A stretch of DNA of 63,166 nucleotides, filler included, from an uncultured archaeon (GCA_903842985.1; 5 parts of 5 records of this genome joined end to end with filler, not necessarily neighbours in it); one strand, 5' to 3'. Numbered from the whole stretch's first letter, positions 1 to 63,166 are shown. Numbers and translations: made by a program. Notes: generated by a model from the sequence alone, not told the origin.

Positions 1-955
1 ATGGAGTCAGGTATTTCTGATAATTTGTGTGGCTTTCTGAGAATTCAACTATTTTGTAAAGCATCTGGCTGGATAGCGCAAATTCAAAGTCCACATCAAT
101 TGTTGTGTTTTGCACGCAGAAACTTATGATTGCTGGAATGTCAAAGGCAAAAAGGAGGCTTGAGTTGCTTGAGTAGAAAATAATCCTGCTGCTTGTGAAT
201 GACCTGCAGCCTGAGGGGTAAGGCACTGCGCCGTTGTCAACTTCATTTATGTAATAGCTATCATAATTGTCTATGCTAAATTCCAGTTTTGCCGAGAGCG
301 GCATCGCAGGTGAGATTATTCCATAAACTCTTGGGTTTCCCTTAAATACATAAAATGTGTTGTTTACTGCCTGGGTTGTCACAGCATACTGGCCGGCAAT
401 TATATGGTTTGTAAACTGGTTTGTGGCAGTGCTTATTGGAATGTTGTTTATTTTCAGTGCAAATGAATTTATTTTTGGGGTTGACTGCAGCAGGCCGTTG
501 CTGAAATAGGCAGTGAAGCCTGATGTTGAGGCAGAGACTGAATTGGCTGAGAGGTCGGATGCCTCATAGTAAGGAGAGTATGTTTCGGACGTTCTGATTA
601 AATAAGCAATTGTGTTTGAAAGCGGGTTCTGGATGAAGAAAAGTTTCCCATCATTTATGAAAAATGTCTTGTTTGTCATCCATGAGTTTGTCTCGTTGAA
701 ATCGTGCCCGAAGTCAACAATTATTGGCTCGTTCGCCATGCCTGAATAGTTTGTTCTTATGAATATTGGATATTCATAAACCTGCCAGTTTGCGTAGTCA
801 TCAAATTTTTCCATTACGAGACTGGCAACATCTGGCTTCTCCTCAGAATACAATGTTGGCCTTACAAAAAGCAGGAACCATGCAAGATAAAGAAGAAATA
901 TTGCTAGGCTGATTGCCCAGTCTGTCATCGCGTCCCCTTTTTTGTTCTTTAACAT
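1..955 (-). CDS. Secreted/pilin-like protein with class III-like signal peptide (runs off window start)
   Basis: Manual translation from ATG 955: MLKNKKG|DAMTDWAISLAIFLLYLAWFLLFVRP; basic residues, Gly, then a hydrophobic helix. Confidence 0.7.
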   Translation of the reverse strand, partial: MLKNKKGDAMTDWAISLAIFLLYLAWFLLFVRPTLYSEEKPDVASLVMEKFDDYANWQVYEYPIFIRTNYSGMANEPIIVDFGHDFNETNSWMTNKTFFINDGKLFFIQNPLSNTIAYLIRTSETYSPYYEASDLSANSVSASTSGFTAYFSNGLLQSTPKINSFALKINNIPISTATNQFTNHIIAGQYAVTTQAVNNTFYVFKGNPRVYGIISPAMPLSAKLEFSIDNYDSYYINEVDNGAVPYPSGCRSFTSSRIIFYSSNSSLLFAFDIPAIISFCVQNTTIDVDFEFALSSQMLYKIVEFSESHTNYQKYLTP

Positions 956-986
956 TTTTAATCTGTTCTGCAGATCAAATCTGCGA

Positions 987-1058
987 TGGGCCTGATGGGA
1001 GTCGAACCCATTACCTCCACCGTGTGAGGGTGGCGTCATACCGCTAGACCACAGGCCC
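987..1058 (-). tRNA. tRNA-Val(CAC)
   Basis: Reverse complement GGGCCTG...CCACC-CTCACAC-GGTGG...ATGGG-TTCGACT-CCCAT-CAGGCCCA forms a cloverleaf. Confidence 0.95.
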
Positions 1059-2182
1059 TATAAAAATTGGACATCAATCTCAAGCTGGTCCTGTGTTGGA
1101 TACTGCTCAACAACTGCGGGCATCAAGCCTATTTCTTTAAGCTTCCTGCCAAGATTTCTGGCAATCCTTTCGCTTGTCAAAATCCTCGGCTTTAACGCGT
1201 CTATTGCCAGCATATCATTCTTAAGTTTAAATTCTTTTTGCAAATTATGCGCTATTTTTCTTAGTTTGGCCAATGCGGGTTTTTTGTTCATTTTTTCCAG
1301 CTTTCCTGCGTAGCCAAATGAAGGCAGGAGCTCAGGAAGGTAAATCGCACCCCTTATCAGGGTTCCAGATTTTGTTATTCTGTCAAACTTTCTTGCAACA
1401 TTTCGCGCCCTTCTCTTTATTCTTCTGGCAAGCTGGATCTTGTCTTTCAGAGTTGTTGTGCAGTAATGGATGTTAATGTTGTATTTTCTTAAAATCTTTT
1501 TAGCCAGCTCTTCTGAGCCTTTAACGCCATAGGAAAAGCTGTTTTTCGGCCTGAATCCTTTTGCCACAAGCATCTGCGCGTTAGTATCTGAAATTTCAAG
1601 TTCGTTTATGTTAAGGAAGTCTATCTTGTCCTTGAAGAAATCAATCAGCTTGAATGTCTGTTTTTCAAGCTGGGGGATTGCTGGGATTTCAACGCCGATT
1701 TTCCATTTGAATTTTTTGATTAAATCAATCCTATGCCAGAGCTTATTGCTGTAGATGTCAGGATGTATCCTTATTTCATCAAGCCCGGCATTGTAAAGCA
1801 TCTTCAGATTTTTCTTGTTAACCAAGTCAAGTGAAGTGTAAAGATGAATGTGGAATTTTTTCCCAAACTTTTTTTTCAGGAGTTTGATGAATTTTGCTGT
1901 CCTTTCAGTTTTTGCCAGCGGGTCTCCGCCAGTTATACCTGCGCCTTCTGCTTCTGTTAATCTTGCCTCTTCAATTATCTCTTTTGGCAAGCTTGTCTTC
2001 CATTCATTTGCATAAGTAACATCCCTGTGCCACTTTTTCTCAGAAATAGGACAGTAGTAGCAGTGCCTTGGGCAGAGACCTGTGACAAACAGAACAAGCT
2101 TCTTGCCTTGGACGCAGAGCCTGCAGCCCCTGGCTAAACTGCCTTTTTTCCACGAATGCCACCTTGTCTTTTCAATATTCAT
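1058..2182 (-). CDS. Archaeal radical SAM protein (PFL-activase-related family)
   Basis: CPRHCYYC motif and GITGGDP; start moved to ATG 2182 because the longer ORF overlaps tRNA-Lys. Confidence 0.85.
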   Translation of the reverse strand: MNIEKTRWHSWKKGSLARGCRLCVQGKKLVLFVTGLCPRHCYYCPISEKKWHRDVTYANEWKTSLPKEIIEEARLTEAEGAGITGGDPLAKTERTAKFIKLLKKKFGKKFHIHLYTSLDLVNKKNLKMLYNAGLDEIRIHPDIYSNKLWHRIDLIKKFKWKIGVEIPAIPQLEKQTFKLIDFFKDKIDFLNINELEISDTNAQMLVAKGFRPKNSFSYGVKGSEELAKKILRKYNINIHYCTTTLKDKIQLARRIKRRARNVARKFDRITKSGTLIRGAIYLPELLPSFGYAGKLEKMNKKPALAKLRKIAHNLQKEFKLKNDMLAIDALKPRILTSERIARNLGRKLKEIGLMPAVVEQYPTQDQLEIDVQFL

Positions 2183-2238
2183 ATACCTGTCAAAAACAGC
2201 AACATATATAAATGTTATACTTGTTTTTTTGGTTGTAT

Positions 2239-2328
2239 GGGCCCATAGCGCAGGCTGGTAGCGCAACTGACTCTTAATAAGAAAACGGAGAGATCAGTAG
2301 GTCGGGGGTTCAAATCCCTCTGGGCCCG
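2239..2328 (+). tRNA. tRNA-Lys(CTT) with 16-nt intron at 37/38 (2277-2292)
   Basis: GGGCCCA acceptor, ACTGA-CTCTTA^A-TCAGT anticodon arm, GGTTCAAATCC T-arm. Confidence 0.92.
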
Positions 2329-2350
2329 TGTTATCTTTGCATAAGATTTC

Positions 2351-2438
2351 GCCCCGGTAGTCTAGACCGGTCAAGGATAGGGCCCTCTCGAAGAAATGGA
2401 GACAGGCTCTGACTCGGGTTCAAATCCCGACCGGGGCA
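2351..2438 (+). tRNA. tRNA-Glu(CTC) with 13-nt intron at 37/38 (2391-2403)
   Basis: GCCCCGG acceptor, GGGCC-CTCTCG^A-GGCTC anticodon arm, GGTTCAAATCC T-arm. Confidence 0.92.
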
Positions 2439-2440
2439 TT

Positions 2441-3013
2441 TTATTTCACTAGAAAACGCAGATTCCTTGTTTGCTCATAATTGAGTATTGCCTTGTTTTT
2501 TGTTGCGCTGTAAAGTTTTCTTAAAATATTTACGTCTTTCGGCACCATTCCTTCATTAAGCGAATTTCTAAAGTTAAAAATTGCATTCGTATAATCAACA
2601 AAATTATCTGAAAGTTCAAACATCAGGCCTGGGCTTAATTTTAATGCTCTCTTTTTTGTCAGAATGTGCCCTGTGCTGTTATATGCTGTCTTTCCTTCTT
2701 CCAAATAATAGTCGAGGCCAACTGTCCTTCTCTTGTAAACATTTACAAAATATTCAGGAAAAAATCCGCAAATGAAAAGAAGGCTGTCAGCTATTGTCCT
2801 AAGAGAGGATAAAGCAAGAAATATGTCTTTGTCATAGGCTTTCCATATTTGCATGCCGATTGCTTCATCTTCATTAAGCTTGGTTTTGAAATCGACCATG
2901 TCAGTCATTACTTTTGCAATGTAATGCCTTGCACCTTCAGAATTTATCTGCTTTTCAAGGCCTGAGTTGAAAAGGTCAAATATCTGCTCCTTTGTCGCTG
3001 TCAAAAGTTCCAT
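2441..3013 (-). CDS. Hypothetical protein resembling an uncharacterised bacterial family
   Basis: ~190-aa ORF from ATG 3013 with D-x-x-LF-x-x-GFFPE...DYY...G-x-x-AY pattern. Confidence 0.7.
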   Translation of the reverse strand: MELLTATKEQIFDLFNSGLEKQINSEGARHYIAKVMTDMVDFKTKLNEDEAIGMQIWKAYDKDIFLALSSLRTIADSLLFICGFFPEYFVNVYKRRTVGLDYYLEEGKTAYNSTGHILTKKRALKLSPGLMFELSDNFVDYTNAIFNFRNSLNEGMVPKDVNILRKLYSATKNKAILNYEQTRNLRFLVK

Positions 3014-3046
3014 GTGCAGTTTTGTATGGCCCCGGGATTTATATAT

Positions 3047-3821
3047 TTTTAGCAAAGGTTTTTAAGCATTTTTAGATTAGATGTACTATCTTTTTGGGCA
3101 TTAACGCCAGAAGAATTTCATGTTAAGAAGTGAGGTCTACTAGTGCCTGCATCTATTCTGTATATTAAATCATCTTTTTTTACTTGTTTCATTTCATGCA
3201 TTTTTCTTGCAAGTTCTGTTTGCATCTCTGCCGTCATTTTCGCAATTTCCAATGAAGAACCAAGCGTAATCAAACGTCCCATCCTGCTCAAATCTAATTT
3301 TGTAACATCTGTATCTTTGAGGATTTTGTAATCTGCCAATGCCTTTTTAAGAATGTCGTCTATCGTAGTTTGACGCCTATCTTCCCACAATAAAAAAGTA
3401 AGATGTTCTTTCTGCTCGCCAAAATAATCCCTGATGTCTTTTTCCGTTTTTATAAAATACAGGTTTTCGCCTTTGAAAGTTCCTAATGTAAATGGTAACA
3501 GAGAGTCAGCCAAAATCAATTCGGCTTGCGATATTATGTCTTTGCTTAACCTTCTTTCAATGGTTGCGTCCCTTAGCCTTCCAATGCGCCCTATGCAAAA
3601 CGGCTTGTAAGAAGGAAATGTCGCTGCATGGTAAGTTTTTGGCCCGTATATATTTTGAGAAGGAATACTTTCGTGCGTTTCATACATTGCGTTGTGCACT
3701 ATTGCAAAATCGCCAATTTTAACATCAGAAGCGTAGTTTATTTGTTTTTCCAATGTAAAAATCAGTAAAGAATGCTAATTTAAATACTTTTAGCAAAGGT
3801 TTTTAAGCATTTTTAGATTAG
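3047..3821 (+). repeat. 34-bp perfect direct repeat (3047-3080 and 3788-3821) containing a BRE/TATA-like promoter
   Basis: TTTTAGCAAAGGTTTTTAAGCATTTTTAGATTAG occurs twice, flanking ORF 3118-3753; second copy ends 10 nt before tRNA-Ser. Confidence 0.9.
3118..3753 (-). CDS. Hypothetical protein
   Basis: 211-aa ORF, no recognised motif. Confidence 0.65.
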   Translation of the reverse strand: MEKQINYASDVKIGDFAIVHNAMYETHESIPSQNIYGPKTYHAATFPSYKPFCIGRIGRLRDATIERRLSKDIISQAELILADSLLPFTLGTFKGENLYFIKTEKDIRDYFGEQKEHLTFLLWEDRRQTTIDDILKKALADYKILKDTDVTKLDLSRMGRLITLGSSLEIAKMTAEMQTELARKMHEMKQVKKDDLIYRIDAGTSRPHFLT

Positions 3822-3831
3822 CCAATATTGT

Positions 3832-3915
3832 GCCGGCATCGCATAACCTGGTATTGCGGCGGTCTCGAAAACCGCTGCCCGCAAGGGCTTGCAGGTTCAA
3901 ATCCTGCTGCCGGCG
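3832..3915 (+). tRNA. tRNA-Ser(CGA)
   Basis: GCCGGCA acceptor, GCGGT-CTCGAAA-ACCGC anticodon arm, long variable arm GCCC-GCAA-GGGC. Confidence 0.95.
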
Positions 3916-3951
3916 TTAAGTTTTTAAACAGAAATAGCATAATTTAGCAAA

Positions 3952-4164
3952 ATGGCGCATTCATTCGGGCATGAAAGTTCGGGAAAAGGGGTTGGTGTGG
4001 TTATTGGACTGGTTGCGCTTGCTGTTGGAGTGGCTTCGCTTGCACAAATCTTTGGGTACTATGAATTCAGTTTTTCAGAGCAGCTGTTTCTGTTTTCAGC
4101 AATCGGAAGCGCAGTGGCAGGGGCTATGCTAATTTTTTCAAGCCTGAAAAGCAGCCATTATTAG
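3952..4164 (+). CDS. Small two-TM membrane protein
   Basis: 70 aa with two hydrophobic segments. Confidence 0.7.
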   Translation: MAHSFGHESSGKGVGVVIGLVALAVGVASLAQIFGYYEFSFSEQLFLFSAIGSAVAGAMLIFSSLKSSHY

Positions 4165-4892
4165 AAGTCAAATAATTTCTTTGCGTTGCTGTAAATTTCT
4201 TCCTCAGCATCTTCTTTAGAAATATTTTTTATTTTTGCAATTTTCTCGAGGCCTTTTTCAACAAATGAAGGCTCGTTGCGCTTTCCTCTGTAAGGAGAGA
4301 GATACGGAGAGTCTGTCTCAGTCAGAAGGTTTCTCAGTTCTGTCATTTCAACAATCTTCTGGAAATGCCCTGAGAAAACAACATTTGCTGGAATCGAAAG
4401 GTAAAAGCCGTTGTCAATTGCTCTTTTTACCAACTCAAATGAGCCGAAGCAGTGCAGGACTGCCTTAACTTTCGATGATTCAAGCATTTCAATGGCATCG
4501 AGCTCTGCTTCCCTTGAATGGACAATGACTGGCTTCCTGATTTCCTCTGCCAAATCTATTATTTTCTGGAAGATTTCTTTTTCCTCATTCTTTTTCTGCT
4601 TCTCCCAGTAATAGTCAAGCCCGACTTCGCCGACTGCAACAATCTTGTCCTTGTTTTTCCTTATGAAATCAAGCTCTTCATCCAAATTCTTGATTTTTAA
4701 TGCGTCAATCGGATAAAGCCCCAAAGCAGCTTTTACATTTCTGTATTTTGAAGAAATCTCAAGTGTTTTCCTGTTTGTTTCTGGATTTAATCCGTTGTTT
4801 ATTATCAGAATTCTTTCTGCCCGTTTTATGGCTTCGTCCCTGTCCTTGTCAAACTGCCTGTGGTCCAGATGCGCGTGAACATCAACTATCAT
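4161..4892 (-). CDS. tatD: TatD family hydrolase
   Basis: DVHAHLD, GEVGLDY, HSR, HCF and ETDSPYL motifs. Confidence 0.95.
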   Translation of the reverse strand: MIVDVHAHLDHRQFDKDRDEAIKRAERILIINNGLNPETNRKTLEISSKYRNVKAALGLYPIDALKIKNLDEELDFIRKNKDKIVAVGEVGLDYYWEKQKKNEEKEIFQKIIDLAEEIRKPVIVHSREAELDAIEMLESSKVKAVLHCFGSFELVKRAIDNGFYLSIPANVVFSGHFQKIVEMTELRNLLTETDSPYLSPYRGKRNEPSFVEKGLEKIAKIKNISKEDAEEEIYSNAKKLFDF

Positions 4893-5791
4893 TTTACAGC
4901 TGCCCAAATCAAAGGCAGTGAGATTGTTGCATCGCAGTAGACATCAATGTATCTCCCTTTTTCATTCATCTTGCCCCAGGAAATTCCTTCCTTAAGCGGA
5001 GCGCCTGAGCTTCCGCCGTACTCAGGCCTGTCTGTTGTCAGCTGTATGCCGTAGAAAGCGCCTTTTGAGAACTGCATTGCCTGCTGTATGTAATTCTTTG
5101 GCACTCCGCCTCCGACATAGAAAATCGCGTTTTTCTCAGAATCCCAGGCAATCTTGATTATTTCCTTCAAATCGTCAAATGCATCAATTCTTATTTTCTT
5201 CCCAGCTGCCAATCTGCCCCAAATCATCAGGCCGATGCCTGAGTCAGCTATTGCAGGGCAGAAAATTGGTATTTTTTTCTCGTAGCAGATTCTCAGGATT
5301 GAATTTTTTGATTTCACATGCTTGCCAAGCTCCCACAAGAATTCCCTTATGTTCATCTCCTTCGGCAGGCTGTCAAATATTTTCATGAAAAAATCCTCAA
5401 GCCCCTCGTAAACCTCGTTTGGCATGAATGAATCATAAATCCTGTCAATTTTCTTTTTGTGAAGCTCCTTGTCATCTGCTTCCGGATCTCCCTGCAGGTG
5501 CGAGTATCCAAGGGCTTCCACCAAATCATGGGTAAGGTTTGCGCCTGTTGTGACAAAAACATCAACTCTTTCTTTCAAAAGGTCAATTACAACATTCTTC
5601 ATCCCGCCTGGAACCATTGCGCCTGCCAAGCCAAAGAATAATTTGCATTTCTTGTCTTTCTTAATCTCGCTCAGGATTTCAACTGCCTTTCCTATCCTGC
5701 CTGCGCCCATGACTCCTGACAAGGACATTTCGTTCACTAATTCGGAAACCTTCATTCCTTTTATGATATCCATCTGCTTTACTTTCTTCAT
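4889..5791 (-). CDS. dys: Deoxyhypusine synthase
   Basis: FVTTGANLTHD, CPAIADS, GGGVPK and GGSSGAPLKEGISWGK motifs. Confidence 0.93.
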   Translation of the reverse strand: MKKVKQMDIIKGMKVSELVNEMSLSGVMGAGRIGKAVEILSEIKKDKKCKLFFGLAGAMVPGGMKNVVIDLLKERVDVFVTTGANLTHDLVEALGYSHLQGDPEADDKELHKKKIDRIYDSFMPNEVYEGLEDFFMKIFDSLPKEMNIREFLWELGKHVKSKNSILRICYEKKIPIFCPAIADSGIGLMIWGRLAAGKKIRIDAFDDLKEIIKIAWDSEKNAIFYVGGGVPKNYIQQAMQFSKGAFYGIQLTTDRPEYGGSSGAPLKEGISWGKMNEKGRYIDVYCDATISLPLIWAAVK

Positions 5792-5843
5792 ATCTCTGCA
5801 AATATTCAATATTTTTATAAAGCTTTTGGCAAATAGTCCATAT

Positions 5844-6530
5844 ATGAAGTATAAGAACCTGACAATTATAGGAACAAGCCATATATCAAGGGAGAGTGTA
5901 GATGCTATAACAAAATTCATTGAAGAAGAGAAGCCTGAGATTATCGCTTTGGAGCTGGACAAGGACAGGTTTTACAGCATCCAGCAGAGTAAAAGAGAAG
6001 CGGGTTTCAGGGAGATTTTTCAGGTTGGAGTCAAGGGCTATTTGTTCAGCCTCATTGGCGAGTATGTTGAAAGGAAGCTTGGGGAAAAAGTAGGGGTGAA
6101 GCCCGGGCAGGAAATGCTGACTGCGATAAAGCTTGCAAAGGAGAATAACATCAAGATTGCGCTGATTGACCAGGACATAAGAATCACGCTGAAAAGATTT
6201 TCCAAGTTTTTGAGCTGGAAAGAGAGGTTTAGGTTTGCTGCGGACATTTTTAAAAGCATATTCTTCGGGAAAAGGGAGATGAAGAAGATTGGCTTGGAGG
6301 CATTTGATATGAAAATTGATTTGACAAAGGTGCCTGAAAAGAAAGTAATAAGGAAAATGATTTCATTTGTGAAAAAAAGGTATCCGAATGTCTATAAGGT
6401 GCTAATAGGGGAAAGGAATGTGGTTATGGCAAAGAGATTAAAGTGGCTGGTTGAGAACGAAAAAGGAAAAATTCTTGCGGTTGTAGGCGCTGGGCACGAA
6501 GAGGAGATTATAGGATTGATGAAGAAATAA
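5844..6530 (+). CDS. TraB/PrgY family protein
   Basis: IGTSHIS, ALELDKDR, GERN and AVVGAGH motifs. Confidence 0.9.
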   Translation: MKYKNLTIIGTSHISRESVDAITKFIEEEKPEIIALELDKDRFYSIQQSKREAGFREIFQVGVKGYLFSLIGEYVERKLGEKVGVKPGQEMLTAIKLAKENNIKIALIDQDIRITLKRFSKFLSWKERFRFAADIFKSIFFGKREMKKIGLEAFDMKIDLTKVPEKKVIRKMISFVKKRYPNVYKVLIGERNVVMAKRLKWLVENEKGKILAVVGAGHEEEIIGLMKK

Positions 6531-6591
6531 ATTTTATTTTAATATATAGTATAGGCAAAATATATAAACCCAGAGCGCATTATAAGGGGCA

Positions 6592-7320
6592 ATGGGCACA
6601 TACACTGACGTGGTCAAGAAATACTTTGTTTTTAACAGGACTGAGATAAGGGACATAATAGTGACTGTGCTTATTCTTGGATTTATGTTCTCATTCAGGC
6701 AGTGGGGCATTGAGAAGTTTAACCCAAATGCAGGAATCCAGAACCTGATTTCAGCGCTGTTGATTGTGGCTTTGGCGCTTTTGGTTCATGTCTCTGCCCA
6801 AAGAATGTATGCACTGTCAAAAGGATTCCAGGTTGAGTACAAGATGTGGATTTACGGCCTGCTTATTGCATTGGTTATCTGCTTTGTAACAAGAGGCTAT
6901 GCTGTCTTGGTAATTCCTGGCGGAATAATGATGTATGCATTGGAAGGCCACAGGCTTGGAAAATGGAGATACCAGATGAGCTACAAGGATCTGGGAATTG
7001 TTTCATTGATAGGTCCTCTGTCAAACATTGTGCTTGCCATCCTGTTCAAGCTGATGCTCATTGTCGCGCCAGGCCATATTCTGCTTACAAAGGCGCTGGC
7101 TGTAAATTTGTGGTTTGCTGTCTTCACAATTCTTCCAATACCAAGGCTTGACGGGCTGAATATATTTTATTCAGGAAGAATGACCTGGGTGTTCGTGTTC
7201 GCGGGCACTGTTGTTGCTTCGCTTTTGCTTTATTTCACCACATCAATATTTTGGTCGATAATCGCAGCTGTTGTTGCCGGGCTGCTTGCAATGATTTTGT
7301 GGTACATCCGCCTAGAATAG
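6592..7320 (+). CDS. Site-2 protease (M50)-like membrane protein with degenerate HExxH
   Basis: GPLSN and LPIPRLDG motifs present; HVSAQ replaces HExxH. Confidence 0.8.
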   Translation: MGTYTDVVKKYFVFNRTEIRDIIVTVLILGFMFSFRQWGIEKFNPNAGIQNLISALLIVALALLVHVSAQRMYALSKGFQVEYKMWIYGLLIALVICFVTRGYAVLVIPGGIMMYALEGHRLGKWRYQMSYKDLGIVSLIGPLSNIVLAILFKLMLIVAPGHILLTKALAVNLWFAVFTILPIPRLDGLNIFYSGRMTWVFVFAGTVVASLLLYFTTSIFWSIIAAVVAGLLAMILWYIRLE

Positions 7321-7575
7321 GCTGAGAACTCCCTTTTGCGCAAGATAAAACGCAAAAACATACGCGACAAATATGTTAAGGCCGAAGAACATCAGGACCA
7401 TGTAAAGTCCGGATGCGATGTCAAGGTAACTTGCTATTGAGTCGCGGAAGATAAGTCCTTTCACGACAATGTAGGCTGCGAATATGAAAGCAATGTTCCA
7501 GCTTATCAGCGAGAACTGGAGCAGGACAATTGCAACTGCAGTCAGCAAGTCAAGGACTCCAAAAAATTTAATCAT
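7312..7575 (-). CDS. Small membrane protein
   Basis: Hydrophobic ORF from ATG 7575 (MIKFFGVLDLL). Confidence 0.7.
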   Translation of the reverse strand: MIKFFGVLDLLTAVAIVLLQFSLISWNIAFIFAAYIVVKGLIFRDSIASYLDIASGLYMVLMFFGLNIFVAYVFAFYLAQKGVLSLF

Positions 7576-7603
7576 AGGCAAAAAATAGGATTGGAATATA
7601 AAA

Positions 7604-7933
7604 ATGTTTGGAAAAAAATCAGCTATTGACCTGGCAACCACCTGGGTTGAGGTGGTATTCATAATACTGCTTGTTGTGGGGCTGCTGCTGTCGGTAACAG
7701 CTGCAAACGCCTACCTAAATTTCATAATAATATTCCTCTGCGGTCTGCTGTTCGGCAGGTTATTGTACCAGGAAAGGAGGAATTTAAAGCTTGCATTCTA
7801 TCTGGTTGTATTCGGATTTTTAGTGGGCTATGTTGTTGGAAGCTATTACACAAACAAGACTCTTGTGACGCTGTTCTTTGTAATAGGAATAACTGCAAGC
7901 TATTATGCGCATTTCAAGAAGATAATAGAATAG
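7604..7933 (+). CDS. Membrane protein
   Basis: 109 aa, about four TM helices. Confidence 0.75.
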   Translation: MFGKKSAIDLATTWVEVVFIILLVVGLLLSVTAANAYLNFIIIFLCGLLFGRLLYQERRNLKLAFYLVVFGFLVGYVVGSYYTNKTLVTLFFVIGITASYYAHFKKIIE

Positions 7934-8366
7934 TTTCGACTTCTTTTTTTGTTGTGCTTTCAACCTGCGATGCAAGGGAATAAAGCCCCGGCTTCAGCGA
8001 GCTCCTTTCTGAAATGCCGTTGTGCGTCTGCGGGTAAATAATCCATATCTTCTCTGTTTTTGAGAATGGGTTTACAAAGAAAATGCTAAGACATGAATGT
8101 TTGATTAGATTTTCCCAGTGCTTCAGGACAAACTCAATGTTTTCATTTGTGCTGAAGCAGACAATGGTCTGGTGCAAATCAGAAAGTTTTTTCAGAACAT
8201 TCTCTTCGAGAAACGGTTCAATCAGGTAAGTGTGCTGCCTTTCCTTGTATTTGACTTCGATCTTGTCCTTCTGCCTGCTCAGCTTTTCTATTCTTCTTAG
8301 AATTATATCTTTGTTTTTCAGATAATTTTCTGTCCAGCCTGCCAGGAATTCCTCTGCTTTTTCCAT
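7914..8366 (-). CDS. Hypothetical protein
   Basis: 150-aa ORF directly downstream of the histone gene. Confidence 0.75.
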   Translation of the reverse strand: MEKAEEFLAGWTENYLKNKDIILRRIEKLSRQKDKIEVKYKERQHTYLIEPFLEENVLKKLSDLHQTIVCFSTNENIEFVLKHWENLIKHSCLSIFFVNPFSKTEKIWIIYPQTHNGISERSSLKPGLYSLASQVESTTKKEVETILLSS

Positions 8367-8376
8367 TTTGGAAAAA

Positions 8377-8583
8377 TTATTTCAACGCCAGCCTGATGTC
8401 TTCCTCTTTTACTGTTGTTCTTCCTGCGTGCTTCGCTATCTGGCTCGCCTTCTCTGCCAATTTTCTCGCCTCATCTTCGAGCGCGATTCTCAGGGCATCT
8501 TTTGCGTCTGCGCTGACTCTTGCAGCGCCGTTGTTCTTCAAAATCTTCTCCATTGCTGCTAGTGGTAATATTCCATCTCCCAT
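8377..8583 (-). CDS. Archaeal histone
   Basis: LPLAAMEKILK...RVS...KHAGRTTVKEEDI histone fold; GGAGG SD. Confidence 0.95.
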   Translation of the reverse strand: MGDGILPLAAMEKILKNNGAARVSADAKDALRIALEDEARKLAEKASQIAKHAGRTTVKEEDIRLALK

Positions 8584-8646
8584 TTTAAAAACCTCCAATC
8601 CGGCAGAAATAAGGCTGATTTATAAATCTTTTCCTGAATAAAGGCA

Positions 8647-8862
8647 TTAAACCCTTGAGAAGTCGAAATACTTGGTTTTTGGCGGGTTTTCCTTCCTTAT
8701 AACGTCTAATTGCTTCTCTTTTACAAGGTCGCCAATCTTGCCAGAACATTCTACGCAGTACATTTTCTTGCCATCTGTCTTGCCGATGCAAAGCCTGCAG
8801 AGCTGTCTTCCGCACCAAGTGCAGACGCCTGTGCATTCCCTGCTGTGTCTTTGGCATTTCAT
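8647..8862 (-). CDS. Small B-box-like zinc-finger protein
   Basis: CxxH, CxxC, CxxC, CxxC pattern. Confidence 0.75.
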   Translation of the reverse strand: MKCQRHSRECTGVCTWCGRQLCRLCIGKTDGKKMYCVECSGKIGDLVKEKQLDVIRKENPPKTKYFDFSRV

Positions 8863-9013
8863 ATAAGAAATTGTGATAGCGGGCGAATATATAAGTTTTT
8901 TGAATATATTATTTTAATATAGAAAACAATACATTTATAAAGAGCAAACATTACGCTAATAATCAGTATTTACACCAAAAACTTCCATATTGGAAGGAAA
9001 TACGTGCAGATAC

Positions 9014-9225
9014 TTGCCCGTCACGAAAGTACTCAATGGAGCTGACGATAAATTCAAGCTAGGAGCTTGAGGGTTAGTGTTTTGGGCAACAAATCAAATT
9101 TCATACTTAAAAAACAGAAAGAACAAGTATTCGGCTTACAATCATCATTTCACTTGGAAATTATTTGTTTTAAAAGAAATGAAGACATTTAGGGCAATAA
9201 TGCTCTATAGCCTTAGCTTGTTCTT
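9014..9225 (+). ncRNA. Candidate structured 5' leader of dnaG
   Basis: Nested stems TTGCCC/GGGCAA, CGTCA/TGACG, TCAAGCT/AGCTTGA, AAGAACAAG/CTTGTTCTT, TCATTTC/GAAATGA, TAGGGCA/TGCTCTA. Confidence 0.5.
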
Positions 9226-9237
9226 AGGAGGATAAAA

Positions 9238-10530
9238 ATGGCAAAAATTAGTCCAGTATCAGCAAAATACATAGTGCAAGCTCACATCGAAATTGATGGA
9301 GTTGTTGACAGGCCTGATGTAATAGGCGCAATATTCGGCCAGACAGAAGGTTTGTTAGGCGCAGACCTGGAGCTCAGGGAGCTTCAAAGGTCAGGAAGAA
9401 TTGGGAGAATAGAAGTAAACACAGAAACAAAAGCAGGAAAAACAAGGGGCGCAATCATAATACCTTCAAGCCTAGACAAGACAGAAACTGCAATTGTAGG
9501 AGCTGCTCTGGAAGTAATCCAGAGAATCGGGCCCTGCAACGCAAAAATAAATGTTGAGAAGATTGAAGATGTCAGGATAAGCAAGAGGCACTTTGTCATC
9601 GAAAGGGCAAAGGAGCTTTTGAAAAACTTGATGGATTCGTCAATGCCTGATTCACAGGAGATTTCCGAAGAAGTTTCAAACTCTGTAAGAATTATGGAGA
9701 TAGTTGAATTCGGAAAAGACAGGCTGCCTGCGGGCCCTGCTGTCAAGGATTCAGAGGACATAATCGTTGTTGAAGGAAGAGCGGATGTTCTTACACTGCT
9801 TAAGAATGGATTCAAGAACTGCATTGCAATAAATGGAACAAGCGTTCCAGAGACAATAAAAGAGCTTTGCAAAAACAAGGAGACAACACTTTTTGTTGAT
9901 GGAGACAGGGGCGGCGACTTGATAATCAAGGAAATGCTTGGCGTCACAGATGTCGATTTCATAACAAAAGCGCCTGAAGGAAAGGAAGTTGAGGAGCTGA
10001 CAAAGAAAGAGATACATAAGGCAATAAGAAGCAGGGTGACAACAGAACAGGCGAAGCTTGAAATGCCTGCAATAACAAGAAGCCCTGAATCTCTGCAGAG
10101 GCCTATGATGAGGCAGGAATACAACAGGCCAAGCCAGCCAAGCCAAAGTCCGCAAGGTCCGCCGCAGATAAGACCTCTTCAGTCAAGGCTTCCATTGAGA
10201 AGACCTATTACCACATCGGTAAAAACATCAAGGCTTTCTGACGAGGAAAAGAAGAAGTTCATGGACATGCTTAATGACCTTGTCGGAACAAGAGGCGCTT
10301 ACATACTTGACCAGAAGCTTGAGATGCTTGGAAAGGTTCCGTTGACAGAGCTTGAAGCGACTGTTAAGGGATTGACAGGCGGGGTTTACGCAATTGTGTT
10401 TGACGGAGTGATTGACAGGGAGCTGGTAAAGCTTGCTGAAAGGATAGATGTCAAATATGTTGCTGCAATGGACTCGAATGTCAAGCAGATGGAGACAAAA
10501 GTAAATCTTCTGACAATCAAAGAGATTTAA
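9238..10530 (+). CDS. dnaG: Archaeal DnaG (TOPRIM; exosome-associated)
   Basis: GAIFGQTEGLLG, VVEGRADV and DGDRGG motifs. Confidence 0.96.
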   Translation: MAKISPVSAKYIVQAHIEIDGVVDRPDVIGAIFGQTEGLLGADLELRELQRSGRIGRIEVNTETKAGKTRGAIIIPSSLDKTETAIVGAALEVIQRIGPCNAKINVEKIEDVRISKRHFVIERAKELLKNLMDSSMPDSQEISEEVSNSVRIMEIVEFGKDRLPAGPAVKDSEDIIVVEGRADVLTLLKNGFKNCIAINGTSVPETIKELCKNKETTLFVDGDRGGDLIIKEMLGVTDVDFITKAPEGKEVEELTKKEIHKAIRSRVTTEQAKLEMPAITRSPESLQRPMMRQEYNRPSQPSQSPQGPPQIRPLQSRLPLRRPITTSVKTSRLSDEEKKKFMDMLNDLVGTRGAYILDQKLEMLGKVPLTELEATVKGLTGGVYAIVFDGVIDRELVKLAERIDVKYVAAMDSNVKQMETKVNLLTIKEI

Positions 10531-10545
10531 TTTTTATTTTTTCTT

Positions 10546-10980
10546 TTATGTTTTTATTATTTTTATTTTATGCCCCATTTCTTTAGCTTCATTCAGGCAT
10601 ACGTCAAATATCTCAGAATCCAGGTTCTCGCGGACTTTTGATTTTGAGTAGCCGCGCTTCTCCAATCTATTCTTTAATTTCTTCAAATTGCATTTGGTTA
10701 TGATGCAGAGCTCGAGATATTTCTTCGGTAGATAGTGCGAGAGATGGGAATCAATGACTAGTTTCTTTTTGCTTTCCCCAATCAGCCTTATCAGGAATTT
10801 GTTAAGTTTTTTGGTGTCGACAACATACGCCTTTCTTTTCCTATCATAGGAGTCATAGAGCTTCAGTTCCCTGACTAATTTATTTACGTCGACATAGCTG
10901 TAATTCTTTTTTCTTGCAAGCGCCTTTGCTGTCTTTGTCTTGCCTGTTCCAGGTGTTCCGCTCACTACAATCGCTTTCAT
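10546..10980 (-). CDS. AdkA/Fap7-type adenylate kinase
   Basis: GTPGTGKT, IDSH and RGY...ENLDSEI motifs. Confidence 0.9.
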   Translation of the reverse strand: MKAIVVSGTPGTGKTKTAKALARKKNYSYVDVNKLVRELKLYDSYDRKRKAYVVDTKKLNKFLIRLIGESKKKLVIDSHLSHYLPKKYLELCIITKCNLKKLKNRLEKRGYSKSKVRENLDSEIFDVCLNEAKEMGHKIKIIKT

Positions 10981-11032
10981 CGCCCAGAGTAAGAGCGATA
11001 GGTTTTTATACTTTATGATATAAATAAGAGCC

Positions 11033-11773
11033 ATGGCAAAAAAGATGCTTGTGACAAAAGGTAAGGATTATTTTCCTGCCCAGGAGTATTTGATAAGAGA
11101 TGTTTCCAAGGATTTTCATACAAAATACGGCTTCATCAGGGCAGAACAGCTGAAAAAGAAGCAGGGAAAAGTCCTGACAAGCACAGGCAAGGAATATTTT
11201 ATTTTCGAGCCGGATTTTCTTGACTTGTACAGGAAAATAAGGAGAATGCCGCAGATGATTCCGCTGAAGGATATCGGAGTTATAATCTCTTACACAGGAA
11301 TCAGCAGGAAATCTGTTGTTGTTGACGCAGGAAGCGGCTCAGGCGGAATAGCCTGTTTCTTTGCAAACATTGTCAAGAGCGTTTCTACCTATGAAATAGA
11401 TGAAAATAATTTCGAGCTTGTGAAAGAAAACATAAAAGCGCTTGGATTGAAGAATGTAAAGGCGAAAAAGAGGGATATTTATGAGGGAATTGAGGAGAAG
11501 AATGTTGACCTGATAATGCTGGACTTGGCAGAGCCATGGAAGGTTCTGGAAAGCGCGTCAAAAGCGCTGAAGACAGGCGGCTGGCTTGTTTATTATTCGC
11601 TGACAGTTCCGCAGGCGCAGCAGTTTGTAAAGGAAATTGAAAAACATGATGAATTCATTATTGCAAGGATTATTGAGACAATTGAAAGGGGATGGAAAAT
11701 GGAGAAAAGCGTCAGGCCCGAAAGGACAGTTATTCCATCTGGATTTTTGTGCTTTGTGAGGAAGATAAAATAA
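11033..11773 (+). CDS. trmI: tRNA (adenine-N1)-methyltransferase
   Basis: PQMIPLKD, DAGSGSG and LDLAEPW motifs. Confidence 0.88.
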   Translation: MAKKMLVTKGKDYFPAQEYLIRDVSKDFHTKYGFIRAEQLKKKQGKVLTSTGKEYFIFEPDFLDLYRKIRRMPQMIPLKDIGVIISYTGISRKSVVVDAGSGSGGIACFFANIVKSVSTYEIDENNFELVKENIKALGLKNVKAKKRDIYEGIEEKNVDLIMLDLAEPWKVLESASKALKTGGWLVYYSLTVPQAQQFVKEIEKHDEFIIARIIETIERGWKMEKSVRPERTVIPSGFLCFVRKIK

Positions 11774-11777
11774 GAAT

Positions 11778-13026
11778 TTACCCGTAATACAATTTTCCTG
11801 CAGATTTCTGCTCAGTGTCCAGCTGCGAGCCTGGCTTGTTTATTCTCGGCCTTAGTGTCTCAGCGTCCCTGCGCATTGTCAGGTCAAGCCCTGTCAGGAA
11901 TAGATTCATGCCGTTTCTCATAGAGAATGGTCCTTTTGCAATGCCGTTCTTTGCAGGCACTCCTTCAAAAACAACTAATCTTTCTGAAAGATAATCAATA
12001 AACAATAAGTCGTGGTCTACAACCAATGCCGTCTTTGACTTGCTTTCCATCATCTCCTTTATTATTTTAGAGACAAGAAGCCTCTGCTCAACATCAAGGT
12101 ATGCAGACGGCTCATCCAGAAGATACAAATCAGCATCCTTTGAAAGGCAGGCGGCTATTGCAACCCTCTGGAGCTCTCCTCCGCTGAGCTGGTTAAGTTT
12201 CTTGACAAGCAGATGCTTCAACTGCAATGGCCTGATTAACTGGACTTCATATTTTGTTATTGCATCCATCAATAAATTTGAGACAATCTCCTCTGAATCT
12301 GTGCTTATGTACTGGGGCTTGTATGAAACTTTTATTTCTTCTTCCAATTCTCCCTTATCAGCTTTCAGCACGCCGGCTAAAATCTTCACAAATGTTGTCT
12401 TTCCAATGCCGTTCTCTCCCAGAATTCCGACAACCTCTGGCTTGTGAAGCATTCCTTCTTCTGTTTCAAGATGAAAGTTATCAAGCTTTTTCTTCAGGTG
12501 CTTCCAGGAAGTCAGGACAAATGATTTTTTCGCCTCTGTCGGAGGCTTTTCTGAGAATTTCAATGGCTTGTCCCTGAATCTTAGGTTTGCTTCCTTCAGA
12601 TATCCTTCAAGATAGGAATTTATGCCTGCCTTTGTTGTCTTCGGCATTGAGGCAATTCCAAACCCGCCTTCTCTCCCATACATCAGGTGGACAAGCTCTG
12701 TCATGTAGTCAAGGATTATCAGGTCGTGCTCTACAACCATCACAGCTGTGCCTGAGTCAGCCAGCTCCTTTATTATTTTTGCAATCTTTATCCTCTGCTT
12801 TATGTCAAGGAAGGAAGTTGGCTCGTCAAAGACATAGAAGTTTGCCTTTTTCAGTATAGTTGCTGCAATCGCAACCCTCTGGAGCTCTCCTCCGCTTATC
12901 TTGTCAATATCTGTGTCAAGGATTTCCTTTAAATCAAATTCATTTACAATCTTGTCAAACTGGTTTTTCTCGTCTGATTTTCTTAACAGCACAGAGACTT
13001 TTCCGCTGTAGTGCTTCGGGATCAGG
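11778..13026 (-). CDS. ABCE1/RLI ribosome recycling ATPase (5' part cut by contig end)
   Basis: Two SGGELQR signatures, GENGIGKTT, RPRINKPGS. Confidence 0.95.
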
Positions 13027-13126
13027 NNNNNNNNNNNNNNNNNNNNNNNNNNNNNNNNNNNNNNNNNNNNTTAATTAATTAANNNNNNNNNNNNNNNNNN
13101 NNNNNNNNNNNNNNNNNNNNNNNNNN
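13027..13126. other. Artificial contig linker
   Basis: N-run-TTAATTAATTAA-N-run (stops in all frames). Confidence 0.99.
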
Positions 13127-13424
13127 CTGTCTTGACTATGTATCCCCTGCTCCTCAGGTCCTTGAATACAACAAATCTTGTCCAGATATTTTTTTCAATC
13201 TTTTCAGTCTTCTTCAGAAGCTTTTCAAATGAAATTTCCTTTTCCCTGCTGTCGAGGACAACTATCTTCTCTTTTTCAACAAGATAAAGCGCTTCCATTA
13301 AAGTCATCTGAACTTTGCCTTTCTGCATAACCCCAAATCTGCTTTGATTAAACAGTTCCCTGGCTTGGTCAGAATCCTCTGTTACAACGCGTTCCCCTGC
13401 CAAATATGCATTTATTTTTTCCAT
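13127..13424 (-). CDS. endA: tRNA-intron endonuclease, N-terminal part
   Basis: EALYL...FVVFKDLRSRGYIVKT; remainder found at 58542-58817. Confidence 0.92.
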
Positions 13425-13515
13425 TTGCCTGCTTTGGGTAAAAAGATTTTTAAATGTTTTGTTTTTAATATTGTAAATAATCATATATTTAAACAAATAA
13501 TGCTTCGAGGCAAAT

Positions 13516-14418
13516 ATGGCAGAAATCATATTTTTAGGCACATCCTGCATGGTGCCTACAAAGGAAAGGAATGTCCAGGGCATTTTTCTTAGCTACAAGA
13601 ACGAAGGAATCTTGGTTGACTGCGGAGAAGGAACCCAGAGGCAGATGAACATCGCAGGAATAAACCGGGCAAAGGTCACAAAAGTCCTCATCTCACACTG
13701 GCACGGCGACCACATCTCCGGATTAATTGGATTTTTTCAGACATTTGCAAACATTGAAGGCGAGAGAACATTACATCTTTACGGCCCGAAAGGAACAGAT
13801 GAAAAAGTAAAATTGCTTTTGAAGATAGCTGATTTTTACGGCAGGCTTGATTTGAAAGTTCATGAACTTGACCCAAAAGAAGTTGAGAAATTTTACGAGA
13901 CAGAGGATTATTATCTTGAATGCGCCTATCTGAAGCACAAGACAAGGTGTCTTGGCTATAATTTTGTTGAGAAAGACAGGATAAAAATAAACATTGCAAA
14001 GGCGGAGAAGCTCGGGCTGAAGCAAGGCCCGATGATTGGTAAGCTCCTGAAGAACAATAAAATAAAAATACATGACAAGGAGATTAATCTTGAGGATGTT
14101 TCCACAATTACAAGAGGAAAGAAAATCTCATTTATCCTAGACACTGTTTTGTGCAACAACTGCTATAAACTTGCAGAGAATGCAGATTTATTAATTTCAG
14201 AAGCAAGTTATGTCTCAGGACAGGAGGACAAGGCAGAGGATTACATGCACATGACTTCAAAGCAGGCTGCTTTGCTTGCTTCAAACTCAAATGCAAAAGA
14301 ACTGATTATGACCCATTTCTCACAGAGATACAAGACAGTTGAGGAGCTTGAGCAGGAAGCAAAGACATATTTCCCTAATTCAAGGGCTGCATATGATTTT
14401 ATGAAGGTAAAAATCTAA
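13516..14418 (+). CDS. rnz: Ribonuclease Z
   Basis: DCGEGTQRQ, SHWHGDH and THFSQRY motifs. Confidence 0.95.
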   Translation: MAEIIFLGTSCMVPTKERNVQGIFLSYKNEGILVDCGEGTQRQMNIAGINRAKVTKVLISHWHGDHISGLIGFFQTFANIEGERTLHLYGPKGTDEKVKLLLKIADFYGRLDLKVHELDPKEVEKFYETEDYYLECAYLKHKTRCLGYNFVEKDRIKINIAKAEKLGLKQGPMIGKLLKNNKIKIHDKEINLEDVSTITRGKKISFILDTVLCNNCYKLAENADLLISEASYVSGQEDKAEDYMHMTSKQAALLASNSNAKELIMTHFSQRYKTVEELEQEAKTYFPNSRAAYDFMKVKI

Positions 14419-14624
14419 ATCTTAGCAGCAAGTTTAATGTCAGAAGCCTTTACTGTTTTTCTGCCTGAGTGCAATGAAAGCCTTACAGCGTCCCTTGCAA
14501 TCTTGTCAGCAACATCCTCAAGCACACCTCTTAGCGCAACCTTTGCATTGTCAGCCACCCTGCTGGCTCCGCCTGACTTGAGCAGTCTCTCCATCGCAGC
14601 CAGCGGCAGTACCTTCTTTGTCAT
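14415..14624 (-). CDS. Archaeal histone (second paralogue)
   Basis: LPLAAMERLLK...HSGRKTVKASDI. Confidence 0.95.
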   Translation of the reverse strand: MTKKVLPLAAMERLLKSGGASRVADNAKVALRGVLEDVADKIARDAVRLSLHSGRKTVKASDIKLAAKI

Positions 14625-14662
14625 ACTGGCTAATATCCCCCGAGTATATTTAAAGCTTTCTT

Positions 14663-14782
14663 TTTTGACATATTTTTAACTTATGGACGTTAAGTCTTCG
14701 CGAATACTTGGAGCGACCGAGAGCCGAAGGCTTGTAGGAGTCACAAATAGGTGATTTTTTAGTAGTTGTTAAGGGCACTTTT
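14663..14782. other. Candidate recombination site(s): dif-like 11-7-11 site plus ~100-nt attC-like imperfect hairpin
   Basis: Minus strand AACGTCCATAA-GTTAAAA-ATATGTCAAAA; plus strand TTTTAAC(14674)...GCC-GAA-GGC...GTTAAGG(14774). Confidence 0.5.
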
Positions 14783-14789
14783 TATAGTT

Positions 14790-15968
14790 TTAAATTCGTT
14801 TATGTCCATGAAGTAAATAATAGAAACAATAGACAGACATTGTAATTGCCACTAAAAGAAATGGTAATTTTATAGTATAAATATCAGCAAGATAACCCGT
14901 AATGGGTTCTATGATGAGAAAAACAGCGGCTATAAAAAAAGAAAACATAGATTCGATTGTAGCCCGTTGATGACTTTCAATATGTTGGTGCATATAACTG
15001 CTTTTTGAAATTCCAAAAAGCCCATGTGGAATTGCAATTAGAATAAAACATATTGCTCCAATAATGTAACTCTTTGTTAATACCATTACATAAAATAAAA
15101 GAGTAATTACGATTATCTGGAAACCGAACATACTGCGATAAGAAAATCTTCTTCGAAGTGATGGAGCAAAGTTAGCTGCAACAGTTACCAGTAATGATTT
15201 AAACGTATAAGCTATACCAAATAAAACAATCGGTAACGCTAGCTGTTTTAGATAAATCTGTCCATAACCATATGAAATATCGGAGCCGAGGCTAAATAAA
15301 ATTGTAAAGAGTAACGCTGATTTTAAATAAGGATTTTTAAAAATAAATTGGGCAGATTGCTTAAAATGAGAGAATATGCTAACCTCTTCTATTGGTTTAT
15401 GATACTTTGGTTCGTTTAGAGTTAATGTGACAACAAGGGAAAGAACCAAGAAGATTAAAGAAAGTTGAAATGGAAGCAACTGGGAATATTTAAACAAAAA
15501 ACCAGAAGAAACAAATGCTATAAATAATGGTATTTGTTGGTATATCTGTTGTCTTGCCCATCGTTTATCAAATTCATCTTCTTTTTTTAGCGCTTTTAAA
15601 GTGTCATAAAAAAATGCAATGTCTGTACCTGATAAAAATGCATATGCTGCTGCAGACCAAATACTTGCTAATATAAAAAACCAGAAATTTGTAGCATAGA
15701 TAAGAGTAATCACAGATAAAATTGTAAAAACTGAGGAAATAATCATAGTTCGTTTTCTTTCCCACTTATCTGCAAGGATGCTTGAAGGGACTTCCAGAAT
15801 CATCTTTACAATAGTCCATACAACTCCAAGAATAGCAATTTTGAAAATAGTCAAATCATGAGCAAGATAAAAAAGTTGTATGATTGGAGTATAAAATCCA
15901 AAATAGGCAAGCGAAGTTGCCAAGTAATACTTCCATATATTTGACTTGATTTGTTGATTACTGTTCAT
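14790..15968 (-). CDS. MFS transporter (AT-rich, probably acquired)
   Basis: EVPSSILADKWERK motif A variant, SGT...YD, ~12 TM helices. Confidence 0.92.
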   Translation of the reverse strand: MNSNQQIKSNIWKYYLATSLAYFGFYTPIIQLFYLAHDLTIFKIAILGVVWTIVKMILEVPSSILADKWERKRTMIISSVFTILSVITLIYATNFWFFILASIWSAAAYAFLSGTDIAFFYDTLKALKKEDEFDKRWARQQIYQQIPLFIAFVSSGFLFKYSQLLPFQLSLIFLVLSLVVTLTLNEPKYHKPIEEVSIFSHFKQSAQFIFKNPYLKSALLFTILFSLGSDISYGYGQIYLKQLALPIVLFGIAYTFKSLLVTVAANFAPSLRRRFSYRSMFGFQIIVITLLFYVMVLTKSYIIGAICFILIAIPHGLFGISKSSYMHQHIESHQRATIESMFSFFIAAVFLIIEPITGYLADIYTIKLPFLLVAITMSVYCFYYLLHGHKRI

Positions 15969-16080
15969 ATGCTATTTTAGAATAAACGTGTTTTTATTAA
16001 TGTATCTAAAAGTGCCACTATTAATTTATTAGGCAAAGTTGACAGTCAGATATGACATCCATAGGTGACCAATGTGCTCT

Positions 16081-17442
16081 TTATGTCTTATAAAATTTAT
16101 TCACGTCAAATCTTGTTTTCAGTTCAGAATCCAGTACGCTCTCAATTATTCTTATCTTTTCAGGCGTCAGGCTTTTTGGATGCACTGAATTGCTTCCGTG
16201 AGCTGTTTTCGAATAAATTTCATTATCAGCTTTTGTCTTAACATACTGTTCATACATTTCAGGAGTTACCCCTTCCTGAGTTGCCAAAGGTGAACCAGGA
16301 TAAAGGCAGGTATAAGATACCGCAACTTCATCCGGTCTTAGTATTTCATTCAAAACGAAGATTGTTTTTCTGACAGTTGAAAAGTTTTCAAGGTCCTCAC
16401 CAGGCAGTCCAAACTGGACAGATGCCATGCTTCTGATTCCATATTTTCTTATTGTCTCAAATGCATTTTTTGCCTGTTCAATTTTTATGCCTTTTCCGCA
16501 TTTGTCCAATATCTCCTGGACTCCTGATTCTATTCCAAAGTAGATGAATTTGCAGCCAGATTCAGACAGGGTCTTCGCGACGTCTTTGTCAACTGCATCA
16601 ACTCTTGTTTGAAGCGAGTATTCTATATTCAAATTATTTTGTTTTATCTGCTTTGCAAGCTCCAAAAACCATTTTTTATTTGCCAAGCTCATGTCATCTT
16701 CGAACATAAATCCCCTGAATCCCTGTTCATAGAGTTCTTTCAGCTCATTTACAACATTCTCCACAGACCTTTGCCTTATTCCCCCCCAATTTTTTTTTGA
16801 AGAGCAAAAAGAGCAGGAATAAGGACAGCCTCTTGAAGTCATTACTGAGGTTGACTTCTTGCCCCCAAACAATTTTGCACTGTAGTATTCATCCAAACCT
16901 TCATTTAGATAGAATAAATCTCTTGCAGGCACCGGAAGTTTATCCAAGTCAGAAATTAATTTTCTCCCGCCATTGTTTACTATTTCACCATTTTCTCTAT
17001 ATGCCACTCCAATTATTCCTTTAATGCTCTGCCATCTAAAAATCGCATCAACCAATTCAACAATTGTTTCCTCGCCTTCACCAACTACTGAATAATCTAT
17101 TTCAGGATTATTCCTTAGCGTTGTTTCTGCGCAATTTGTTTCATGCGGTCCGCCCTTGATAACAGTGATATTGCTGAACTGCTTGACAGTTCTGGCAACA
17201 TCCAGCGCATTTCTGTGCGTAGGCGATGTTGAAGTAATCCCTACTAAATCTGGCTTGAACTTGTTCAATTCCTCCAGCAGGATTTCATTGTGGTCTCTGC
17301 CAGCAGGTGTTCTTGCTGTTAAATCTAATACAGAAACATCATAGTTTTCCCTCAGCGCTCCAGCTATGTACGCCAGGCCAAGGGGAAACCCATTCAACCC
17401 TTCCCTGAAATACGGAGCTATTAGCATTATTTTTCTTTTCAT
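16081..17442 (-). CDS. B12-binding radical SAM protein
   Basis: PLGLAYIA, GGPH, GEGE and TSRGCPYSCSFC motifs. Confidence 0.93.
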   Translation of the reverse strand: MKRKIMLIAPYFREGLNGFPLGLAYIAGALRENYDVSVLDLTARTPAGRDHNEILLEELNKFKPDLVGITSTSPTHRNALDVARTVKQFSNITVIKGGPHETNCAETTLRNNPEIDYSVVGEGEETIVELVDAIFRWQSIKGIIGVAYRENGEIVNNGGRKLISDLDKLPVPARDLFYLNEGLDEYYSAKLFGGKKSTSVMTSRGCPYSCSFCSSKKNWGGIRQRSVENVVNELKELYEQGFRGFMFEDDMSLANKKWFLELAKQIKQNNLNIEYSLQTRVDAVDKDVAKTLSESGCKFIYFGIESGVQEILDKCGKGIKIEQAKNAFETIRKYGIRSMASVQFGLPGEDLENFSTVRKTIFVLNEILRPDEVAVSYTCLYPGSPLATQEGVTPEMYEQYVKTKADNEIYSKTAHGSNSVHPKSLTPEKIRIIESVLDSELKTRFDVNKFYKT

Positions 17443-17537
17443 AACTAATTAGTGGTAATGGCGTATAATTAAAATATGCTATTAATTTTTTTGACAAAAA
17501 CAAACATTTAAATATTAAATATTATTATTGTCTAAAT

Positions 17538-18500
17538 ATGACAAAATTAGACTATTATGACAGGAGAGTATTATTTGAGCTGGACAGAAACGCCAGGATA
17601 ACAACCTCTGACATAGCCAAGCAAATAAGAAAATCAAAGCAGTTTGTTGATTACAGGATAAAAAAACTAGAGCAGGAAAAGGTGATTTTGGGTTATACAA
17701 CTGTAATAGACCACTCCAAGCTTGGCTACACAAGCATGAGGGTGTATCTTAAATTTCACAACATAACTCCAGAGCAACAGGCAAAACTTGAAGCGGATTT
17801 AATAAATGACAAGGAAGTGTGGTGGCTTGTTGCACTGGAAGGTCTGTGGGATGTCGGCTACGCAATGGCCGTAAAGAATGTTTTGGATTTCTATAATTAC
17901 TGGGACAAGATAATGAAAAAATATAGGCAGTTTATCTCAAAAAGGTCGGTTGTAATTTATACGCACATCAGGCAGTATCCAAAATCATATATAATAGATA
18001 AAAATAATACAGATGAAGGAACATTTGTTGGGGGATCAAAAGAAATTCTAAAAATAGAAGACTTAGACAGGCAATTGTTAAAATTAATTGCTGACAAAGC
18101 TAGGCTGCCATTGCTGGAAATAGCAGGCGCATTGAAAACAAGCCCGCAGGTCATTAAAAATCACATTAAAAAATTAAAAAAATCAGGCATAATCCAGGGC
18201 TACCGCGCATTGATTGACGTTTCTTTTCTTGGATATAGGTATTACAAATCTTATATTAATCTGGTCAATACAGACCGGCTGAAGGAACTGGATTATTTCT
18301 GCGCCCAGCATCCGAATATACTGAATGTAAACAGAACAATCGGCGGAAGGGATTTTGAGATTGAACTGCAGGCAAAATCATTCGATGAATTTGAGAAAAT
18401 AATGAATGAAATCAGGGCCAATTTCACTGGAATGATTGATGATTATGAATTTGTCATAGCAAGAGAAGAGAAAAAGATGACATATTTCCCATTTGAATGA
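17538..18500 (+). CDS. Tandem Lrp/AsnC transcriptional regulator
   Basis: Two HTH-AsnC repeats; divergent from the radical SAM gene. Confidence 0.9.
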   Translation: MTKLDYYDRRVLFELDRNARITTSDIAKQIRKSKQFVDYRIKKLEQEKVILGYTTVIDHSKLGYTSMRVYLKFHNITPEQQAKLEADLINDKEVWWLVALEGLWDVGYAMAVKNVLDFYNYWDKIMKKYRQFISKRSVVIYTHIRQYPKSYIIDKNNTDEGTFVGGSKEILKIEDLDRQLLKLIADKARLPLLEIAGALKTSPQVIKNHIKKLKKSGIIQGYRALIDVSFLGYRYYKSYINLVNTDRLKELDYFCAQHPNILNVNRTIGGRDFEIELQAKSFDEFEKIMNEIRANFTGMIDDYEFVIAREEKKMTYFPFE

Positions 18501-18534
18501 TAATATTTAAGAATAACAAAACTAAATACTGCTC

Positions 18535-18927
18535 ATGAACCTCAAAGCCAAGGGAACAAATGCTGAACGCGAACTGATTAAGATATTCTGGAATACAAAC
18601 AGATGGTCAGCGCATAGAATTGCAGGTTCCGGCTCTTCGCATTTCCCAAGCCCAGATGTGATTGCAGGCAATTCATTAAGGAAGCTGGCGATTGAATGCA
18701 AGTCAACAAAGTCAATAAAGCAGTACATAACAAGCGAACAGATTAACGGCCTAAGAGAATTCTCAAAAATCTTTGGCGCAGAGCCATGGATAGCTGTCAG
18801 GTTCAACAATATGGACTGGTTTTTCCTGACTCTGGAGGATTTGAAGGAGACAGAAGGAAACAACTTTGTTATTTCAATTCCTCTGGCGAAAAACAAAGGC
18901 CTTAGCTTTGAACAGCTGATACAATAA
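18535..18927 (+). CDS. hjc: Holliday junction resolvase
   Basis: KGTNAEREL, RIAGSG, PDVIAG and IECKS motifs. Confidence 0.95.
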   Translation: MNLKAKGTNAERELIKIFWNTNRWSAHRIAGSGSSHFPSPDVIAGNSLRKLAIECKSTKSIKQYITSEQINGLREFSKIFGAEPWIAVRFNNMDWFFLTLEDLKETEGNNFVISIPLAKNKGLSFEQLIQ

Positions 18928-18948
18928 CAATAAGAAAAGTTAAAATTC

Positions 18949-19665
18949 TCAGTAAATCTTCATGAACTTCCTTGTCAGCGTGCTGAACAGCAGCGAGAAA
19001 ATAATGTATGTGCCCACCCAGCCAGGATGCCAGCCCAAGAAACTGAAATCGCCGAACGGCTTCATCTTAGGATTCGAAACCTCGACGCTGGTTATCTTGC
19101 TGTTCTTGAAGCTAACCAACGGCTTATCATATGCCTGCTTTGTTGTTATCAAAATGTCATTCGATTGCTTCTCGCCAGCAACATCATACCACAATGTGTA
19201 GCTGCCTTCACCGCCCCTTAGATTAAATACAGTCCCACCGTTAAACTTCTCCTTTCCAATAATCTCAAGCGCTGGAACTGAAGTCAAATTTACTTCATAA
19301 GCAGAATAAGCCTTTACCTGAAATGTTTCATTCGGCTGCAGAGGCAGGTATGCAAGATGACCGTTGAACCACGAGAATATCAGAATCAGCGGGATGAATG
19401 TGTAAAGCGTGGGCTTGAACGAGTGCTTCATGTAAACCATGTTCTTTTCCATAGCCTTCTTCTGCGTCTCAGCCATCTTCTTCGGATCAGCCCTGTGCTT
19501 TTTCATCTCCTCCTGATGTATCTTTATCTCATCCTTCAGCTTTTTCATCAGCTCCTGGTTTGTCGTGAGCTTGTAAACAATATTGATAAGCAAAGAAAGA
19601 ATAAGTGAAATCGAAGCTATTAAAATTAAAGGATTTATCTGAAGAATAGTTTCTACAAAACTCAT
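18949..19665 (-). CDS. DUF106/EMC3-TMCO1 (Oxa1 superfamily) insertase
   Basis: TM-coiled coil-FKPTLYTFIP-TM, GW..YI near C-terminus; follows secY. Confidence 0.88.
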   Translation of the reverse strand: MSFVETILQINPLILIASISLILSLLINIVYKLTTNQELMKKLKDEIKIHQEEMKKHRADPKKMAETQKKAMEKNMVYMKHSFKPTLYTFIPLILIFSWFNGHLAYLPLQPNETFQVKAYSAYEVNLTSVPALEIIGKEKFNGGTVFNLRGGEGSYTLWYDVAGEKQSNDILITTKQAYDKPLVSFKNSKITSVEVSNPKMKPFGDFSFLGWHPGWVGTYIIFSLLFSTLTRKFMKIY

Positions 19666-21056
19666 ACTCCCCCTTCCATGAACCTTCTCATCATAGGATT
19701 CATGTCATACATGTGCTGCTGTGCAATCTCTTCATATAATCTATAAATAATCATTACAGTAAGCAGGATTCCAGTACCCCTTCCAAGCGCGCCCAATAAA
19801 TCAGCGACAGAAGCCAAGAGACCAACAAAAATTGCGCCCATGATTGTCAGTGGCCAGATGTATCTGCTTAATATCCTTTCCAAAACCCTTTCATCTCTCC
19901 TGAATCCAGGTATTTGCAGGCCAGATGCCATTATATTCTTTGCCTGACTTCTCGCGTCCATTCCAGATGTCTGTACCCAGAAAACTGAGAATAGGATAGA
20001 CCCGCCGAGGAAAAAAAGCAGATAAACAACTGAATGCCCAATGTCAGCAAATGACATACTTCCTGTAATTATTTTATTTACAATGTTTGGCGAATGTATC
20101 CAGGAAACAATCCCTGTTGCAGGAGAGTTGCCCACAAATGTACCTAAAATTGGTAAGCCCCAGTTCTGAAGCAGCCTTGCCCACAGCTGAATGTTCGCCA
20201 TCAGCGCCGCAACCAGGATAACTGGAATATTTGAAGTGTAAATAAAAGAGAGAGGCCATCTTATGCCGTGCCCTCTTATCCTTCCAAACGAAAGGGGGAT
20301 TTCAACCTTCATCGCCTGGCCATAGACAGCCATCACGAAGACAATTACTGTTGCAACCAGCGTTGCAATCATAAGCGCAGCAGTCAAGGGATCCCCTCCT
20401 GCGAGACTCTGGAAAAGTGCAGGAACAGCTCCTGTTGCTATGTCAGGATTTGTTGGGCTTGGAAATGGCGAGAATGCTCTTACAAATACCTCCTTTGAAA
20501 CGCCCGCTGCGATAAACAATGAGATGCCTGAGCCAAAGCCCCACTTGCTCACAACTTCATCCATGTACATAATCATTATCCCGCCGAGGAAAAGCTGGAA
20601 TATTAGCACGAGCTCTAATGAAAAGTAAGCTGCTGTTCCAGCAAGCTCTGCCGGCGGCGCAAGCCCGCCCATCAAAACATAGACAGATGCCTCAAATATT
20701 ACAAAAAATATTCCAAGCACCTTCTGCACTCCCTGAAATGTTTTCTTTCCCTCGTGAGATGTCAGGTCAAATTTTACAATCCCCGAGCCATTAAGCAGCT
20801 GCAGAACAATAGACGCTGTAACCAATGGGCCAATTCCCAGTGATATTATTGAGCCGAATTCAGCCCCAAGGATTATGGAAAGGTATTCAAACTGCTGTAG
20901 AGCGTTCTGCCCAAGTCCGAAAAGCGGAATCATTCCAAGAATAAAGAAGAGACCAAGGACAATCAGGGTCCACTTTAGTTTTTCCTTGAAAGCAAGCCTT
21001 TTCTGCGCAGGCTTCTTTACTTCAGGAAGATTCATTAATATATCATTAAAATTCAT
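19662..21056 (-). CDS. secY: Preprotein translocase SecY
   Basis: LGIGPLVTASI, GSGISLFI, YTSNIPVIL and GTGILL motifs. Confidence 0.98.
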   Translation of the reverse strand: MNFNDILMNLPEVKKPAQKRLAFKEKLKWTLIVLGLFFILGMIPLFGLGQNALQQFEYLSIILGAEFGSIISLGIGPLVTASIVLQLLNGSGIVKFDLTSHEGKKTFQGVQKVLGIFFVIFEASVYVLMGGLAPPAELAGTAAYFSLELVLIFQLFLGGIMIMYMDEVVSKWGFGSGISLFIAAGVSKEVFVRAFSPFPSPTNPDIATGAVPALFQSLAGGDPLTAALMIATLVATVIVFVMAVYGQAMKVEIPLSFGRIRGHGIRWPLSFIYTSNIPVILVAALMANIQLWARLLQNWGLPILGTFVGNSPATGIVSWIHSPNIVNKIITGSMSFADIGHSVVYLLFFLGGSILFSVFWVQTSGMDARSQAKNIMASGLQIPGFRRDERVLERILSRYIWPLTIMGAIFVGLLASVADLLGALGRGTGILLTVMIIYRLYEEIAQQHMYDMNPMMRRFMEGGV

Positions 21057-21508
21057 CCCTTAACCTCTTTTGAAAGCGTTATTTCTCCTCCAGCCTTTTT
21101 AACAGACTCCAGCGCTTTTTTCGATGCATAGTCTGCTGTTATCTTTAATTTTTTTGTCAGCTTTCCTGTTCCAAGCACCTTGTTAAATCCAAGTTTTTTA
21201 AGCTCAATATTATAAACGCCTTTTTCCTCACTGACAAGCTTCTGTGCAATAAGATTTTGAAGATTATTTTCAATAAATTTAAGATTGACTGCCTTGACCT
21301 TCGTAGGGTTTTTGTTCACAAACCCATGTTTCCCAAGCTCCATCTTTTTCCAGCCGCCTTTTGCAGGCGCCTTTGCCCATGACCTCTTTCCGCTTCCAGC
21401 ATTGCCTTTTCCGCCCCTGCTTCCGCCGCCTCTGTGCTTTTTCTTGGCGCCCCAGCCGTGGCCGCTTGCTCTCTGCCGTGTAAACTTTCTTCTTTTGTTG
21501 ACTACCAT
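21053..21508 (-). CDS. rpl15: 50S ribosomal protein uL15
   Basis: GWG..KKHRG.G.RGG.G.AG, KVLGTG. Confidence 0.95.
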   Translation of the reverse strand: MVVNKRRKFTRQRASGHGWGAKKKHRGGGSRGGKGNAGSGKRSWAKAPAKGGWKKMELGKHGFVNKNPTKVKAVNLKFIENNLQNLIAQKLVSEEKGVYNIELKKLGFNKVLGTGKLTKKLKITADYASKKALESVKKAGGEITLSKEVKG

Positions 21509-21864
21509 TATATCATCCTTTTTACAAGCTCATTTATCTTATCGCCCCTGTATCCGAGCGCACCGCCAACATTATAGCCTGCCTTTGTTCCTTTCCTCTC
21601 CCAGCCTTTTATCGGCGGATGTAGCCTGAAAAACTTTTTGCCTTCCTTGCCTCTTTTTTCTACAAGAAGCTTGTAAACATCATCACTTATCTCGCCGAAT
21701 GTGACAAAGTCCTTTACCCTTTTAACCATGCCAAGATTGGATTTTGTAGGTTCAAGAACAACGCAGGAATATTTTCTTCTTAGCTTAAGCATGTCAAGCG
21801 TGTCGATTGCTCCTCTCCTTTTCCTTACCATTCCCGAAATCCTGATAACACATATTTTGCTCAT
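21508..21864 (-). CDS. rpl30: 50S ribosomal protein uL30
   Basis: FRLHPP.KG, GYRG.KINEL. Confidence 0.95.
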   Translation of the reverse strand: MSKICVIRISGMVRKRRGAIDTLDMLKLRRKYSCVVLEPTKSNLGMVKRVKDFVTFGEISDDVYKLLVEKRGKEGKKFFRLHPPIKGWERKGTKAGYNVGGALGYRGDKINELVKRMI

Positions 21865-21923
21865 TTTAACGAACCTCGTGAGTTAAAATGTCCGCAAATC
21901 AGAATAATTTGCGTCATTTTATT
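21862..21923 (-). repeat. Intergenic hairpin element, copy 1 (rps5/rpl30 junction)
   Basis: Sense strand AAAATG-A-CGCAAAT-loop-ATTTGCG-GA-CATTTT followed by TCACGAGGTTC. Confidence 0.8.
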
Positions 21924-22753
21924 CTGCCCTCTACAATCCCAAGCTTCTCAAAGCAGTCTGGCTTGACTTTTGTTGTTGATAGCTTCTTAAGCGCCTCGAA
22001 GCATGCCTTGACCATGTTGATTTTTGTTGTTGTATTTCCTTTGCTTTTTGACCAGACATCCTTTATGCCTGCAAGCGCAAGCATCTTCTTGCATTCGTTT
22101 TCAATAACAAGCCCTGTGCCTTTAGGTGCAGGCATCAGTTCGATTTCAACAGAACCGCATTTTCCCCTTACCTTAAAAGGTATTGTGTGGGGCATCTTGC
22201 AGCCGCACTGCCACGAGCCGCAGCCTCTTCTTATCTTTATCATGTTTAATTTTGAATTTCGGTACGCCTTTTCTCTTGCAGGAACAGTCTCCTTTGATTT
22301 TCCTGTGTCAAGGCCGAGGTAGCCGTCGCGGTTTCCGGTGACAACAACTGTCGCGAATCTTGGCTTATTGCCCTCTTTTGTCTTTTTCTGGGTTTGCCTG
22401 AATATCCTTCTCTGCCCGCCTCCGAATTTTCCCTTCGCCTGTCCCACAAGCAGAAGCTCTGTCTCGAGGTTCGGCAGCAGCACATTGATTATTTCAACTT
22501 CCCTTACCTTTGTGCCGGAATCAAATAGCTCATTAATATCTGTTATCTCGCCATTCTTGACTTTTTTTCCGAGAGCGGTTTTGGGAATCCAAGCAACAGG
22601 ATCAAAAACTTTTTCAAACTGTCTTTTTGTATAGTCTCTCTTCGTTTCATTTTTCGTGTATTCTTTCTTTACTTCCTTATTTTCCACCACTATGGCTTTT
22701 TCTTCAGTTACTTCTTTTTTTTCAACTACTGCTGTTTTTTCTTCAGTGCTCAT
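21914..22753 (-). CDS. rps5: 30S ribosomal protein uS5
   Basis: WIPKT.LG, RRGCGSW and PAPKGTGL motifs. Confidence 0.97.
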   Translation of the reverse strand: MSTEEKTAVVEKKEVTEEKAIVVENKEVKKEYTKNETKRDYTKRQFEKVFDPVAWIPKTALGKKVKNGEITDINELFDSGTKVREVEIINVLLPNLETELLLVGQAKGKFGGGQRRIFRQTQKKTKEGNKPRFATVVVTGNRDGYLGLDTGKSKETVPAREKAYRNSKLNMIKIRRGCGSWQCGCKMPHTIPFKVRGKCGSVEIELMPAPKGTGLVIENECKKMLALAGIKDVWSKSKGNTTTKINMVKACFEALKKLSTTKVKPDCFEKLGIVEGRIK

Positions 22754-23295
22754 GTTGCCAGTATCTTGCTCTTAACCTGTTTAAATATTTCAGGCAGCTC
22801 CTCCGCATTTTTTGTTTTTGAAAATTTATTAGGTGACTTTGAGGCATATGTGCTTATATGCTTTCCGCTTATCCTGTCATCTGAAGGAAATTTTTCAGCA
22901 GGGCAAACTATTTTCAGCCCGCCGTCAATCGCACCTTTTATGCAGCCATATATCTTTGAACCCCTTATGGGGCTTGACATTCCTGCGTCAACAGTCACTT
23001 CAGCAATCTTCTGCTTAATCGCCTTTTTCGCTATAAGCAGGCCAAGAAGATACGCTGCCGGCGTGTTGCTTTTGCTGAATTTCCAGCCGAATGCCTCCAG
23101 GTCCTTTGACTTGACGCTTGCCAAAATTTTGTCCCCTTTTTGATCATATCCTGTTATCTGAACATAAAAATTATTCAGTGTCGGCCTTATGACTAATCTG
23201 GATTTTCTTGAAGCGAGAAGTTTCAGCCTTTTTTTGTAGTCTGTCTTTAATTTCCTTCTCCTTCTTTCAATTACTGTATATCTTACGTTTTTCAT
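22750..23295 (-). CDS. rpl18: 50S ribosomal protein uL18
   Basis: KTDYKKRLKLL, NTPAAYLLG. Confidence 0.95.
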   Translation of the reverse strand: MKNVRYTVIERRRRKLKTDYKKRLKLLASRKSRLVIRPTLNNFYVQITGYDQKGDKILASVKSKDLEAFGWKFSKSNTPAAYLLGLLIAKKAIKQKIAEVTVDAGMSSPIRGSKIYGCIKGAIDGGLKIVCPAEKFPSDDRISGKHISTYASKSPNKFSKTKNAEELPEIFKQVKSKILAT

Positions 23296-23353
23296 TTTTT
23301 ATGAACCTTGTGAATAAAAAATGTCCGCAAATTTAAAATTTGCGTCATTTTAT
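23293..23353 (-). repeat. Intergenic hairpin element, copy 2 (rpl19e/rpl18 junction)
   Basis: Sense strand AAAATG-A-CGCAAAT-TTTAA-ATTTGCG-GA-CATTTT followed by TCACAAGGTTC. Confidence 0.8.
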
Positions 23354-23422
23354 GAGTTTGTGTTCAGCCAGGTAAATCTGAAGGTGTCTCTTGTTTCTGA
23401 AAAAACCTCCCTTGACCTTTGC
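23345..23422 (-). CDS. rpl19e: 50S ribosomal protein eL19, C-terminal fragment
   Basis: AKVKGGFFRNKRHLQIYLAEHKLIK*, expected position upstream of rpl18. Confidence 0.85.
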   Translation of the reverse strand, partial: AKVKGGFFRNKRHLQIYLAEHKLIK

Positions 23423-23522
23423 NNNNNNNNNNNNNNNNNNNNNNNNNNNNNNNNNNNNNNNNNNNNTTAATTAATTAANNNNNNNNNNNNNNNNNNNNNN
23501 NNNNNNNNNNNNNNNNNNNNNN
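23423..23522. other. Artificial contig linker
   Basis: N-run-TTAATTAATTAA-N-run. Confidence 0.99.
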
Positions 23523-23908
23523 GCTTTTATTATTAACCCGTCCCTTCCGACAACTATTTTTTTGAAATATTCATCTGGGTTTGACACTCTTATGAGCTCA
23601 GGCTTTGTAAGGATTGATATCTCAACTTCAATTTCATTAAACTCTTCTTTTGTTAATGGCTTGAATCTTGGGTCTTCAAATGCAGCTGCCCTTGCAGCCC
23701 TTACAACTGCCCTGTACAGTTCCATTGTCGGCTCTGTGAATCCGATGCAGCCTTTCAGTTTTCCGTTTAATTTCAGCGTCACAAACACGCCCAGCTTTTC
23801 AGAGAATACTTTGTATGATTCCAGCGAGAGGGTTTTGCGCTCGAAATACGTCTCTATCGCATGCCTCGCCAGCTCAATTAGCTTCTTGCCCTGCTCCAGT
23901 TTAAACAT
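23523..23908 (-). CDS. AMMECR1-domain protein (truncated by contig end)
   Basis: GVFVTL...LKGCIG...DPRF. Confidence 0.9.
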
Positions 23909-23987
23909 ACGCTATGATTTGCGCTTGGAGTTTAAAAATGTTTAGAATTGTTTGCATCAAATTAAAAAAGAAAATAAAAAAATTGTT

Positions 23988-24572
23988 TTAGTTAGCAGGA
24001 ACAACCTCTCCATATCCGCTTGATGTACCGCTGTCAGGACCTTCGGTGGTTCTAAGCATGTCAAATCCATCTGCTATAAGCGGATTATTCAGGATTTCGT
24101 CTGCAGCATCATCTGAAACCAGAGACAATTCCTTTTCGCCGTTGTCTATCACAATTGTGATGTTTTTTCCGCAGATTGTCATAGATTTAATTTCTATGTT
24201 GTGGAAATACGCCAGATGCCTCATTCCTGCTGCTGTCGGAACATATATCTTCCATGTTTTCGGCCCTGTTATTTCGCCGTAATCGCCCATTAAATTTGAG
24301 CTTTGCGTTATTACATATATTGTATTTTCAACAACATCAGAACACTGCACCTTTCCCAGCAAAGCATTCACATCCAAAGCAGACCCATCTGTTGGCTGTT
24401 CAATTACAATTGGTGCTGTTTCTGTTGGCTGTGTAACTTCCGTGTCCAACGGAACATTTCCAGTAATCCCGTTTGTCTGCGTTGCTCCGTTCTCTGTTTC
24501 CTTGCATCCTACAAACACAAACATCATTAACACTGCAATAGCAAGTGTTTTCAAAATTGTATTATTTTTCAT
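23988..24572 (-). CDS. Putative lipoprotein
   Basis: Signal peptide ending FVGC, then Thr/Pro-rich linker. Confidence 0.75.
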   Translation of the reverse strand: MKNNTILKTLAIAVLMMFVFVGCKETENGATQTNGITGNVPLDTEVTQPTETAPIVIEQPTDGSALDVNALLGKVQCSDVVENTIYVITQSSNLMGDYGEITGPKTWKIYVPTAAGMRHLAYFHNIEIKSMTICGKNITIVIDNGEKELSLVSDDAADEILNNPLIADGFDMLRTTEGPDSGTSSGYGEVVPAN

Positions 24573-24635
24573 TGTGCAAATACCCCCCTATGAATATTGT
24601 AAAAATGAGGGTTTATAAGCTTTTTGTGCAGTATA

Positions 24636-25580
24636 TTAAATCAGCCTGTTAACCACAATCTCTGTTATTAGGTATAGTGCATAGAACAATAGCAAGCATG
24701 CCCCCTCTTTTCTTGAGAGAAGTTTACCTGATTTAATGAAGAGCACAGTGAGCAGGCCTGCAATAAACATGGCAGCACCTGTTACATAAATTACTGTTGG
24801 TTTAAAATAAAATGGGCTTATGATTGAGATGATTCCTATTATTATTGTAGCATCTATTATTACTGTACCAAGGACGTCACCAAGCGCCAGTTCATCGTGG
24901 TTCGCTCTTACAGCCCTTATGGAGAACAGCAGTTCAGGTAGGCATGTCCCTATGGATACCATAGTCAATCCAACAAGTATTGGCGGTATCTGGAGATTAT
25001 TTGCAAAGTCAACGCCGAATTTGATTGTGTAATTCGCGCTTACCAGCAGGACAGCAAGACTAAGAATTAATAGCGCAAGACTCTTGTAGAAAGAGCCATC
25101 CCTTAATTTATTAAGTTTCTTTGTAAATCTCGCGGACTCTATAAAGAGAGTGTAAAAGAAGAATAACCCCACAAGCAGCAACAATATGCCGTCAATTCTT
25201 GAGAAACGGCCGTCTATTCCCAGAATCACCGGAAACAGTAGCAGAGCAATATAAAAAAAATCTTTTTTTAATATCTCGCTTTTTATTGATATGCCTCTGG
25301 TGGATATCAGCGCAACCAAACCAAACACCAATGTCAGGTCTGCAACATTCGACCCCAGCAGCGTTCCCAATCCGAATTCAGGCATCCCTTTGATTGCTGA
25401 AATAATTGAGATTGTTGCTTCAGGAAATGCTGAAATCACTGCAACTATGAAAAAACTTACAATGAATTCCCTCATATGGAATATTTTTGCCAGCCTCGAT
25501 GAATATCGCGTGGCATAATCTGCACTCTTGATTAAAATGAACAGAAATACCAAAAATAATATTAGATTCAGAATCGCCAT
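24636..25580 (-). CDS. Sodium:calcium antiporter (CaCA)
   Basis: SAFPE/GSN and GTCLPE/GDVLG alpha repeats. Confidence 0.9.
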   Translation of the reverse strand: MAILNLILFLVFLFILIKSADYATRYSSRLAKIFHMREFIVSFFIVAVISAFPEATISIISAIKGMPEFGLGTLLGSNVADLTLVFGLVALISTRGISIKSEILKKDFFYIALLLFPVILGIDGRFSRIDGILLLLVGLFFFYTLFIESARFTKKLNKLRDGSFYKSLALLILSLAVLLVSANYTIKFGVDFANNLQIPPILVGLTMVSIGTCLPELLFSIRAVRANHDELALGDVLGTVIIDATIIIGIISIISPFYFKPTVIYVTGAAMFIAGLLTVLFIKSGKLLSRKEGACLLLFYALYLITEIVVNRLI

Positions 25581-25626
25581 TTTTTCAACCAATTATTGAG
25601 AGTATAAGAATGTTTCGCAAATTAAT

Positions 25627-26073
25627 CTAGCGCTTCTTTTCCAAAATCTTCTTCAGATTCTCGCCCTCTTCCTTCATATGCGTTTTTATTGCATCAAGTT
25701 TTGCAGGCATAAGCTTTGACAGAATGTAGCCAAACCGGAATGAAAGCGTTGCAGTGAAACTGCTTCCTGTGCTGTAGGGTTTAACCTTAAATGACCCGCC
25801 GGAGCAGACAACAGATTCTGAAGATAATATTTTGTATTCAATTAATCTGTTTGGCACATATTTTGTGACCTCACAGGTTAATTTTTCAAGTTTGCCTCCC
25901 AAACACTCTTCTACATAAAGAATAGAGCCTTCCTGAAAACTGTCTCCTATGCCCAATTCAGCAGTTTTATGGTCCCTATGCCATGATTTGTAATTCTTAA
26001 CAATGTTGTCAAACCATTTGAAAATATCTTCTGGAGTCGCGTTTATGTTAACAGAATCTTCCAAGGTCACCAT
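25627..26073 (-). CDS. SRPBCC family protein
   Basis: SVNINATPEDIF...W...PNRLI...NLKKILE. Confidence 0.85.
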   Translation of the reverse strand: MVTLEDSVNINATPEDIFKWFDNIVKNYKSWHRDHKTAELGIGDSFQEGSILYVEECLGGKLEKLTCEVTKYVPNRLIEYKILSSESVVCSGGSFKVKPYSTGSSFTATLSFRFGYILSKLMPAKLDAIKTHMKEEGENLKKILEKKR

Positions 26074-26109
26074 AAATTAACACAGAACATGCTTATTATA
26101 AATACTTTT

Positions 26110-26367
26110 TTATTTCAGCGACTTCTTAAGTTTTTCAATTTCTTTTTTTACCCTTTCAACTGCGCTGTTCAGAGCGTCCCTTGCGCTCCCCTTGCTGACT
26201 TCAATTATCAGCTGCGGCTTTCCAACCAATGGGTGCTTCAGCTTCTGCGCAGAAACTTTCACATTCTCATCATTCCAGATTTCGCCTTCAATCATGCTGC
26301 CTATTGTGGAGTTGTCTAACTCAAGAACAAGCTTCTTTGCCGATTCCTCAAGAACTGTGACTTGCAT
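26110..26367 (-). CDS. rpoL: RNA polymerase subunit L (Rpo11)
   Basis: 85 aa with HPL motif and Rpo11 layout. Confidence 0.85.
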   Translation of the reverse strand: MQVTVLEESAKKLVLELDNSTIGSMIEGEIWNDENVKVSAQKLKHPLVGKPQLIIEVSKGSARDALNSAVERVKKEIEKLKKSLK

Positions 26368-26461
26368 GGTTTAATGGAAATGTAGGTGGTTTATAAAGGT
26401 TTTTGTTCGTAAAATATAAATACTCCAATATATGCAATTATAGTAATCCGTACTTATAAAA

Positions 26462-27079
26462 ATGAAAAGAGTAAAAGCATGGGCAAAGGAAATCAAAGCG
26501 CATAGCCATCTTATCCTCCTCTCAATTGTTTTTCTTGCGATTGCCCTGGCGATAAATTATTTTATTGGGGATTATACAAGCGAGGTTACAACAGCAACTG
26601 TCCCAGACCTTATATTGGACCATCTTCCTGTTGTTGACATTTCTTTTCTCTTTTTTTACGGGTTTGAAATTGTTATTGCTGTCTTATTGTTGTATCCTTT
26701 GGTGTTCAATGTTAAGGAGTTTCATATCGCAATCAGCCAATTCAGCCTGCTTGTCCTGATAAGAAGCTTTTTCATAGCATTGACTCATCTTGGCACCCCT
26801 ATTAATGCCATATCCATATCCTCTTCCCATCTTTACAATTGGCTTGTGTTTCAGAATGACTTGTTTTTCTCAGGGCACACAGCAGTGCCTCTCCTGGGCT
26901 TCTTGCTGTACAGGAAAGAAAAGATAGGCATTTTCTTCTTAATCATGACAATAGCCTTGGCTGCAACTGTTTTGTTTATGCATCTTCACTATGGCATCGA
27001 CGTTTTTGCTGCGGTTTTCATAACATATGGTTCATACCAGTTTGGCAACTGGTTTTTCAGAAAAATTAACCATTATTAA
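26462..27079 (+). CDS. PAP2/sphingomyelin-synthase-like membrane protein
   Basis: DLFFSGHT and HYGIDV motifs. Confidence 0.85.
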   Translation: MKRVKAWAKEIKAHSHLILLSIVFLAIALAINYFIGDYTSEVTTATVPDLILDHLPVVDISFLFFYGFEIVIAVLLLYPLVFNVKEFHIAISQFSLLVLIRSFFIALTHLGTPINAISISSSHLYNWLVFQNDLFFSGHTAVPLLGFLLYRKEKIGIFFLIMTIALAATVLFMHLHYGIDVFAAVFITYGSYQFGNWFFRKINHY

Positions 27080-27711
27080 GAATTTTCCATTCTCCAGCAA
27101 CCTACTTTGAACCTGTAGCTTTTTCTGGTATGGAACTTCTGCGTCATCTTTATCAGAAAGTCGTATTCAAAGTAATTTGTTGTTTCAAATCCATTTTCAT
27201 TTGCAAGCTTTTCTATGAATTGCTTTGACTCAGCTTTGTGGAACGAATAGATTACATTGGCTGTCTTGAAAGCCTTCTCCAGGAACGGCTTGTCTGCGTG
27301 CTTATTCTGAACTCCAAACGGAGGGTTTTCCAGCACAACATCTGCCTTTTCATTGAAGTCTTTTACATCTTTGTTGATTAGAACTGCCTTTTTTTTGCTG
27401 AGGTTTTCCTTTGCGAATTCAAGGTTTTCCGAGGTTTTCCTCAGTGCTTCCTTGTCAACATCAACAAAGAAAACCTTCTTTGCACCCAAAACTAACGCGC
27501 CTATTCCCAACAAACCAGTGCCACAGCCAAGGTCTGCAATGATCTTGCCTTTAATATCCCCATTCATGTATGCAAAATGCAGGATTTCTGCAGCAACTTC
27601 CGAGTCTGTTGCATACTGTTCGAAGGAGATTTTTGGATTCTCAAATACCTCAAGCTTTGAAAGGAATATTGCCAGGCTAGACTTGGACAGTGTTTTAGTA
27701 GATATTGTCAT
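27076..27711 (-). CDS. METTL5-family methyltransferase
   Basis: EQYAT, DLGCGTG and NPPFG motifs. Confidence 0.9.
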   Translation of the reverse strand: MTISTKTLSKSSLAIFLSKLEVFENPKISFEQYATDSEVAAEILHFAYMNGDIKGKIIADLGCGTGLLGIGALVLGAKKVFFVDVDKEALRKTSENLEFAKENLSKKKAVLINKDVKDFNEKADVVLENPPFGVQNKHADKPFLEKAFKTANVIYSFHKAESKQFIEKLANENGFETTNYFEYDFLIKMTQKFHTRKSYRFKVGCWRMENS

Positions 27712-27958
27712 GGTGGTTGAAATCAAGAAAAATTATTTTATCCTCTTCTTTAACGAATTTGAAAACAAGCACAAAATGCCCTATATGGACACGCTTTCTG
27801 TCTTTTAAACTGTATCGCAGATTTTTGTAATGCTCAATATCTGATGAGTTTATAATCTCTTCAATTTTCTTAAGAATCTGTTCATAGGTTGCATTGTCTT
27901 TTTTTGAAATTTTATTGAGGATTTTTTGCAGCGACGGGATTATCTCATATTTGCGCAT
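27695..27958 (-). CDS. RelE/ParE-family toxin
   Basis: 87 aa; YKNLRY, RVHIGHFVL, HHDNIY. Confidence 0.85.
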   Translation of the reverse strand: MRKYEIIPSLQKILNKISKKDNATYEQILKKIEEIINSSDIEHYKNLRYSLKDRKRVHIGHFVLVFKFVKEEDKIIFLDFNHHDNIY

Positions 27959-27960
27959 TC

Positions 27961-28200
27961 TTAGCCCTCAATTATCTTTCTAAGCTCAGCAACGTTCTTG
28001 AAAGGAATTCCTTTTTCTTTTTCGAGTTTTTGCAGCTTTTCAGCATATTCCGGCCTTAGCTCCGGCTCAAGAATCTGTTCTTCAAACTTGTCTATAACCA
28101 AACTGACTGCCTCTGACTTGTTTTTGAGCCCGAACTTGCCTTTGACTATGTTTAACACCCTTGCTTCATTCTCACTCAAGTTTATTATTGCCTGTACCAT
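27961..28200 (-). CDS. Antitoxin (DUF2683-like)
   Basis: VLNIVKGKFGLKNKSEA...EPELRPEY; directly upstream of the toxin. Confidence 0.85.
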   Translation of the reverse strand: MVQAIINLSENEARVLNIVKGKFGLKNKSEAVSLVIDKFEEQILEPELRPEYAEKLQKLEKEKGIPFKNVAELRKIIEG

Positions 28201-28407
28201 TTTGCCTCCATTTATAACAATTTATAATAAAATATAATGAAGTATTATTTAAACCTTTCGCTGAGTAAAACGAAGATGTTGGCAAAACCCCTTATTTATA
28301 AAGGATAGGGCTGGAAAACCCTGGAAAAACCGAAAGGTTTATAAATAAGTTATTGCTTCTATGTTACTATTACTTAGTAAGTAAATAAAAGGGGGATAAA
28401 AACAAAA

Positions 28408-28776
28408 ATGAGTAAAACAAACAAAATCGGAAAACTGGGATTAGCTGGGTTGTGTTTAATTGGAGAACTGGCTTATGGATGCGCTGCAAACTCGCAGGCA
28501 GTCAGAAATCATAATTGGATAAATAATCCGCCTGCAAATTGCGCAGTTGGTGTTGGGGAGTCAACCAGCATGAGCGTAGCAAAATCCAAGGCAAGATTGG
28601 ATGGAACAACAAAACTTTTGCAAAAGCAGGGCAATTGCAGATACGAATTGCCTGAAGGCGGCATAAACGAAAAATGCAATGGAGTTTTGTATGGTGTGCA
28701 GAATAAGGAGAACTACACTCAAATTGGCGATTCTATAACTTTAATCTATTCGCTTATGTGCCTGGACAAACAATAA
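28408..28776 (+). CDS. Putative Cys-rich lipoprotein
   Basis: Signal peptide ending AYGC; W...AVGVG motif. Confidence 0.7.
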   Translation: MSKTNKIGKLGLAGLCLIGELAYGCAANSQAVRNHNWINNPPANCAVGVGESTSMSVAKSKARLDGTTKLLQKQGNCRYELPEGGINEKCNGVLYGVQNKENYTQIGDSITLIYSLMCLDKQ

Positions 28777-28778
28777 AA

Positions 28779-29165
28779 ATGGAAACGCAATCAAAATCAA
28801 ACATGGAACAGGTATTCAGGGACATGAGAGACTTGAAGACAGTTTCCCTGCAGGAAGAGATCAAGGACATTGAATTGCTTATCAACAAGAGAGACATTCT
28901 TCACGCAGATATTTTCAATGATATTGAAGCAGTAAAGACAATGCTCAAGAACCATGAGTTTGAGGCTATGACAAACCCAAGCGCTGATTCAAAGCAGGTT
29001 TCTGAAATAAGAAAGAAGGGAATCGAGCTTGAAGAGCTGAAGGTCCAGGAAAAACTTAACCATTGGAGAGATGTTGCTGAGCTGAAGAAAGAGCTCAGGG
29101 AAATGGTAAAGGAAGCAAGAGATGCTGAGAACAAGTCAAATATTCTTGATTCATTGATGGAATAA
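28779..29165 (+). CDS. Coiled-coil protein coupled to the ATPase
   Basis: Charged helical ORF ending 2 nt before the ATPase start. Confidence 0.8.
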   Translation: METQSKSNMEQVFRDMRDLKTVSLQEEIKDIELLINKRDILHADIFNDIEAVKTMLKNHEFEAMTNPSADSKQVSEIRKKGIELEELKVQEKLNHWRDVAELKKELREMVKEARDAENKSNILDSLME

Positions 29166-29167
29166 AA

Positions 29168-31048
29168 ATGAACATAACAATGCTGACAGTCGAGGAAATG
29201 TGCAAGAAGCTCAGGCCTGTCTTCGGCAAAAAGATAGACTTGATTTACCTGAAGTACACAGTGGCTGACAGCATGGAAACAAGAAGGGAAATTGAGATGA
29301 TGCTCAATGTTCTTTACCAGAAGCACATCAACGAAAATGTTCTTAACGAGAAGGTTCTTTTGGAGCCGCCGGCAGAGGACTTGATAAGCGGCGAATATCC
29401 GCTTGGAAAGGTTGTCTACGCTGACAGCGAAATATGCACATTCGGCTTGAGGGAGCAGGACTGGCCAAGGCACATCTGCGTCTCAGGAATGAGCGGTTCA
29501 GGAAAGACAAACTTTGCTTATGTTATCCTAGGAAATTTCATACTGCAGAAGAAGCCATTTATTGTATTTGACTGGAAGAAAAGCTTCAGACCACTGCTTC
29601 TTGCAGACGAAAAAATAATGCTCATAACAGTCGGCAACGAAAGAGTTGCCAACATGTTTAAGACAAACATAAACAAGCCGCCAAAGGGAGTCAGCCCAAG
29701 GGAATGGATAAACCTCCTTTGCGACCTGATTAACGATGCGTTCTTCGCAAGCTTCGGAGTTCACAAATTGCTGACAGAAGCGCTTGATGAAAGCTTCAAG
29801 GAATTCGGAGTCTACGAAGGCTCTGAGAATTATCCTACATGGCTTTATGTGAAAGAGAAGCTGATTGCAAAAGAGGAAACGCTGAGGGGAAGGGAAGCAG
29901 AATGGCTGGCATCAGCAGTCAGAATAGCGCATGCATTGACATTCGGCGCATTTGGCGACGCTTTGAACAGCAATGACAGGGATGTCTTGACAGTTGATGA
30001 TTTGCTTGACAAGAGTGTTATTTTCGAATTAGATTCACTGAACAATGCAGAGAAGAAATTCTTCTGCCAGTTCATGCTCACATTTGTTTACAAGATTAAG
30101 AAATACAACAGGAAAGGTGAGGATTTCAAGCACGCAATACTTGTTGACGAAGCGCACAATATTTTCCTGAAAGACAGGCCTTCATTCACAAAAGAAGGGA
30201 TAACCGACATGATTTACAGGGAGATAAGGGAGTACGGGACATCATTAATTTGTTTGGACCAGCACATCTCAAAGCTGAGCGACGTTGTCGCGGGAAACTC
30301 TGCATGCAACATTGCATTCCAGCAGGTTCTGCCGGCTGATGTCGAATGTGTATCCTCAATAATGCAGCTGAAGGACCACAGGAATTTCTTTTCAATGCTT
30401 CCGGTTGGACAGGCAATTGTAAGACTGGCTGAAAGGCATTACAAGCCATTCCAGATACAGGTGCCGGCTGTAAATCTGAAGCACAAGGAAGTCTCTGATG
30501 AGTTTGTTGCAGAAAGGACAAGAGAGCTTGTAAAACAGTACAAGAAAGTCAAATTGTTCGAGAACGGCTGCAATGAGTACGAACTGAAGAAGAAGCTGGA
30601 GAAGCTTGACGGGCTCTACAAGCATACATGCGTTGAGCCGAATGAGGAGTTTTTGAAGAGGCAGATTGAAGCAGAGCAGAAGATTGAATCAAAGCCTATT
30701 GAGTTCAAGAAGCCTGACTGGATGAAGGAGCATGAAAAAATACAGAAAGAGAAGAATAAAATCTTCGGCCAGAACAGGGAATCACAGCTTTCACAACTAT
30801 CACGCTTAATAAAATTAAACAACACACAAAAACAAGCCTTGCAAACCATAAAAGAAAACTCTAATTTAGAGATTTCTAAAATCTATAAATTGCTAAGCTT
30901 ATCAGCCCGCAAAGGAAATGAGTTAAAAAAACAGTTTATAGAGCAAGGATTAGTAGATGTAGAAGAAGAGAGAAACGCAAGTGGATGGAAAAAGTTTTTA
31001 CGCCCAACTAGCATGGCTCTGAATCTACTCTCGGAAAACGTCTCTTAA
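29168..31048 (+). CDS. HerA/FtsK/VirB4-superfamily ATPase with C-terminal winged-helix-like tail
   Basis: Walker A GMSGSGKT, DWK, Walker B ILVDEAH, EIREYG, LPVGQAIV. Confidence 0.88.
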   Translation: MNITMLTVEEMCKKLRPVFGKKIDLIYLKYTVADSMETRREIEMMLNVLYQKHINENVLNEKVLLEPPAEDLISGEYPLGKVVYADSEICTFGLREQDWPRHICVSGMSGSGKTNFAYVILGNFILQKKPFIVFDWKKSFRPLLLADEKIMLITVGNERVANMFKTNINKPPKGVSPREWINLLCDLINDAFFASFGVHKLLTEALDESFKEFGVYEGSENYPTWLYVKEKLIAKEETLRGREAEWLASAVRIAHALTFGAFGDALNSNDRDVLTVDDLLDKSVIFELDSLNNAEKKFFCQFMLTFVYKIKKYNRKGEDFKHAILVDEAHNIFLKDRPSFTKEGITDMIYREIREYGTSLICLDQHISKLSDVVAGNSACNIAFQQVLPADVECVSSIMQLKDHRNFFSMLPVGQAIVRLAERHYKPFQIQVPAVNLKHKEVSDEFVAERTRELVKQYKKVKLFENGCNEYELKKKLEKLDGLYKHTCVEPNEEFLKRQIEAEQKIESKPIEFKKPDWMKEHEKIQKEKNKIFGQNRESQLSQLSRLIKLNNTQKQALQTIKENSNLEISKIYKLLSLSARKGNELKKQFIEQGLVDVEEERNASGWKKFLRPTSMALNLLSENVS

Positions 31049-31150
31049 AGACCGGAAAACCCATTCAATTGAATTGGTTTTTGATAGATTTCAGTAGATT
31101 TAATTCTAACAAAACAAGGGAAAACCCTGTTTAATGAAAGGAGAACCTTT

Positions 31151-31399
31151 ATGATTAGTTTTAACATTGGAGAAATAGGAAGTGCTTTTGCTGTTACAGT
31201 CGCACTTATGCTTATTTTGCCGTATAACACCGAAGTCTGGTGCAACATCGTGTCCGCAGTCACTCCCCTTGTCTGCCTTGTTATCTACAAAGCAGCTTTA
31301 AGGAATTTCGTGACAAAAAGAAGGCAAAAATACATGATTATTTTGATTGAATATGTTGTTGTAATTCTTATCTCATTGTTTGTAAGGTTTGCAAAATAG
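31151..31399 (+). CDS. Array ORF, membrane protein
   Basis: GAAAGGAG SD; hydrophobic. Confidence 0.7.
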   Translation: MISFNIGEIGSAFAVTVALMLILPYNTEVWCNIVSAVTPLVCLVIYKAALRNFVTKRRQKYMIILIEYVVVILISLFVRFAK

Positions 31400-31412
31400 T
31401 AAAGGAGGTAAC

Positions 31413-31856
31413 ATGTTGTACATAATTGGAGGTATTGTCATATCTCTGTTTTTGCTTTTTGTCCTGTATGAAATCGGCGGCATCTCTGACCCTGCGTTCA
31501 GGAAGCTTGTGAGGTCTTTGAGGTCCAACAATCTCAGCAAAACTGATCTTGAATTTGATATCGGGGCATGGCAGCGGATAGCAGAACGCAGGAAAGCGCA
31601 AATGGCAGAGGATGAAAAGAAGAGAGGGGTTTTGAAAAGCATAGTTGGCTTAATCATGTTCATCGCGGCACTTGCCCTACTTTTCCTGGAAAAGTACTAC
31701 ATCTCATTCTGTTTATGTCTTATTGGCGGCGGATACATTTTGTGGCATTCAATCATTGGGCCGTATCTGGGGAAAAGACAGAATGGAGGGATAGCCAGGT
31801 TTTTGAAGGAAATCCGCGATGACTTCCGGGGATTCAGGAACGGCAAAAACAAGTAG
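31413..31856 (+). CDS. Array ORF, membrane protein
   Basis: AAAGGAGGT SD; three TM segments. Confidence 0.75.
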   Translation: MLYIIGGIVISLFLLFVLYEIGGISDPAFRKLVRSLRSNNLSKTDLEFDIGAWQRIAERRKAQMAEDEKKRGVLKSIVGLIMFIAALALLFLEKYYISFCLCLIGGGYILWHSIIGPYLGKRQNGGIARFLKEIRDDFRGFRNGKNK

Positions 31857-31889
31857 GTTTAAACTTTTAAACACGAAAGGAGAAGCAAG

Positions 31890-32294
31890 ATGGAGTCTAT
31901 TTTAATATTTGCAGTAGTTATTCTCGGACTCTCCGGTGCAGTACTCGCGGTCATTTTTGGCGCGATTCTGAGTTGGGACTGGAACCTCATTGTTGTGGCA
32001 GCTTCGGTCGCTTCAGCAATATCATACTGCCTGAACATCTTCATGATTCACCGGATTTTGCGCGTGCCAAGCAATCCCTCAGAAACACAAAAGCTCGTTA
32101 TCGGCACTCTGAACCTGATGTTCTCTGCTCCGTTTGGTTTCTTTCTGCTGTTATCCATTACGTGCAACGAAATAATATTCTTTGTTCTGCCTGGCCTGAT
32201 ATTCACTTCATTAATTCTTTCCAAGATTTGGAGAGGTGCTTCAAAAGAAGAACCTGAGCCAAAGCATTTCAATGGCGCTCTATCTGTCAATTAA
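31890..32294 (+). CDS. Array ORF, membrane protein
   Basis: GAAAGGAG SD; about four TM segments. Confidence 0.75.
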   Translation: MESILIFAVVILGLSGAVLAVIFGAILSWDWNLIVVAASVASAISYCLNIFMIHRILRVPSNPSETQKLVIGTLNLMFSAPFGFFLLLSITCNEIIFFVLPGLIFTSLILSKIWRGASKEEPEPKHFNGALSVN

Positions 32295-32364
32295 TGTTTT
32301 CTCAAAACGGCAAAAACCATTCGGAGTTACGGAGTTAATTCTTTTATAAATGAGGAGGTGTGAG

Positions 32365-33024
32365 ATGTTTGACTCGATTTACATTTATATCTTAGCGATT
32401 GTGATTGGATTAATCGGGCTTTTAATATTCTTCATAATTGGGCATCGGCATCCAGCTTGGGCATTATTTATGGCGATTGTGTCATGTGTATTAATCCTGT
32501 GCGGGCTAACTGGCATAGGACTCTGGCACGATCGTCGCACTGAACCCCAATTTTGCCCTGTCCTTGGACAGCAACTCGAGAGCCCGAACCTGCCTCTTGC
32601 TTCACTAACTCCAGAAAGGGCACTCGAGCTGGCGTGGAACCTTCCCCGTTTAGTGTACTCCGGCCAGATGTCACTGAACCAGTATGTTGTTCGCCCCTTC
32701 AGGCCATTTGCCAGGGTATGGCTTTCGGACAACGCGGACTTATTCCTAATAAGTTTTATCTACAATGACATCGGTGAAGAAGGCCTCACTGACGACGACC
32801 AGTTTGTTTACGCATTTTCGCTGCCTGGCGACGAACGCATCCATGTGATTGAAACCAATCCAGTAAGCGGAAGCAGGTTCCATGTGTATAAAGACGCACC
32901 TGGTCCTGAATACAAAACAACCAGCGTGAAAAACCTGCAGAAGAAGCAGCTCTTTGCCGAGAACCTGCGCGCAATCGCATTATACCTTCTCGAGCAGGAG
33001 CTGGCGGCGAAAGCCAAGAAATAA
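32365..33024 (+). CDS. Array ORF, two N-terminal TM helices plus soluble domain
   Basis: AGGAGGTG SD. Confidence 0.75.
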   Translation: MFDSIYIYILAIVIGLIGLLIFFIIGHRHPAWALFMAIVSCVLILCGLTGIGLWHDRRTEPQFCPVLGQQLESPNLPLASLTPERALELAWNLPRLVYSGQMSLNQYVVRPFRPFARVWLSDNADLFLISFIYNDIGEEGLTDDDQFVYAFSLPGDERIHVIETNPVSGSRFHVYKDAPGPEYKTTSVKNLQKKQLFAENLRAIALYLLEQELAAKAKK

Positions 33025-33091
33025 TTTTCACAACAGCCGAAAGGCGATTACATAACCTTTAATTGTTTTTTTCGATAAATAAGGAGGTTGA

Positions 33092-33208
33092 ATGCGCAAC
33101 TTCTTAAAAAAAATCTGGGACGCCTGTGGAGGCATAATCTTCATTCTCATCTTTTTTGCGATATGTATCAGCTGGGCGTTGATTTTTGGCCTTCGTTTGT
33201 CTAAATAA
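33092..33208 (+). CDS. Array micro-ORF, 38-aa single-TM peptide
   Basis: AAGGAGGT SD; MRNFLKKIWDACGGIIFILIFFAICISWALIFGLRLSK. Confidence 0.6.
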   Translation: MRNFLKKIWDACGGIIFILIFFAICISWALIFGLRLSK

Positions 33209-33276
33209 CGTCCACAAGCTTCGGCTTGATTGAATAACAACGAATCTTTTTCTCTTAACAAAGAAAGGAACGCTGA

Positions 33277-33759
33277 ATGAATGATAAGATAAAAGGGGCA
33301 AAAGCAGAAGAGAAGTCTCTCCAGGAGCTTGAAGCGCTGAACAGACTTCAGAGTTATCTTTCACCTTGCCACCAGGATGCGTTCGCCGCAATTATTGCTG
33401 ACTTGAAATTGCTGATTGAAAACGGCATAATCGATGCTGATGTTGTGTTGGACATCATCGTGCTGACGCGAGTTACCTGCGAGCTCATTATTGCAACCGG
33501 CAATGCCCAGGCGCCTAAAATCGTACAGGAAAAGGCTGACGAATTCATGGCCCTCTCCAATGCTGCTGAAGGAAAAATTGCGGAATGCATCAAAACCATC
33601 CAGAACTCCCCCAACGCCGTCACGCCGTCACAAATGATTCTCAAGGTAAGGACGCTCAACGAGACGATAATCGGCATGATGATGATTGTAAAGAGGGCGG
33701 TTGATGCGTATTTAGATCAGCCCGACAGTCTGAATCAGCGCCAGCCTTCTACGATGTAG
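33277..33759 (+). CDS. Array ORF, helical soluble protein
   Basis: AGAAAGGA SD; 160 aa. Confidence 0.7.
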   Translation: MNDKIKGAKAEEKSLQELEALNRLQSYLSPCHQDAFAAIIADLKLLIENGIIDADVVLDIIVLTRVTCELIIATGNAQAPKIVQEKADEFMALSNAAEGKIAECIKTIQNSPNAVTPSQMILKVRTLNETIIGMMMIVKRAVDAYLDQPDSLNQRQPSTM

Positions 33760-33777
33760 CTGATTTCATTTTACCAG

Positions 33778-33886
33778 GAGGCCCTCCCGTATACCCTTTC
33801 CTAGTGCGCTCTGGCTCAAACAACTCCTGCTGGAATTCAGATCGAAGCTGGGAGCACGCACTTGCAAGAAAGCGGGGAGGGCCCTC
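33778..33886 (+). repeat. Long intergenic hairpin H1
   Basis: GAGGCCCTCCCG...CGGGGAGGGCCCTC with paired interior. Confidence 0.8.
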
Positions 33887-33958
33887 GCCAATTTATTCAG
33901 CCATCTGAGGCTTGACATAGAATTGGTTAATCTAAAATTAAACGAAAGGAGGTGAAAA

Positions 33959-34252
33959 ATGAAGAAGAAGAAAGAAAAAGAACCCAAGCAACTCCTGCGC
34001 GAAGCGCTGGATTTGCTGGACAAAAATGCCCCTGCCATTGAGTCGATAGTAAAGCTTGCTGATGCGTTGGGGATAGTGTTTATGAAAGAGGTTGAATTGA
34101 GAAAGCGCGAAATGATGAAAGATGCTAAAAAGCGAGGAGCTGACAAGGACCAACTCTGCCTTATCAACACATTTTCCACCCACTTCATCATCAATGCTAT
34201 GGCACGGGAGACAATAGCGCGGATTGAAACGGATGGAATTCTTCCCAAATGA
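33959..34252 (+). CDS. Array ORF, soluble protein
   Basis: GAAAGGAGGTGA SD. Confidence 0.75.
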   Translation: MKKKKEKEPKQLLREALDLLDKNAPAIESIVKLADALGIVFMKEVELRKREMMKDAKKRGADKDQLCLINTFSTHFIINAMARETIARIETDGILPK

Positions 34253-34261
34253 TTTTCTTAC

Positions 34262-34323
34262 GGAGGGCCTTGGTTTCCTCTGCACAAAGACTCCCTATCT
34301 TTGGCAGGATTCCAGCGCCCTCC
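34262..34323 (+). repeat. Long intergenic hairpin H2 (terminator-like)
   Basis: GGAGGGC...GCCCTCC then TTTCCTTT. Confidence 0.8.
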
Positions 34324-34398
34324 TTTCCTTTAGCAACAACGCGAAAGCGTTTAACATATAATCAATTTTTCCTTTAACCTCTCAACGAAAGGAGAGCC

Positions 34399-34650
34399 AT
34401 GAAAGCAAAGAACAAGGAACTTAGCTACACGACGAGCAAAGGTGTGTTTGTTTCAGTTGTTTTGGAAGGATGCGTCGTGACCATCTCCAGCCGCGGGATT
34501 AATAAAAAATTCGAAATCGTCAAGAGCGACGACATCGCTACGGCCTGGGATCGTATCCAACAAATCTCGAAAAACGAAAAAATGAATCAGCAAGACATCC
34601 TTTTTGAAATCGACGAACTCGTCGATTGCAAACCCATCCATCTCGCGTAA
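34399..34650 (+). CDS. Array ORF, soluble protein
   Basis: GAAAGGAG SD. Confidence 0.7.
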   Translation: MKAKNKELSYTTSKGVFVSVVLEGCVVTISSRGINKKFEIVKSDDIATAWDRIQQISKNEKMNQQDILFEIDELVDCKPIHLA

Positions 34651-34713
34651 TGAATAGGTGAGCCGCCGGGAATTTAGAAATCAGCAAGCATCCGGGTAAG
34701 TAATTCATTTTAC

Positions 34714-34779
34714 GGGAGCGCCTTGGGAGTATGGGGTTGGGCTGAGGATGCACGTATTCATCAGATCCTAAGGCCTCCC
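34714..34779 (+). repeat. Long intergenic hairpin H3 (terminator-like)
   Basis: GGGAGCGCCTTGGGA...TCCTAAGGCCTCCC then T6. Confidence 0.8.
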
Positions 34780-34854
34780 TTTTTTAAGGCAACAACAGCT
34801 GAAAAGCGTTGACATAAAAAAACAAATCTTATTTTCATAAAAAAGGAGGTGAGC

Positions 34855-35061
34855 ATGGTGGCGTCTTTTGTTATTATTACTGTGATTTTTCTTGCCTCAT
34901 TTGCCGGCCTATACCTATACGGGATTTGCGATTATGCCTGGGGGCAGTGGATTTTGATCGCGGACGCAGTCGCAGCCACAATCTTTTTCTCTTATGACTT
35001 TTATCGCTGGCTTATCAAGCCGCCGATAAAAGACAAGGAAGGAGAAGAAAGCCATGATTAA
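34855..35061 (+). CDS. Array ORF, two-TM protein
   Basis: AAAGGAGGTGA SD. Confidence 0.75.
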   Translation: MVASFVIITVIFLASFAGLYLYGICDYAWGQWILIADAVAATIFFSYDFYRWLIKPPIKDKEGEESHD

Positions 35062-35194
35062 ATTTTACAAAATCGACGGCAAGCATGCCTGCGTTCAGCT
35101 TTCTGAGAATGTTGAGTGGGCTGACATAAAGGTGAGCGTTTACAAGGTAGTCATCGCTTTCCTATTCATCTTTCTCCTGGTATTTCTTGTTTAA
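35054..35194 (+). CDS. Array micro-ORF, 46-aa tail-anchored peptide
   Basis: AAGGAG SD; overlaps the previous stop; hydrophobic C-terminus. Confidence 0.6.
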   Translation: MIKFYKIDGKHACVQLSENVEWADIKVSVYKVVIAFLFIFLLVFLV

Positions 35195-35231
35195 AATTCT
35201 TCAAAATAAGCTTCTTTGAAAGGAGGCAACA

Positions 35232-35867
35232 ATGAAAAAGGTTTTTTTAATTCTGTTTCTGATTATCTTCGCGGTGTGCCTGGCAATTTCCGCCGCTTCT
35301 GTTACATCAGCTCCGCCGGCTGGACTGAAGGAACTGCATGACTTCCTGGGGGTACCTGCCACAGCCAAGGGCTACGGGAAAACATACGGCCACGAAACAA
35401 TGCTGGCGATTGCTGCAAAATACGAAAACGTAGACAAACGGCCGCAGCTCATAGCCCTTCTTGTCGGCACCGGCAGGGAACCTACGCAGGCGATAAAGAA
35501 AGCGCAGGATTACGCCAGGCAGGCTGCTCTCGTCAGAACCACCACATTTAGTGTTATTTCAATCCGCGTGGCTTCGCTGGCTGTGGTTCTGGGCATGATG
35601 GCAATCATCATGGCAATCGTCTGCTTTTACGTGCTTCTGGGATTTTTCTACCCGCTCGTCAACAGGTACGAAGTCATTCACAGGCCCGGTCCGGCGTATG
35701 CCATTGGCATTGTTCTTTCCATCTTCCTTATTGGAGTCCTGCTCACAGGCAGCTTGAAGGTGTATGGTGCATTATTTGTCTCGCTTGTGCTTGTGACCAC
35801 CCTTCTCGTTTTCATAAGGCGGGAGCATTTTCCAGAAGGCCCGCAGAGAATCAATCCATTCAGTTAA
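35232..35867 (+). CDS. Array ORF, signal peptide plus three TM helices
   Basis: GAAAGGAGG SD; 211 aa. Confidence 0.8.
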   Translation: MKKVFLILFLIIFAVCLAISAASVTSAPPAGLKELHDFLGVPATAKGYGKTYGHETMLAIAAKYENVDKRPQLIALLVGTGREPTQAIKKAQDYARQAALVRTTTFSVISIRVASLAVVLGMMAIIMAIVCFYVLLGFFYPLVNRYEVIHRPGPAYAIGIVLSIFLIGVLLTGSLKVYGALFVSLVLVTTLLVFIRREHFPEGPQRINPFS

Positions 35868-35896
35868 TCGGATTTAACCCTAACAAGGAGGCAGTA

Positions 35897-36082
35897 ATGC
35901 AAGAGACAAAAGTTGATTTCAATGAGATGGTCGACGAAATTCGCAGCGAGCAAACCAACACAGAATCCGGCAAGGGTTGCTCTTATGGTGAAGGGCCGTT
36001 CAAGAAAAAGAAACAGCACTTCCACAAAAAGCCGGTCCAGATCAGGAGAAAGTGCAACCGCTTCAACGGGTTTCGAAGGTAG
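35897..36082 (+). CDS. Array ORF, small protein with basic C-terminus
   Basis: AAGGAGG SD. Confidence 0.65.
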   Translation: MQETKVDFNEMVDEIRSEQTNTESGKGCSYGEGPFKKKKQHFHKKPVQIRRKCNRFNGFRR

Positions 36083-36160
36083 ATTTTTCCGGAGGGGCTA
36101 AGTCGAGGGACAATAGAATGAAAGGAGGATAGACTATCGACAAAAGATGATTGAACTACT

Positions 36161-36251
36161 GGGGAGCCTGGTCCTACCAAAAAAATGGTGATCCTCTCAC
36201 CAGAGGTTAAGTGATTCACACCCACTATACCTCAGTATAGCCAGGCTCCCC
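36161..36251 (+). repeat. Long intergenic hairpin H4
   Basis: GGGGAGCCTGG...CCAGGCTCCCC. Confidence 0.85.
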
Positions 36252-36291
36252 TCTTATAAAAAATTCAACCCTTGTGAAAGGAGAAAGGCAT

Positions 36292-36546
36292 ATGAAAAAA
36301 TTTGTGGCATTTGTGATTCACTTTTACGCCGCTGTTTTCTGCTTTCTGCTTCCCGTCTTCGCCTTAGTCGGTTTCATACTTTACATTACTGCCCCGGAAT
36401 TCCAGCCGCCGCCTATGAAGATTCTGTTTCCAACTGCAGTTGTTTTCATTCTGCTGAGCTATTTCTGGGCGAAAATCTCAGAGCGGCTTCTTGAACATCG
36501 CCTCGCTAACTGCCTCGAGCGCTGGTCGCCCGGCTACATGCAGTGA
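36292..36546 (+). CDS. Array ORF, two-TM protein
   Basis: GAAAGGAG SD. Confidence 0.75.
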   Translation: MKKFVAFVIHFYAAVFCFLLPVFALVGFILYITAPEFQPPPMKILFPTAVVFILLSYFWAKISERLLEHRLANCLERWSPGYMQ

Positions 36547-36628
36547 CTTTTTCAGGCAGCGGAATGGCAACAAGGAACAAACAAATGAAAGGAGGATAAC
36601 TTATAGCCTGAATCCTAAGTACCTCTCC

Positions 36629-36704
36629 GGGGAGTCCTGGTTCGGCCCGTATAGGTATCATGCCCACCAAGCATTGACGCCTGTCTTACCAGCCAGGACT
36701 CCCC
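36629..36704 (+). repeat. Long intergenic hairpin H5
   Basis: GGGGAGTCCTGG...CCAGGACTCCCC. Confidence 0.85.
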
Positions 36705-36747
36705 CTCTTTTAAAAAATTCAACCCTTTATTTTTGAAAGGAGAAGAT

Positions 36748-37080
36748 ATGAAAGATGTAAAACTCAAGATTAAGCTCGTTCTCTTTTACGTGCTTTTCTG
36801 CCTGGCAATCCTGGTCATTACCTGCGCCCCCGGCATCATCTTCGCTTCGCTGGCTTCGCTGTGGGTGCTGCCTGTGCTCGTCCAGCACGCCCCGGACCGT
36901 CTGCTGTTCAGCATCCTCTTCAACCCGATGATTTTCTTTTTCCTGCTATTCGCCACATTCAACTGGTTTTGGTGGTCGCGCCAGCTGGTCGAGTGCCTAA
37001 TAAGTGACCTGGACGACCGCTCCAGATGCATTGACCGGCTCGAGCACCGTATCAAGCAAGGCGCGCAGGACAGCGTGTAG
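36748..37080 (+). CDS. Array ORF, membrane protein
   Basis: GAAAGGAG SD. Confidence 0.75.
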   Translation: MKDVKLKIKLVLFYVLFCLAILVITCAPGIIFASLASLWVLPVLVQHAPDRLLFSILFNPMIFFFLLFATFNWFWWSRQLVECLISDLDDRSRCIDRLEHRIKQGAQDSV

Positions 37081-37095
37081 CGAAACAATATTCCG

Positions 37096-37175
37096 GGAGA
37101 GCCCTGTCTGTCTTGCTTAAGAGAGCATGCTGCCTTCATCAGTATGCTCCCCTCCTCTCGGCAGCAGGGCTCTCC
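37096..37175 (+). repeat. Long intergenic hairpin H6
   Basis: GGAGAGCCCTG...CAGGGCTCTCC. Confidence 0.85.
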
Positions 37176-37257
37176 TTCATTTAGAAAACAATCGCTAAAA
37201 TGCGTTGAGATAAAATAAATCAAAATTTTTTACTCTCATAAAAGGAGGTGACAAATC

Positions 37258-37449
37258 ATGGAATCTATTTTAAAATCTCTCTTAATAGGTCTCGGCCTCG
37301 AAAAATTCGGGTGGAATGAAGTCATTGCTCTCATCGTCCTTTCAGCTGTCATAGCTGTTGTATGGTGGATAAAGAATATTTTTGAAAAAAGAAATAAGAA
37401 ACGAAATGAAAGTAAGAAGGAAAACAAGGTGAAAGGAGGTGAAACATGA
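37258..37449 (+). CDS. Array ORF, single-TM protein with basic tail
   Basis: AAAGGAGGTGA SD. Confidence 0.75.
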   Translation: MESILKSLLIGLGLEKFGWNEVIALIVLSAVIAVVWWIKNIFEKRNKKRNESKKENKVKGGET

Positions 37450-37640
37450 AGAAAGCAACCGCCAAAATAATTACTGACATTCTTTCATCCCTGCTTGTCT
37501 TATCGACGATAGCACTTTGCACAAACAAGTGGGTAATTCCCCTGTTTCCAGAGCGCTTTTTCCCACTTTTTCTCTTCTTTAATTTTATGGATATATGCTT
37601 CCTTCTCGGATTTTCCTGGGGTAAGAGCGTGAAGGACTGA
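37446..37640 (+). CDS. Array ORF, two-TM protein
   Basis: GAAAGGAGGTGA SD; ATGA overlap with the previous gene. Confidence 0.75.
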   Translation: MKKATAKIITDILSSLLVLSTIALCTNKWVIPLFPERFFPLFLFFNFMDICFLLGFSWGKSVKD

Positions 37641-37676
37641 AACCATCATTTAAATCTTTGAAAGGAGGTGATGCAA

Positions 37677-38000
37677 ATGTTCAAGCTCAAAGAAATTACA
37701 CCCATCCAACTCATGATTGTTATTGCCGCTGTCCTGTTCCTGGCCATAATTACCGTCGCTGGTCTCGGGAAGGATACCGATCGCGGCAGGCAGTTGAACA
37801 TGGCAAAAGAAGTCAGTCTCGCAGTAAAATATGAATTCACTGGGTTTGACCCCATGAATGTTAAAGACAAAGGTGATTGCCTGGGGTCTGGAATGGTTGC
37901 AGCTGACTTCAACGGCGACGGCAAACCGGACATCGCATTAGTTACTGGTTGTCACATAATCACTTTGCTCGAAAACAAGATGCCTGCGCCCGGAAAATAA
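37677..38000 (+). CDS. Array ORF, TM anchor plus a single FG-GAP/VCBS-like motif
   Basis: GAAAGGAGGTGA SD; AADFNGDGKPDIAL. Confidence 0.8.
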   Translation: MFKLKEITPIQLMIVIAAVLFLAIITVAGLGKDTDRGRQLNMAKEVSLAVKYEFTGFDPMNVKDKGDCLGSGMVAADFNGDGKPDIALVTGCHIITLLENKMPAPGK

Positions 38001-38028
38001 AAAATTTAAGTGGAAAGGAGGTGATAAA

Positions 38029-38226
38029 ATGTATAAGGTATTTCGCTGTCTGTGTGGATTGCTGCGTTTGAACGAGTTTGAGATGATTCAGATATTGAGA
38101 TGGCTGCGTTTTAACGAGTTCAACCAGATGATGAGAGCGAAGATCGAAGCAGCAGAAGGCCGTAGGTTTTCGGACGAGGAATGGAAGCGGATGTGCCGAG
38201 TTCAAGTCGATTATAAACGGAAATAA
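38029..38226 (+). CDS. Array ORF with internal LR(L/F)NEF repeat
   Basis: GAAAGGAGGTGAT SD. Confidence 0.7.
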   Translation: MYKVFRCLCGLLRLNEFEMIQILRWLRFNEFNQMMRAKIEAAEGRRFSDEEWKRMCRVQVDYKRK

Positions 38227-38246
38227 AAGATGCGCTCTACATTTAC

Positions 38247-38327
38247 AGGGCCCCTTCAGCAGAAGCCAAAAGGTTAGATAATTGGATATCCTAAACCTTA
38301 TTGTTATGGCAGAGCTGGAGGGGTCCT
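38247..38327 (+). repeat. Long intergenic hairpin H7
   Basis: AGGGCCCCTTCAGC...GCTGGAGGGGTCCT then TAATTTTT. Confidence 0.85.
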
Positions 38328-38406
38328 TAATTTTTGGAAACAATTGCCAAGTGGCGTTTGAAATAAATCAAAATAATTTTTTAACTTTTAAAAAGGAGAC
38401 GTTTGG

Positions 38407-38478
38407 ATGATAAAAATCATAGTTTTTTTAATAGTCATCGGAGCAGTCTACGTTCTTTCAAGGGAATGGGGAAAATGA
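38407..38478 (+). CDS. Array micro-ORF, 23-aa TM peptide
   Basis: AAAGGAG SD; MIKIIVFLIVIGAVYVLSREWGK. Confidence 0.5.
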   Translation: MIKIIVFLIVIGAVYVLSREWGK

Positions 38479-38525
38479 AACGTTGCAAAAGGGTTTTCAA
38501 AAGCTTAAATAGAAAGGAGGTGAAT

Positions 38526-38696
38526 ATGGCAGATGGCGAAAAAAAGATTTGGGTCGAACTCAAGGTCAGGGTGCTCGCGTCTGAATCAGAGCTGAATGAC
38601 AAAACCAAGGAAATGGGCAGCCTTCACACCCAGGCTATCAATGCCTTCGCCGGGAACGTGGTCGAGACAAGCATCACAATGAAGCCAAATGAATAG
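38526..38696 (+). CDS. Array ORF, small soluble protein
   Basis: GAAAGGAGGTGA SD. Confidence 0.7.
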   Translation: MADGEKKIWVELKVRVLASESELNDKTKEMGSLHTQAINAFAGNVVETSITMKPNE

Positions 38697-38861
38697 AAAG
38701 GAGCCGACAATGCATCGGAACAGATCACCTACTGTTTGAGTCTGCTTAGGAATTGTCTTCCTGGGCCTGGCAAGAACATCTAACAAGGAGGAGCCTATCG
38801 GAGTGAACTAAACTTTGTTCCAGAAGATTATTGCAGAGGGTTTTCAAAGACACACAACGCC

Positions 38862-38917
38862 GAGTCCGGGGGATTGCTTTATTCTTTCGTGGCTGAAGGA
38901 ATAGCGCCCCCGGGCTC
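38862..38917 (+). repeat. Long intergenic hairpin H8
   Basis: GAGTCCGGGGG...CCCCCGGGCTC. Confidence 0.8.
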
Positions 38918-38996
38918 ATTTTAATATCGAGGAGGTGATTGCAGACAGAGAAAATTTCGGCAGGGGCTTTGAAAATTTAAAAGGAAAGGAGCTGCC

Positions 38997-39125
38997 ATGG
39001 GATTTTATGCAGTCATTGTTGGGATTATATTTATTGTCATTTTGGCTGCACGGTATGATTACAAGCATGAGAAGAAGAAGAAACAGCAGCCAGGCGAGGA
39101 ACAGAAGAAAGGAGGCACAATATAA
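38997..39125 (+). CDS. Array micro-ORF, 42-aa single-TM peptide
   Basis: GAAAGGAG SD; MGFYAVIVGIIFIVILAARYDYKHEKKKK... Confidence 0.6.
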   Translation: MGFYAVIVGIIFIVILAARYDYKHEKKKKQQPGEEQKKGGTI

Positions 39126-39415
39126 TGATGATATTAAAAATTTTTATTTTCATCATCATTCTGTTTATTTTCGCAGTAGATGCCGTTGCCTATTCAATTT
39201 TCCGGAAATTTGATATATCAATCCATCCGGATCTAAACATGGACAAGACATTCGCGACTATGTTTATCGGACTTGTTACTATGCTGATGCCATTTCTTCT
39301 CATTGACTGCTTTATACAGGTCTCTTTTTGGTATTTGGTCATCGCTGCTTTCGTGATTTTTTTGGTTACTGCAGACCAGGTCTATTTACTCTACAAGCAC
39401 GGCGAGATACCTTAA
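39125..39415 (+). CDS. Array ORF, three-TM protein
   Basis: GAAAGGAGG SD; TAATG overlap. Confidence 0.75.
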   Translation: MMILKIFIFIIILFIFAVDAVAYSIFRKFDISIHPDLNMDKTFATMFIGLVTMLMPFLLIDCFIQVSFWYLVIAAFVIFLVTADQVYLLYKHGEIP

Positions 39416-39884
39416 CTCAGAAGGTAATCTTCAACAAATATGAAAGGAGGCGAACATTGCTAATCTATCCTTCATTCGCTTTGGTTTCAACTGTCGTGGA
39501 CAAGCCGTTTTTTAACAGCTACCGGGCTGGCGAAGTGAAGCAGAAGTTCTGCAGCAGATGTTGGTGGGCGGAAAAAGAAATGTTTGAGTGGGGCAGAGCA
39601 CCTCCGTCTGTGGCAACTGCATTAACCCATCGGTCTTAACCCGGCGCTCAAATGGAGGAATTCATTATGAGCCCAACAATCATCGGCCTGAGGGTCACAT
39701 AAGACACCTGCATATGTCTTAGTGGCCACATCGCGTGAGACCAAACCCCTGGAAACAGGAGGAGGTTCAATGGTTGGCAGGAATTTTCTCTAGCGTTTTA
39801 ATCAAACATTTCTAAAATCACTGAATCAAAACAATCCTGAAAAAGGAAAGAGCAGAAATCTCTGCTGGCTGTTTAAACAGCGTC

Positions 39885-39951
39885 GGAGTCCTGGGGGAGT
39901 GAGTTTCCTTGGTTTCGGTGGGCGGTTACAAGGTACCTCCTCCAGGGCTCT
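39885..39951 (+). repeat. Long intergenic hairpin H9
   Basis: GGAGTCCTGGGGGAG...CTCCTCCAGGGCTCT. Confidence 0.8.
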
Positions 39952-40033
39952 GCTTAAATTCGAAAAAAATCGTCAATAAAGTTGGTGTTTAGATATTAAA
40001 TTTCAATTAAAGAACCTTAACAAGGAGGTGAAC

Positions 40034-40144
40034 GTGTGGCTGAAGATTATTGTCGCAGTAGTTTTGGCAGCGCTGTTTATTTTCATCGGCTGCTCCGCGT
40101 TCAAGCACCTGAATGACAAGAGATACACGTGCAAGGACGAGTAA
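40034..40144 (+). CDS. Array micro-ORF, 36-aa TM/lipoprotein-like peptide
   Basis: AAGGAGGTGA SD, GTG start; MWLKIIVAVVLAALFIFIGCSAFK... Confidence 0.6.
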   Translation: MWLKIIVAVVLAALFIFIGCSAFKHLNDKRYTCKDE

Positions 40145-40175
40145 CCGGCGGTTTTAAAATGAAAGGAGGTGAAAC

Positions 40176-40502
40176 ATGGATATTTTAGATATTACAGACA
40201 AGATTCTTCCAGTCCTCGCGATTTTACTGGTATCAATGATAGTGGGCGCTATCATCGTCTGGCTTGTCAGGTTTCTTGATAAGATGTTTCTTCCATCCGG
40301 ATCTAAGATCAAGGATGGCTTCGTTCAGCCAAGGGGTATAGAAATCAAATGCGAAGATGTCGACCTCGACGGCAAGTATGAAACATTTCTTGTCATCAAC
40401 AAGCTGCGCTATTCCCTCAAAAAAAGCCCTGAAGGCGCCGCTTACCTCGAAATGTTCGACATCAAATTGGTTCCAGTGGGCACTGAGCAGATTAAAACAT
40501 AA
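40176..40502 (+). CDS. Array ORF, TM anchor plus DxDxDG motif
   Basis: GAAAGGAGGTGA SD; EDVDLDGKYET. Confidence 0.8.
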   Translation: MDILDITDKILPVLAILLVSMIVGAIIVWLVRFLDKMFLPSGSKIKDGFVQPRGIEIKCEDVDLDGKYETFLVINKLRYSLKKSPEGAAYLEMFDIKLVPVGTEQIKT

Positions 40503-40521
40503 TAACTTCTGTTCTTTTTCA

Positions 40522-40561
40522 AAGAGTCTCTTCTCGTCTGGGAGATTAGACTCTTCTTTTT
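40522..40561 (+). terminator. Intrinsic-terminator-like hairpin closing the array
   Basis: AAGAGTCT...AGACTCTT followed by CTTTTT. Confidence 0.65.
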
Positions 40562-40674
40562 ACCTATTTATTTACAATATAGAAAATATAACTGAATCTA
40601 TGTACTGCAAAACAAAAAAATTTATAAATGAATCAAAACCACCAAGCTAATCTTATTTCGGGGGGTGTTTAGTA

Positions 40675-41187
40675 ATGGAAGAGGTAATAGAGAATACAGT
40701 TAGCAATCGGCTCAGCGACATTGAAAACGAAGTTAAGAATTCTTTCAAAACAATATGCGAGGAATTTGAGGACCATCTCGATGCAATAAACGAGAACACA
40801 GAAGAGCTCAACGAGCATTCAGCTGCATTGGGAGAGCTCGACGATAAAATCGGAAAGCTGAATGAAAGGATGGATGACCTGTTCATGATGATAAGGCAGC
40901 TGGCAAAGCCGCAGTTTTCGCTTTCAGATGCGGAAAAGAGAGTGTTTATGGTGCTTTATTCTGTAGAGAACACTCCTGTTTCTTATTCAGATATCGCAAG
41001 GAAGACAGACATGACAGAGCTTGCAATCAAGGCTCACATTTACGCGCTGATCAACAAGGGCGTGCCAATAATTGCAAGAAGAATAGACAGCAATCCTTAC
41101 TTTAAGCTTGAAAAAGGCTTCAAGGAAAGGCAGGCAAAGGAGAATTTTATTCAGGTCGAGGAAGCAATTGTAAAGGAAGTGTGCTAA
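40675..41187 (+). CDS. Coiled-coil plus winged-HTH protein
   Basis: Heptad-rich N-terminus; LSDAEKRVF...SYSDIARK...LINKGVPI. Confidence 0.85.
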   Translation: MEEVIENTVSNRLSDIENEVKNSFKTICEEFEDHLDAINENTEELNEHSAALGELDDKIGKLNERMDDLFMMIRQLAKPQFSLSDAEKRVFMVLYSVENTPVSYSDIARKTDMTELAIKAHIYALINKGVPIIARRIDSNPYFKLEKGFKERQAKENFIQVEEAIVKEVC

Positions 41188-41467
41188 ACTCACTTTGTAT
41201 ATATTGGCTCATTCCTAGAGGCCTGGGCAGTAATTCATAACCTTGATCATAAAGAAGCGCGTTTATAACAAGCCCAACTGTGCCTTTTTCTCCGCGAGGA
41301 ATGACTTTTTTTCTTTGCATTTCATCGTTTACAAGCCCAGCAAGTTCTTGTTTTACATCCTGGCAGCTTATGACTATTGGATTTTCGTACTTCTCTAAGA
41401 AACTTAAAACTATGTCTGTTACACTTTCCCTCACTTCTCGAGGCAATCTGTCAATTGTTTCGTACAT
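41147..41467 (-). CDS. Hypothetical protein
   Basis: 106-aa ORF. Confidence 0.6.
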   Translation of the reverse strand: MYETIDRLPREVRESVTDIVLSFLEKYENPIVISCQDVKQELAGLVNDEMQRKKVIPRGEKGTVGLVINALLYDQGYELLPRPLGMSQYIQSEFSTLPLQLLPRPE

Positions 41468-41790
41468 TTCAGAAAATATTCATATAGAAAAATATATAAT
41501 CTTTTTGTTTTATTTATTTATAATATTGAAAATATTATTCCTCTATATCTCACTTCATCTATTGATTAATGAGTAAATTACTATACTGGTATACTAAACT
41601 GATATTTAACCATAAATAACGTCTTTATGCTGGTTAAATCATTAAATTAAAATATAATGCCGACAATAATCCAACATTATAACAACAAAATATAATCCCG
41701 AATCTAGTCGATAACAACCCGAAAAAACAATAAAAATGTGAGAGCAATAACTAATTAAATCTATCAGAGCTTAAAAGATTTAAGCAAATC

Positions 41791-42300
41791 TTAAACATTT
41801 TCTTCAACTCTTTTCTCATTTACTGTCTGCTTAATCTTCTCGTTCTTGAGCAATTTCTGCAATTCCTGCACATATTTCTGCGTTGTCTGCAAATTGTTGC
41901 TAACCATCTGCATTGCCTTCTCAAATGCGCTGTCAAGTGTCGATCCATTCAGCTTGTACCCAATAATCACTTTGCCGTCCTTGATGTAGCTTGTCTTGTT
42001 TATCAGCTGCAAATCAAGCCACCGCTTCAGGTAGTCATACATTGTCTGCCTTGTAATCCCTGCAAAAATCCCCATTTCCTCGACGGTCATCACAGCTGCC
42101 TCTGGCTTCTTCTCCTTGTTTGCCATCTTAGATCTCTCGTACATCTCAACAAAAACGCTGTGCATCTTTTCAGTGCTCCCTGTCTTTCTCGGCTCCAATC
42201 CTATTCTTGCCAGGATAACTCTTGCGAGCTCTTCTGAGCTTGGGCTCAGTCCTGGTTCGTGGTTTGTCAGAACAACTTTCATCTTCTTTAGTTTATTCAC
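41791..42300 (-). CDS. Winged-HTH DNA-binding protein
   Basis: MTVEEMGIFAGITRQTMYDYLKRW; GAGGTGA SD-like sequence near the start. Confidence 0.85.
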   Translation of the reverse strand: MNKLKKMKVVLTNHEPGLSPSSEELARVILARIGLEPRKTGSTEKMHSVFVEMYERSKMANKEKKPEAAVMTVEEMGIFAGITRQTMYDYLKRWLDLQLINKTSYIKDGKVIIGYKLNGSTLDSAFEKAMQMVSNNLQTTQKYVQELQKLLKNEKIKQTVNEKRVEENV

Positions 42301-42858
42301 CTCATTTTATTCGACAATTGCGCCAGGCAGTTGCCTGACGTTTTTATGTCGATTACTGTAAACTATAATATCGAATCCGTTTAAATATTCTGCGACAATT
42401 TGTCCAGTGTCCAGTGGAAAACATTTGATTTTTGACTAAATTATTTAATCAAAACAAATTGCAGAGCCAGGAAGCCAACAAATGCGCCTAACCCATATAT
42501 AATCCATTCCAAAAAAGCCAAAACAAGACAAAAATTTCTTCTGGAAAAAAACATTCGGCAAGATTCCGTCTTGTCGTGCATAATTCCAGAAACTCGCGTC
42601 TTTCAACTAGTTTGCATCCATCGGGGGGGCTTCCACGAAGAACCCAGATGAACTTATTTGTCGGCATCTTTCTTTACACGTCGAAACAATGCCGACCATG
42701 TCAAATGAAATGCACGAATCAGGCCTTTCACAGCAAATCCCTGAAAACATAGTTCTACTGTGTTTGTAAAGCAAAATACCTGAAAGATATACCAAGATAT
42801 GCAAATCATGCATTTTTTACAATAAAATACTTTAATGGGCTAAGCCAGGATTTGCATT

Positions 42859-43107
42859 ATGACAGACAGGTTAGAGAGGATTTTGGAGAAAACAGGGAAG
42901 TTTGTAAACAAGCACTTTCCAGAAAATGCGTTAATAGAATGCGCAGCAGTGATTATGGCAGTTCATGTGACTCTATTGACAGAGGGAGTCCCTATCAAAG
43001 AAGCTTACAAAGATATCAAGGGGATGTATAAAGATACAATTCTTACGCTTACCCCAGGTATTTGTGACGTTTATTATGGCATTAAGTATAAATTATTTAA
43101 AAAATAA
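42859..43107 (+). CDS. Hypothetical protein
   Basis: 82-aa ORF. Confidence 0.55.
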   Translation: MTDRLERILEKTGKFVNKHFPENALIECAAVIMAVHVTLLTEGVPIKEAYKDIKGMYKDTILTLTPGICDVYYGIKYKLFKK

Positions 43108-43110
43108 GAA

Positions 43111-43407
43111 TTAAAACTTTTTTATAAAATAAACTGCGTTATGAGCGCCGGTTTTTTCAATCACTTTCTTCAATGGTATTTTTCTCGGGTCTCTGCTGTC
43201 CACGTAAATGCCGTAGATTTTTGCCTGGTCAACAATAGGGTCTCCTTTTTCATTGATTGGCAAATGTGCAACCACGTCACTATGTCTATTGGAATCAGAC
43301 GCCTTTCTCATAGCTTCTTCCAAAACATCTCTTGGACCGTCATACCTTAAGTCAACATTCCAAACAAATCTTAACTCGCGTTCAGCCCTTAAATTGTGTT
43401 CAGCCAT
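43111..43407 (-). CDS. Hypothetical protein
   Basis: 98-aa ORF, GGAG SD. Confidence 0.65.
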   Translation of the reverse strand: MAEHNLRAERELRFVWNVDLRYDGPRDVLEEAMRKASDSNRHSDVVAHLPINEKGDPIVDQAKIYGIYVDSRDPRKIPLKKVIEKTGAHNAVYFIKKF

Positions 43408-43733
43408 AGTTTTTCTCCATTTAAGACGAATTCGTTTTCTTTTTTCTCTTCAATTTTTGGATATTTTCTTTCTACATACTCTACAATTGCGCTATCCAGA
43501 CCTTTTGTACCCATTCCTCGGATATAAATTCCAGTCTGTATATTTGCCAGCTGCAGGTCAACTTCATTTTTATCATTTACAGGAGGACCAAGCATTACTT
43601 CGCTCGCTGAAAATCCAAGCTGCCTCAAGACTTCTCTAAATGCACTCGTATCTGTTTCAGGGTAGATACCATCTAGGTTGTAAAGCCAGCTAAAACAGTC
43701 CAAATTTTCTATTGTTCCAGTTTTTTCTTCCAT
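43389..43733 (-). CDS. Hypothetical protein, possibly a distant paralogue of 43111-43407
   Basis: Both share a W..L....P..[ED]K..[IV]...A.I..GIY pattern. Confidence 0.65.
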   Translation of the reverse strand: MEEKTGTIENLDCFSWLYNLDGIYPETDTSAFREVLRQLGFSASEVMLGPPVNDKNEVDLQLANIQTGIYIRGMGTKGLDSAIVEYVERKYPKIEEKKENEFVLNGEKLWLNTI

Positions 43734-43734
43734 T

Positions 43735-43923
43735 TTATGCGACGATTTCCCTTTCAAGCTCAAGCTGCCTTACCTTTTTCTCGAGTTCAATCAGCCTTAT
43801 CTTTGCATCCCTCTGGTTGTTGTTCAAGAACAAAACCCATTCTGTCATGCTTCTCTTCAACTCGTTTACGTCTCTCTTTGCAGCGTCGAACGCTTCTTTT
43901 ACGTCTCTTACTTTTGCAAACAT
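43735..43923 (-). CDS. Small coiled-coil protein
   Basis: 62 aa, GGAGGT SD. Confidence 0.7.
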   Translation of the reverse strand: MFAKVRDVKEAFDAAKRDVNELKRSMTEWVLFLNNNQRDAKIRLIELEKKVRQLELEREIVA

Positions 43924-43928
43924 TTTGT

Positions 43929-44279
43929 TTACCTCCCCCGTCTTAAATTAAAATCAAATTGATTTGAAAAATATAAACCATTAAGCGAAAAATCATATGC
44001 AACATTTCCGCCATTTGGATCCTTGCACCTTACATTTGCATTGCAGCCATCCACTTTTGTGTCTATGTTGCTTTTGCATTCGTTTATGCGAAAGCTTGTT
44101 TTGTTTCCATCTGCCCCTTCTGTTTTGTATGATACGTTAAGCCCACTGTCAGGCCATTTGCCAGCCACTTGTGCGCTTTCTATTTTTGTGCAGGCCAAAT
44201 CCTTGCGGATGTTAATGTACAGCGGAGCGCATGCTAATGTAATTGCTGCCGCAACCGCTGCCACAAGCTCTTTGAACAT
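43929..44279 (-). CDS. Secreted/lipoprotein-like Cys-rich protein
   Basis: Signal peptide ending TLAC; several Cys. Confidence 0.65.
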   Translation of the reverse strand: MFKELVAAVAAAITLACAPLYINIRKDLACTKIESAQVAGKWPDSGLNVSYKTEGADGNKTSFRINECKSNIDTKVDGCNANVRCKDPNGGNVAYDFSLNGLYFSNQFDFNLRRGR

Positions 44280-44397
44280 TTGTAATCACTAATAAGTAAC
44301 AATAAGTAGTATATATAGTTTTTGGTTATTTTTAATTATTTAGAATATTGAAAATTATACACAAAATAAATTTAAATCTATGCCTCATTCTTACTGT

Positions 44398-44781
44398 ATG
44401 GCAGACCTTGAAAGAAGAATTTTTATCATGTGCCCAGTTAGAAAGGCAACAGATGAAGAGAAATCTTTTTTAGCAGGGTACGTAAGAAAAGCAGAGCAGT
44501 TAGGCCACAGAGTTCATTATCCTCCAAGGGACACAAACCAGAATGATGAGACAGGTTTGAATATCTGCTTGCAAAACCGCAATGCAATCAGGCAGGCAAA
44601 CGAGATTCACGCTTACTGGAATTCTTCAAGCGAAGGCAGCGAATTTGATTTTGGAATGATTTTCATGGCAGAAAGACCGATTCTTATTATCAACAAAGAA
44701 AATTTAACAAGAACGCCCGATAAAAGCTTCCAGAATGTTTTGCTCGAACTTGATGAAGTTTATCATCTGCCCAGAATTTAA
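44398..44781 (+). CDS. Nucleoside 2-deoxyribosyltransferase-like protein
   Basis: IFIMCP...VHYP...NRNAIRQA...SEGSEFDFGM matches the NDT/Rcl fold pattern. Confidence 0.65.
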   Translation: MADLERRIFIMCPVRKATDEEKSFLAGYVRKAEQLGHRVHYPPRDTNQNDETGLNICLQNRNAIRQANEIHAYWNSSSEGSEFDFGMIFMAERPILIINKENLTRTPDKSFQNVLLELDEVYHLPRI

Positions 44782-44783
44782 GA

Positions 44784-44834
44784 TATTCTAAGAATTATTT
44801 AAACTTCATCTGCTTGCCAGACATCTGCGGCATC
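44784..44834 (-). pseudogene. Displaced, diverged duplicate of the SRP54 3' end
   Basis: Encodes MPQMSGKQMKFK* then TTCTTAGAATA, versus MQKMSGKNVRFK* then GTTCTTAGAATA at 44920-44971. Confidence 0.75.
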
Positions 44835-44931
44835 CAAACCCCTTTTTCAGAGAAAAAGGCGTTTGATCGGGAAAAAGCTATTTGACAAGTGTCATAACAA
44901 ATTTGCGCGTAGCCGCGCGTATTCTAAGAAC

Positions 44932-46281
44932 TTATTTGAATCTGACATTTTTGCCAGACATCTTTTGCATCATCTTCTGCATGCCCTTCTCTCCGCCCTT
45001 GACCATTTTTATCATCTTCTTGCTCTGCTTGTACTGCTTAACCAGCTCGCGCACTTCTGAGACAGAAACACCTGCTCCCTTCGCTATCCTCTCTGCTCTT
45101 TTGCCGTCTATCTTCTCGGGGTCCTCAAGCTCTTCCTTTGTGCAGCTGTCAATTATGTATTTCCACTTCTCAAGCTTTCCTTCCTGCACCTGCAGCGCCT
45201 CCTTCGGCATCTTCAGCTGCCCGAATCCAGGTATCATCTCAACTAATTTCGATAACGAACCCATCTTCTTCATCGCTTCCATCTGCTGGTACAAATCAAT
45301 CAGATTGAATTCACCCTTCAATAATTTCTTTCCCAAGTCAGCTGCATCTTCTTCTGTCATCGCTTCCCTTGCCTTCTCAAGCAATGCCTGCAAATCACCC
45401 ATTCCAAGAAGCCTGCCGACGAATCTTTCGGGGTCAAAATACTCAAAATCATCAACCTTTTCGCCGATTCCAATGAACTTCACTTTTGCGCCTGTAACTG
45501 CGCATGCAATTAATGCTCCGCCTCCCTTTGCTGTTCCGTCAAGCTTTGTTATAATCACACCATTGACATTGCATACATCATGGAAAGCGCTTGCCTGCTT
45601 CTCAGCTGCCTGCCCCACATCAGCGCCGATAACCAGCAGTCGCTGGTCAGCCTTTATCGCCTTGTTCAGGTCATTCAGTTCGCTGATTAAATCCTTTGAC
45701 AATGCATCCCTTCCAGCTGTGTCAAAGATGAGAACATCAAACTTCTTCAAATCCTTTTCAAATTCCTTGTAGATTTTCAGCGCCTTTTTTTCTTTTGGAT
45801 TGCCGAACACAGGCACATTAATCTGCTTCCCAATCTGCACAAGCTGTTCGTATGCAGCCGGCCTCCAGACATCAAGCGAAACAAGCGCAACCTTGTGCCC
45901 CCTTTTCATGAAATATTTCCCGAGCTTTCCGCACGTTGTTGTCTTTCCGTTTCCGAACAAGCCAACAAGCATCAGCTTGTAAGGCTTTGACGTAACCTCA
46001 ATTTTTTCTGTCGTCTCACCAAGGAACTTCACAAGCTCCTCGTAGACAATCTTGATAAGATGCTCTTTTTTTGTTATTCCCGCAGGCGGCTCCTCTTTCA
46101 GCGCCCTATCCTTGATCTGCTTTGTCAGCTCAAAGACCATCTTGACATTGACGTCTGACTGGAGCAGCGCCCTCTGGATATCCTTTATCAGCTCATTTAT
46201 CAGCTTCTCATCTACAAAAATCGCCTTGGCTATCTTTTCCAATGTCCCTTTCAGGCTGTCTCCTAGCTTTTCCAGAACCAT
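44932..46281 (-). CDS. srp54: Signal recognition particle protein SRP54
   Basis: GLFGNGKTT, DTAGR, TKLDGTAKGGG, RIAKGAG. Confidence 0.97.
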   Translation of the reverse strand: MVLEKLGDSLKGTLEKIAKAIFVDEKLINELIKDIQRALLQSDVNVKMVFELTKQIKDRALKEEPPAGITKKEHLIKIVYEELVKFLGETTEKIEVTSKPYKLMLVGLFGNGKTTTCGKLGKYFMKRGHKVALVSLDVWRPAAYEQLVQIGKQINVPVFGNPKEKKALKIYKEFEKDLKKFDVLIFDTAGRDALSKDLISELNDLNKAIKADQRLLVIGADVGQAAEKQASAFHDVCNVNGVIITKLDGTAKGGGALIACAVTGAKVKFIGIGEKVDDFEYFDPERFVGRLLGMGDLQALLEKAREAMTEEDAADLGKKLLKGEFNLIDLYQQMEAMKKMGSLSKLVEMIPGFGQLKMPKEALQVQEGKLEKWKYIIDSCTKEELEDPEKIDGKRAERIAKGAGVSVSEVRELVKQYKQSKKMIKMVKGGEKGMQKMMQKMSGKNVRFK

Positions 46282-46374
46282 ATTATTAATAATTCAAAAT
46301 AGCTTTATAAAGGTTTTTATGTTCAAAACATTTAAATACAACTTGAAAGATTTGTTTATCTCCGTGACCATTGA

Positions 46375-46908
46375 ATGAACTTCAACATAGACGATTACTT
46401 TTCCTCAAAAACAAGGACAATAGCAGCAATATCAACAATTCTTTTGGCAGTAATCCTTGTTATTCTGCACTATAATTTTGTTATATTCCTTGTGCTTACA
46501 TTTATTATTGCAGTCGCTAACTATTTTCTTTACAAGTACGACGTCCCGCTTGATTTCGCGCCGATATTTTCAATTGCAGTGATATTTTTTATCGTCTTCG
46601 GCGTCTGGAAGGCAGTTCTTTTTGTTCTGATGGCGGAAATAATCCCCTCGATTTTTGGAGGGGGTGACATAGGAATAGACTATATCCTTGATTATCTCGT
46701 GATATTTATTTCAGGCGCAATAATGAAGGCGCATTTTACAGAGCATATAGTTGTTGCAGGCATTATCCTCTCAATAATTTACTTTGGCTATTCGCTGATT
46801 ATTTCAAGATTTTTCGAAGAATTCAGCCCGCTGTCAATTGCAAGTCATTTTGTCCAGCTTCTGATGAATATCTTTTGCTTTACAACGATTGTATACCTAG
46901 TTATTTAA
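46375..46908 (+). CDS. Multi-pass membrane protein
   Basis: 177 aa, hydrophobic. Confidence 0.75.
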   Translation: MNFNIDDYFSSKTRTIAAISTILLAVILVILHYNFVIFLVLTFIIAVANYFLYKYDVPLDFAPIFSIAVIFFIVFGVWKAVLFVLMAEIIPSIFGGGDIGIDYILDYLVIFISGAIMKAHFTEHIVVAGIILSIIYFGYSLIISRFFEEFSPLSIASHFVQLLMNIFCFTTIVYLVI

Positions 46909-47151
46909 TAATACACTTCTTTAAGAATTATTTCAACCAGCTCAATTCCACCTGTTTTAAGACCAGCTTTAACACTCTCGATATTATCAGTGCTTCTCTG
47001 CGGCAGTTTTATGGGATAAATTTTAACCATTTCTATATTATCAGTGCTTCTCTGCGGCAGTTTTATGCTGACATGTTTCTCAGGATCAAATTTACTGTCT
47101 ATTGTCCTCTGCTTTGCAGCTGCCATTTCCTGCATCACAATGCAATTCTGA
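46905..47151 (-). CDS. Hypothetical protein fragment with a 54-bp-period internal repeat
   Basis: IKLPQRSTDNIE twice; DNA copies at 46981-47013 and 47035-47067. Confidence 0.5.
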
Positions 47152-47251
47152 NNNNNNNNNNNNNNNNNNNNNNNNNNNNNNNNNNNNNNNNNNNNTTAAT
47201 TAATTAANNNNNNNNNNNNNNNNNNNNNNNNNNNNNNNNNNNNNNNNNNNN
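47152..47251. other. Artificial contig linker
   Basis: N-run-TTAATTAATTAA-N-run. Confidence 0.99.
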
Positions 47252-48121
47252 ACAGGGATAAAAGCATACAGCTGGAAAGACAAGCCTGCTTTTGAGATAA
47301 TAAAGAAGAATACGGGAGTTACAAGATTAATTGGGGTTGATGAAAAGGAAACAAGCGTTTACCTGCAGAAGCAGCTGAGGAAAAAATTCAAGGCAAGGTT
47401 CAAGGACGTCTCTGAAATATGCCTTGATCTGAGGGAGATAAAAACAAAAGCAGAGATTAAGCTTTACAGGAAGGCGTGCAAATTAACAGATAAGATAATT
47501 CAGAAATGCATTAACAATTTCAAGAGATTCAGAACAGAGGAGGATGTTTCGGTTTTCCTGAAAAAAGAAGTTCTTGACAACGCAGTCGGACTTTCTTTTG
47601 AGCCGATAATTGCTTCAGGGCCAAATGCATCGTATTCGCACAAGGCGCCGAAGGGCAGATTGAAAAAAGGATTCTGCGTAATTGACTTCGGGATAAATTA
47701 CAAGGGGCGCTGCACAGACATAACAAGGACAATCTATTTAGGAAAGCCTTCGAAAAAAGAAAAAGAGATTTACGAAGCTGTTTTGAATGCTCAGCTTAAT
47801 TCAATAAAAATCCTGAAGCCAGGCATGCAGGCAAAAGATGTTTATGATTGTGCTGTAAAGTCGCTTGGAACACTTTCAAAATACTTCACGCACGGACTTG
47901 GACACGGGATTGGCGCAGAGATACATGAAAAGCCAAATCTTAGCCTGAAATCAAAAGGGATTATCAGGAAAAACTCGATTTTCACAATTGAGCCAGGTGT
48001 TTATGTCAAAAATAAGTTTGGGATAAGGATTGAAGACGACGTACTGATGCTTGACAAGCCAGTTGTTCTTACAAAAACATCAAAGAAGCTGATTTGCGTT
48101 AACGTTCCTAAGGCACATTAA
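47252..48121 (+). CDS. Xaa-Pro peptidase (M24), 5' truncated
   Basis: DFG...TDITRT, HGLGHGIG.EIHE, TIEPG, GIRIED. Confidence 0.93.
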   Translation, partial: TGIKAYSWKDKPAFEIIKKNTGVTRLIGVDEKETSVYLQKQLRKKFKARFKDVSEICLDLREIKTKAEIKLYRKACKLTDKIIQKCINNFKRFRTEEDVSVFLKKEVLDNAVGLSFEPIIASGPNASYSHKAPKGRLKKGFCVIDFGINYKGRCTDITRTIYLGKPSKKEKEIYEAVLNAQLNSIKILKPGMQAKDVYDCAVKSLGTLSKYFTHGLGHGIGAEIHEKPNLSLKSKGIIRKNSIFTIEPGVYVKNKFGIRIEDDVLMLDKPVVLTKTSKKLICVNVPKAH

Positions 48122-48225
48122 CCATTTTTCTAAATCTAGAACCGCCATTTTAACTATTTCTCCGAAAGATTTAAATATAAGTAAATTTATATACATTTTA
48201 AAAAGTAAAAAAATAAGTATAAAAT

Positions 48226-50829
48226 ATGAAAAAACTGCTTTTTTTCGTCGTATTTCTGATTTCTGTAGCAATAGCTTTCGCAGCAGTTCCAAATCCAGGG
48301 CATTCAGCCAGCCAAGTCGGTCCCGGAACATTTCCAGCAGGCAATTATTCTTTGCAACCAGGATTCGGTTTGTACTGGGGCAATTCTGTCAATTCAAACC
48401 AACACATAAATGAAGATAGCGGAAATCTCTGGATTGGAAAAGAAGCAGGCCCCTGGGCAAAATTTGATTCTTTGACAAATACAGTTGAATTATTTAAAGA
48501 TGTCAAATGGACAGGAACATTAATTAGTGGAAGCGTTCCCTGGGCAAGGTTGATAGGTGTTCCTGACATTCAGACAAAAATAACAGGAACATGCGCACTT
48601 GGAAGCTCCATAAGAACAGTCAACCAAGATGGAACAGTTGTCTGTGATTCTGGGGCAGTAGGCGTATGGACACGGTCAGGCACTAATCTTTATCCGGCAA
48701 ACATCAAAGACAAAGTCGGCATCAACACTACAAATCCGAAAGTAGCGCTTGATGTTGTCGGCAAAATAAATGCAACAGGTGACATCTGCACAGCCGTTGG
48801 CAACAAATGCCTGAGCACAGCAGGTGGAGGCTTATGGGCACAAAAGGCAGGCACGAATGATATCTATAACACAAACATAGGCAACGTCGGCATCAGAACA
48901 AAGGCGCCAGACAGGAATATTACCATAAATGGGACAACCAGCATACTTGTCGGCTCCACTGCTGCAAACAAGGAAGAGCTGCTGGTGCAGGGCGGTTCTA
49001 ATAATGTGAGCATTTCTGCTGCAAGATACGCTGTAATAGCTGACACAGACTTGTTACTAGGCGCACAGAGAGGAGGCGGCTACGGCGGTGTAAATATAAT
49101 GACGCTGAAAGGAAGCACAGGCAACGTCGGCATCGGCACGACAACGCCAAGCGGAGATCTGCACATATACGGCGGAGGTCATAGCTGGGGAACTCCACAG
49201 TTACTTATAGAAGGCACTTCTGCAGACTCTTCGCTTTTAGGTTTTAAAACATCAGGAAGAAAATTTGAGATTGGACTGGTAACATCCGATGCTACAGATT
49301 ATCTTGCAATTCAAGATGTCACTGCTGGAGCAAATAGATTTATCCTAGATCAAAATGGCAACGTCGGCATCGGCACGTCGCCAGGAACTTCTAAATTGAA
49401 AGTGGCAGGCACAGTGGAATCTTCATCTGGAGGTTACAAGTTTCCTGACGGAACAACTCAAACAACAGCAGCCACTGCCGGCACAAGTTATTGGACTTTA
49501 TCAGGCAGCAATCTTTATCCGTCTTCAACTAGCTACAACGTCGGAGTCGGCACAACGAGCCCCGGCGCGAAATTGAGTTTTGGTAATTTGAATGATGGAA
49601 GGGATACCGCTGATGGGATTACCTGGTACAGCCCCTCTCCGCTGGACTATGGGATTTATCGAACTGCTGGAGCATGGTCTGCTCCATATCAGCAATTAAA
49701 ACTTGCTTGGGCGACAGGAATTGTTATTGATGGCGGAAGTTCATACGGCAAAAGCGGCACAGCGTTGCAACCTAGTGGCGGCAACGTAGGTATAGGAACG
49801 TATCCATCTAGTTTATCAAGATTAACTATTGATTCAAATCTTGGAAGCACAAGTCAATCAGCTCTCAGTGTAATTTATGGAGGAGGCACAAGCACACTGG
49901 GAGAGTTTGCAGCATTAGCACATCGTGATGGATTTTGGTCTACAATTTATGCAAGCACAGGCACTTCAACAAACGGGTATGCAGGATATTTTAAAGGGAA
50001 TATAAGAACAACAAGTGAAGCTTATGTTGGCGGCTGGTTAAGATTCAATTCTGGCCAAACAGGCCTCTATTGGGACAGCGGGTCAACCTATCCTGGGCAT
50101 CATTTTTATCCAGAAAATTCTTATTATATGTACTTGCGAAGCGGAGCAAATGACCCCGGAGGGATGCATTTAATTAGGAATGATGGAACAAGCAGGGGGT
50201 ATATTTATTATGATAGCAGTTATTTTGGATTGCTAAATAATCAGGGTTATTGGGCATTAAGAATACCTCATGGCACTCAAAACGCAATGTTCGACGGCAA
50301 CGTCGGCATTGGCTTGGCTCCTGGTGCGGATTGGAAACTACAAGTAGCAGGAGGCACTTACGGAACATATTCATCTGGAAGCAGTTATGGAGTTTATGGT
50401 TCTGCTTCCACTTATTATGGAGTAAGAGGAGATGGCGCTTCTATGGGAGGTTTTTTTTATAATACTGTTACTGGCATTGCTTCTTACCTCGCTTACAACT
50501 ATTATGGAATTTATACTAGCGGCGCAGGTTATTTTGGAGGCAGCGTTAACATGGGAGGCAATTCTATTACAAATCTTGCAGACCCGATTAGCCCGCAATA
50601 TGCTGCAACAAAAAATTATGTTGATACAAAAACACATACTGTTAGTATTGGAACTACCTGTGATACAATCACTATAGCTGTGCCGGGTACAGGCAGTTAC
50701 TCTCCTTTTTCAACAGCTTCCTGTCCCGCAGGAGAAGTTGTTGTTCAAGTAGTGCAATCACGAAACAATGATGCAGATAGAGATTGGGTGTCGTCAATAA
50801 AATGCTGCCCAATTATTGTATCACATTAA
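48226..50829 (+). CDS. Large secreted fibre/adhesin-like protein
   Basis: Signal peptide; repeated GNVGIG motifs; NLADP...AATKNYVD motif; Cys-rich C-terminus. Confidence 0.85.
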   Translation: MKKLLFFVVFLISVAIAFAAVPNPGHSASQVGPGTFPAGNYSLQPGFGLYWGNSVNSNQHINEDSGNLWIGKEAGPWAKFDSLTNTVELFKDVKWTGTLISGSVPWARLIGVPDIQTKITGTCALGSSIRTVNQDGTVVCDSGAVGVWTRSGTNLYPANIKDKVGINTTNPKVALDVVGKINATGDICTAVGNKCLSTAGGGLWAQKAGTNDIYNTNIGNVGIRTKAPDRNITINGTTSILVGSTAANKEELLVQGGSNNVSISAARYAVIADTDLLLGAQRGGGYGGVNIMTLKGSTGNVGIGTTTPSGDLHIYGGGHSWGTPQLLIEGTSADSSLLGFKTSGRKFEIGLVTSDATDYLAIQDVTAGANRFILDQNGNVGIGTSPGTSKLKVAGTVESSSGGYKFPDGTTQTTAATAGTSYWTLSGSNLYPSSTSYNVGVGTTSPGAKLSFGNLNDGRDTADGITWYSPSPLDYGIYRTAGAWSAPYQQLKLAWATGIVIDGGSSYGKSGTALQPSGGNVGIGTYPSSLSRLTIDSNLGSTSQSALSVIYGGGTSTLGEFAALAHRDGFWSTIYASTGTSTNGYAGYFKGNIRTTSEAYVGGWLRFNSGQTGLYWDSGSTYPGHHFYPENSYYMYLRSGANDPGGMHLIRNDGTSRGYIYYDSSYFGLLNNQGYWALRIPHGTQNAMFDGNVGIGLAPGADWKLQVAGGTYGTYSSGSSYGVYGSASTYYGVRGDGASMGGFFYNTVTGIASYLAYNYYGIYTSGAGYFGGSVNMGGNSITNLADPISPQYAATKNYVDTKTHTVSIGTTCDTITIAVPGTGSYSPFSTASCPAGEVVVQVVQSRNNDADRDWVSSIKCCPIIVSH

Positions 50830-50837
50830 AACTAAAA

Positions 50838-51005
50838 ATGACAACTCTCAAACGTAAACTATATCGAAGGGGCTCGAGCTTCGAGACGACAATACCTATG
50901 CCTCTCCTCTTCGCTTTAGACAAATCCAAGAAGCATAATGTTCTGTTCAAGTATGACAGCAAGTTAAACAAATGGTTCATAGAGTTTGAAGCAGTGAAGA
51001 AATGA
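50838..51005 (+). CDS. AbrB/MazE-like small protein
   Basis: RKLYRRGSSFETTIP. Confidence 0.7.
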   Translation: MTTLKRKLYRRGSSFETTIPMPLLFALDKSKKHNVLFKYDSKLNKWFIEFEAVKK

Positions 51006-52090
51006 TGTATAAGCTAACAAGCAAAGATAAGACAGCAAGGACAGGAATTCTGAAAACAAGCCATTTTTCAGTCGAGACTCCTTTCTTCATGCCTGTTGCC
51101 ACAAGGGCTTCTGTAAAGCAAATAAGCTCTTCTGAATTGAATGAGATGGGCTGCGAGGCAATAATCGCAAATGCATTTCATCTCTACCTGAAGCCAGGAA
51201 CACAGTTGATAAAAAAAGCAGGCGGTTTGCACAAGTTCATGGATTTTAATAAATGTATTTTCACAGATTCCGGCGGATTCCAGATTTTAAGCAGTGATTT
51301 TTTTGTCGGCAGAACAAATAATGGCGTTATTTTCAAGTCCTATGAAAACAAGCAGCACATAATGACGCCTGAGAAATGCATGGAGATACAGCAGGAGCTT
51401 GGTTCTGATGTTGCAATGACTCTCGACGACGTTCCCAAATATGGTGGAAGCAGGGCGCATATTGAAAAGTCAATGGAGATGACACACAGATGGGCAGAGC
51501 GATGCAAAGATTCGCATAAAGGCAAGCAGCTTCTTTTTGGCATTGCCCAAGGCAGCGTTTTCAAGGATTTGAGGGAAAGAAGCGTTAAGTTCATTGATTC
51601 GCTTGATTTCGACGGCGTTGCGTTAGGCGGATTGTGCATTGGCGAAGGCAAGGCAGACATGCACAAGATGGTTAAGGCATCTGTCCCGCACATTTCAGAG
51701 GAAAAGCCAAGATATTTGATGGGTGTCGGTTCTCCTGAGGATATTATTGAGTCAATCGGAATGGGAATTGACATCTTTGATTCAGCATTTCCAACGCAAA
51801 ATGCAAGGCACGGCTGCATTTTCACGAAAAAAGGAAAGATGCAGGTTGAAAAGGCAAGATTTGCAAATGATTTCAAGCCAGTTGACGACTGCAAATGCCC
51901 TGTCTGCCAGAATTACACAAGAGCATACCTCAATCATTTGTTCAGGTCAAAGGAGATGCTTGGAATGAGGCTAGCTTCATATCATAACTTGTTTTTTATC
52001 CACGAGCTTCTTAGAAATGCAAGAAAAGCAATCAGGAAAGGAGATTTTCTGAAATTCAAGAAAAGTTTTCTGAAGAGCTATTTACACTAG
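51002..52090 (+). CDS. tgt: Bacterial-type tRNA-guanine(34) transglycosylase
   Basis: TPFFMPV, DSGGFQ, GIAQG, PRYLMGVG and CxCxxC/H zinc site; no PUA extension. Confidence 0.93.
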   Translation: MMYKLTSKDKTARTGILKTSHFSVETPFFMPVATRASVKQISSSELNEMGCEAIIANAFHLYLKPGTQLIKKAGGLHKFMDFNKCIFTDSGGFQILSSDFFVGRTNNGVIFKSYENKQHIMTPEKCMEIQQELGSDVAMTLDDVPKYGGSRAHIEKSMEMTHRWAERCKDSHKGKQLLFGIAQGSVFKDLRERSVKFIDSLDFDGVALGGLCIGEGKADMHKMVKASVPHISEEKPRYLMGVGSPEDIIESIGMGIDIFDSAFPTQNARHGCIFTKKGKMQVEKARFANDFKPVDDCKCPVCQNYTRAYLNHLFRSKEMLGMRLASYHNLFFIHELLRNARKAIRKGDFLKFKKSFLKSYLH

Positions 52091-53170
52091 AAACTTGCCG
52101 TTCTTCTGTATCAGTTTCTTGTCAAAATAAACTTCACCACCATCAAACCTAAAATCTTTCAGTATATCCCAGTGCAGCGCAGACTTTGTGTTTGCATTCT
52201 TTTCATTTCCCTTGCAGTTTTCAGGGTAGCAGTGGCCGAGCGCAAGATGTATTGTTCCGCCAATTTTTTCGTCAAAGAGAAGATTTTTTGTGAACTTGCT
52301 TATCTTGTAGTTGCAGCCTATGCCGAATTCGCCGATGAATCTTGAATATTCATCCATGTCAAGCATAGCCTTGAGGAATTTTAGGTTCTTTTCTGCTTTT
52401 TCCTTCACAACCTTCCCATTCCTGAATTCAAGCCAGATACCACTGACCTCGTTGCCCGCCCTTATTGCAGGATAGCTGAATGCTATGTGGCCGTTCACTG
52501 AGTTTTTAACAGGCGAAGTGAAAACCTCGCCGTCAGGAACATTATGAGTGGCATATTCTGCCATCGAAGTCATCCCCTTTACAGAAAAGCTCAAGTCTGT
52601 ATTTTTGCCGACAATCCTTACAATGTTTGTCTTGTCCAGTAGTTTTTTAATCCTGAGCATCTGCGGCATAACATTTTTTGAATCAACGCTCATCGCACCA
52701 AATGCAAAGTCCTCATACTCCTCCAAAGACATATTTGCTTCCTGCGCCAGCGCATTTGTTGGATAATCGCAGCCGACCCACCTGTCTTTTTTCATCCTGT
52801 AATCGCTCAATGGCTTCGTAACCCTGCTTCTCAGCGCCATTTTTTTTGGGTCTATGTTTGAGAATTCCCTTGTATTGTAGTCGCCGCTTATGTTTATGAC
52901 AGCATCTGTGTTCTTCTCCTCAAACATCGCAACCTTTGGGAATTTTTTTAATTGAGCGTCGCTTGCATATTTGTAATAAATGTAGCCGGCTCCAGGAACC
53001 CCGCACCTTATGTAGGGGAAAGCGCCTTTCTTGACGCAGAGCCTGTAGACTTCCAGCGCAAGCGGACTTGCCTCTGGTTCCATAGATATTCTCACAGCAT
53101 CATTTTTCTTAACATTGACAGAATGCTCAACAAGAAGCTTTGCTATTTTCTCTATTCGCGGGTCTTTCAT
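52082..53170 (-). CDS. Aminopeptidase, M29 family
   Basis: NVPDGEVFTSP, GEFGIG, DEKIGGTIHLALG, SALHWD. Confidence 0.93.
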   Translation of the reverse strand: MKDPRIEKIAKLLVEHSVNVKKNDAVRISMEPEASPLALEVYRLCVKKGAFPYIRCGVPGAGYIYYKYASDAQLKKFPKVAMFEEKNTDAVINISGDYNTREFSNIDPKKMALRSRVTKPLSDYRMKKDRWVGCDYPTNALAQEANMSLEEYEDFAFGAMSVDSKNVMPQMLRIKKLLDKTNIVRIVGKNTDLSFSVKGMTSMAEYATHNVPDGEVFTSPVKNSVNGHIAFSYPAIRAGNEVSGIWLEFRNGKVVKEKAEKNLKFLKAMLDMDEYSRFIGEFGIGCNYKISKFTKNLLFDEKIGGTIHLALGHCYPENCKGNEKNANTKSALHWDILKDFRFDGGEVYFDKKLIQKNGKFLV

Positions 53171-53216
53171 TATATTTGGTTTAAGAATGGGAGTTTATAA
53201 AACTTGCGCGAAGGGT

Positions 53217-53315
53217 TCATCCCATTACATTTTTTGCGTACAATAGAAAAGCCATAGCTATTAACAGGATTAATCCCACTATGATAAAAACCTTCATCTG
53301 GCCTTGTTTTCCCAT
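53217..53315 (-). CDS. 32-aa class III signal peptide micro-ORF
   Basis: MGKQG|QMKVFIIVGLILLIAMAFLLYAKNVMG*; TATA-like sequence upstream. Confidence 0.5.
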   Translation of the reverse strand: MGKQGQMKVFIIVGLILLIAMAFLLYAKNVMG

Positions 53316-53411
53316 AATGTTTATTTTAATTATTGTTATATATAAATTTGTCTATGTGAATATGGCTTTTTAAGCAAAAGCTATATAAACCTGCATCTTT
53401 TGCAATAAACC

Positions 53412-54554
53412 ATGAAAACAAAGGCAAAGGATGAAATAAAGGATGCAATTCTGGGGTATACTGCAAATGTAGATGATTTAGATGCAGAAAACCGCATTCT
53501 CAGGGAGACAGTCACGCACCTGAAGGATGAACTTTCAAAGTTTCAGAAGAATCCGCTGATTATTGCGGAGGTAAAGGATGTACTGGACAATGGAGTTGTC
53601 CTGAAGCTGACCAACGGCAACGAATTCCTAGTTGATGTTTCCCCAGGCTGCACTGAAAAGATCCACCCAGGCGACTTTGTTCTTGCTGAGCAGAAGAATC
53701 TTACAATCATAAGAAAAATTCCTTCTTCAAAATCATTTAATGTTGAAAGATATGTAATAATTGAAAAGCCAGATACAAAATTTACTGACATTGGCGGGCT
53801 TGAGCAGCAGGCAGAGGAGATAAAGGAAGTGATTGAGCTTCCGTTGCTGAAGCCGGAGTTATTCAAGAAAGTGGGAATAGAGCCCCCAAAGGGAATCCTG
53901 CTTCACGGGCCTCCTGGCACAGGAAAGACACTGCTTGCAAAAGCAGTTGCGTCTTCAACAAACTCAACATTCATAGAGGTTGTTGCATCTGAGCTTGTGC
54001 AGAAGTTCATTGGTGAAGGAGCCAAGCAGATAAAGGAGATATTCCAGCTTGCAAGGGAAAAAGCGCCTTCTGTGATTTTTATCGACGAGCTGGATGCGCT
54101 GGCAGCAAAGAGAATAGACATAGGCACAAGCGGCGAAAGAGAGGTTCAGAGGACATTCATGCAGCTTCTCGCTGAGATTGACGGATTCAAGCCGTTGGGA
54201 AATGTGAAGATAATTGGCTGCACAAACAGGAAAGACATACTTGATCCTGCAATCCTAAGACCAGGAAGGCTGGACAGATTGATAGAGGTTCCAATTCCAA
54301 ATGAAGCAGGCAGAAGGGATATTTTCAAAATCCACACGAAGCGCATGACGCTTGAAAAAGTTGATGTTGACAAGGTAATCAAAAAGATGGAGAATTTCTC
54401 AGGCGCAGAGATAAGGGCAGTTGCCACAGAGGCAGGCTACTTTGCGATAAGAGCGAACAGAACAAAGGTCAAGGAAGATGACATGCTCAAGGCAGTTGAG
54501 AAGGTAAGGCAGGAAGAGGAGTTCGAAGAGGAATACAAGGATATTTTTGGCTGA
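53412..54554 (+). CDS. pan: Proteasome-activating nucleotidase
   Basis: Coiled coil and OB domain; GPPGTGKT, FIDELD, RPGRLDR; C-terminal IFG. Confidence 0.93.
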   Translation: MKTKAKDEIKDAILGYTANVDDLDAENRILRETVTHLKDELSKFQKNPLIIAEVKDVLDNGVVLKLTNGNEFLVDVSPGCTEKIHPGDFVLAEQKNLTIIRKIPSSKSFNVERYVIIEKPDTKFTDIGGLEQQAEEIKEVIELPLLKPELFKKVGIEPPKGILLHGPPGTGKTLLAKAVASSTNSTFIEVVASELVQKFIGEGAKQIKEIFQLAREKAPSVIFIDELDALAAKRIDIGTSGEREVQRTFMQLLAEIDGFKPLGNVKIIGCTNRKDILDPAILRPGRLDRLIEVPIPNEAGRRDIFKIHTKRMTLEKVDVDKVIKKMENFSGAEIRAVATEAGYFAIRANRTKVKEDDMLKAVEKVRQEEEFEEEYKDIFG

Positions 54555-54626
54555 TTCTATATTGTGCGCATGTCCTAAGTAATTCCTTTCATCATCGCCG
54601 AAGCTCAGAGGGTGTTCACTCTAGGA

Positions 54627-55640
54627 TCATGCTCTGCACTCGAAATCAACGCAAACCCTGAATGCGCGCGGCGCAAGCTGCCCGCACCTCACAAAACCAA
54701 GTATCCTGCACTTCTTTTTATTTCTTTCGCAGGCCTTTTTAACCTTCTCATATGCCTTTTTTGGTATATCCTTGTCAGCAAGGAAGTCATAAAAATGAAT
54801 AACTGCCTTTTCCTTTGCCGCCTTCAGTGCAACATCAAGAAAATTCTCTCCTGATTTTGGCAGCGGCATCAGAATCCTGTCAAACTTCTTGTTCAGCTTC
54901 GGAACAACCTTCTTTACGTCGCCCAAAAACAGCTTAACATTGTAAAGCCAGTTTTCCTTGGCATTCTCCAGCGCATATTTATGCGCGTCAGGGTTTATCT
55001 CAACACCATAAACGCTTTTTGCCTTTGTGTTCTTTGCAATGACGCAGACATAGGGACCTGCGCCTGAAAACATGACAAGCACATCCTCACCCGGATTGAC
55101 CAGCTCCATTATCCTTTTTCTTTCAGTTGTAATCCTCGGCGAGAAATAAACCTTCTCAACATTCAGCTTAAGCTTCACGCCCAATTCCTTGTGCACTGTT
55201 TCCTTTGTGTTTTTGCCTGCAAGAAACTTCATCTTCTGCGCCCTGAACTCGCCTGTGTGGCTGCCTTCTTTTCTCAAAACAGTTTTTATGTTTGGGGCTG
55301 TAGCGAGCAGCGCCTTCCCGATTACCTTTTCTTTTTTCCTCAGTTTATCATCAATCTCAAGAATTGCAATTTCGCCAACAACATCAAATGCGGTTTTCAG
55401 TTCAGAAAGCTCATTTTCTGTTAGCTTACCCTTCAAAACTTCCTTCAGTGTCTTCGGCCTTTCAATTTCTTCAAACTTCTTGTCTGCAAATGAAAATTCT
55501 GTCTTGAACTTTTCCTTTATGGGCAGATAAATAAAACCTTTTTCCTTGAATATTCTGCACCCCCTTTCAAGAATACCTTTTTTAATCAAATAGTCCTTCG
55601 TGGCTTCAACTTTTTTTAGAGGTACTTTTACTGCAAGCAT
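54627..55640 (-). CDS. Trm5/Taw2-family tRNA methyltransferase
   Basis: FDVVGEIAI, VYFSPR..TER, MFSGAGP, DRILMPLP. Confidence 0.9.
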   Translation of the reverse strand: MLAVKVPLKKVEATKDYLIKKGILERGCRIFKEKGFIYLPIKEKFKTEFSFADKKFEEIERPKTLKEVLKGKLTENELSELKTAFDVVGEIAILEIDDKLRKKEKVIGKALLATAPNIKTVLRKEGSHTGEFRAQKMKFLAGKNTKETVHKELGVKLKLNVEKVYFSPRITTERKRIMELVNPGEDVLVMFSGAGPYVCVIAKNTKAKSVYGVEINPDAHKYALENAKENWLYNVKLFLGDVKKVVPKLNKKFDRILMPLPKSGENFLDVALKAAKEKAVIHFYDFLADKDIPKKAYEKVKKACERNKKKCRILGFVRCGQLAPRAFRVCVDFECRA

Positions 55641-55641
55641 T

Positions 55642-55851
55642 TTATTTCTTTCCCGGCACATATGGCTTAAACATTACAGAAAAAAGAAGCAAGCAGATTG
55701 CCAGCACAATAACATATTTCCAAGAAAAAATCTTAGTTATTTCAGCCCATTTCATCAGCCAGATCAAAAGTATAGAAATGATTAAGTAAAACACTGCCTT
55801 GACCAGCAAAGCAGCTCCAAGATGTTTTAATGCAAAAGTTACTTTGCCCAT
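55642..55851 (-). CDS. Small membrane protein
   Basis: 69 aa, two TM helices. Confidence 0.65.
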   Translation of the reverse strand: MGKVTFALKHLGAALLVKAVFYLIISILLIWLMKWAEITKIFSWKYVIVLAICLLLFSVMFKPYVPGKK

Positions 55852-56876
55852 GCTCCCAGTCCTGTTTGTTTTTTCTGCTCTCCGAACTTCTTCAGCTTTT
55901 CAAGCGTAGATTCAACCCTTTCAAGGCCGAAATCATGCTTGTCAACAAGCAGCTTAATAATCCTCTCCTTATTAATATCTTTCCATTTTAGCTCATATTC
56001 GTCTGTAACAGGCATATTTTTTATCAACTCATAAACCTCTTTCCATGAAAAGTCAAAATATTTGCTCCATTCAAGCTTGTCAAACATGTTATCAAACCGT
56101 CCATTGTATTCCTTCACAAGCTTCAGCGCATTCTTTGGCCCAACTCCTTTTATTCCGCTAGGATTATAATCAGTCCCGACTAAAATTCCAATCATTATCA
56201 TCTGCTCCTGGTTTATCCCCAATTCATTGAGATTAGGCTCAAGCTCTATCAACTGAGGGCGGATATTTTCATAGCTTAATTTTCCGGGCAGCTTTTTCTT
56301 TTCAGAAATTGTCAAGTTCTGCAATAATTTTTTCACGCCAAACAGCAGGCAGTCATAATCCTGGCTTACCTCGCCCCACAATTCCCCCTTGTTGACCATG
56401 TAAGCTGCCTGCGCTTCCCCTTCAGACGGCGCCTGGATAACAGGCAGGCCGAGCTCCTCGACAACCTTTTTTGCATCCTCAACCATTTCTTTTGTCAGCT
56501 TCGTGGTTCTTGAAGCATACTTCTTCATCTCCTCAATATCTTCTTTTTTGGCAGCCTCCTCATACCTCAGCTTTGCCTCTGCTTTAACACCTGCCCTTCT
56601 TTCTGTCTCCCTCCATTTCATTTCTGGCGCTTTGCCGTCAAAAACAAATGCAGGCATTATGCCGTACTGCATAAGCTTTGTTGTCCTGCTGAACAGGCCA
56701 ACCAGATGACTTGTGACATTCCCGTGACTGTCCGTAAGCAGAGAGCCATCCCTTTGCCTTATCGAAGATAAAAACTGATAAAGAACATTAAATGAATCTA
56801 CTGCGAGCTTCTTGTTTCTCAGCTCATCCAATGAAATTTCCTTCTTTTGTATTATTTCCTTAAGCTTTGTTCCCAT
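55839..56876 (-). CDS. fen: Flap endonuclease 1
   Basis: APSEGEAQ, SQDYD, GTDYN and PIP box QTGLGAW. Confidence 0.97.
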   Translation of the reverse strand: MGTKLKEIIQKKEISLDELRNKKLAVDSFNVLYQFLSSIRQRDGSLLTDSHGNVTSHLVGLFSRTTKLMQYGIMPAFVFDGKAPEMKWRETERRAGVKAEAKLRYEEAAKKEDIEEMKKYASRTTKLTKEMVEDAKKVVEELGLPVIQAPSEGEAQAAYMVNKGELWGEVSQDYDCLLFGVKKLLQNLTISEKKKLPGKLSYENIRPQLIELEPNLNELGINQEQMIMIGILVGTDYNPSGIKGVGPKNALKLVKEYNGRFDNMFDKLEWSKYFDFSWKEVYELIKNMPVTDEYELKWKDINKERIIKLLVDKHDFGLERVESTLEKLKKFGEQKKQTGLGAWAK

Positions 56877-56897
56877 TTTAAAAAATAAAAAATAAAA

Positions 56898-57506
56898 TTA
56901 TTTTATTTTTATAGAGACTTTCTTCGCTTCGTAGTCGTCTGTAAATCCGTTCGAGTCAACTTTCTGCGCTTTTATCTCAAAAATATATGTTCCTGGCACC
57001 GTTTCCTTATCGACGCCGATATTTTTGCCTATCTTGATAACAATTGGCGCAACCCAGGTTTCCTGCGAATCCATGTATTTTTCACCATATTGGTTGACAA
57101 CCCAGGTGTTCATTGTTGCATCCTCGGCTTCAACAGGCGCCTCACCCATAGATATCTGACGTTCTACAAAATTCACAACTATTTTATATTGTGTTCTTGG
57201 AACCTCCTGGCTCTTGATTCCATAGGCAAACACAAGGCTGTCGCCTATGCTTCCTATCTTATAATTTACAGGAAGGCACGATCTCACTCCGCCTACAAGG
57301 CATTTTTCTGCATCTACTTTTGCCGCATTTATCTCGTCGCTTAAGTCCTCCACTATCTGGCCAGCTTCCTCCTGACTCACCTGAGGCGCCACAGCGCGTG
57401 TCTCCTCAGCCACCTTCGGAACCTTCACGACCGTTGATTCCATCTTGTTCCCGCAGCCAGCCAGCAAAAATGCAGCCAGCAGCAGCACAACAAATAATTT
57501 TTTCAT
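56898..57506 (-). CDS. Putative lipoprotein
   Basis: MKK-hydrophobic-LAGC lipobox. Confidence 0.8.
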   Translation of the reverse strand: MKKLFVVLLLAAFLLAGCGNKMESTVVKVPKVAEETRAVAPQVSQEEAGQIVEDLSDEINAAKVDAEKCLVGGVRSCLPVNYKIGSIGDSLVFAYGIKSQEVPRTQYKIVVNFVERQISMGEAPVEAEDATMNTWVVNQYGEKYMDSQETWVAPIVIKIGKNIGVDKETVPGTYIFEIKAQKVDSNGFTDDYEAKKVSIKIK

Positions 57507-57515
57507 TTTACCACC

Positions 57516-58508
57516 TCATATCTTTATTACATTTAACTTGAAATCCTTGCTCAACAATTCTTTTGCCTTTTTTGTAAGCTCCCCTGTTGTAATGAGGATT
57601 ACAGGCATCTTCTTCAGCTGTCCCTGAACATAGGCAGATGAAAGGTCTGAATCAGACAGGTTCTTCTTGTTCTTTGCCCTGCAGTAATATTCAAATGAGC
57701 CAACTGTACTCGGAACCTTCAGGATAAACTCAATTTCTGAATTCTTTCTAAGTATCTTGAAGTCAATAATCTCAATCTCCTTATTCTTGAAGAATTTCTT
57801 CGCCTTTTCAAGGAAATCATCTTCTGTTACCCTTATCTTTTTCTTGATTTCCTCCTTTTCCCTAGAAAAAGCAGAGCTTTTTCTGGGCCCAGCTGAACTT
57901 TGTTCAGCTTGGGTTTCATCTGCAAACTCTGTTATCTTCTTCGCTTCCTCCCTTCTTGGCGTCTCTTTTTTTATTTCCTCTTTCCTGACTTCTCTTATCT
58001 CATTCTTGATTTCCTCTTTTGACATTTCTTTTTGAACAGGCACCACTTTTTCTGAAATCAAATCCTTTAATTCATCTTTTATCAGGGTTTCAGCTTCGCT
58101 GTCAGAAACTAAATACCATTTCCAGAATATCTCCGTGCTGTTTCCAACCTGCACCTCAAGCGGTCTAGCAAAGTCTTTTATAGTCCTTAATGAGAATCTT
58201 ATTAGCGGATTTTGCTCGCTGTCCCTAATCACTTTTTTCTGCTTTAGAATATCAAATGTTTTCCTGTCCTTTTCATTTAGATATTTGTAAAACTCGACAA
58301 GCCTTGGCTCCTGCCCGCCAATATAATAAACAGGGCTTCCACCCACTTTTACACTTGTCAGAAATGCTTTTTTCTCATCCACAAGCTGGGAAAGGATTGC
58401 GCCAGCGAACATTGTGTTGCCGCTGATTTCCTTTGTTATTTGTATTGGTATTAACGGCCCTTTCATCTTTATGAGCCTTAAAACAGCCTCTGCTTTTGTT
58501 TCTGGCAT
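57516..58508 (-). CDS. Hypothetical protein (N-terminal wHTH-like, charged linker, restriction-fold-like C-terminus)
   Basis: 330-aa ORF; C-terminal ILITTGELTKKA. Confidence 0.75.
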   Translation of the reverse strand: MPETKAEAVLRLIKMKGPLIPIQITKEISGNTMFAGAILSQLVDEKKAFLTSVKVGGSPVYYIGGQEPRLVEFYKYLNEKDRKTFDILKQKKVIRDSEQNPLIRFSLRTIKDFARPLEVQVGNSTEIFWKWYLVSDSEAETLIKDELKDLISEKVVPVQKEMSKEEIKNEIREVRKEEIKKETPRREEAKKITEFADETQAEQSSAGPRKSSAFSREKEEIKKKIRVTEDDFLEKAKKFFKNKEIEIIDFKILRKNSEIEFILKVPSTVGSFEYYCRAKNKKNLSDSDLSSAYVQGQLKKMPVILITTGELTKKAKELLSKDFKLNVIKI

Positions 58509-58541
58509 AGAAGTTCAAAAAGCCTGTTTTATTTATATAAC

Positions 58542-58817
58542 TTATGGCCTGACCCACTTGATTTCATAATATGTAACATCGTTTTCCTCATCTACAATCC
58601 CTATAAGAAGCCTTTTCTTTGTTGAGTGCGCAACCCTGTTTTTTGCAGCAAACTCATACCAAGTTAGTGTTTCAGCTTCGTCAACAGGATAGACAACCCA
58701 TTTTGCATGGTCTTCGCCAGGCTTCACACCCCTTTCATAAACCCTGAAATCAGCGCCGAATTTCAGCGCTGTCTTGACTATGTATCCCCTGCTCCTCAGG
58801 TCCTTGAATACAACAAA
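58542..58817 (-). CDS. endA: tRNA-intron endonuclease, C-terminal part
   Basis: FVVFKDLRSRGYIVKTALKFGADFRVY...H...RVAHSTKK. Confidence 0.92.
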   Translation of the reverse strand, partial: FVVFKDLRSRGYIVKTALKFGADFRVYERGVKPGEDHAKWVVYPVDEAETLTWYEFAAKNRVAHSTKKRLLIGIVDEENDVTYYEIKWVRP

Positions 58818-59035
58818 CCTTTAGGTATTTTTTTGAAAATCTTTTTTATTTCTTTAACAGTAACCGGTGTTTTGTCTGCTAATAGATGAAGAGGAGTTTC
58901 CCCCGCTTTATTGTATACTTTAATTGTATTTGGGTTATCAAGAATTTCTTTGTTTCCAGCTACTGCTAGATAATGCAAGGGAGTATTTCCACGATGGTCT
59001 TTTACTTTTGACATAGAAGGATTTTCTAGTACTGA
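58818..59035 (-). CDS. Ankyrin-repeat fragment joined out of frame to endA
   Basis: GNTPLHYLA and GETPLHLLA repeats. Confidence 0.7.
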
Positions 59036-59135
59036 NNNNNNNNNNNNNNNNNNNNNNNNNNNNNNNNNNNNNNNNNNNNTTAATTAATTAANNNNNNNNN
59101 NNNNNNNNNNNNNNNNNNNNNNNNNNNNNNNNNNN
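59036..59135. other. Artificial contig linker
   Basis: N-run-TTAATTAATTAA-N-run. Confidence 0.99.
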
Positions 59136-59244
59136 GTAAACCTCAACAAGCTCTGAGTATTTCATAAGCGGGATTAAGAATGAGGGGTTTAAAAATGTTA
59201 TTGAAAACGTTAATTTTATATATCCTAGATATTTAAATGGGGAT

Positions 59245-59946
59245 ATGGACACATTTGAAGCAATTCACAAAAGGCAGTCTATCAGGAAGTTCATGGATAT
59301 TCCTGTTCCTTTTGACAGTGTGGCGCAGATACTTCGTGCGGGCATGGACGCGCCTTCTCCAGGCAACCTCCATAACTACAAAATAGTTCTTGTGCAGGAA
59401 GAGGGAACAATAAAAAAGCTGGCTGAGGCAGCCCTTCAGCAGTATTGGATAGAAACTGCAAAAGTCATCATTGTTTTATGTGACGAACCTGAAAAAATAG
59501 AGAGGCATTACAGCAAAAGAGGAAAGGACCTTTATTCGATACAGGGGTGCGCTGCAATGGCTGAGAACATGCTTGTTTCTGCCTGCGCATTGGGTCTTGC
59601 CTCATGCTGGGTTGGCGCTTTTGAAGAAGACATGGTTAAAAGGGTGCTTAATATCCCCGACAATATCAGAGTACAGGCGATTCTTCCAATCGGATATCCT
59701 AACGAGGCGGTTCCAAGACCGCAGAGGCCTGACATAGATAAGGTTGTTTTTGTTGAGTCATATGGAAGAAAATTTGACATGGACGAGGCAACCGGCTACT
59801 GGAGCGGCATTTTTGAAAAGAAAATAAAAAAAGCAAAGAAGACTGTCGAGAAGAAAGTGGAGAAGGAAGGCGAGGAGCTGAAAAAAGGCTTTATGTACTT
59901 CCTCAGGAACATTAAGAAGAAATTAAATAAGCTGTTTCAGCGTTGA
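59245..59946 (+). CDS. Nitroreductase family protein
   Basis: RQSIRKF, APSPGN, LGLASCWVG, IGYP. Confidence 0.92.
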   Translation: MDTFEAIHKRQSIRKFMDIPVPFDSVAQILRAGMDAPSPGNLHNYKIVLVQEEGTIKKLAEAALQQYWIETAKVIIVLCDEPEKIERHYSKRGKDLYSIQGCAAMAENMLVSACALGLASCWVGAFEEDMVKRVLNIPDNIRVQAILPIGYPNEAVPRPQRPDIDKVVFVESYGRKFDMDEATGYWSGIFEKKIKKAKKTVEKKVEKEGEELKKGFMYFLRNIKKKLNKLFQR

Positions 59947-60123
59947 AGATATTCTAGAACATGTGTGGTTACACATTTATTATTTTTTCTAAAAATAAAT
60001 TTGTAAAAAAAGAAATAATCCCCATGCGCTAAGCGCATGAGGCCTTTGCCTTCATTAAAGAGATTTGTTGGGGGTGGTTTAAATGAAGGCAAGAAAACGC
60101 ACCTTTGAATCGGTGACCGTTAT

Positions 60124-61200
60124 CTACCTTATTATCTCTATGCCAAGTTCCCTCGACACCTGGGATGCTTTTGGGCTTGGCTGCCTATGGTCGACCTTAC
60201 CAAGTATCCAAGGCGATTTGACTCCAGTAATTATTGTCATTACTGTAATCCTTCCCTTCATGTCGTCTATGACACGGGCTCCCCAGATGACGTTTGCGTC
60301 CGGGTCCATCGATTCTGTGACGAGCTCTCCAATCTTATTGATGTCGTCAAGAGTCATGTCAGGACCGCCGGCAACGTGAATGATTGCTCCGGTTGCACCC
60401 TGGTAGTTTATGTCAAGTAGAGGGTTTGCAAGTGCTCCTTTAACAGCCTCTTCAACCCTGTTTGTTGTGTCTGAGCTTCCTACTCCGATTGCCGCGACTC
60501 CTCCGTTTGTCATGATTGCCTTTACGTCAGCATAATCAAGGTTGACAAGCGACGGTATTGCAATTGTCTCGACAATTCCCTTTATCATTGTGGAGATTAG
60601 CTCGTTGGCTACTGCAAATGCCTGAGTTACTGGAAGGTTTCCAGCTATCTGCACAAGCCTGTTGTTGTCTATTACAATAACAGTGTCGCAGACCTGTCTC
60701 AGCTGCTGCAGGCCGAACTCTGCCTTGTCTATTCTTGCCCTTTCAATCTTGAAAGGCATTGTGACTGTTCCGATTACGATTGAACCTATATCTTTTGCAA
60801 TCTGAGAAACAACTGGTGCTGCTCCTGTTCCTGTTCCGCCTCCCATACCTGCGCAAACAAATACCATATCAGAATCTTTTAAGGATTCTTTTAAGAACTG
60901 AAGTGACTCTTTTGCTGCCTCAACTCCCTTATCTGGGAATCCGCCGCATCCAAGCCCTCTTGTAACGTTTCTTCCAAGGAGGATTTTCTTATCTGCCTCA
61001 GTTACCTGTAAGTGCTGCTGGTCTGTATTAACAGCTAGTATCTCAGCTCCCTTGATTCCCTTCTTATAGAGCCAATTTACCATATTGTTTCCAGCACCGC
61101 CTACACCGATAATCTTGATGTTGGCCTGGCCTACTTGTAGGCCTTCAAAGTCTGTCTTTTGTTGTTCTGTTTTCAAAGCGCTTTGCACTAAAAAGTCCAT
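60124..61200 (-). CDS. ftsZ: Cell division protein FtsZ
   Basis: GVGGAGNN, GGGTGTG and NLDYAD motifs. Confidence 0.97.
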   Translation of the reverse strand: MDFLVQSALKTEQQKTDFEGLQVGQANIKIIGVGGAGNNMVNWLYKKGIKGAEILAVNTDQQHLQVTEADKKILLGRNVTRGLGCGGFPDKGVEAAKESLQFLKESLKDSDMVFVCAGMGGGTGTGAAPVVSQIAKDIGSIVIGTVTMPFKIERARIDKAEFGLQQLRQVCDTVIVIDNNRLVQIAGNLPVTQAFAVANELISTMIKGIVETIAIPSLVNLDYADVKAIMTNGGVAAIGVGSSDTTNRVEEAVKGALANPLLDINYQGATGAIIHVAGGPDMTLDDINKIGELVTESMDPDANVIWGARVIDDMKGRITVMTIITGVKSPWILGKVDHRQPSPKASQVSRELGIEIIR

Positions 61201-61501
61201 TTTGGTTTCCCCCTTTGTTTTTGGTTGATTGTATACTGCGGAATATATCTTACAATACCGCAATATTTAAATATGGGCCATTCTATACCCTACTTCAGAA
61301 ATAATTAACGCCAAAATTTAAATCGCCAATTTTGATTTTCGAGCGCCAACTCGAATAATCAATTATTATTTTTCTATATATTCCATATCTACTATAAAAA
61401 TATTTCTAATATTTAACCTATATATTGCAGTATACATTTATGTATACTAGTAGCTAATGGCTTTAGAAAACTATTTATAATATACTCAGGGCTTTCCCTG
61501 C

Positions 61502-62263
61502 ATGGCACTAAATATAATAGGCATTGGCCTAAATGACGAAAAAGATATTACGCTAAAAGGGCTTGAGCTTGTAAAAAAATCAGATGCTGTTTATCTTGAG
61601 AGCTATACTGCATTTCTGAACTGCAATGCTGAGAAGCTCGAAAAGCTTTATGGCAAAAAAATAATTTTGGCAGACAGGGAGCTGGTTGAGCAGAGAGCAG
61701 AGGAAACAATTCTGAAAGATGCAAAAAGCAAGGAAGTTTCTTTTATTGTTGTTGGCGATCCAATGTCAGCGACAACGCACATTGATTTGATGCTTCGTGC
61801 AAAGGAGCTTGGAATCAAAGTTAATATTGTTAACAATGCATCTGTTCTGACTGCAGTTGGGATTACCGGGCTTCAATTGTATAAATTTGGAAGAACAGCG
61901 TCGCTTCCTTATCCGCAGGAGAACTTCAAGCCAGAAAGCGCTTATGACATAATAATGAGTAATCTGAAAAATAATCTGCATACATTGATTCTGCTTGATT
62001 TGAATTTGAAAGAGAAAAGCTCAATGAGTGTGAACGAAGCGATAAAGATTCTTCTTGCAATTGAGGAGAAAAGAAAAGAGAAAATTTTCACAAAAGAAAC
62101 ATTGATTGTCGGATGCGCAAGATTGGGCGGGGACTATAAAATAAAGTTTGGCAAAGTAAAGAAACTGGAAAAAGAGGATTTCGGAAAAGGAATGCAGTGC
62201 CTGATTATTCCTTCTAAGATGCATTTCAAGGAAGAGGAAGCGCTGGGATTATATCGAATTTAG
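61502..62263 (+). CDS. dph5: Diphthine synthase
   Basis: YLESYT, GDPMSATTH, GLQLYKFG, HTLILLD. Confidence 0.95.
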   Translation: MALNIIGIGLNDEKDITLKGLELVKKSDAVYLESYTAFLNCNAEKLEKLYGKKIILADRELVEQRAEETILKDAKSKEVSFIVVGDPMSATTHIDLMLRAKELGIKVNIVNNASVLTAVGITGLQLYKFGRTASLPYPQENFKPESAYDIIMSNLKNNLHTLILLDLNLKEKSSMSVNEAIKILLAIEEKRKEKIFTKETLIVGCARLGGDYKIKFGKVKKLEKEDFGKGMQCLIIPSKMHFKEEEALGLYRI

Positions 62264-63166
62264 AACATCATGCGCATTCACAGAATTGACATATTTTATC
62301 AATTTATTCCATGTTTTTCCTGATTTAACCATGAATTGTATTTTCAATGACTCCTTTTCTTCGTTTGAAACTCTTGCGAACTTGTCAGCTTCGATCAATC
62401 CATAGGGATAGCCGAGGAAAACAGGATCTTTTGAAATTGCTGCAATGCTGCTGAACAGTTCCTCTGGCTTGAATTCGCTTCTGTTGTAAACTTCAAACCT
62501 AAAGACATAATCTGATTTCTCATGCAGTTTTACAAAAAAGAGCTTGACTTTGTGGCTGTCATTTGAAATGTTTGCAACAGGGTAATAAAACCAGTTCTCA
62601 TTTGGCCCGATTTCATTCAGGATTCCTGCCATTGAATTGCCTTTTTTTGTGAAGATTGAGGATGTTTTTGCAAGCGCTGATACAACTATGTTTTTTGCAG
62701 ACGCGTTCTGGTAAAGCCCATCCAAATGATTTTCTTCTTTTGTCAGCGTCGCCTGCAGTGTTCCGTCGAGAACTATCAAATCGTTTGCGTCAAGATTTTT
62801 TGTTATTTCAGCTGCAACCCTGAGCTCTGCAAACCTTCTTACGGCATCCCCGACCCTTGAAATGTCTGCCCTGTGCATCCCGCTTCTTAATGTCTGATCA
62901 AATGATGAGAATGAAAGCTCATTTTCGTCAAAAAGAATTGCTTCTTTCACTGGAAAAAGATTTGTCTTGTAAACAATCTCATTTCCTTCTGTTGCAGAAT
63001 AAACCAATAAGTAGAATTCATATTTTTTCATCGCCAGCTTCTTCCTTCCCAGGTAAACAGACGCAAAAACCCTTATGAAATGCAGCGAGAAATTCGGCGC
63101 CTTCAGTATTTCAGCATTTCCGCCGTCAACAAAAGCGATTTTTCTGTCAGAAACAGCTGATTTGAA
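62249..63166 (-). CDS. nurA: NurA-family nuclease (5' end outside window)
   Basis: IAFVDGGN near the window end, LDGTL, GYPYGLIEAD. Confidence 0.85.
   Translation of the reverse strand, partial: FKSAVSDRKIAFVDGGNAEILKAPNFSLHFIRVFASVYLGRKKLAMKKYEFYLLVYSATEGNEIVYKTNLFPVKEAILFDENELSFSSFDQTLRSGMHRADISRVGDAVRRFAELRVAAEITKNLDANDLIVLDGTLQATLTKEENHLDGLYQNASAKNIVVSALAKTSSIFTKKGNSMAGILNEIGPNENWFYYPVANISNDSHKVKLFFVKLHEKSDYVFRFEVYNRSEFKPEELFSSIAAISKDPVFLGYPYGLIEADKFARVSNEEKESLKIQFMVKSGKTWNKLIKYVNSVNAHDVLNSI

Follow-up and report, generated by a model that had tools for sequence, protein, structure and literature searches.

Why does the chromosome of a tiny, symbiotic DPANN archaeon carry 9.4 kb of small, same-strand genes that resemble nothing known, and do these genes belong to the archaeon at all? 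A first-pass annotation of this DNA had read them as a modular, fast-evolving gene depot, either acquired from bacteria, CPR or phage, or tuned to the ribosome of a bacterial host as cross-domain effectors. The depot part of that interpretation is supported, the bacterial part is not. We show here that these ORFans, which are short and mostly encode membrane proteins, form a native array that is embedded in the chromosome and varies between strains.

The window, by which we mean the whole 63,166-nt stretch analysed, consists of several MAG contigs with runs of N between them (MAG completeness 92.65%), and the annotation is corrected on that point. Both array junctions do lie within a single contig, as it had claimed; the array sits throughout on one 23.6-kb contig (window positions 23523-47151) with the archaeal core genes AMMECR1, RpoL and SRP54 at its ends. 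The array departs mildly from the genome in GC content (44% versus a median of 41%), ranks 11 among 180 windows in tetranucleotide deviation and is atypical in codon usage (score -0.035 versus a genome mean of 0.101, at the 3.5th percentile), whereas codon usage is native in the coiled-coil, ATPase and HTH genes on either side. Given its codon usage and tetranucleotides, the array may therefore hold imported or very young genes.

Array units, boundary hairpins and strain variation

The annotation had described about 25 small one-directional genes with mostly hydrophobic and unrecognizable products, and all of this was borne out. We find 25 ORFs of 23-219 aa, all on the + strand between 31151 and 40502 (starts chosen by Shine-Dalgarno sequence, SD), and 20 of the 25 products contain at least one hydrophobic 19-residue window by a crude Kyte-Doolittle test. 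Searches of the array ORFs gave sub-threshold or repeat-level matches alone in Pfam, no match for 24 of the 25 in PHROGs (the 23-aa ORF was left out of the query) and a single, chance-level match in NCBIfam. Furthermore, the synonymous-codon score is higher in frame (-0.035) than in the shifted frames (-0.094 and -0.201).

The distal two thirds of the array is a tandem series of at least nine units, which, in a feature that is new, are bounded by GC-rich hairpins of 55-110 nt. In each unit the hairpin is followed by a T run, an AT-rich stretch, [T]GAAAGGAGG(TGA) and one to four ORFs. The folding z scores of six of the nine boundary segments lie between -3.7 and -6.8, and two others, E3 and E8, fold well after re-windowing; five strict hairpins were observed in 9.47 kb versus 0.43 expected, and the boundary elements are absent elsewhere in the genome.

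All of the following features are on the + strand. The left junction, E0 (31049..31150), contains a 26-nt palindrome and two GGAAAACC boxes (31054, 31119). It is followed by ORFs 1 (31151..31399; 82 aa, three hydrophobic segments, SD AAAGGAG), 2 (31413..31856; a 147-aa membrane protein, SD TAAAGGAGGT), 3 (31890..32294; 134 aa, four hydrophobic segments), 4 (32365..33024; 219 aa, two N-terminal TM segments and then a soluble domain), 5 (33092..33208; 38 aa, one TM segment) and 6 (33277..33759; 160 aa, mostly soluble and helical, no family), and then by a weak hairpin, E1 (33778..33886; z -0.85). The charged product of ORF 7 (33959..34252; 97 aa, SD GAAAGGAGGTGA) is encoded just before E2 (34262..34323; -33.9 kcal/mol, z -6.5), the 3' arm of which, CCCTCCTTTCC, is the complement of the SD motif. 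ORF 8 (34399..34650; 83 aa) leads to E3 (34720..34774), after which come a T run and AACAGCTGAAAAGCGTTGACAT, and to a four-ORF unit (34855..36082) made up of ORFs 9 (34855-35061; 68 aa), 10 (35054-35194; 46 aa), 11 (35232-35867; 211 aa, without a homologue among 1.84 billion representatives) and 12 (35897-36082; 61 aa). An orphan SD (~36120) precedes E4 (36161..36251; arms GGGGAGCCTGG/CCAGGCTCCCC, z -6.5), and another (~36587) lies between ORF 13 (36292..36546; 84 aa, two TM segments) and E5 (36629..36704; z -6.8). ORF 14 (36748..37080; 110 aa, three TM segments) and E6 (37096..37175; z -5.2) are followed by a second four-ORF unit (37258..38226) of ORFs 15 (37258-37449; 63 aa), 16 (37446-37640; 64 aa), 17 (37677-38000; 107 aa, with a pilin-like N-terminus and one FG-GAP repeat) and 18 (38029-38226; 65 aa). 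Beyond E7 (38247..38327; z -5.1) lie the pair 19 and 20 (38407..38696; 38407-38478, 23 aa, and 38526-38696, 56 aa) and E8 (38862..38917; -35.2 kcal/mol), after which an orphan GGAGGTGA at 38931 has no ORF of at least 20 aa. A three-ORF unit (38997..39639) comprises ORFs 21 (38997-39125; 42 aa), 22 (39125-39415; 96 aa) and 23 (39457-39639; 60 aa); E9 (39884..39953; z -3.7) stands within a 394-nt ORF-free spacer, and the pair 24 and 25 (40034..40502; 40034-40144, 36 aa, and 40176-40502, 108 aa) runs up to the right junction, E10 (40503..40674).

Strains differ by exchange of ORFs, with the boundary elements and the two junctions left in place. In locus L002, from an independent MAG with 95% amino acid identity in the ATPase, both flanks are collinear (82-93% nucleotide identity) and both junctions are kept (E0 at 89% identity, E10 at 86-90%), but the array is 3.4 kb versus 9.4 kb here and shares only intergenic patches and two genes, ORFs 22 and 23. 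An element homologous to E4 is present there (13885-13987), and the counterpart of E6 (14355-14479) is 92% identical with other genes downstream. In a strain from a second study (run X5), 40191-40522 is replaced by 646 other nt, with ORF 25 exchanged, and 34487-34777 by 215 nt, with part of ORF 8 replaced; the same pattern of turnover separates loci L025 and L026 of another lineage. The dN/dS values of the two L002-shared genes are 0.46 and 0.42, against 0.065 for the ATPase. Thus, the array swap in L002, the single-gene swaps in X5 and dN/dS of about 0.44 support the annotation's picture of a modular, fast-evolving gene depot.

Translation signals and the native 16S rRNA

Every one of the 25 ORFs has an SD matching the complement of the archaeon's own 16S tail over at least 6 nt and lying 2-9 nt from the start codon. 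Matches of at least 8 nt occur in 15 of 25, as against 12 of the 801 ORFs outside contig C31 that do not overlap and are 100 aa or longer, for which the start-picking rules differ slightly from those used for the array. The six perfect long copies reported earlier were confirmed, as GAAAGGAGGTGA occurs exactly six times, always on the + strand and within the array. The motif GGAGGTGA is found 10 times in the window, all on the + strand between 33948 and 40172 (shuffle mean 1.0), and 18 times genome-wide, of which 10 are in the array and one is inside the 16S gene itself.

The native 16S tail is complementary to this array SD. In the 16S gene the sequence is GAUCACCUCCUUUAAC, a pairing partner for AAAGGAGGTGATC, and because the gene runs on CCUCCUUUAAC, the native rRNA is a complement to all 13 nt of AAAGGAGGTGATC; the tail is GGATCACCTCCTTTAACAC, and that of a same-genus 16S is ...CCTCCTTTAAAC. 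A strong SD therefore suits the archaeon's own ribosome and is no pointer to bacterial origin. If the 16S 3' end is at ...CCUCCUUU and translation is native, a foreign ribosome would be unneeded.

The extended motif GAAAGGAGG, also new, is array-specific, and its leading G is unable to pair with the native 16S. This G is present at 16 of 20 array sites, whereas among real gene starts in the rest of the genome it is found at 2 of 17; it faces A in the native and same-genus 16S and would face C in tails ending CCUCCUUUC. On this point alone the argument for a bacterial ribosome holds up. The native 16S already pairs at 11-13 SD positions, and the base preceding the G is mostly T where a bacterial tail would predict A. 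A single base added to a duplex of 11-12 bp gives little reason to invoke a foreign ribosome.

The neighbouring ATPase module

A conserved accessory module of DPANN is physically linked to the array. Its DNA-pump-like ATPase (29168..31048, +; 626 aa; DUF87, PF01935) is a P-loop protein of the HerA/VirB4 superfamily with a C-terminal winged helix, the AlphaFold model of which (pLDDT 82) has HerA (4d2i), VirB4 (4ag6) and DndH (7es4) as best Foldseek matches. A coiled-coil partner (28758..29165, +; 135 aa) lies directly 5' of the ATPase every time; its homologues, 28-83% identical, adjoin the ATPase in 12 locus ids, two of which, L002 and L009, denote a single place in one genome. Upstream are a 122-aa protein without a family (28408..28776, +), which has a hydrophobic, lipoprotein-like N-terminal leader, and a toxin-antitoxin pair (27695..28200) that forms the left edge of an accessory island: a ParE-type toxin (27695-27958, -; PF05016, 7.6e-07) and a DUF2683-like antitoxin (27961-28200, -; PF10884 at 7.6e-05, under its cut-off). 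To the right of the array lies a 170-aa HTH regulator with a coiled-coil (40675..41187, +), 86% identical to its L002 version.

More than 1000 ATPase homologues exist in DPANN, on contigs as large as 1 Mb and amid core genes, but of 41 related genomes just 8 carry the gene (6 of the 32 with a completeness of 90% or more). The module is thus patchy, and in other lineages it is flanked by equivalent arrays of unrelated ORFs, as the annotation had predicted for orthologous loci. At 28 ATPase loci, SD-led ORFs number 135 on the same strand versus 50 on the opposite strand, and 321 of 397 such ORFs at 48 loci are singletons, with wide recurrence for the coiled-coil and ATPase pieces only. The small proteins include no family that is conserved from array to array, which speaks against their being fixed structural subunits.

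The explanation that we prefer, with moderate confidence in it as a whole, combines a native variable array with a unit mechanism and an ATPase-linked role. Each unit would be a separate, highly translated transcription unit, with the AT-rich stretch as a putative archaeal promoter and the hairpin and T run as a possible terminator or mRNA-end stabilizer. The common boundary elements could supply homology that travels with the units and allows their gain, loss and exchange, and the outcome would be a repertoire of small membrane proteins with fast turnover. We infer that these most likely serve a membrane-anchored apparatus for DNA or cell contact, powered by the adjacent ATPase, as its accessory subunits or modulators; alternatively, they may be variable surface or immunity factors at a symbiont-host-virus interface. 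Several observations count against the preferred explanation: the stretch was found in no RNA run, the array is atypical in codon usage and tetranucleotides, large hairpins are lacking around the first six ORFs, the conserved pre-gene element of the L025/L026 lineage has no significant fold, the conserved G of GAAAGGAGG is left unexplained, and the patchiness of the ATPase fits a mobile element too.

Competing explanations and related systems

Such an element, integrated or decayed (a plasmid, ICE-like element or membrane-type virus of DPANN) and spanning an island of ~17 kb (27.7-44.9 kb) with the array as ORFan cargo, is a serious but unlikely rival. Besides the array, the island holds the toxin-antitoxin pair, the ATPase, HTH regulators (three genes) and small ORFs, and the atypical codon usage and k-mers of the array would suit cargo. 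In the same-family genome G002 the ATPase is on a different contig, and 0.74 kb separates the methyltransferase and SRP54 genes, which here stand on either side of the island; however, the methyltransferase there is opposite in relative orientation, and that site is therefore not a clean empty one. Three of 12 loci scanned have a tyrosine recombinase at 3-5 kb from the ATPase, but ribosomal protein genes intervene in all three. Genes for integrase, transposase, capsid, replication and relaxase were not found in the island (the annotation had already reported the first three to be missing from the array), and PF00589 has no match anywhere in the 92.65%-complete MAG. Two IMG/VR scans (a single protein; a 24-sequence alignment) gave no relative, and a phage collection gave one match at 23% identity. 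The native codon usage of the ATPase, coiled-coil and HTH genes and the core-gene surroundings of ATPase homologues also speak against this reading.

Origin by capture, or tuning to a bacterial host, is very improbable. It could draw on the G of GAAAGGAGG, the atypical codon usage and the bacterial-style pilin N-termini of ORF 17 and of a 241-aa protein of locus L045, but searches of global protein collections with four array proteins gave no homologue from bacteria, CPR or viruses, no phage or IMG/VR sequence is collinear with the array, composition is only mildly atypical in GC, and the same kind of array stands beside the ATPase across DPANN lineages. Nor do we uphold the 'bacterial-type expression signals': in addition to the native pairing of AAAGGAGGTGATC, there is no enrichment of sigma-70-like promoters (22 versus 22.4 expected) or of intrinsic-terminator-like sites (15 versus 14.0 expected). 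We give next to no credence to an archaeal integron cassette array without integrase (CALIN), with the hairpins as attC sites, despite its one-way short ORFan units that vary by strain while the imperfect palindromes between them persist, and despite reports of integrons and CALINs from Nanoarchaeota (GTDB sense) MAGs in the available part of Ghaly et al. (2022, PMC9668308). The MAG has neither IntI (TIGR02249) nor any tyrosine recombinase; complementary RYYYAAC ... GTTRRRY pairs at 45-150 nt number zero on both strands (shuffle mean 0.79); the stems, with bases GGRGAGYCCTGG/CCAGGRCTCYCC, are long and perfect; and many units have 2-4 genes and seemingly their own promoter-like region. With no integrase and no attC cores found, integron identity was rejected. 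It is equally hard to believe that the ORFs are mostly spurious, in non-coding DNA rich in repeats and hairpins. Most lack homologues, several are below 50 aa and three SDs are orphans, but all 25 have a well-spaced SD on a single strand, hydrophobic helices and in-frame codon scores favour coding, dN/dS is below 0.5 for ORFs 22 and 23, and ORF 4 has a full-length homologue, its only one, 47% identical and on a contig from a strain with an 85%-identical ATPase.

In Streptomyces, spd genes lie adjacent to TraB, an FtsK-like translocase that has clt repeats and a winged helix at its C-terminus. According to the portion of the source available (PMC4447253), there are 3-7 spd genes per plasmid, in operons, often with no assignable homologue on other plasmids. 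On the same partial account, our locus is similar in its FtsK-HerA superfamily ring-ATPase with a C-terminal DNA-binding winged helix, in the same-direction short-gene operons beside it, and in short genes that are often membrane proteins too diverse to match across elements. The GGAAAACC box, present in two copies directly 3' of the ATPase, also recalls TraB loci, as a candidate target only for the winged helix. However, the ATPase here is closest to HerA/VirB4/DndH rather than FtsK, the locus lies in an archaeal chromosome and lacks rep, int and kor genes, and it has 25 ORFs in hairpin-bounded units with extreme SDs. Chromosomal integrons and CALINs, so far as the accessible text describes them (PMC9668308), share one-way short ORFan units and imperfect palindromes of ~55-110 nt that are kept while content varies, but the array here is linked to an ATPase, not an integrase.

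Conjugative-plasmid leading regions are described, in the parts available of Samuel et al. (2024, PMC11541004) and Shaw et al. (2026, PMC13478746), as 'establishment and anti-defence' islands with Frpo/ssi single-strand promoters. Judged against those parts, the likeness (variable one-strand genes by DNA-transfer machinery, structured elements 5' of gene groups, signs of selection for efficient translation) is one of resemblance only: here there is no oriT or relaxase, no known anti-defence gene was recognized, the hairpins lack an enriched -35/-10 pattern, and the RNA polymerase would be archaeal. The crenarchaeal Ced DNA-import system has the same layout of a HerA-like ATPase with small membrane proteins, and its ATPase model, NF053655, is the best NCBIfam match of ours (E 5.4e-17). 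That match scores 61.6 bits versus a cut-off of 600, however, the 25 array proteins have no meaningful NCBIfam match, and Ced membrane components are conserved whereas those of the array are not. Phage 'morons' are self-contained promoter-gene-terminator units, inserted in tandem between conserved genes and variable among relatives. Although phage context was not found here (PHROGs, IMG/VR and phage collection searches), our array likewise consists of tandem units that vary between relatives, with putative promoter and terminator roles.

A hypervariable array in an archaeal contig

Judged from its sequence, the array at 31151–40502 is most likely a native, highly translated repertoire of small membrane proteins, exchangeable unit by unit and working with or around a neighbouring motor ATPase. 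It lies entirely within contig C31 (window 23523–47151) of the MAG G000, which comprises 60 contigs and 879 kb at 92.65% completeness and 1.64% contamination. Archaeal core genes stand at both ends of this contig: AMMECR1, a Na/Ca exchanger, RNA polymerase subunit L and an rRNA/protein methyltransferase on the left, and SRP54 on the right. As the bin also holds an archaeal 16S gene (1396 bits) and the homologues of the ATPase bear the source labels Woesearchaeota, Nanoarchaeota or Nanoarchaeia, the first-pass annotation was correct in speaking of a DPANN archaeal contig. The window joins five contigs of this MAG (C28, C29, C31, C33 and C36) at paired 44-N runs (13027–13126, 23423–23522, 47152–47251 and 59036–59135), and since the contigs were merely laid end to end, adjacency across these runs is meaningless. 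The first 60 bases of C28 (window 1–60) recur at G000 C4:473 (minus strand), a repeat common to contig ends. On the same contig, Rfam calls a tRNA at 2351–2438 (46 bits) that is absent from the ARAGORN output; its neighbour, tRNA-Lys (2238–2329), is 92 nt long, and introns are possible in both.

The array differs sharply between close relatives. In L002, the corresponding locus of an independent, congeneric MAG, the ATPase is 95% identical as protein and 90% as DNA, and nucleotide identity is 82–93% over 26110–31145 and 40512–42836. Between these collinear flanks lie 3.4 kb in L002 versus 9.4 kb in the window, and what the two have in common is limited to five short patches between genes and the final two or three genes of the array; the patches end at an SD/start codon (34858, 37251) or start there (39106). 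In a related strain from a second study (run X5), ORF 25 still has its SD and start and the HTH gene behind it (40675–41187) is retained, and 646 other bases stand in place of 40191–40522 and 215 in place of 34487–34777. Taken with dN/dS values of 0.46 for ORF 22 and 0.42 for ORF 23 against 0.065 for the ATPase, these length differences and segment swaps bear out the earlier description of a modular, fast-evolving depot. The possibility that the junctions near 31050 and 40600 are chimeric was examined with runs X1–X3, which come from one study and possibly from the source sample. Their contigs are identical to the window and cover flanks and array at a depth of about 1–3x with no step; their length of 200–500 nt does not suffice to prove bridging and none was shown to bridge, and the argument against chimerism therefore comes from L002 and X5. 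The array is not an assembly artefact, and it is hypervariable. In a second lineage, loci L025 and L026 are collinear (76–79%) on both sides of a 2.3–2.7-kb array, and their arrays have one repeated 90-nt pre-gene element in common and nothing else; this element gave no significant fold (z −1.3, +0.2 and −1.4).

Translation signals

All 25 ORFs of the array (23–219 aa) lie on the plus strand and, with starts picked by SD match, every one has an SD of at least 6 nt complementary to the 16S tail, 2–9 nt from its start codon; the reported array of small, one-strand, SD-led ORFans is therefore real. The match is at least 8 nt long in 15 of the 25 and in only 12 of the 801 ORFs of 100 aa or more that lie outside C31 and do not overlap one another. 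There are exactly six copies of GAAAGGAGGTGA, every one inside the array, and 10 copies of GGAGGTGA in the window, all on the plus strand at 33948–40172 (shuffle mean 1.0). Across the genome GGAGGTGA occurs at 18 sites, one of which is the 16S gene itself; among the seven outside both the array and the 16S gene, one only marks an ATG-led gene start with normal spacing. The genome's only other good long-SD site belongs to a 127-aa membrane protein behind AAAAAAGGAGGTGAAAAAATG (G000 C14 25236–25631).

These signals had been described as bacterial in type, a description that the analysis does not support. The organism's own 16S gene reads ...GGATCACCTCCTTTAACAC, and those of a same-genus and a same-order relative read ...CCTCCTTTAAAC and ...CCTCCTTTTTAC, respectively. 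Provided that the mature 16S end reaches UUU, as we infer from the conserved AAA of the motif, AAAGGAGGTGATC would be complementary to the cell's own rRNA; similarly, native pairing of AAAGGAGG would hold if the 16S 3' end lies at or beyond ...CCUCCUUU. Sigma-70-like promoters (22 found versus 22.4 expected) and short intrinsic terminators (15 versus 14.0) were not enriched in the array, and nothing in the array data requires a bacterial expression apparatus. The lesson is that an SD may be long and look bacterial, yet be fully native where an archaeon's 16S tail reads CCUCCUUU. In addition, the base ahead of AAAGGAG is a G at 16 of 20 array sites; it is a G at 44 of 101 sites in other ATPase loci and at only 2 of the 17 real gene starts that lie outside the array in this genome. 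Opposite this G the native 16S has an A, and the G is an array-specific extension of the motif, beyond what rRNA pairing explains.

Array proteins and unit boundaries

A hydrophobic segment is present in 20 of the 25 array products. Searches of Pfam, PHROGs (24 of the 25 submitted) and NCBIfam yielded one FG-GAP repeat and chance-level matches, and otherwise no family. For ORF 4 there is one homologue, 47% identical, on an 18,773-nt contig of the same size as the contig with an 85%-identical ATPase. ORF 6 had a best feature score of 0.89 in the ESM Atlas (lead bar 0.9) and structural matches that gave no family, ORF 11 had zero homologues among 1.84 billion representatives, and no full-length homologue of ORF 17 was found. 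The synonymous-codon score of the array is −0.035 in frame versus −0.094 and −0.201 in the shifted frames, a value at the 3.5th percentile among ORFs of the genome; scores of 0.125–0.136 were obtained for the coiled-coil, ATPase and HTH genes. Tetranucleotide deviation ranks 11th of 180 windows, and GC content is 44% versus a median of 41%. The array genes thus look like real, fast-evolving genes, compositionally young or imported, set within native surroundings. ORF 17 (37677–38000) combines a degenerate prepilin N-terminal motif with the FG-GAP repeat, and a 241-aa protein in the ATPase-linked array of L045 (15157–15882) carries the canonical bacterial-type prepilin N-terminal methylation motif KGFTLIELLVV (PF07963).

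ORFs 1–6 are tightly packed. From 33760 onward there are nine spacers of 146–394 nt, each with one GC-rich hairpin (E1–E9). As first windowed, six of the nine gave folding z-scores of −3.7 to −6.8, and re-windowing gave −21 kcal/mol for E3 and −35 kcal/mol for E8. Under a strict criterion, five hairpins fall in 9.47 kb, where the remainder of the genome would lead one to expect 0.43. The boundary elements were not found elsewhere in G000, and Rfam returned zero matches over 31000–40700 at E values up to 1; GC-rich hairpins also occur within the arrays of L003 and L004, two other ATPase loci. The stem bases resemble GGRGAGYCCTGG/CCAGGRCTCYCC, with an SD-like 5' arm and an anti-SD-like 3' arm (exact CCCTCCTTTCC in E2), and after each hairpin come a T-rich run, an AT-rich stretch and the SD, in that order. 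Strand preference in folding is mixed: E3, E7, E8 and E9 favour the plus strand and E1 the minus. E4 and E6 are homologous to L002 13885 and 14355, and the genes behind them differ between the strains; wobble-preserving changes number only two between E6 and its counterpart in L002, not enough to serve as evidence. Three SDs without an ORF (~36120, ~36587 and 38931) resemble leftovers from units that have been lost. An AACnGC-loop-GCGTT palindrome upstream of the AT-rich stretch was discarded as a general boundary feature, being present in only four of the nine elements.

The ATPase module and the origin of the array

Directly upstream of the array, on the same strand, are genes for a 135-aa coiled-coil protein (28758–29165) and a 626-aa P-loop ATPase (29168–31048). 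In the ATPase a DUF87/HerA core is joined by a C-terminal wHTH at residues ~550–622 (pLDDT 84–91 over residues 551–620); its model (pLDDT 82) has HerA, VirB4 and DndH as top fold matches, and its nearest clade is HerA/VirB4 and not FtsK. The family counts over 1000 members, ~50% identical and on contigs as long as 1 Mb, but its occurrence among relatives is patchy (8 of 41 genomes, or 6 of 32 when only those at least 90% complete are taken). The coiled-coil gene stands beside the ATPase in all loci examined, and in L003, L004, L025, L045 and the related genome G002 same-strand, small, SD-led ORFs, largely for membrane proteins, abut the pair up- or downstream. The expectation that orthologous loci carry equivalent arrays of unrelated ORFs proved right: at 28 ATPase loci SD-led ORFs number 135 on the same strand versus 50 on the opposite one, and 321 of 397 such ORFs from 48 loci are singletons, with fragments of the coiled-coil protein and ATPase alone widely recurrent. 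The observation thus extends beyond this genome, to a feature of a DPANN accessory module that had not been described. The ATPase stop codon is followed at 6 and 71 nt by a GGAAAACC box, and by our reading GGAAAACC stands within ~450 nt downstream of the ATPase in ~10 of ~30 loci; these boxes could be a recognition site for the ATPase, candidates for clt-like 8-bp repeats to which its winged helix would bind. Larger neighbours at ATPase loci include surface proteins of lectin, PKD, CARDB and CBM type. For example, L020 has two tandem ~960-aa proteins with Laminin_G_3/ConA-like lectin domains upstream of the pair (2287–8085), and PKD/Big_9, CARDB, M64 peptidase and CBM96 proteins are found near others.

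The best working analogy for this module is TraB of Streptomyces with its spd genes. TraB, as described in PMC4447253, is a translocase whose C-terminal part carries a recognition helix; next to it 3–7 short, diverse spd genes lie in operons, some Spd being integral membrane proteins. Likewise, the array module has an ATPase of the FtsK-HerA superfamily with a C-terminal winged helix and comparable short, diverse, partly membrane-protein genes next to it, although the clade of the ATPase here is HerA/VirB4 and there is no plasmid context. Leading regions of conjugative plasmids, as PMC11541004 and PMC13478746 present them, resemble the array in one-strand layout, structured intergenic promoters and translational optimization, a resemblance only. 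Archaeal integrons exist in the Nanoarchaeota phylum according to PMC9668308, and the array is similar to an integron or CALIN in its single direction, short cassettes and variability between strains. However, no integrase and no attC core pairs were found, and its hairpin bases read GGRGAGYCCTGG. IntI (TIGR02249) and the tyrosine recombinase PF00589 had no match in the 92.65%-complete MAG, and attC cores (RYYYAAC/GTTRRRY) formed no complementary pairs at 45–150 nt on either strand (shuffle mean 0.79), which speaks against an integron or CALIN; a XerA-type enzyme (PF00589) was likewise undetected in this MAG.

The main rival to a native repertoire is that the island originated as an integrated element. 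Neither the island nor the MAG contains replication or integration genes that would give it a plasmid or integrative context. In G002 the methyltransferase and SRP54 are 0.74 kb apart, but in a relative orientation that differs from the window, and in G003, G005 and G006 they are on separate contigs. The phage source once proposed found no collinear viral match: IMG/VR held no relative of the ATPase, whether searched with the single sequence or a 24-sequence alignment, and a phage collection gave one match, at 23% identity, in an unannotated 7-kb record. PHROGs, applied to 30 island and array proteins, gave weak matches for four flank proteins and none for 24 array ORFs. With no viral hallmark genes and no IMG/VR relatives, an archaeal provirus is not supported. 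Nor is the Ced DNA-import system: the Ced DNA-translocating ATPase is the top NCBIfam match of the ATPase, at 61.6 bits, far below the cut-off of 600, conserved CedA-type membrane partners are absent, and no array protein matched an NCBIfam model above chance level. PADLOC returned weak HerA or mad8 matches for the ATPase and no effector among 14 island proteins (no Sir2, DUF4297, NurA-like or other partner), which argues against HerA anti-phage defence.

It is very improbable, in our view, that an undescribed cassette system, independent of integrases and coupled to a DNA pump, carries the array as its cargo. In such a system the hairpin-promoter-GAAAGGAGG boundaries would be sites of recombination and/or single-strand expression, and the coiled-coil/HerA-wHTH motor would move array DNA, or DNA bearing the array, between cells, from symbiont to symbiont or from symbiont to host; the extended motif with its unpaired G might then serve expression or recognition outside ordinary native translation. 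If true, this would be an archaeal counterpart of the conjugative ‘leading region’.

Even as a native repertoire, the array means that ~1% of this genome's DNA is a fast-changing set of small membrane proteins with strong putative translation signals. DPANN archaea, whose genomes are tiny, live as obligate symbionts, and the motor ATPase, conserved in many Woese- and Pacearchaeota, has to our knowledge never been studied; a full-text literature search gave nothing on the DPANN DUF87 ATPase and nothing relevant on hypervariable small membrane proteins of Woesearchaeota. Should the link between array and ATPase be functional, it would offer a concrete locus for how these cells touch, feed on and swap DNA with their partners, and a second way, besides integrons, to organize exchangeable gene units.

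Two further observations concern the wider loci. GGAAAACC has four copies in 117 nt inside the methyltransferase gene (window 27324–27440, minus strand; L002 8540–8656) and one upstream of the coiled-coil operon (28313), with a window total of 9 versus 2.6 expected. In L031 (4611–5997), L036 (6024–7276) and L042 (5003–6270), a 277–279-aa tyrosine recombinase and a small ‘Recombinase’-domain protein are encoded beside rpS9 (with rpL13 called in two), 3–5 kb upstream of the ATPase pair, and in L042 a DDE transposase adjoins the recombinase genes.
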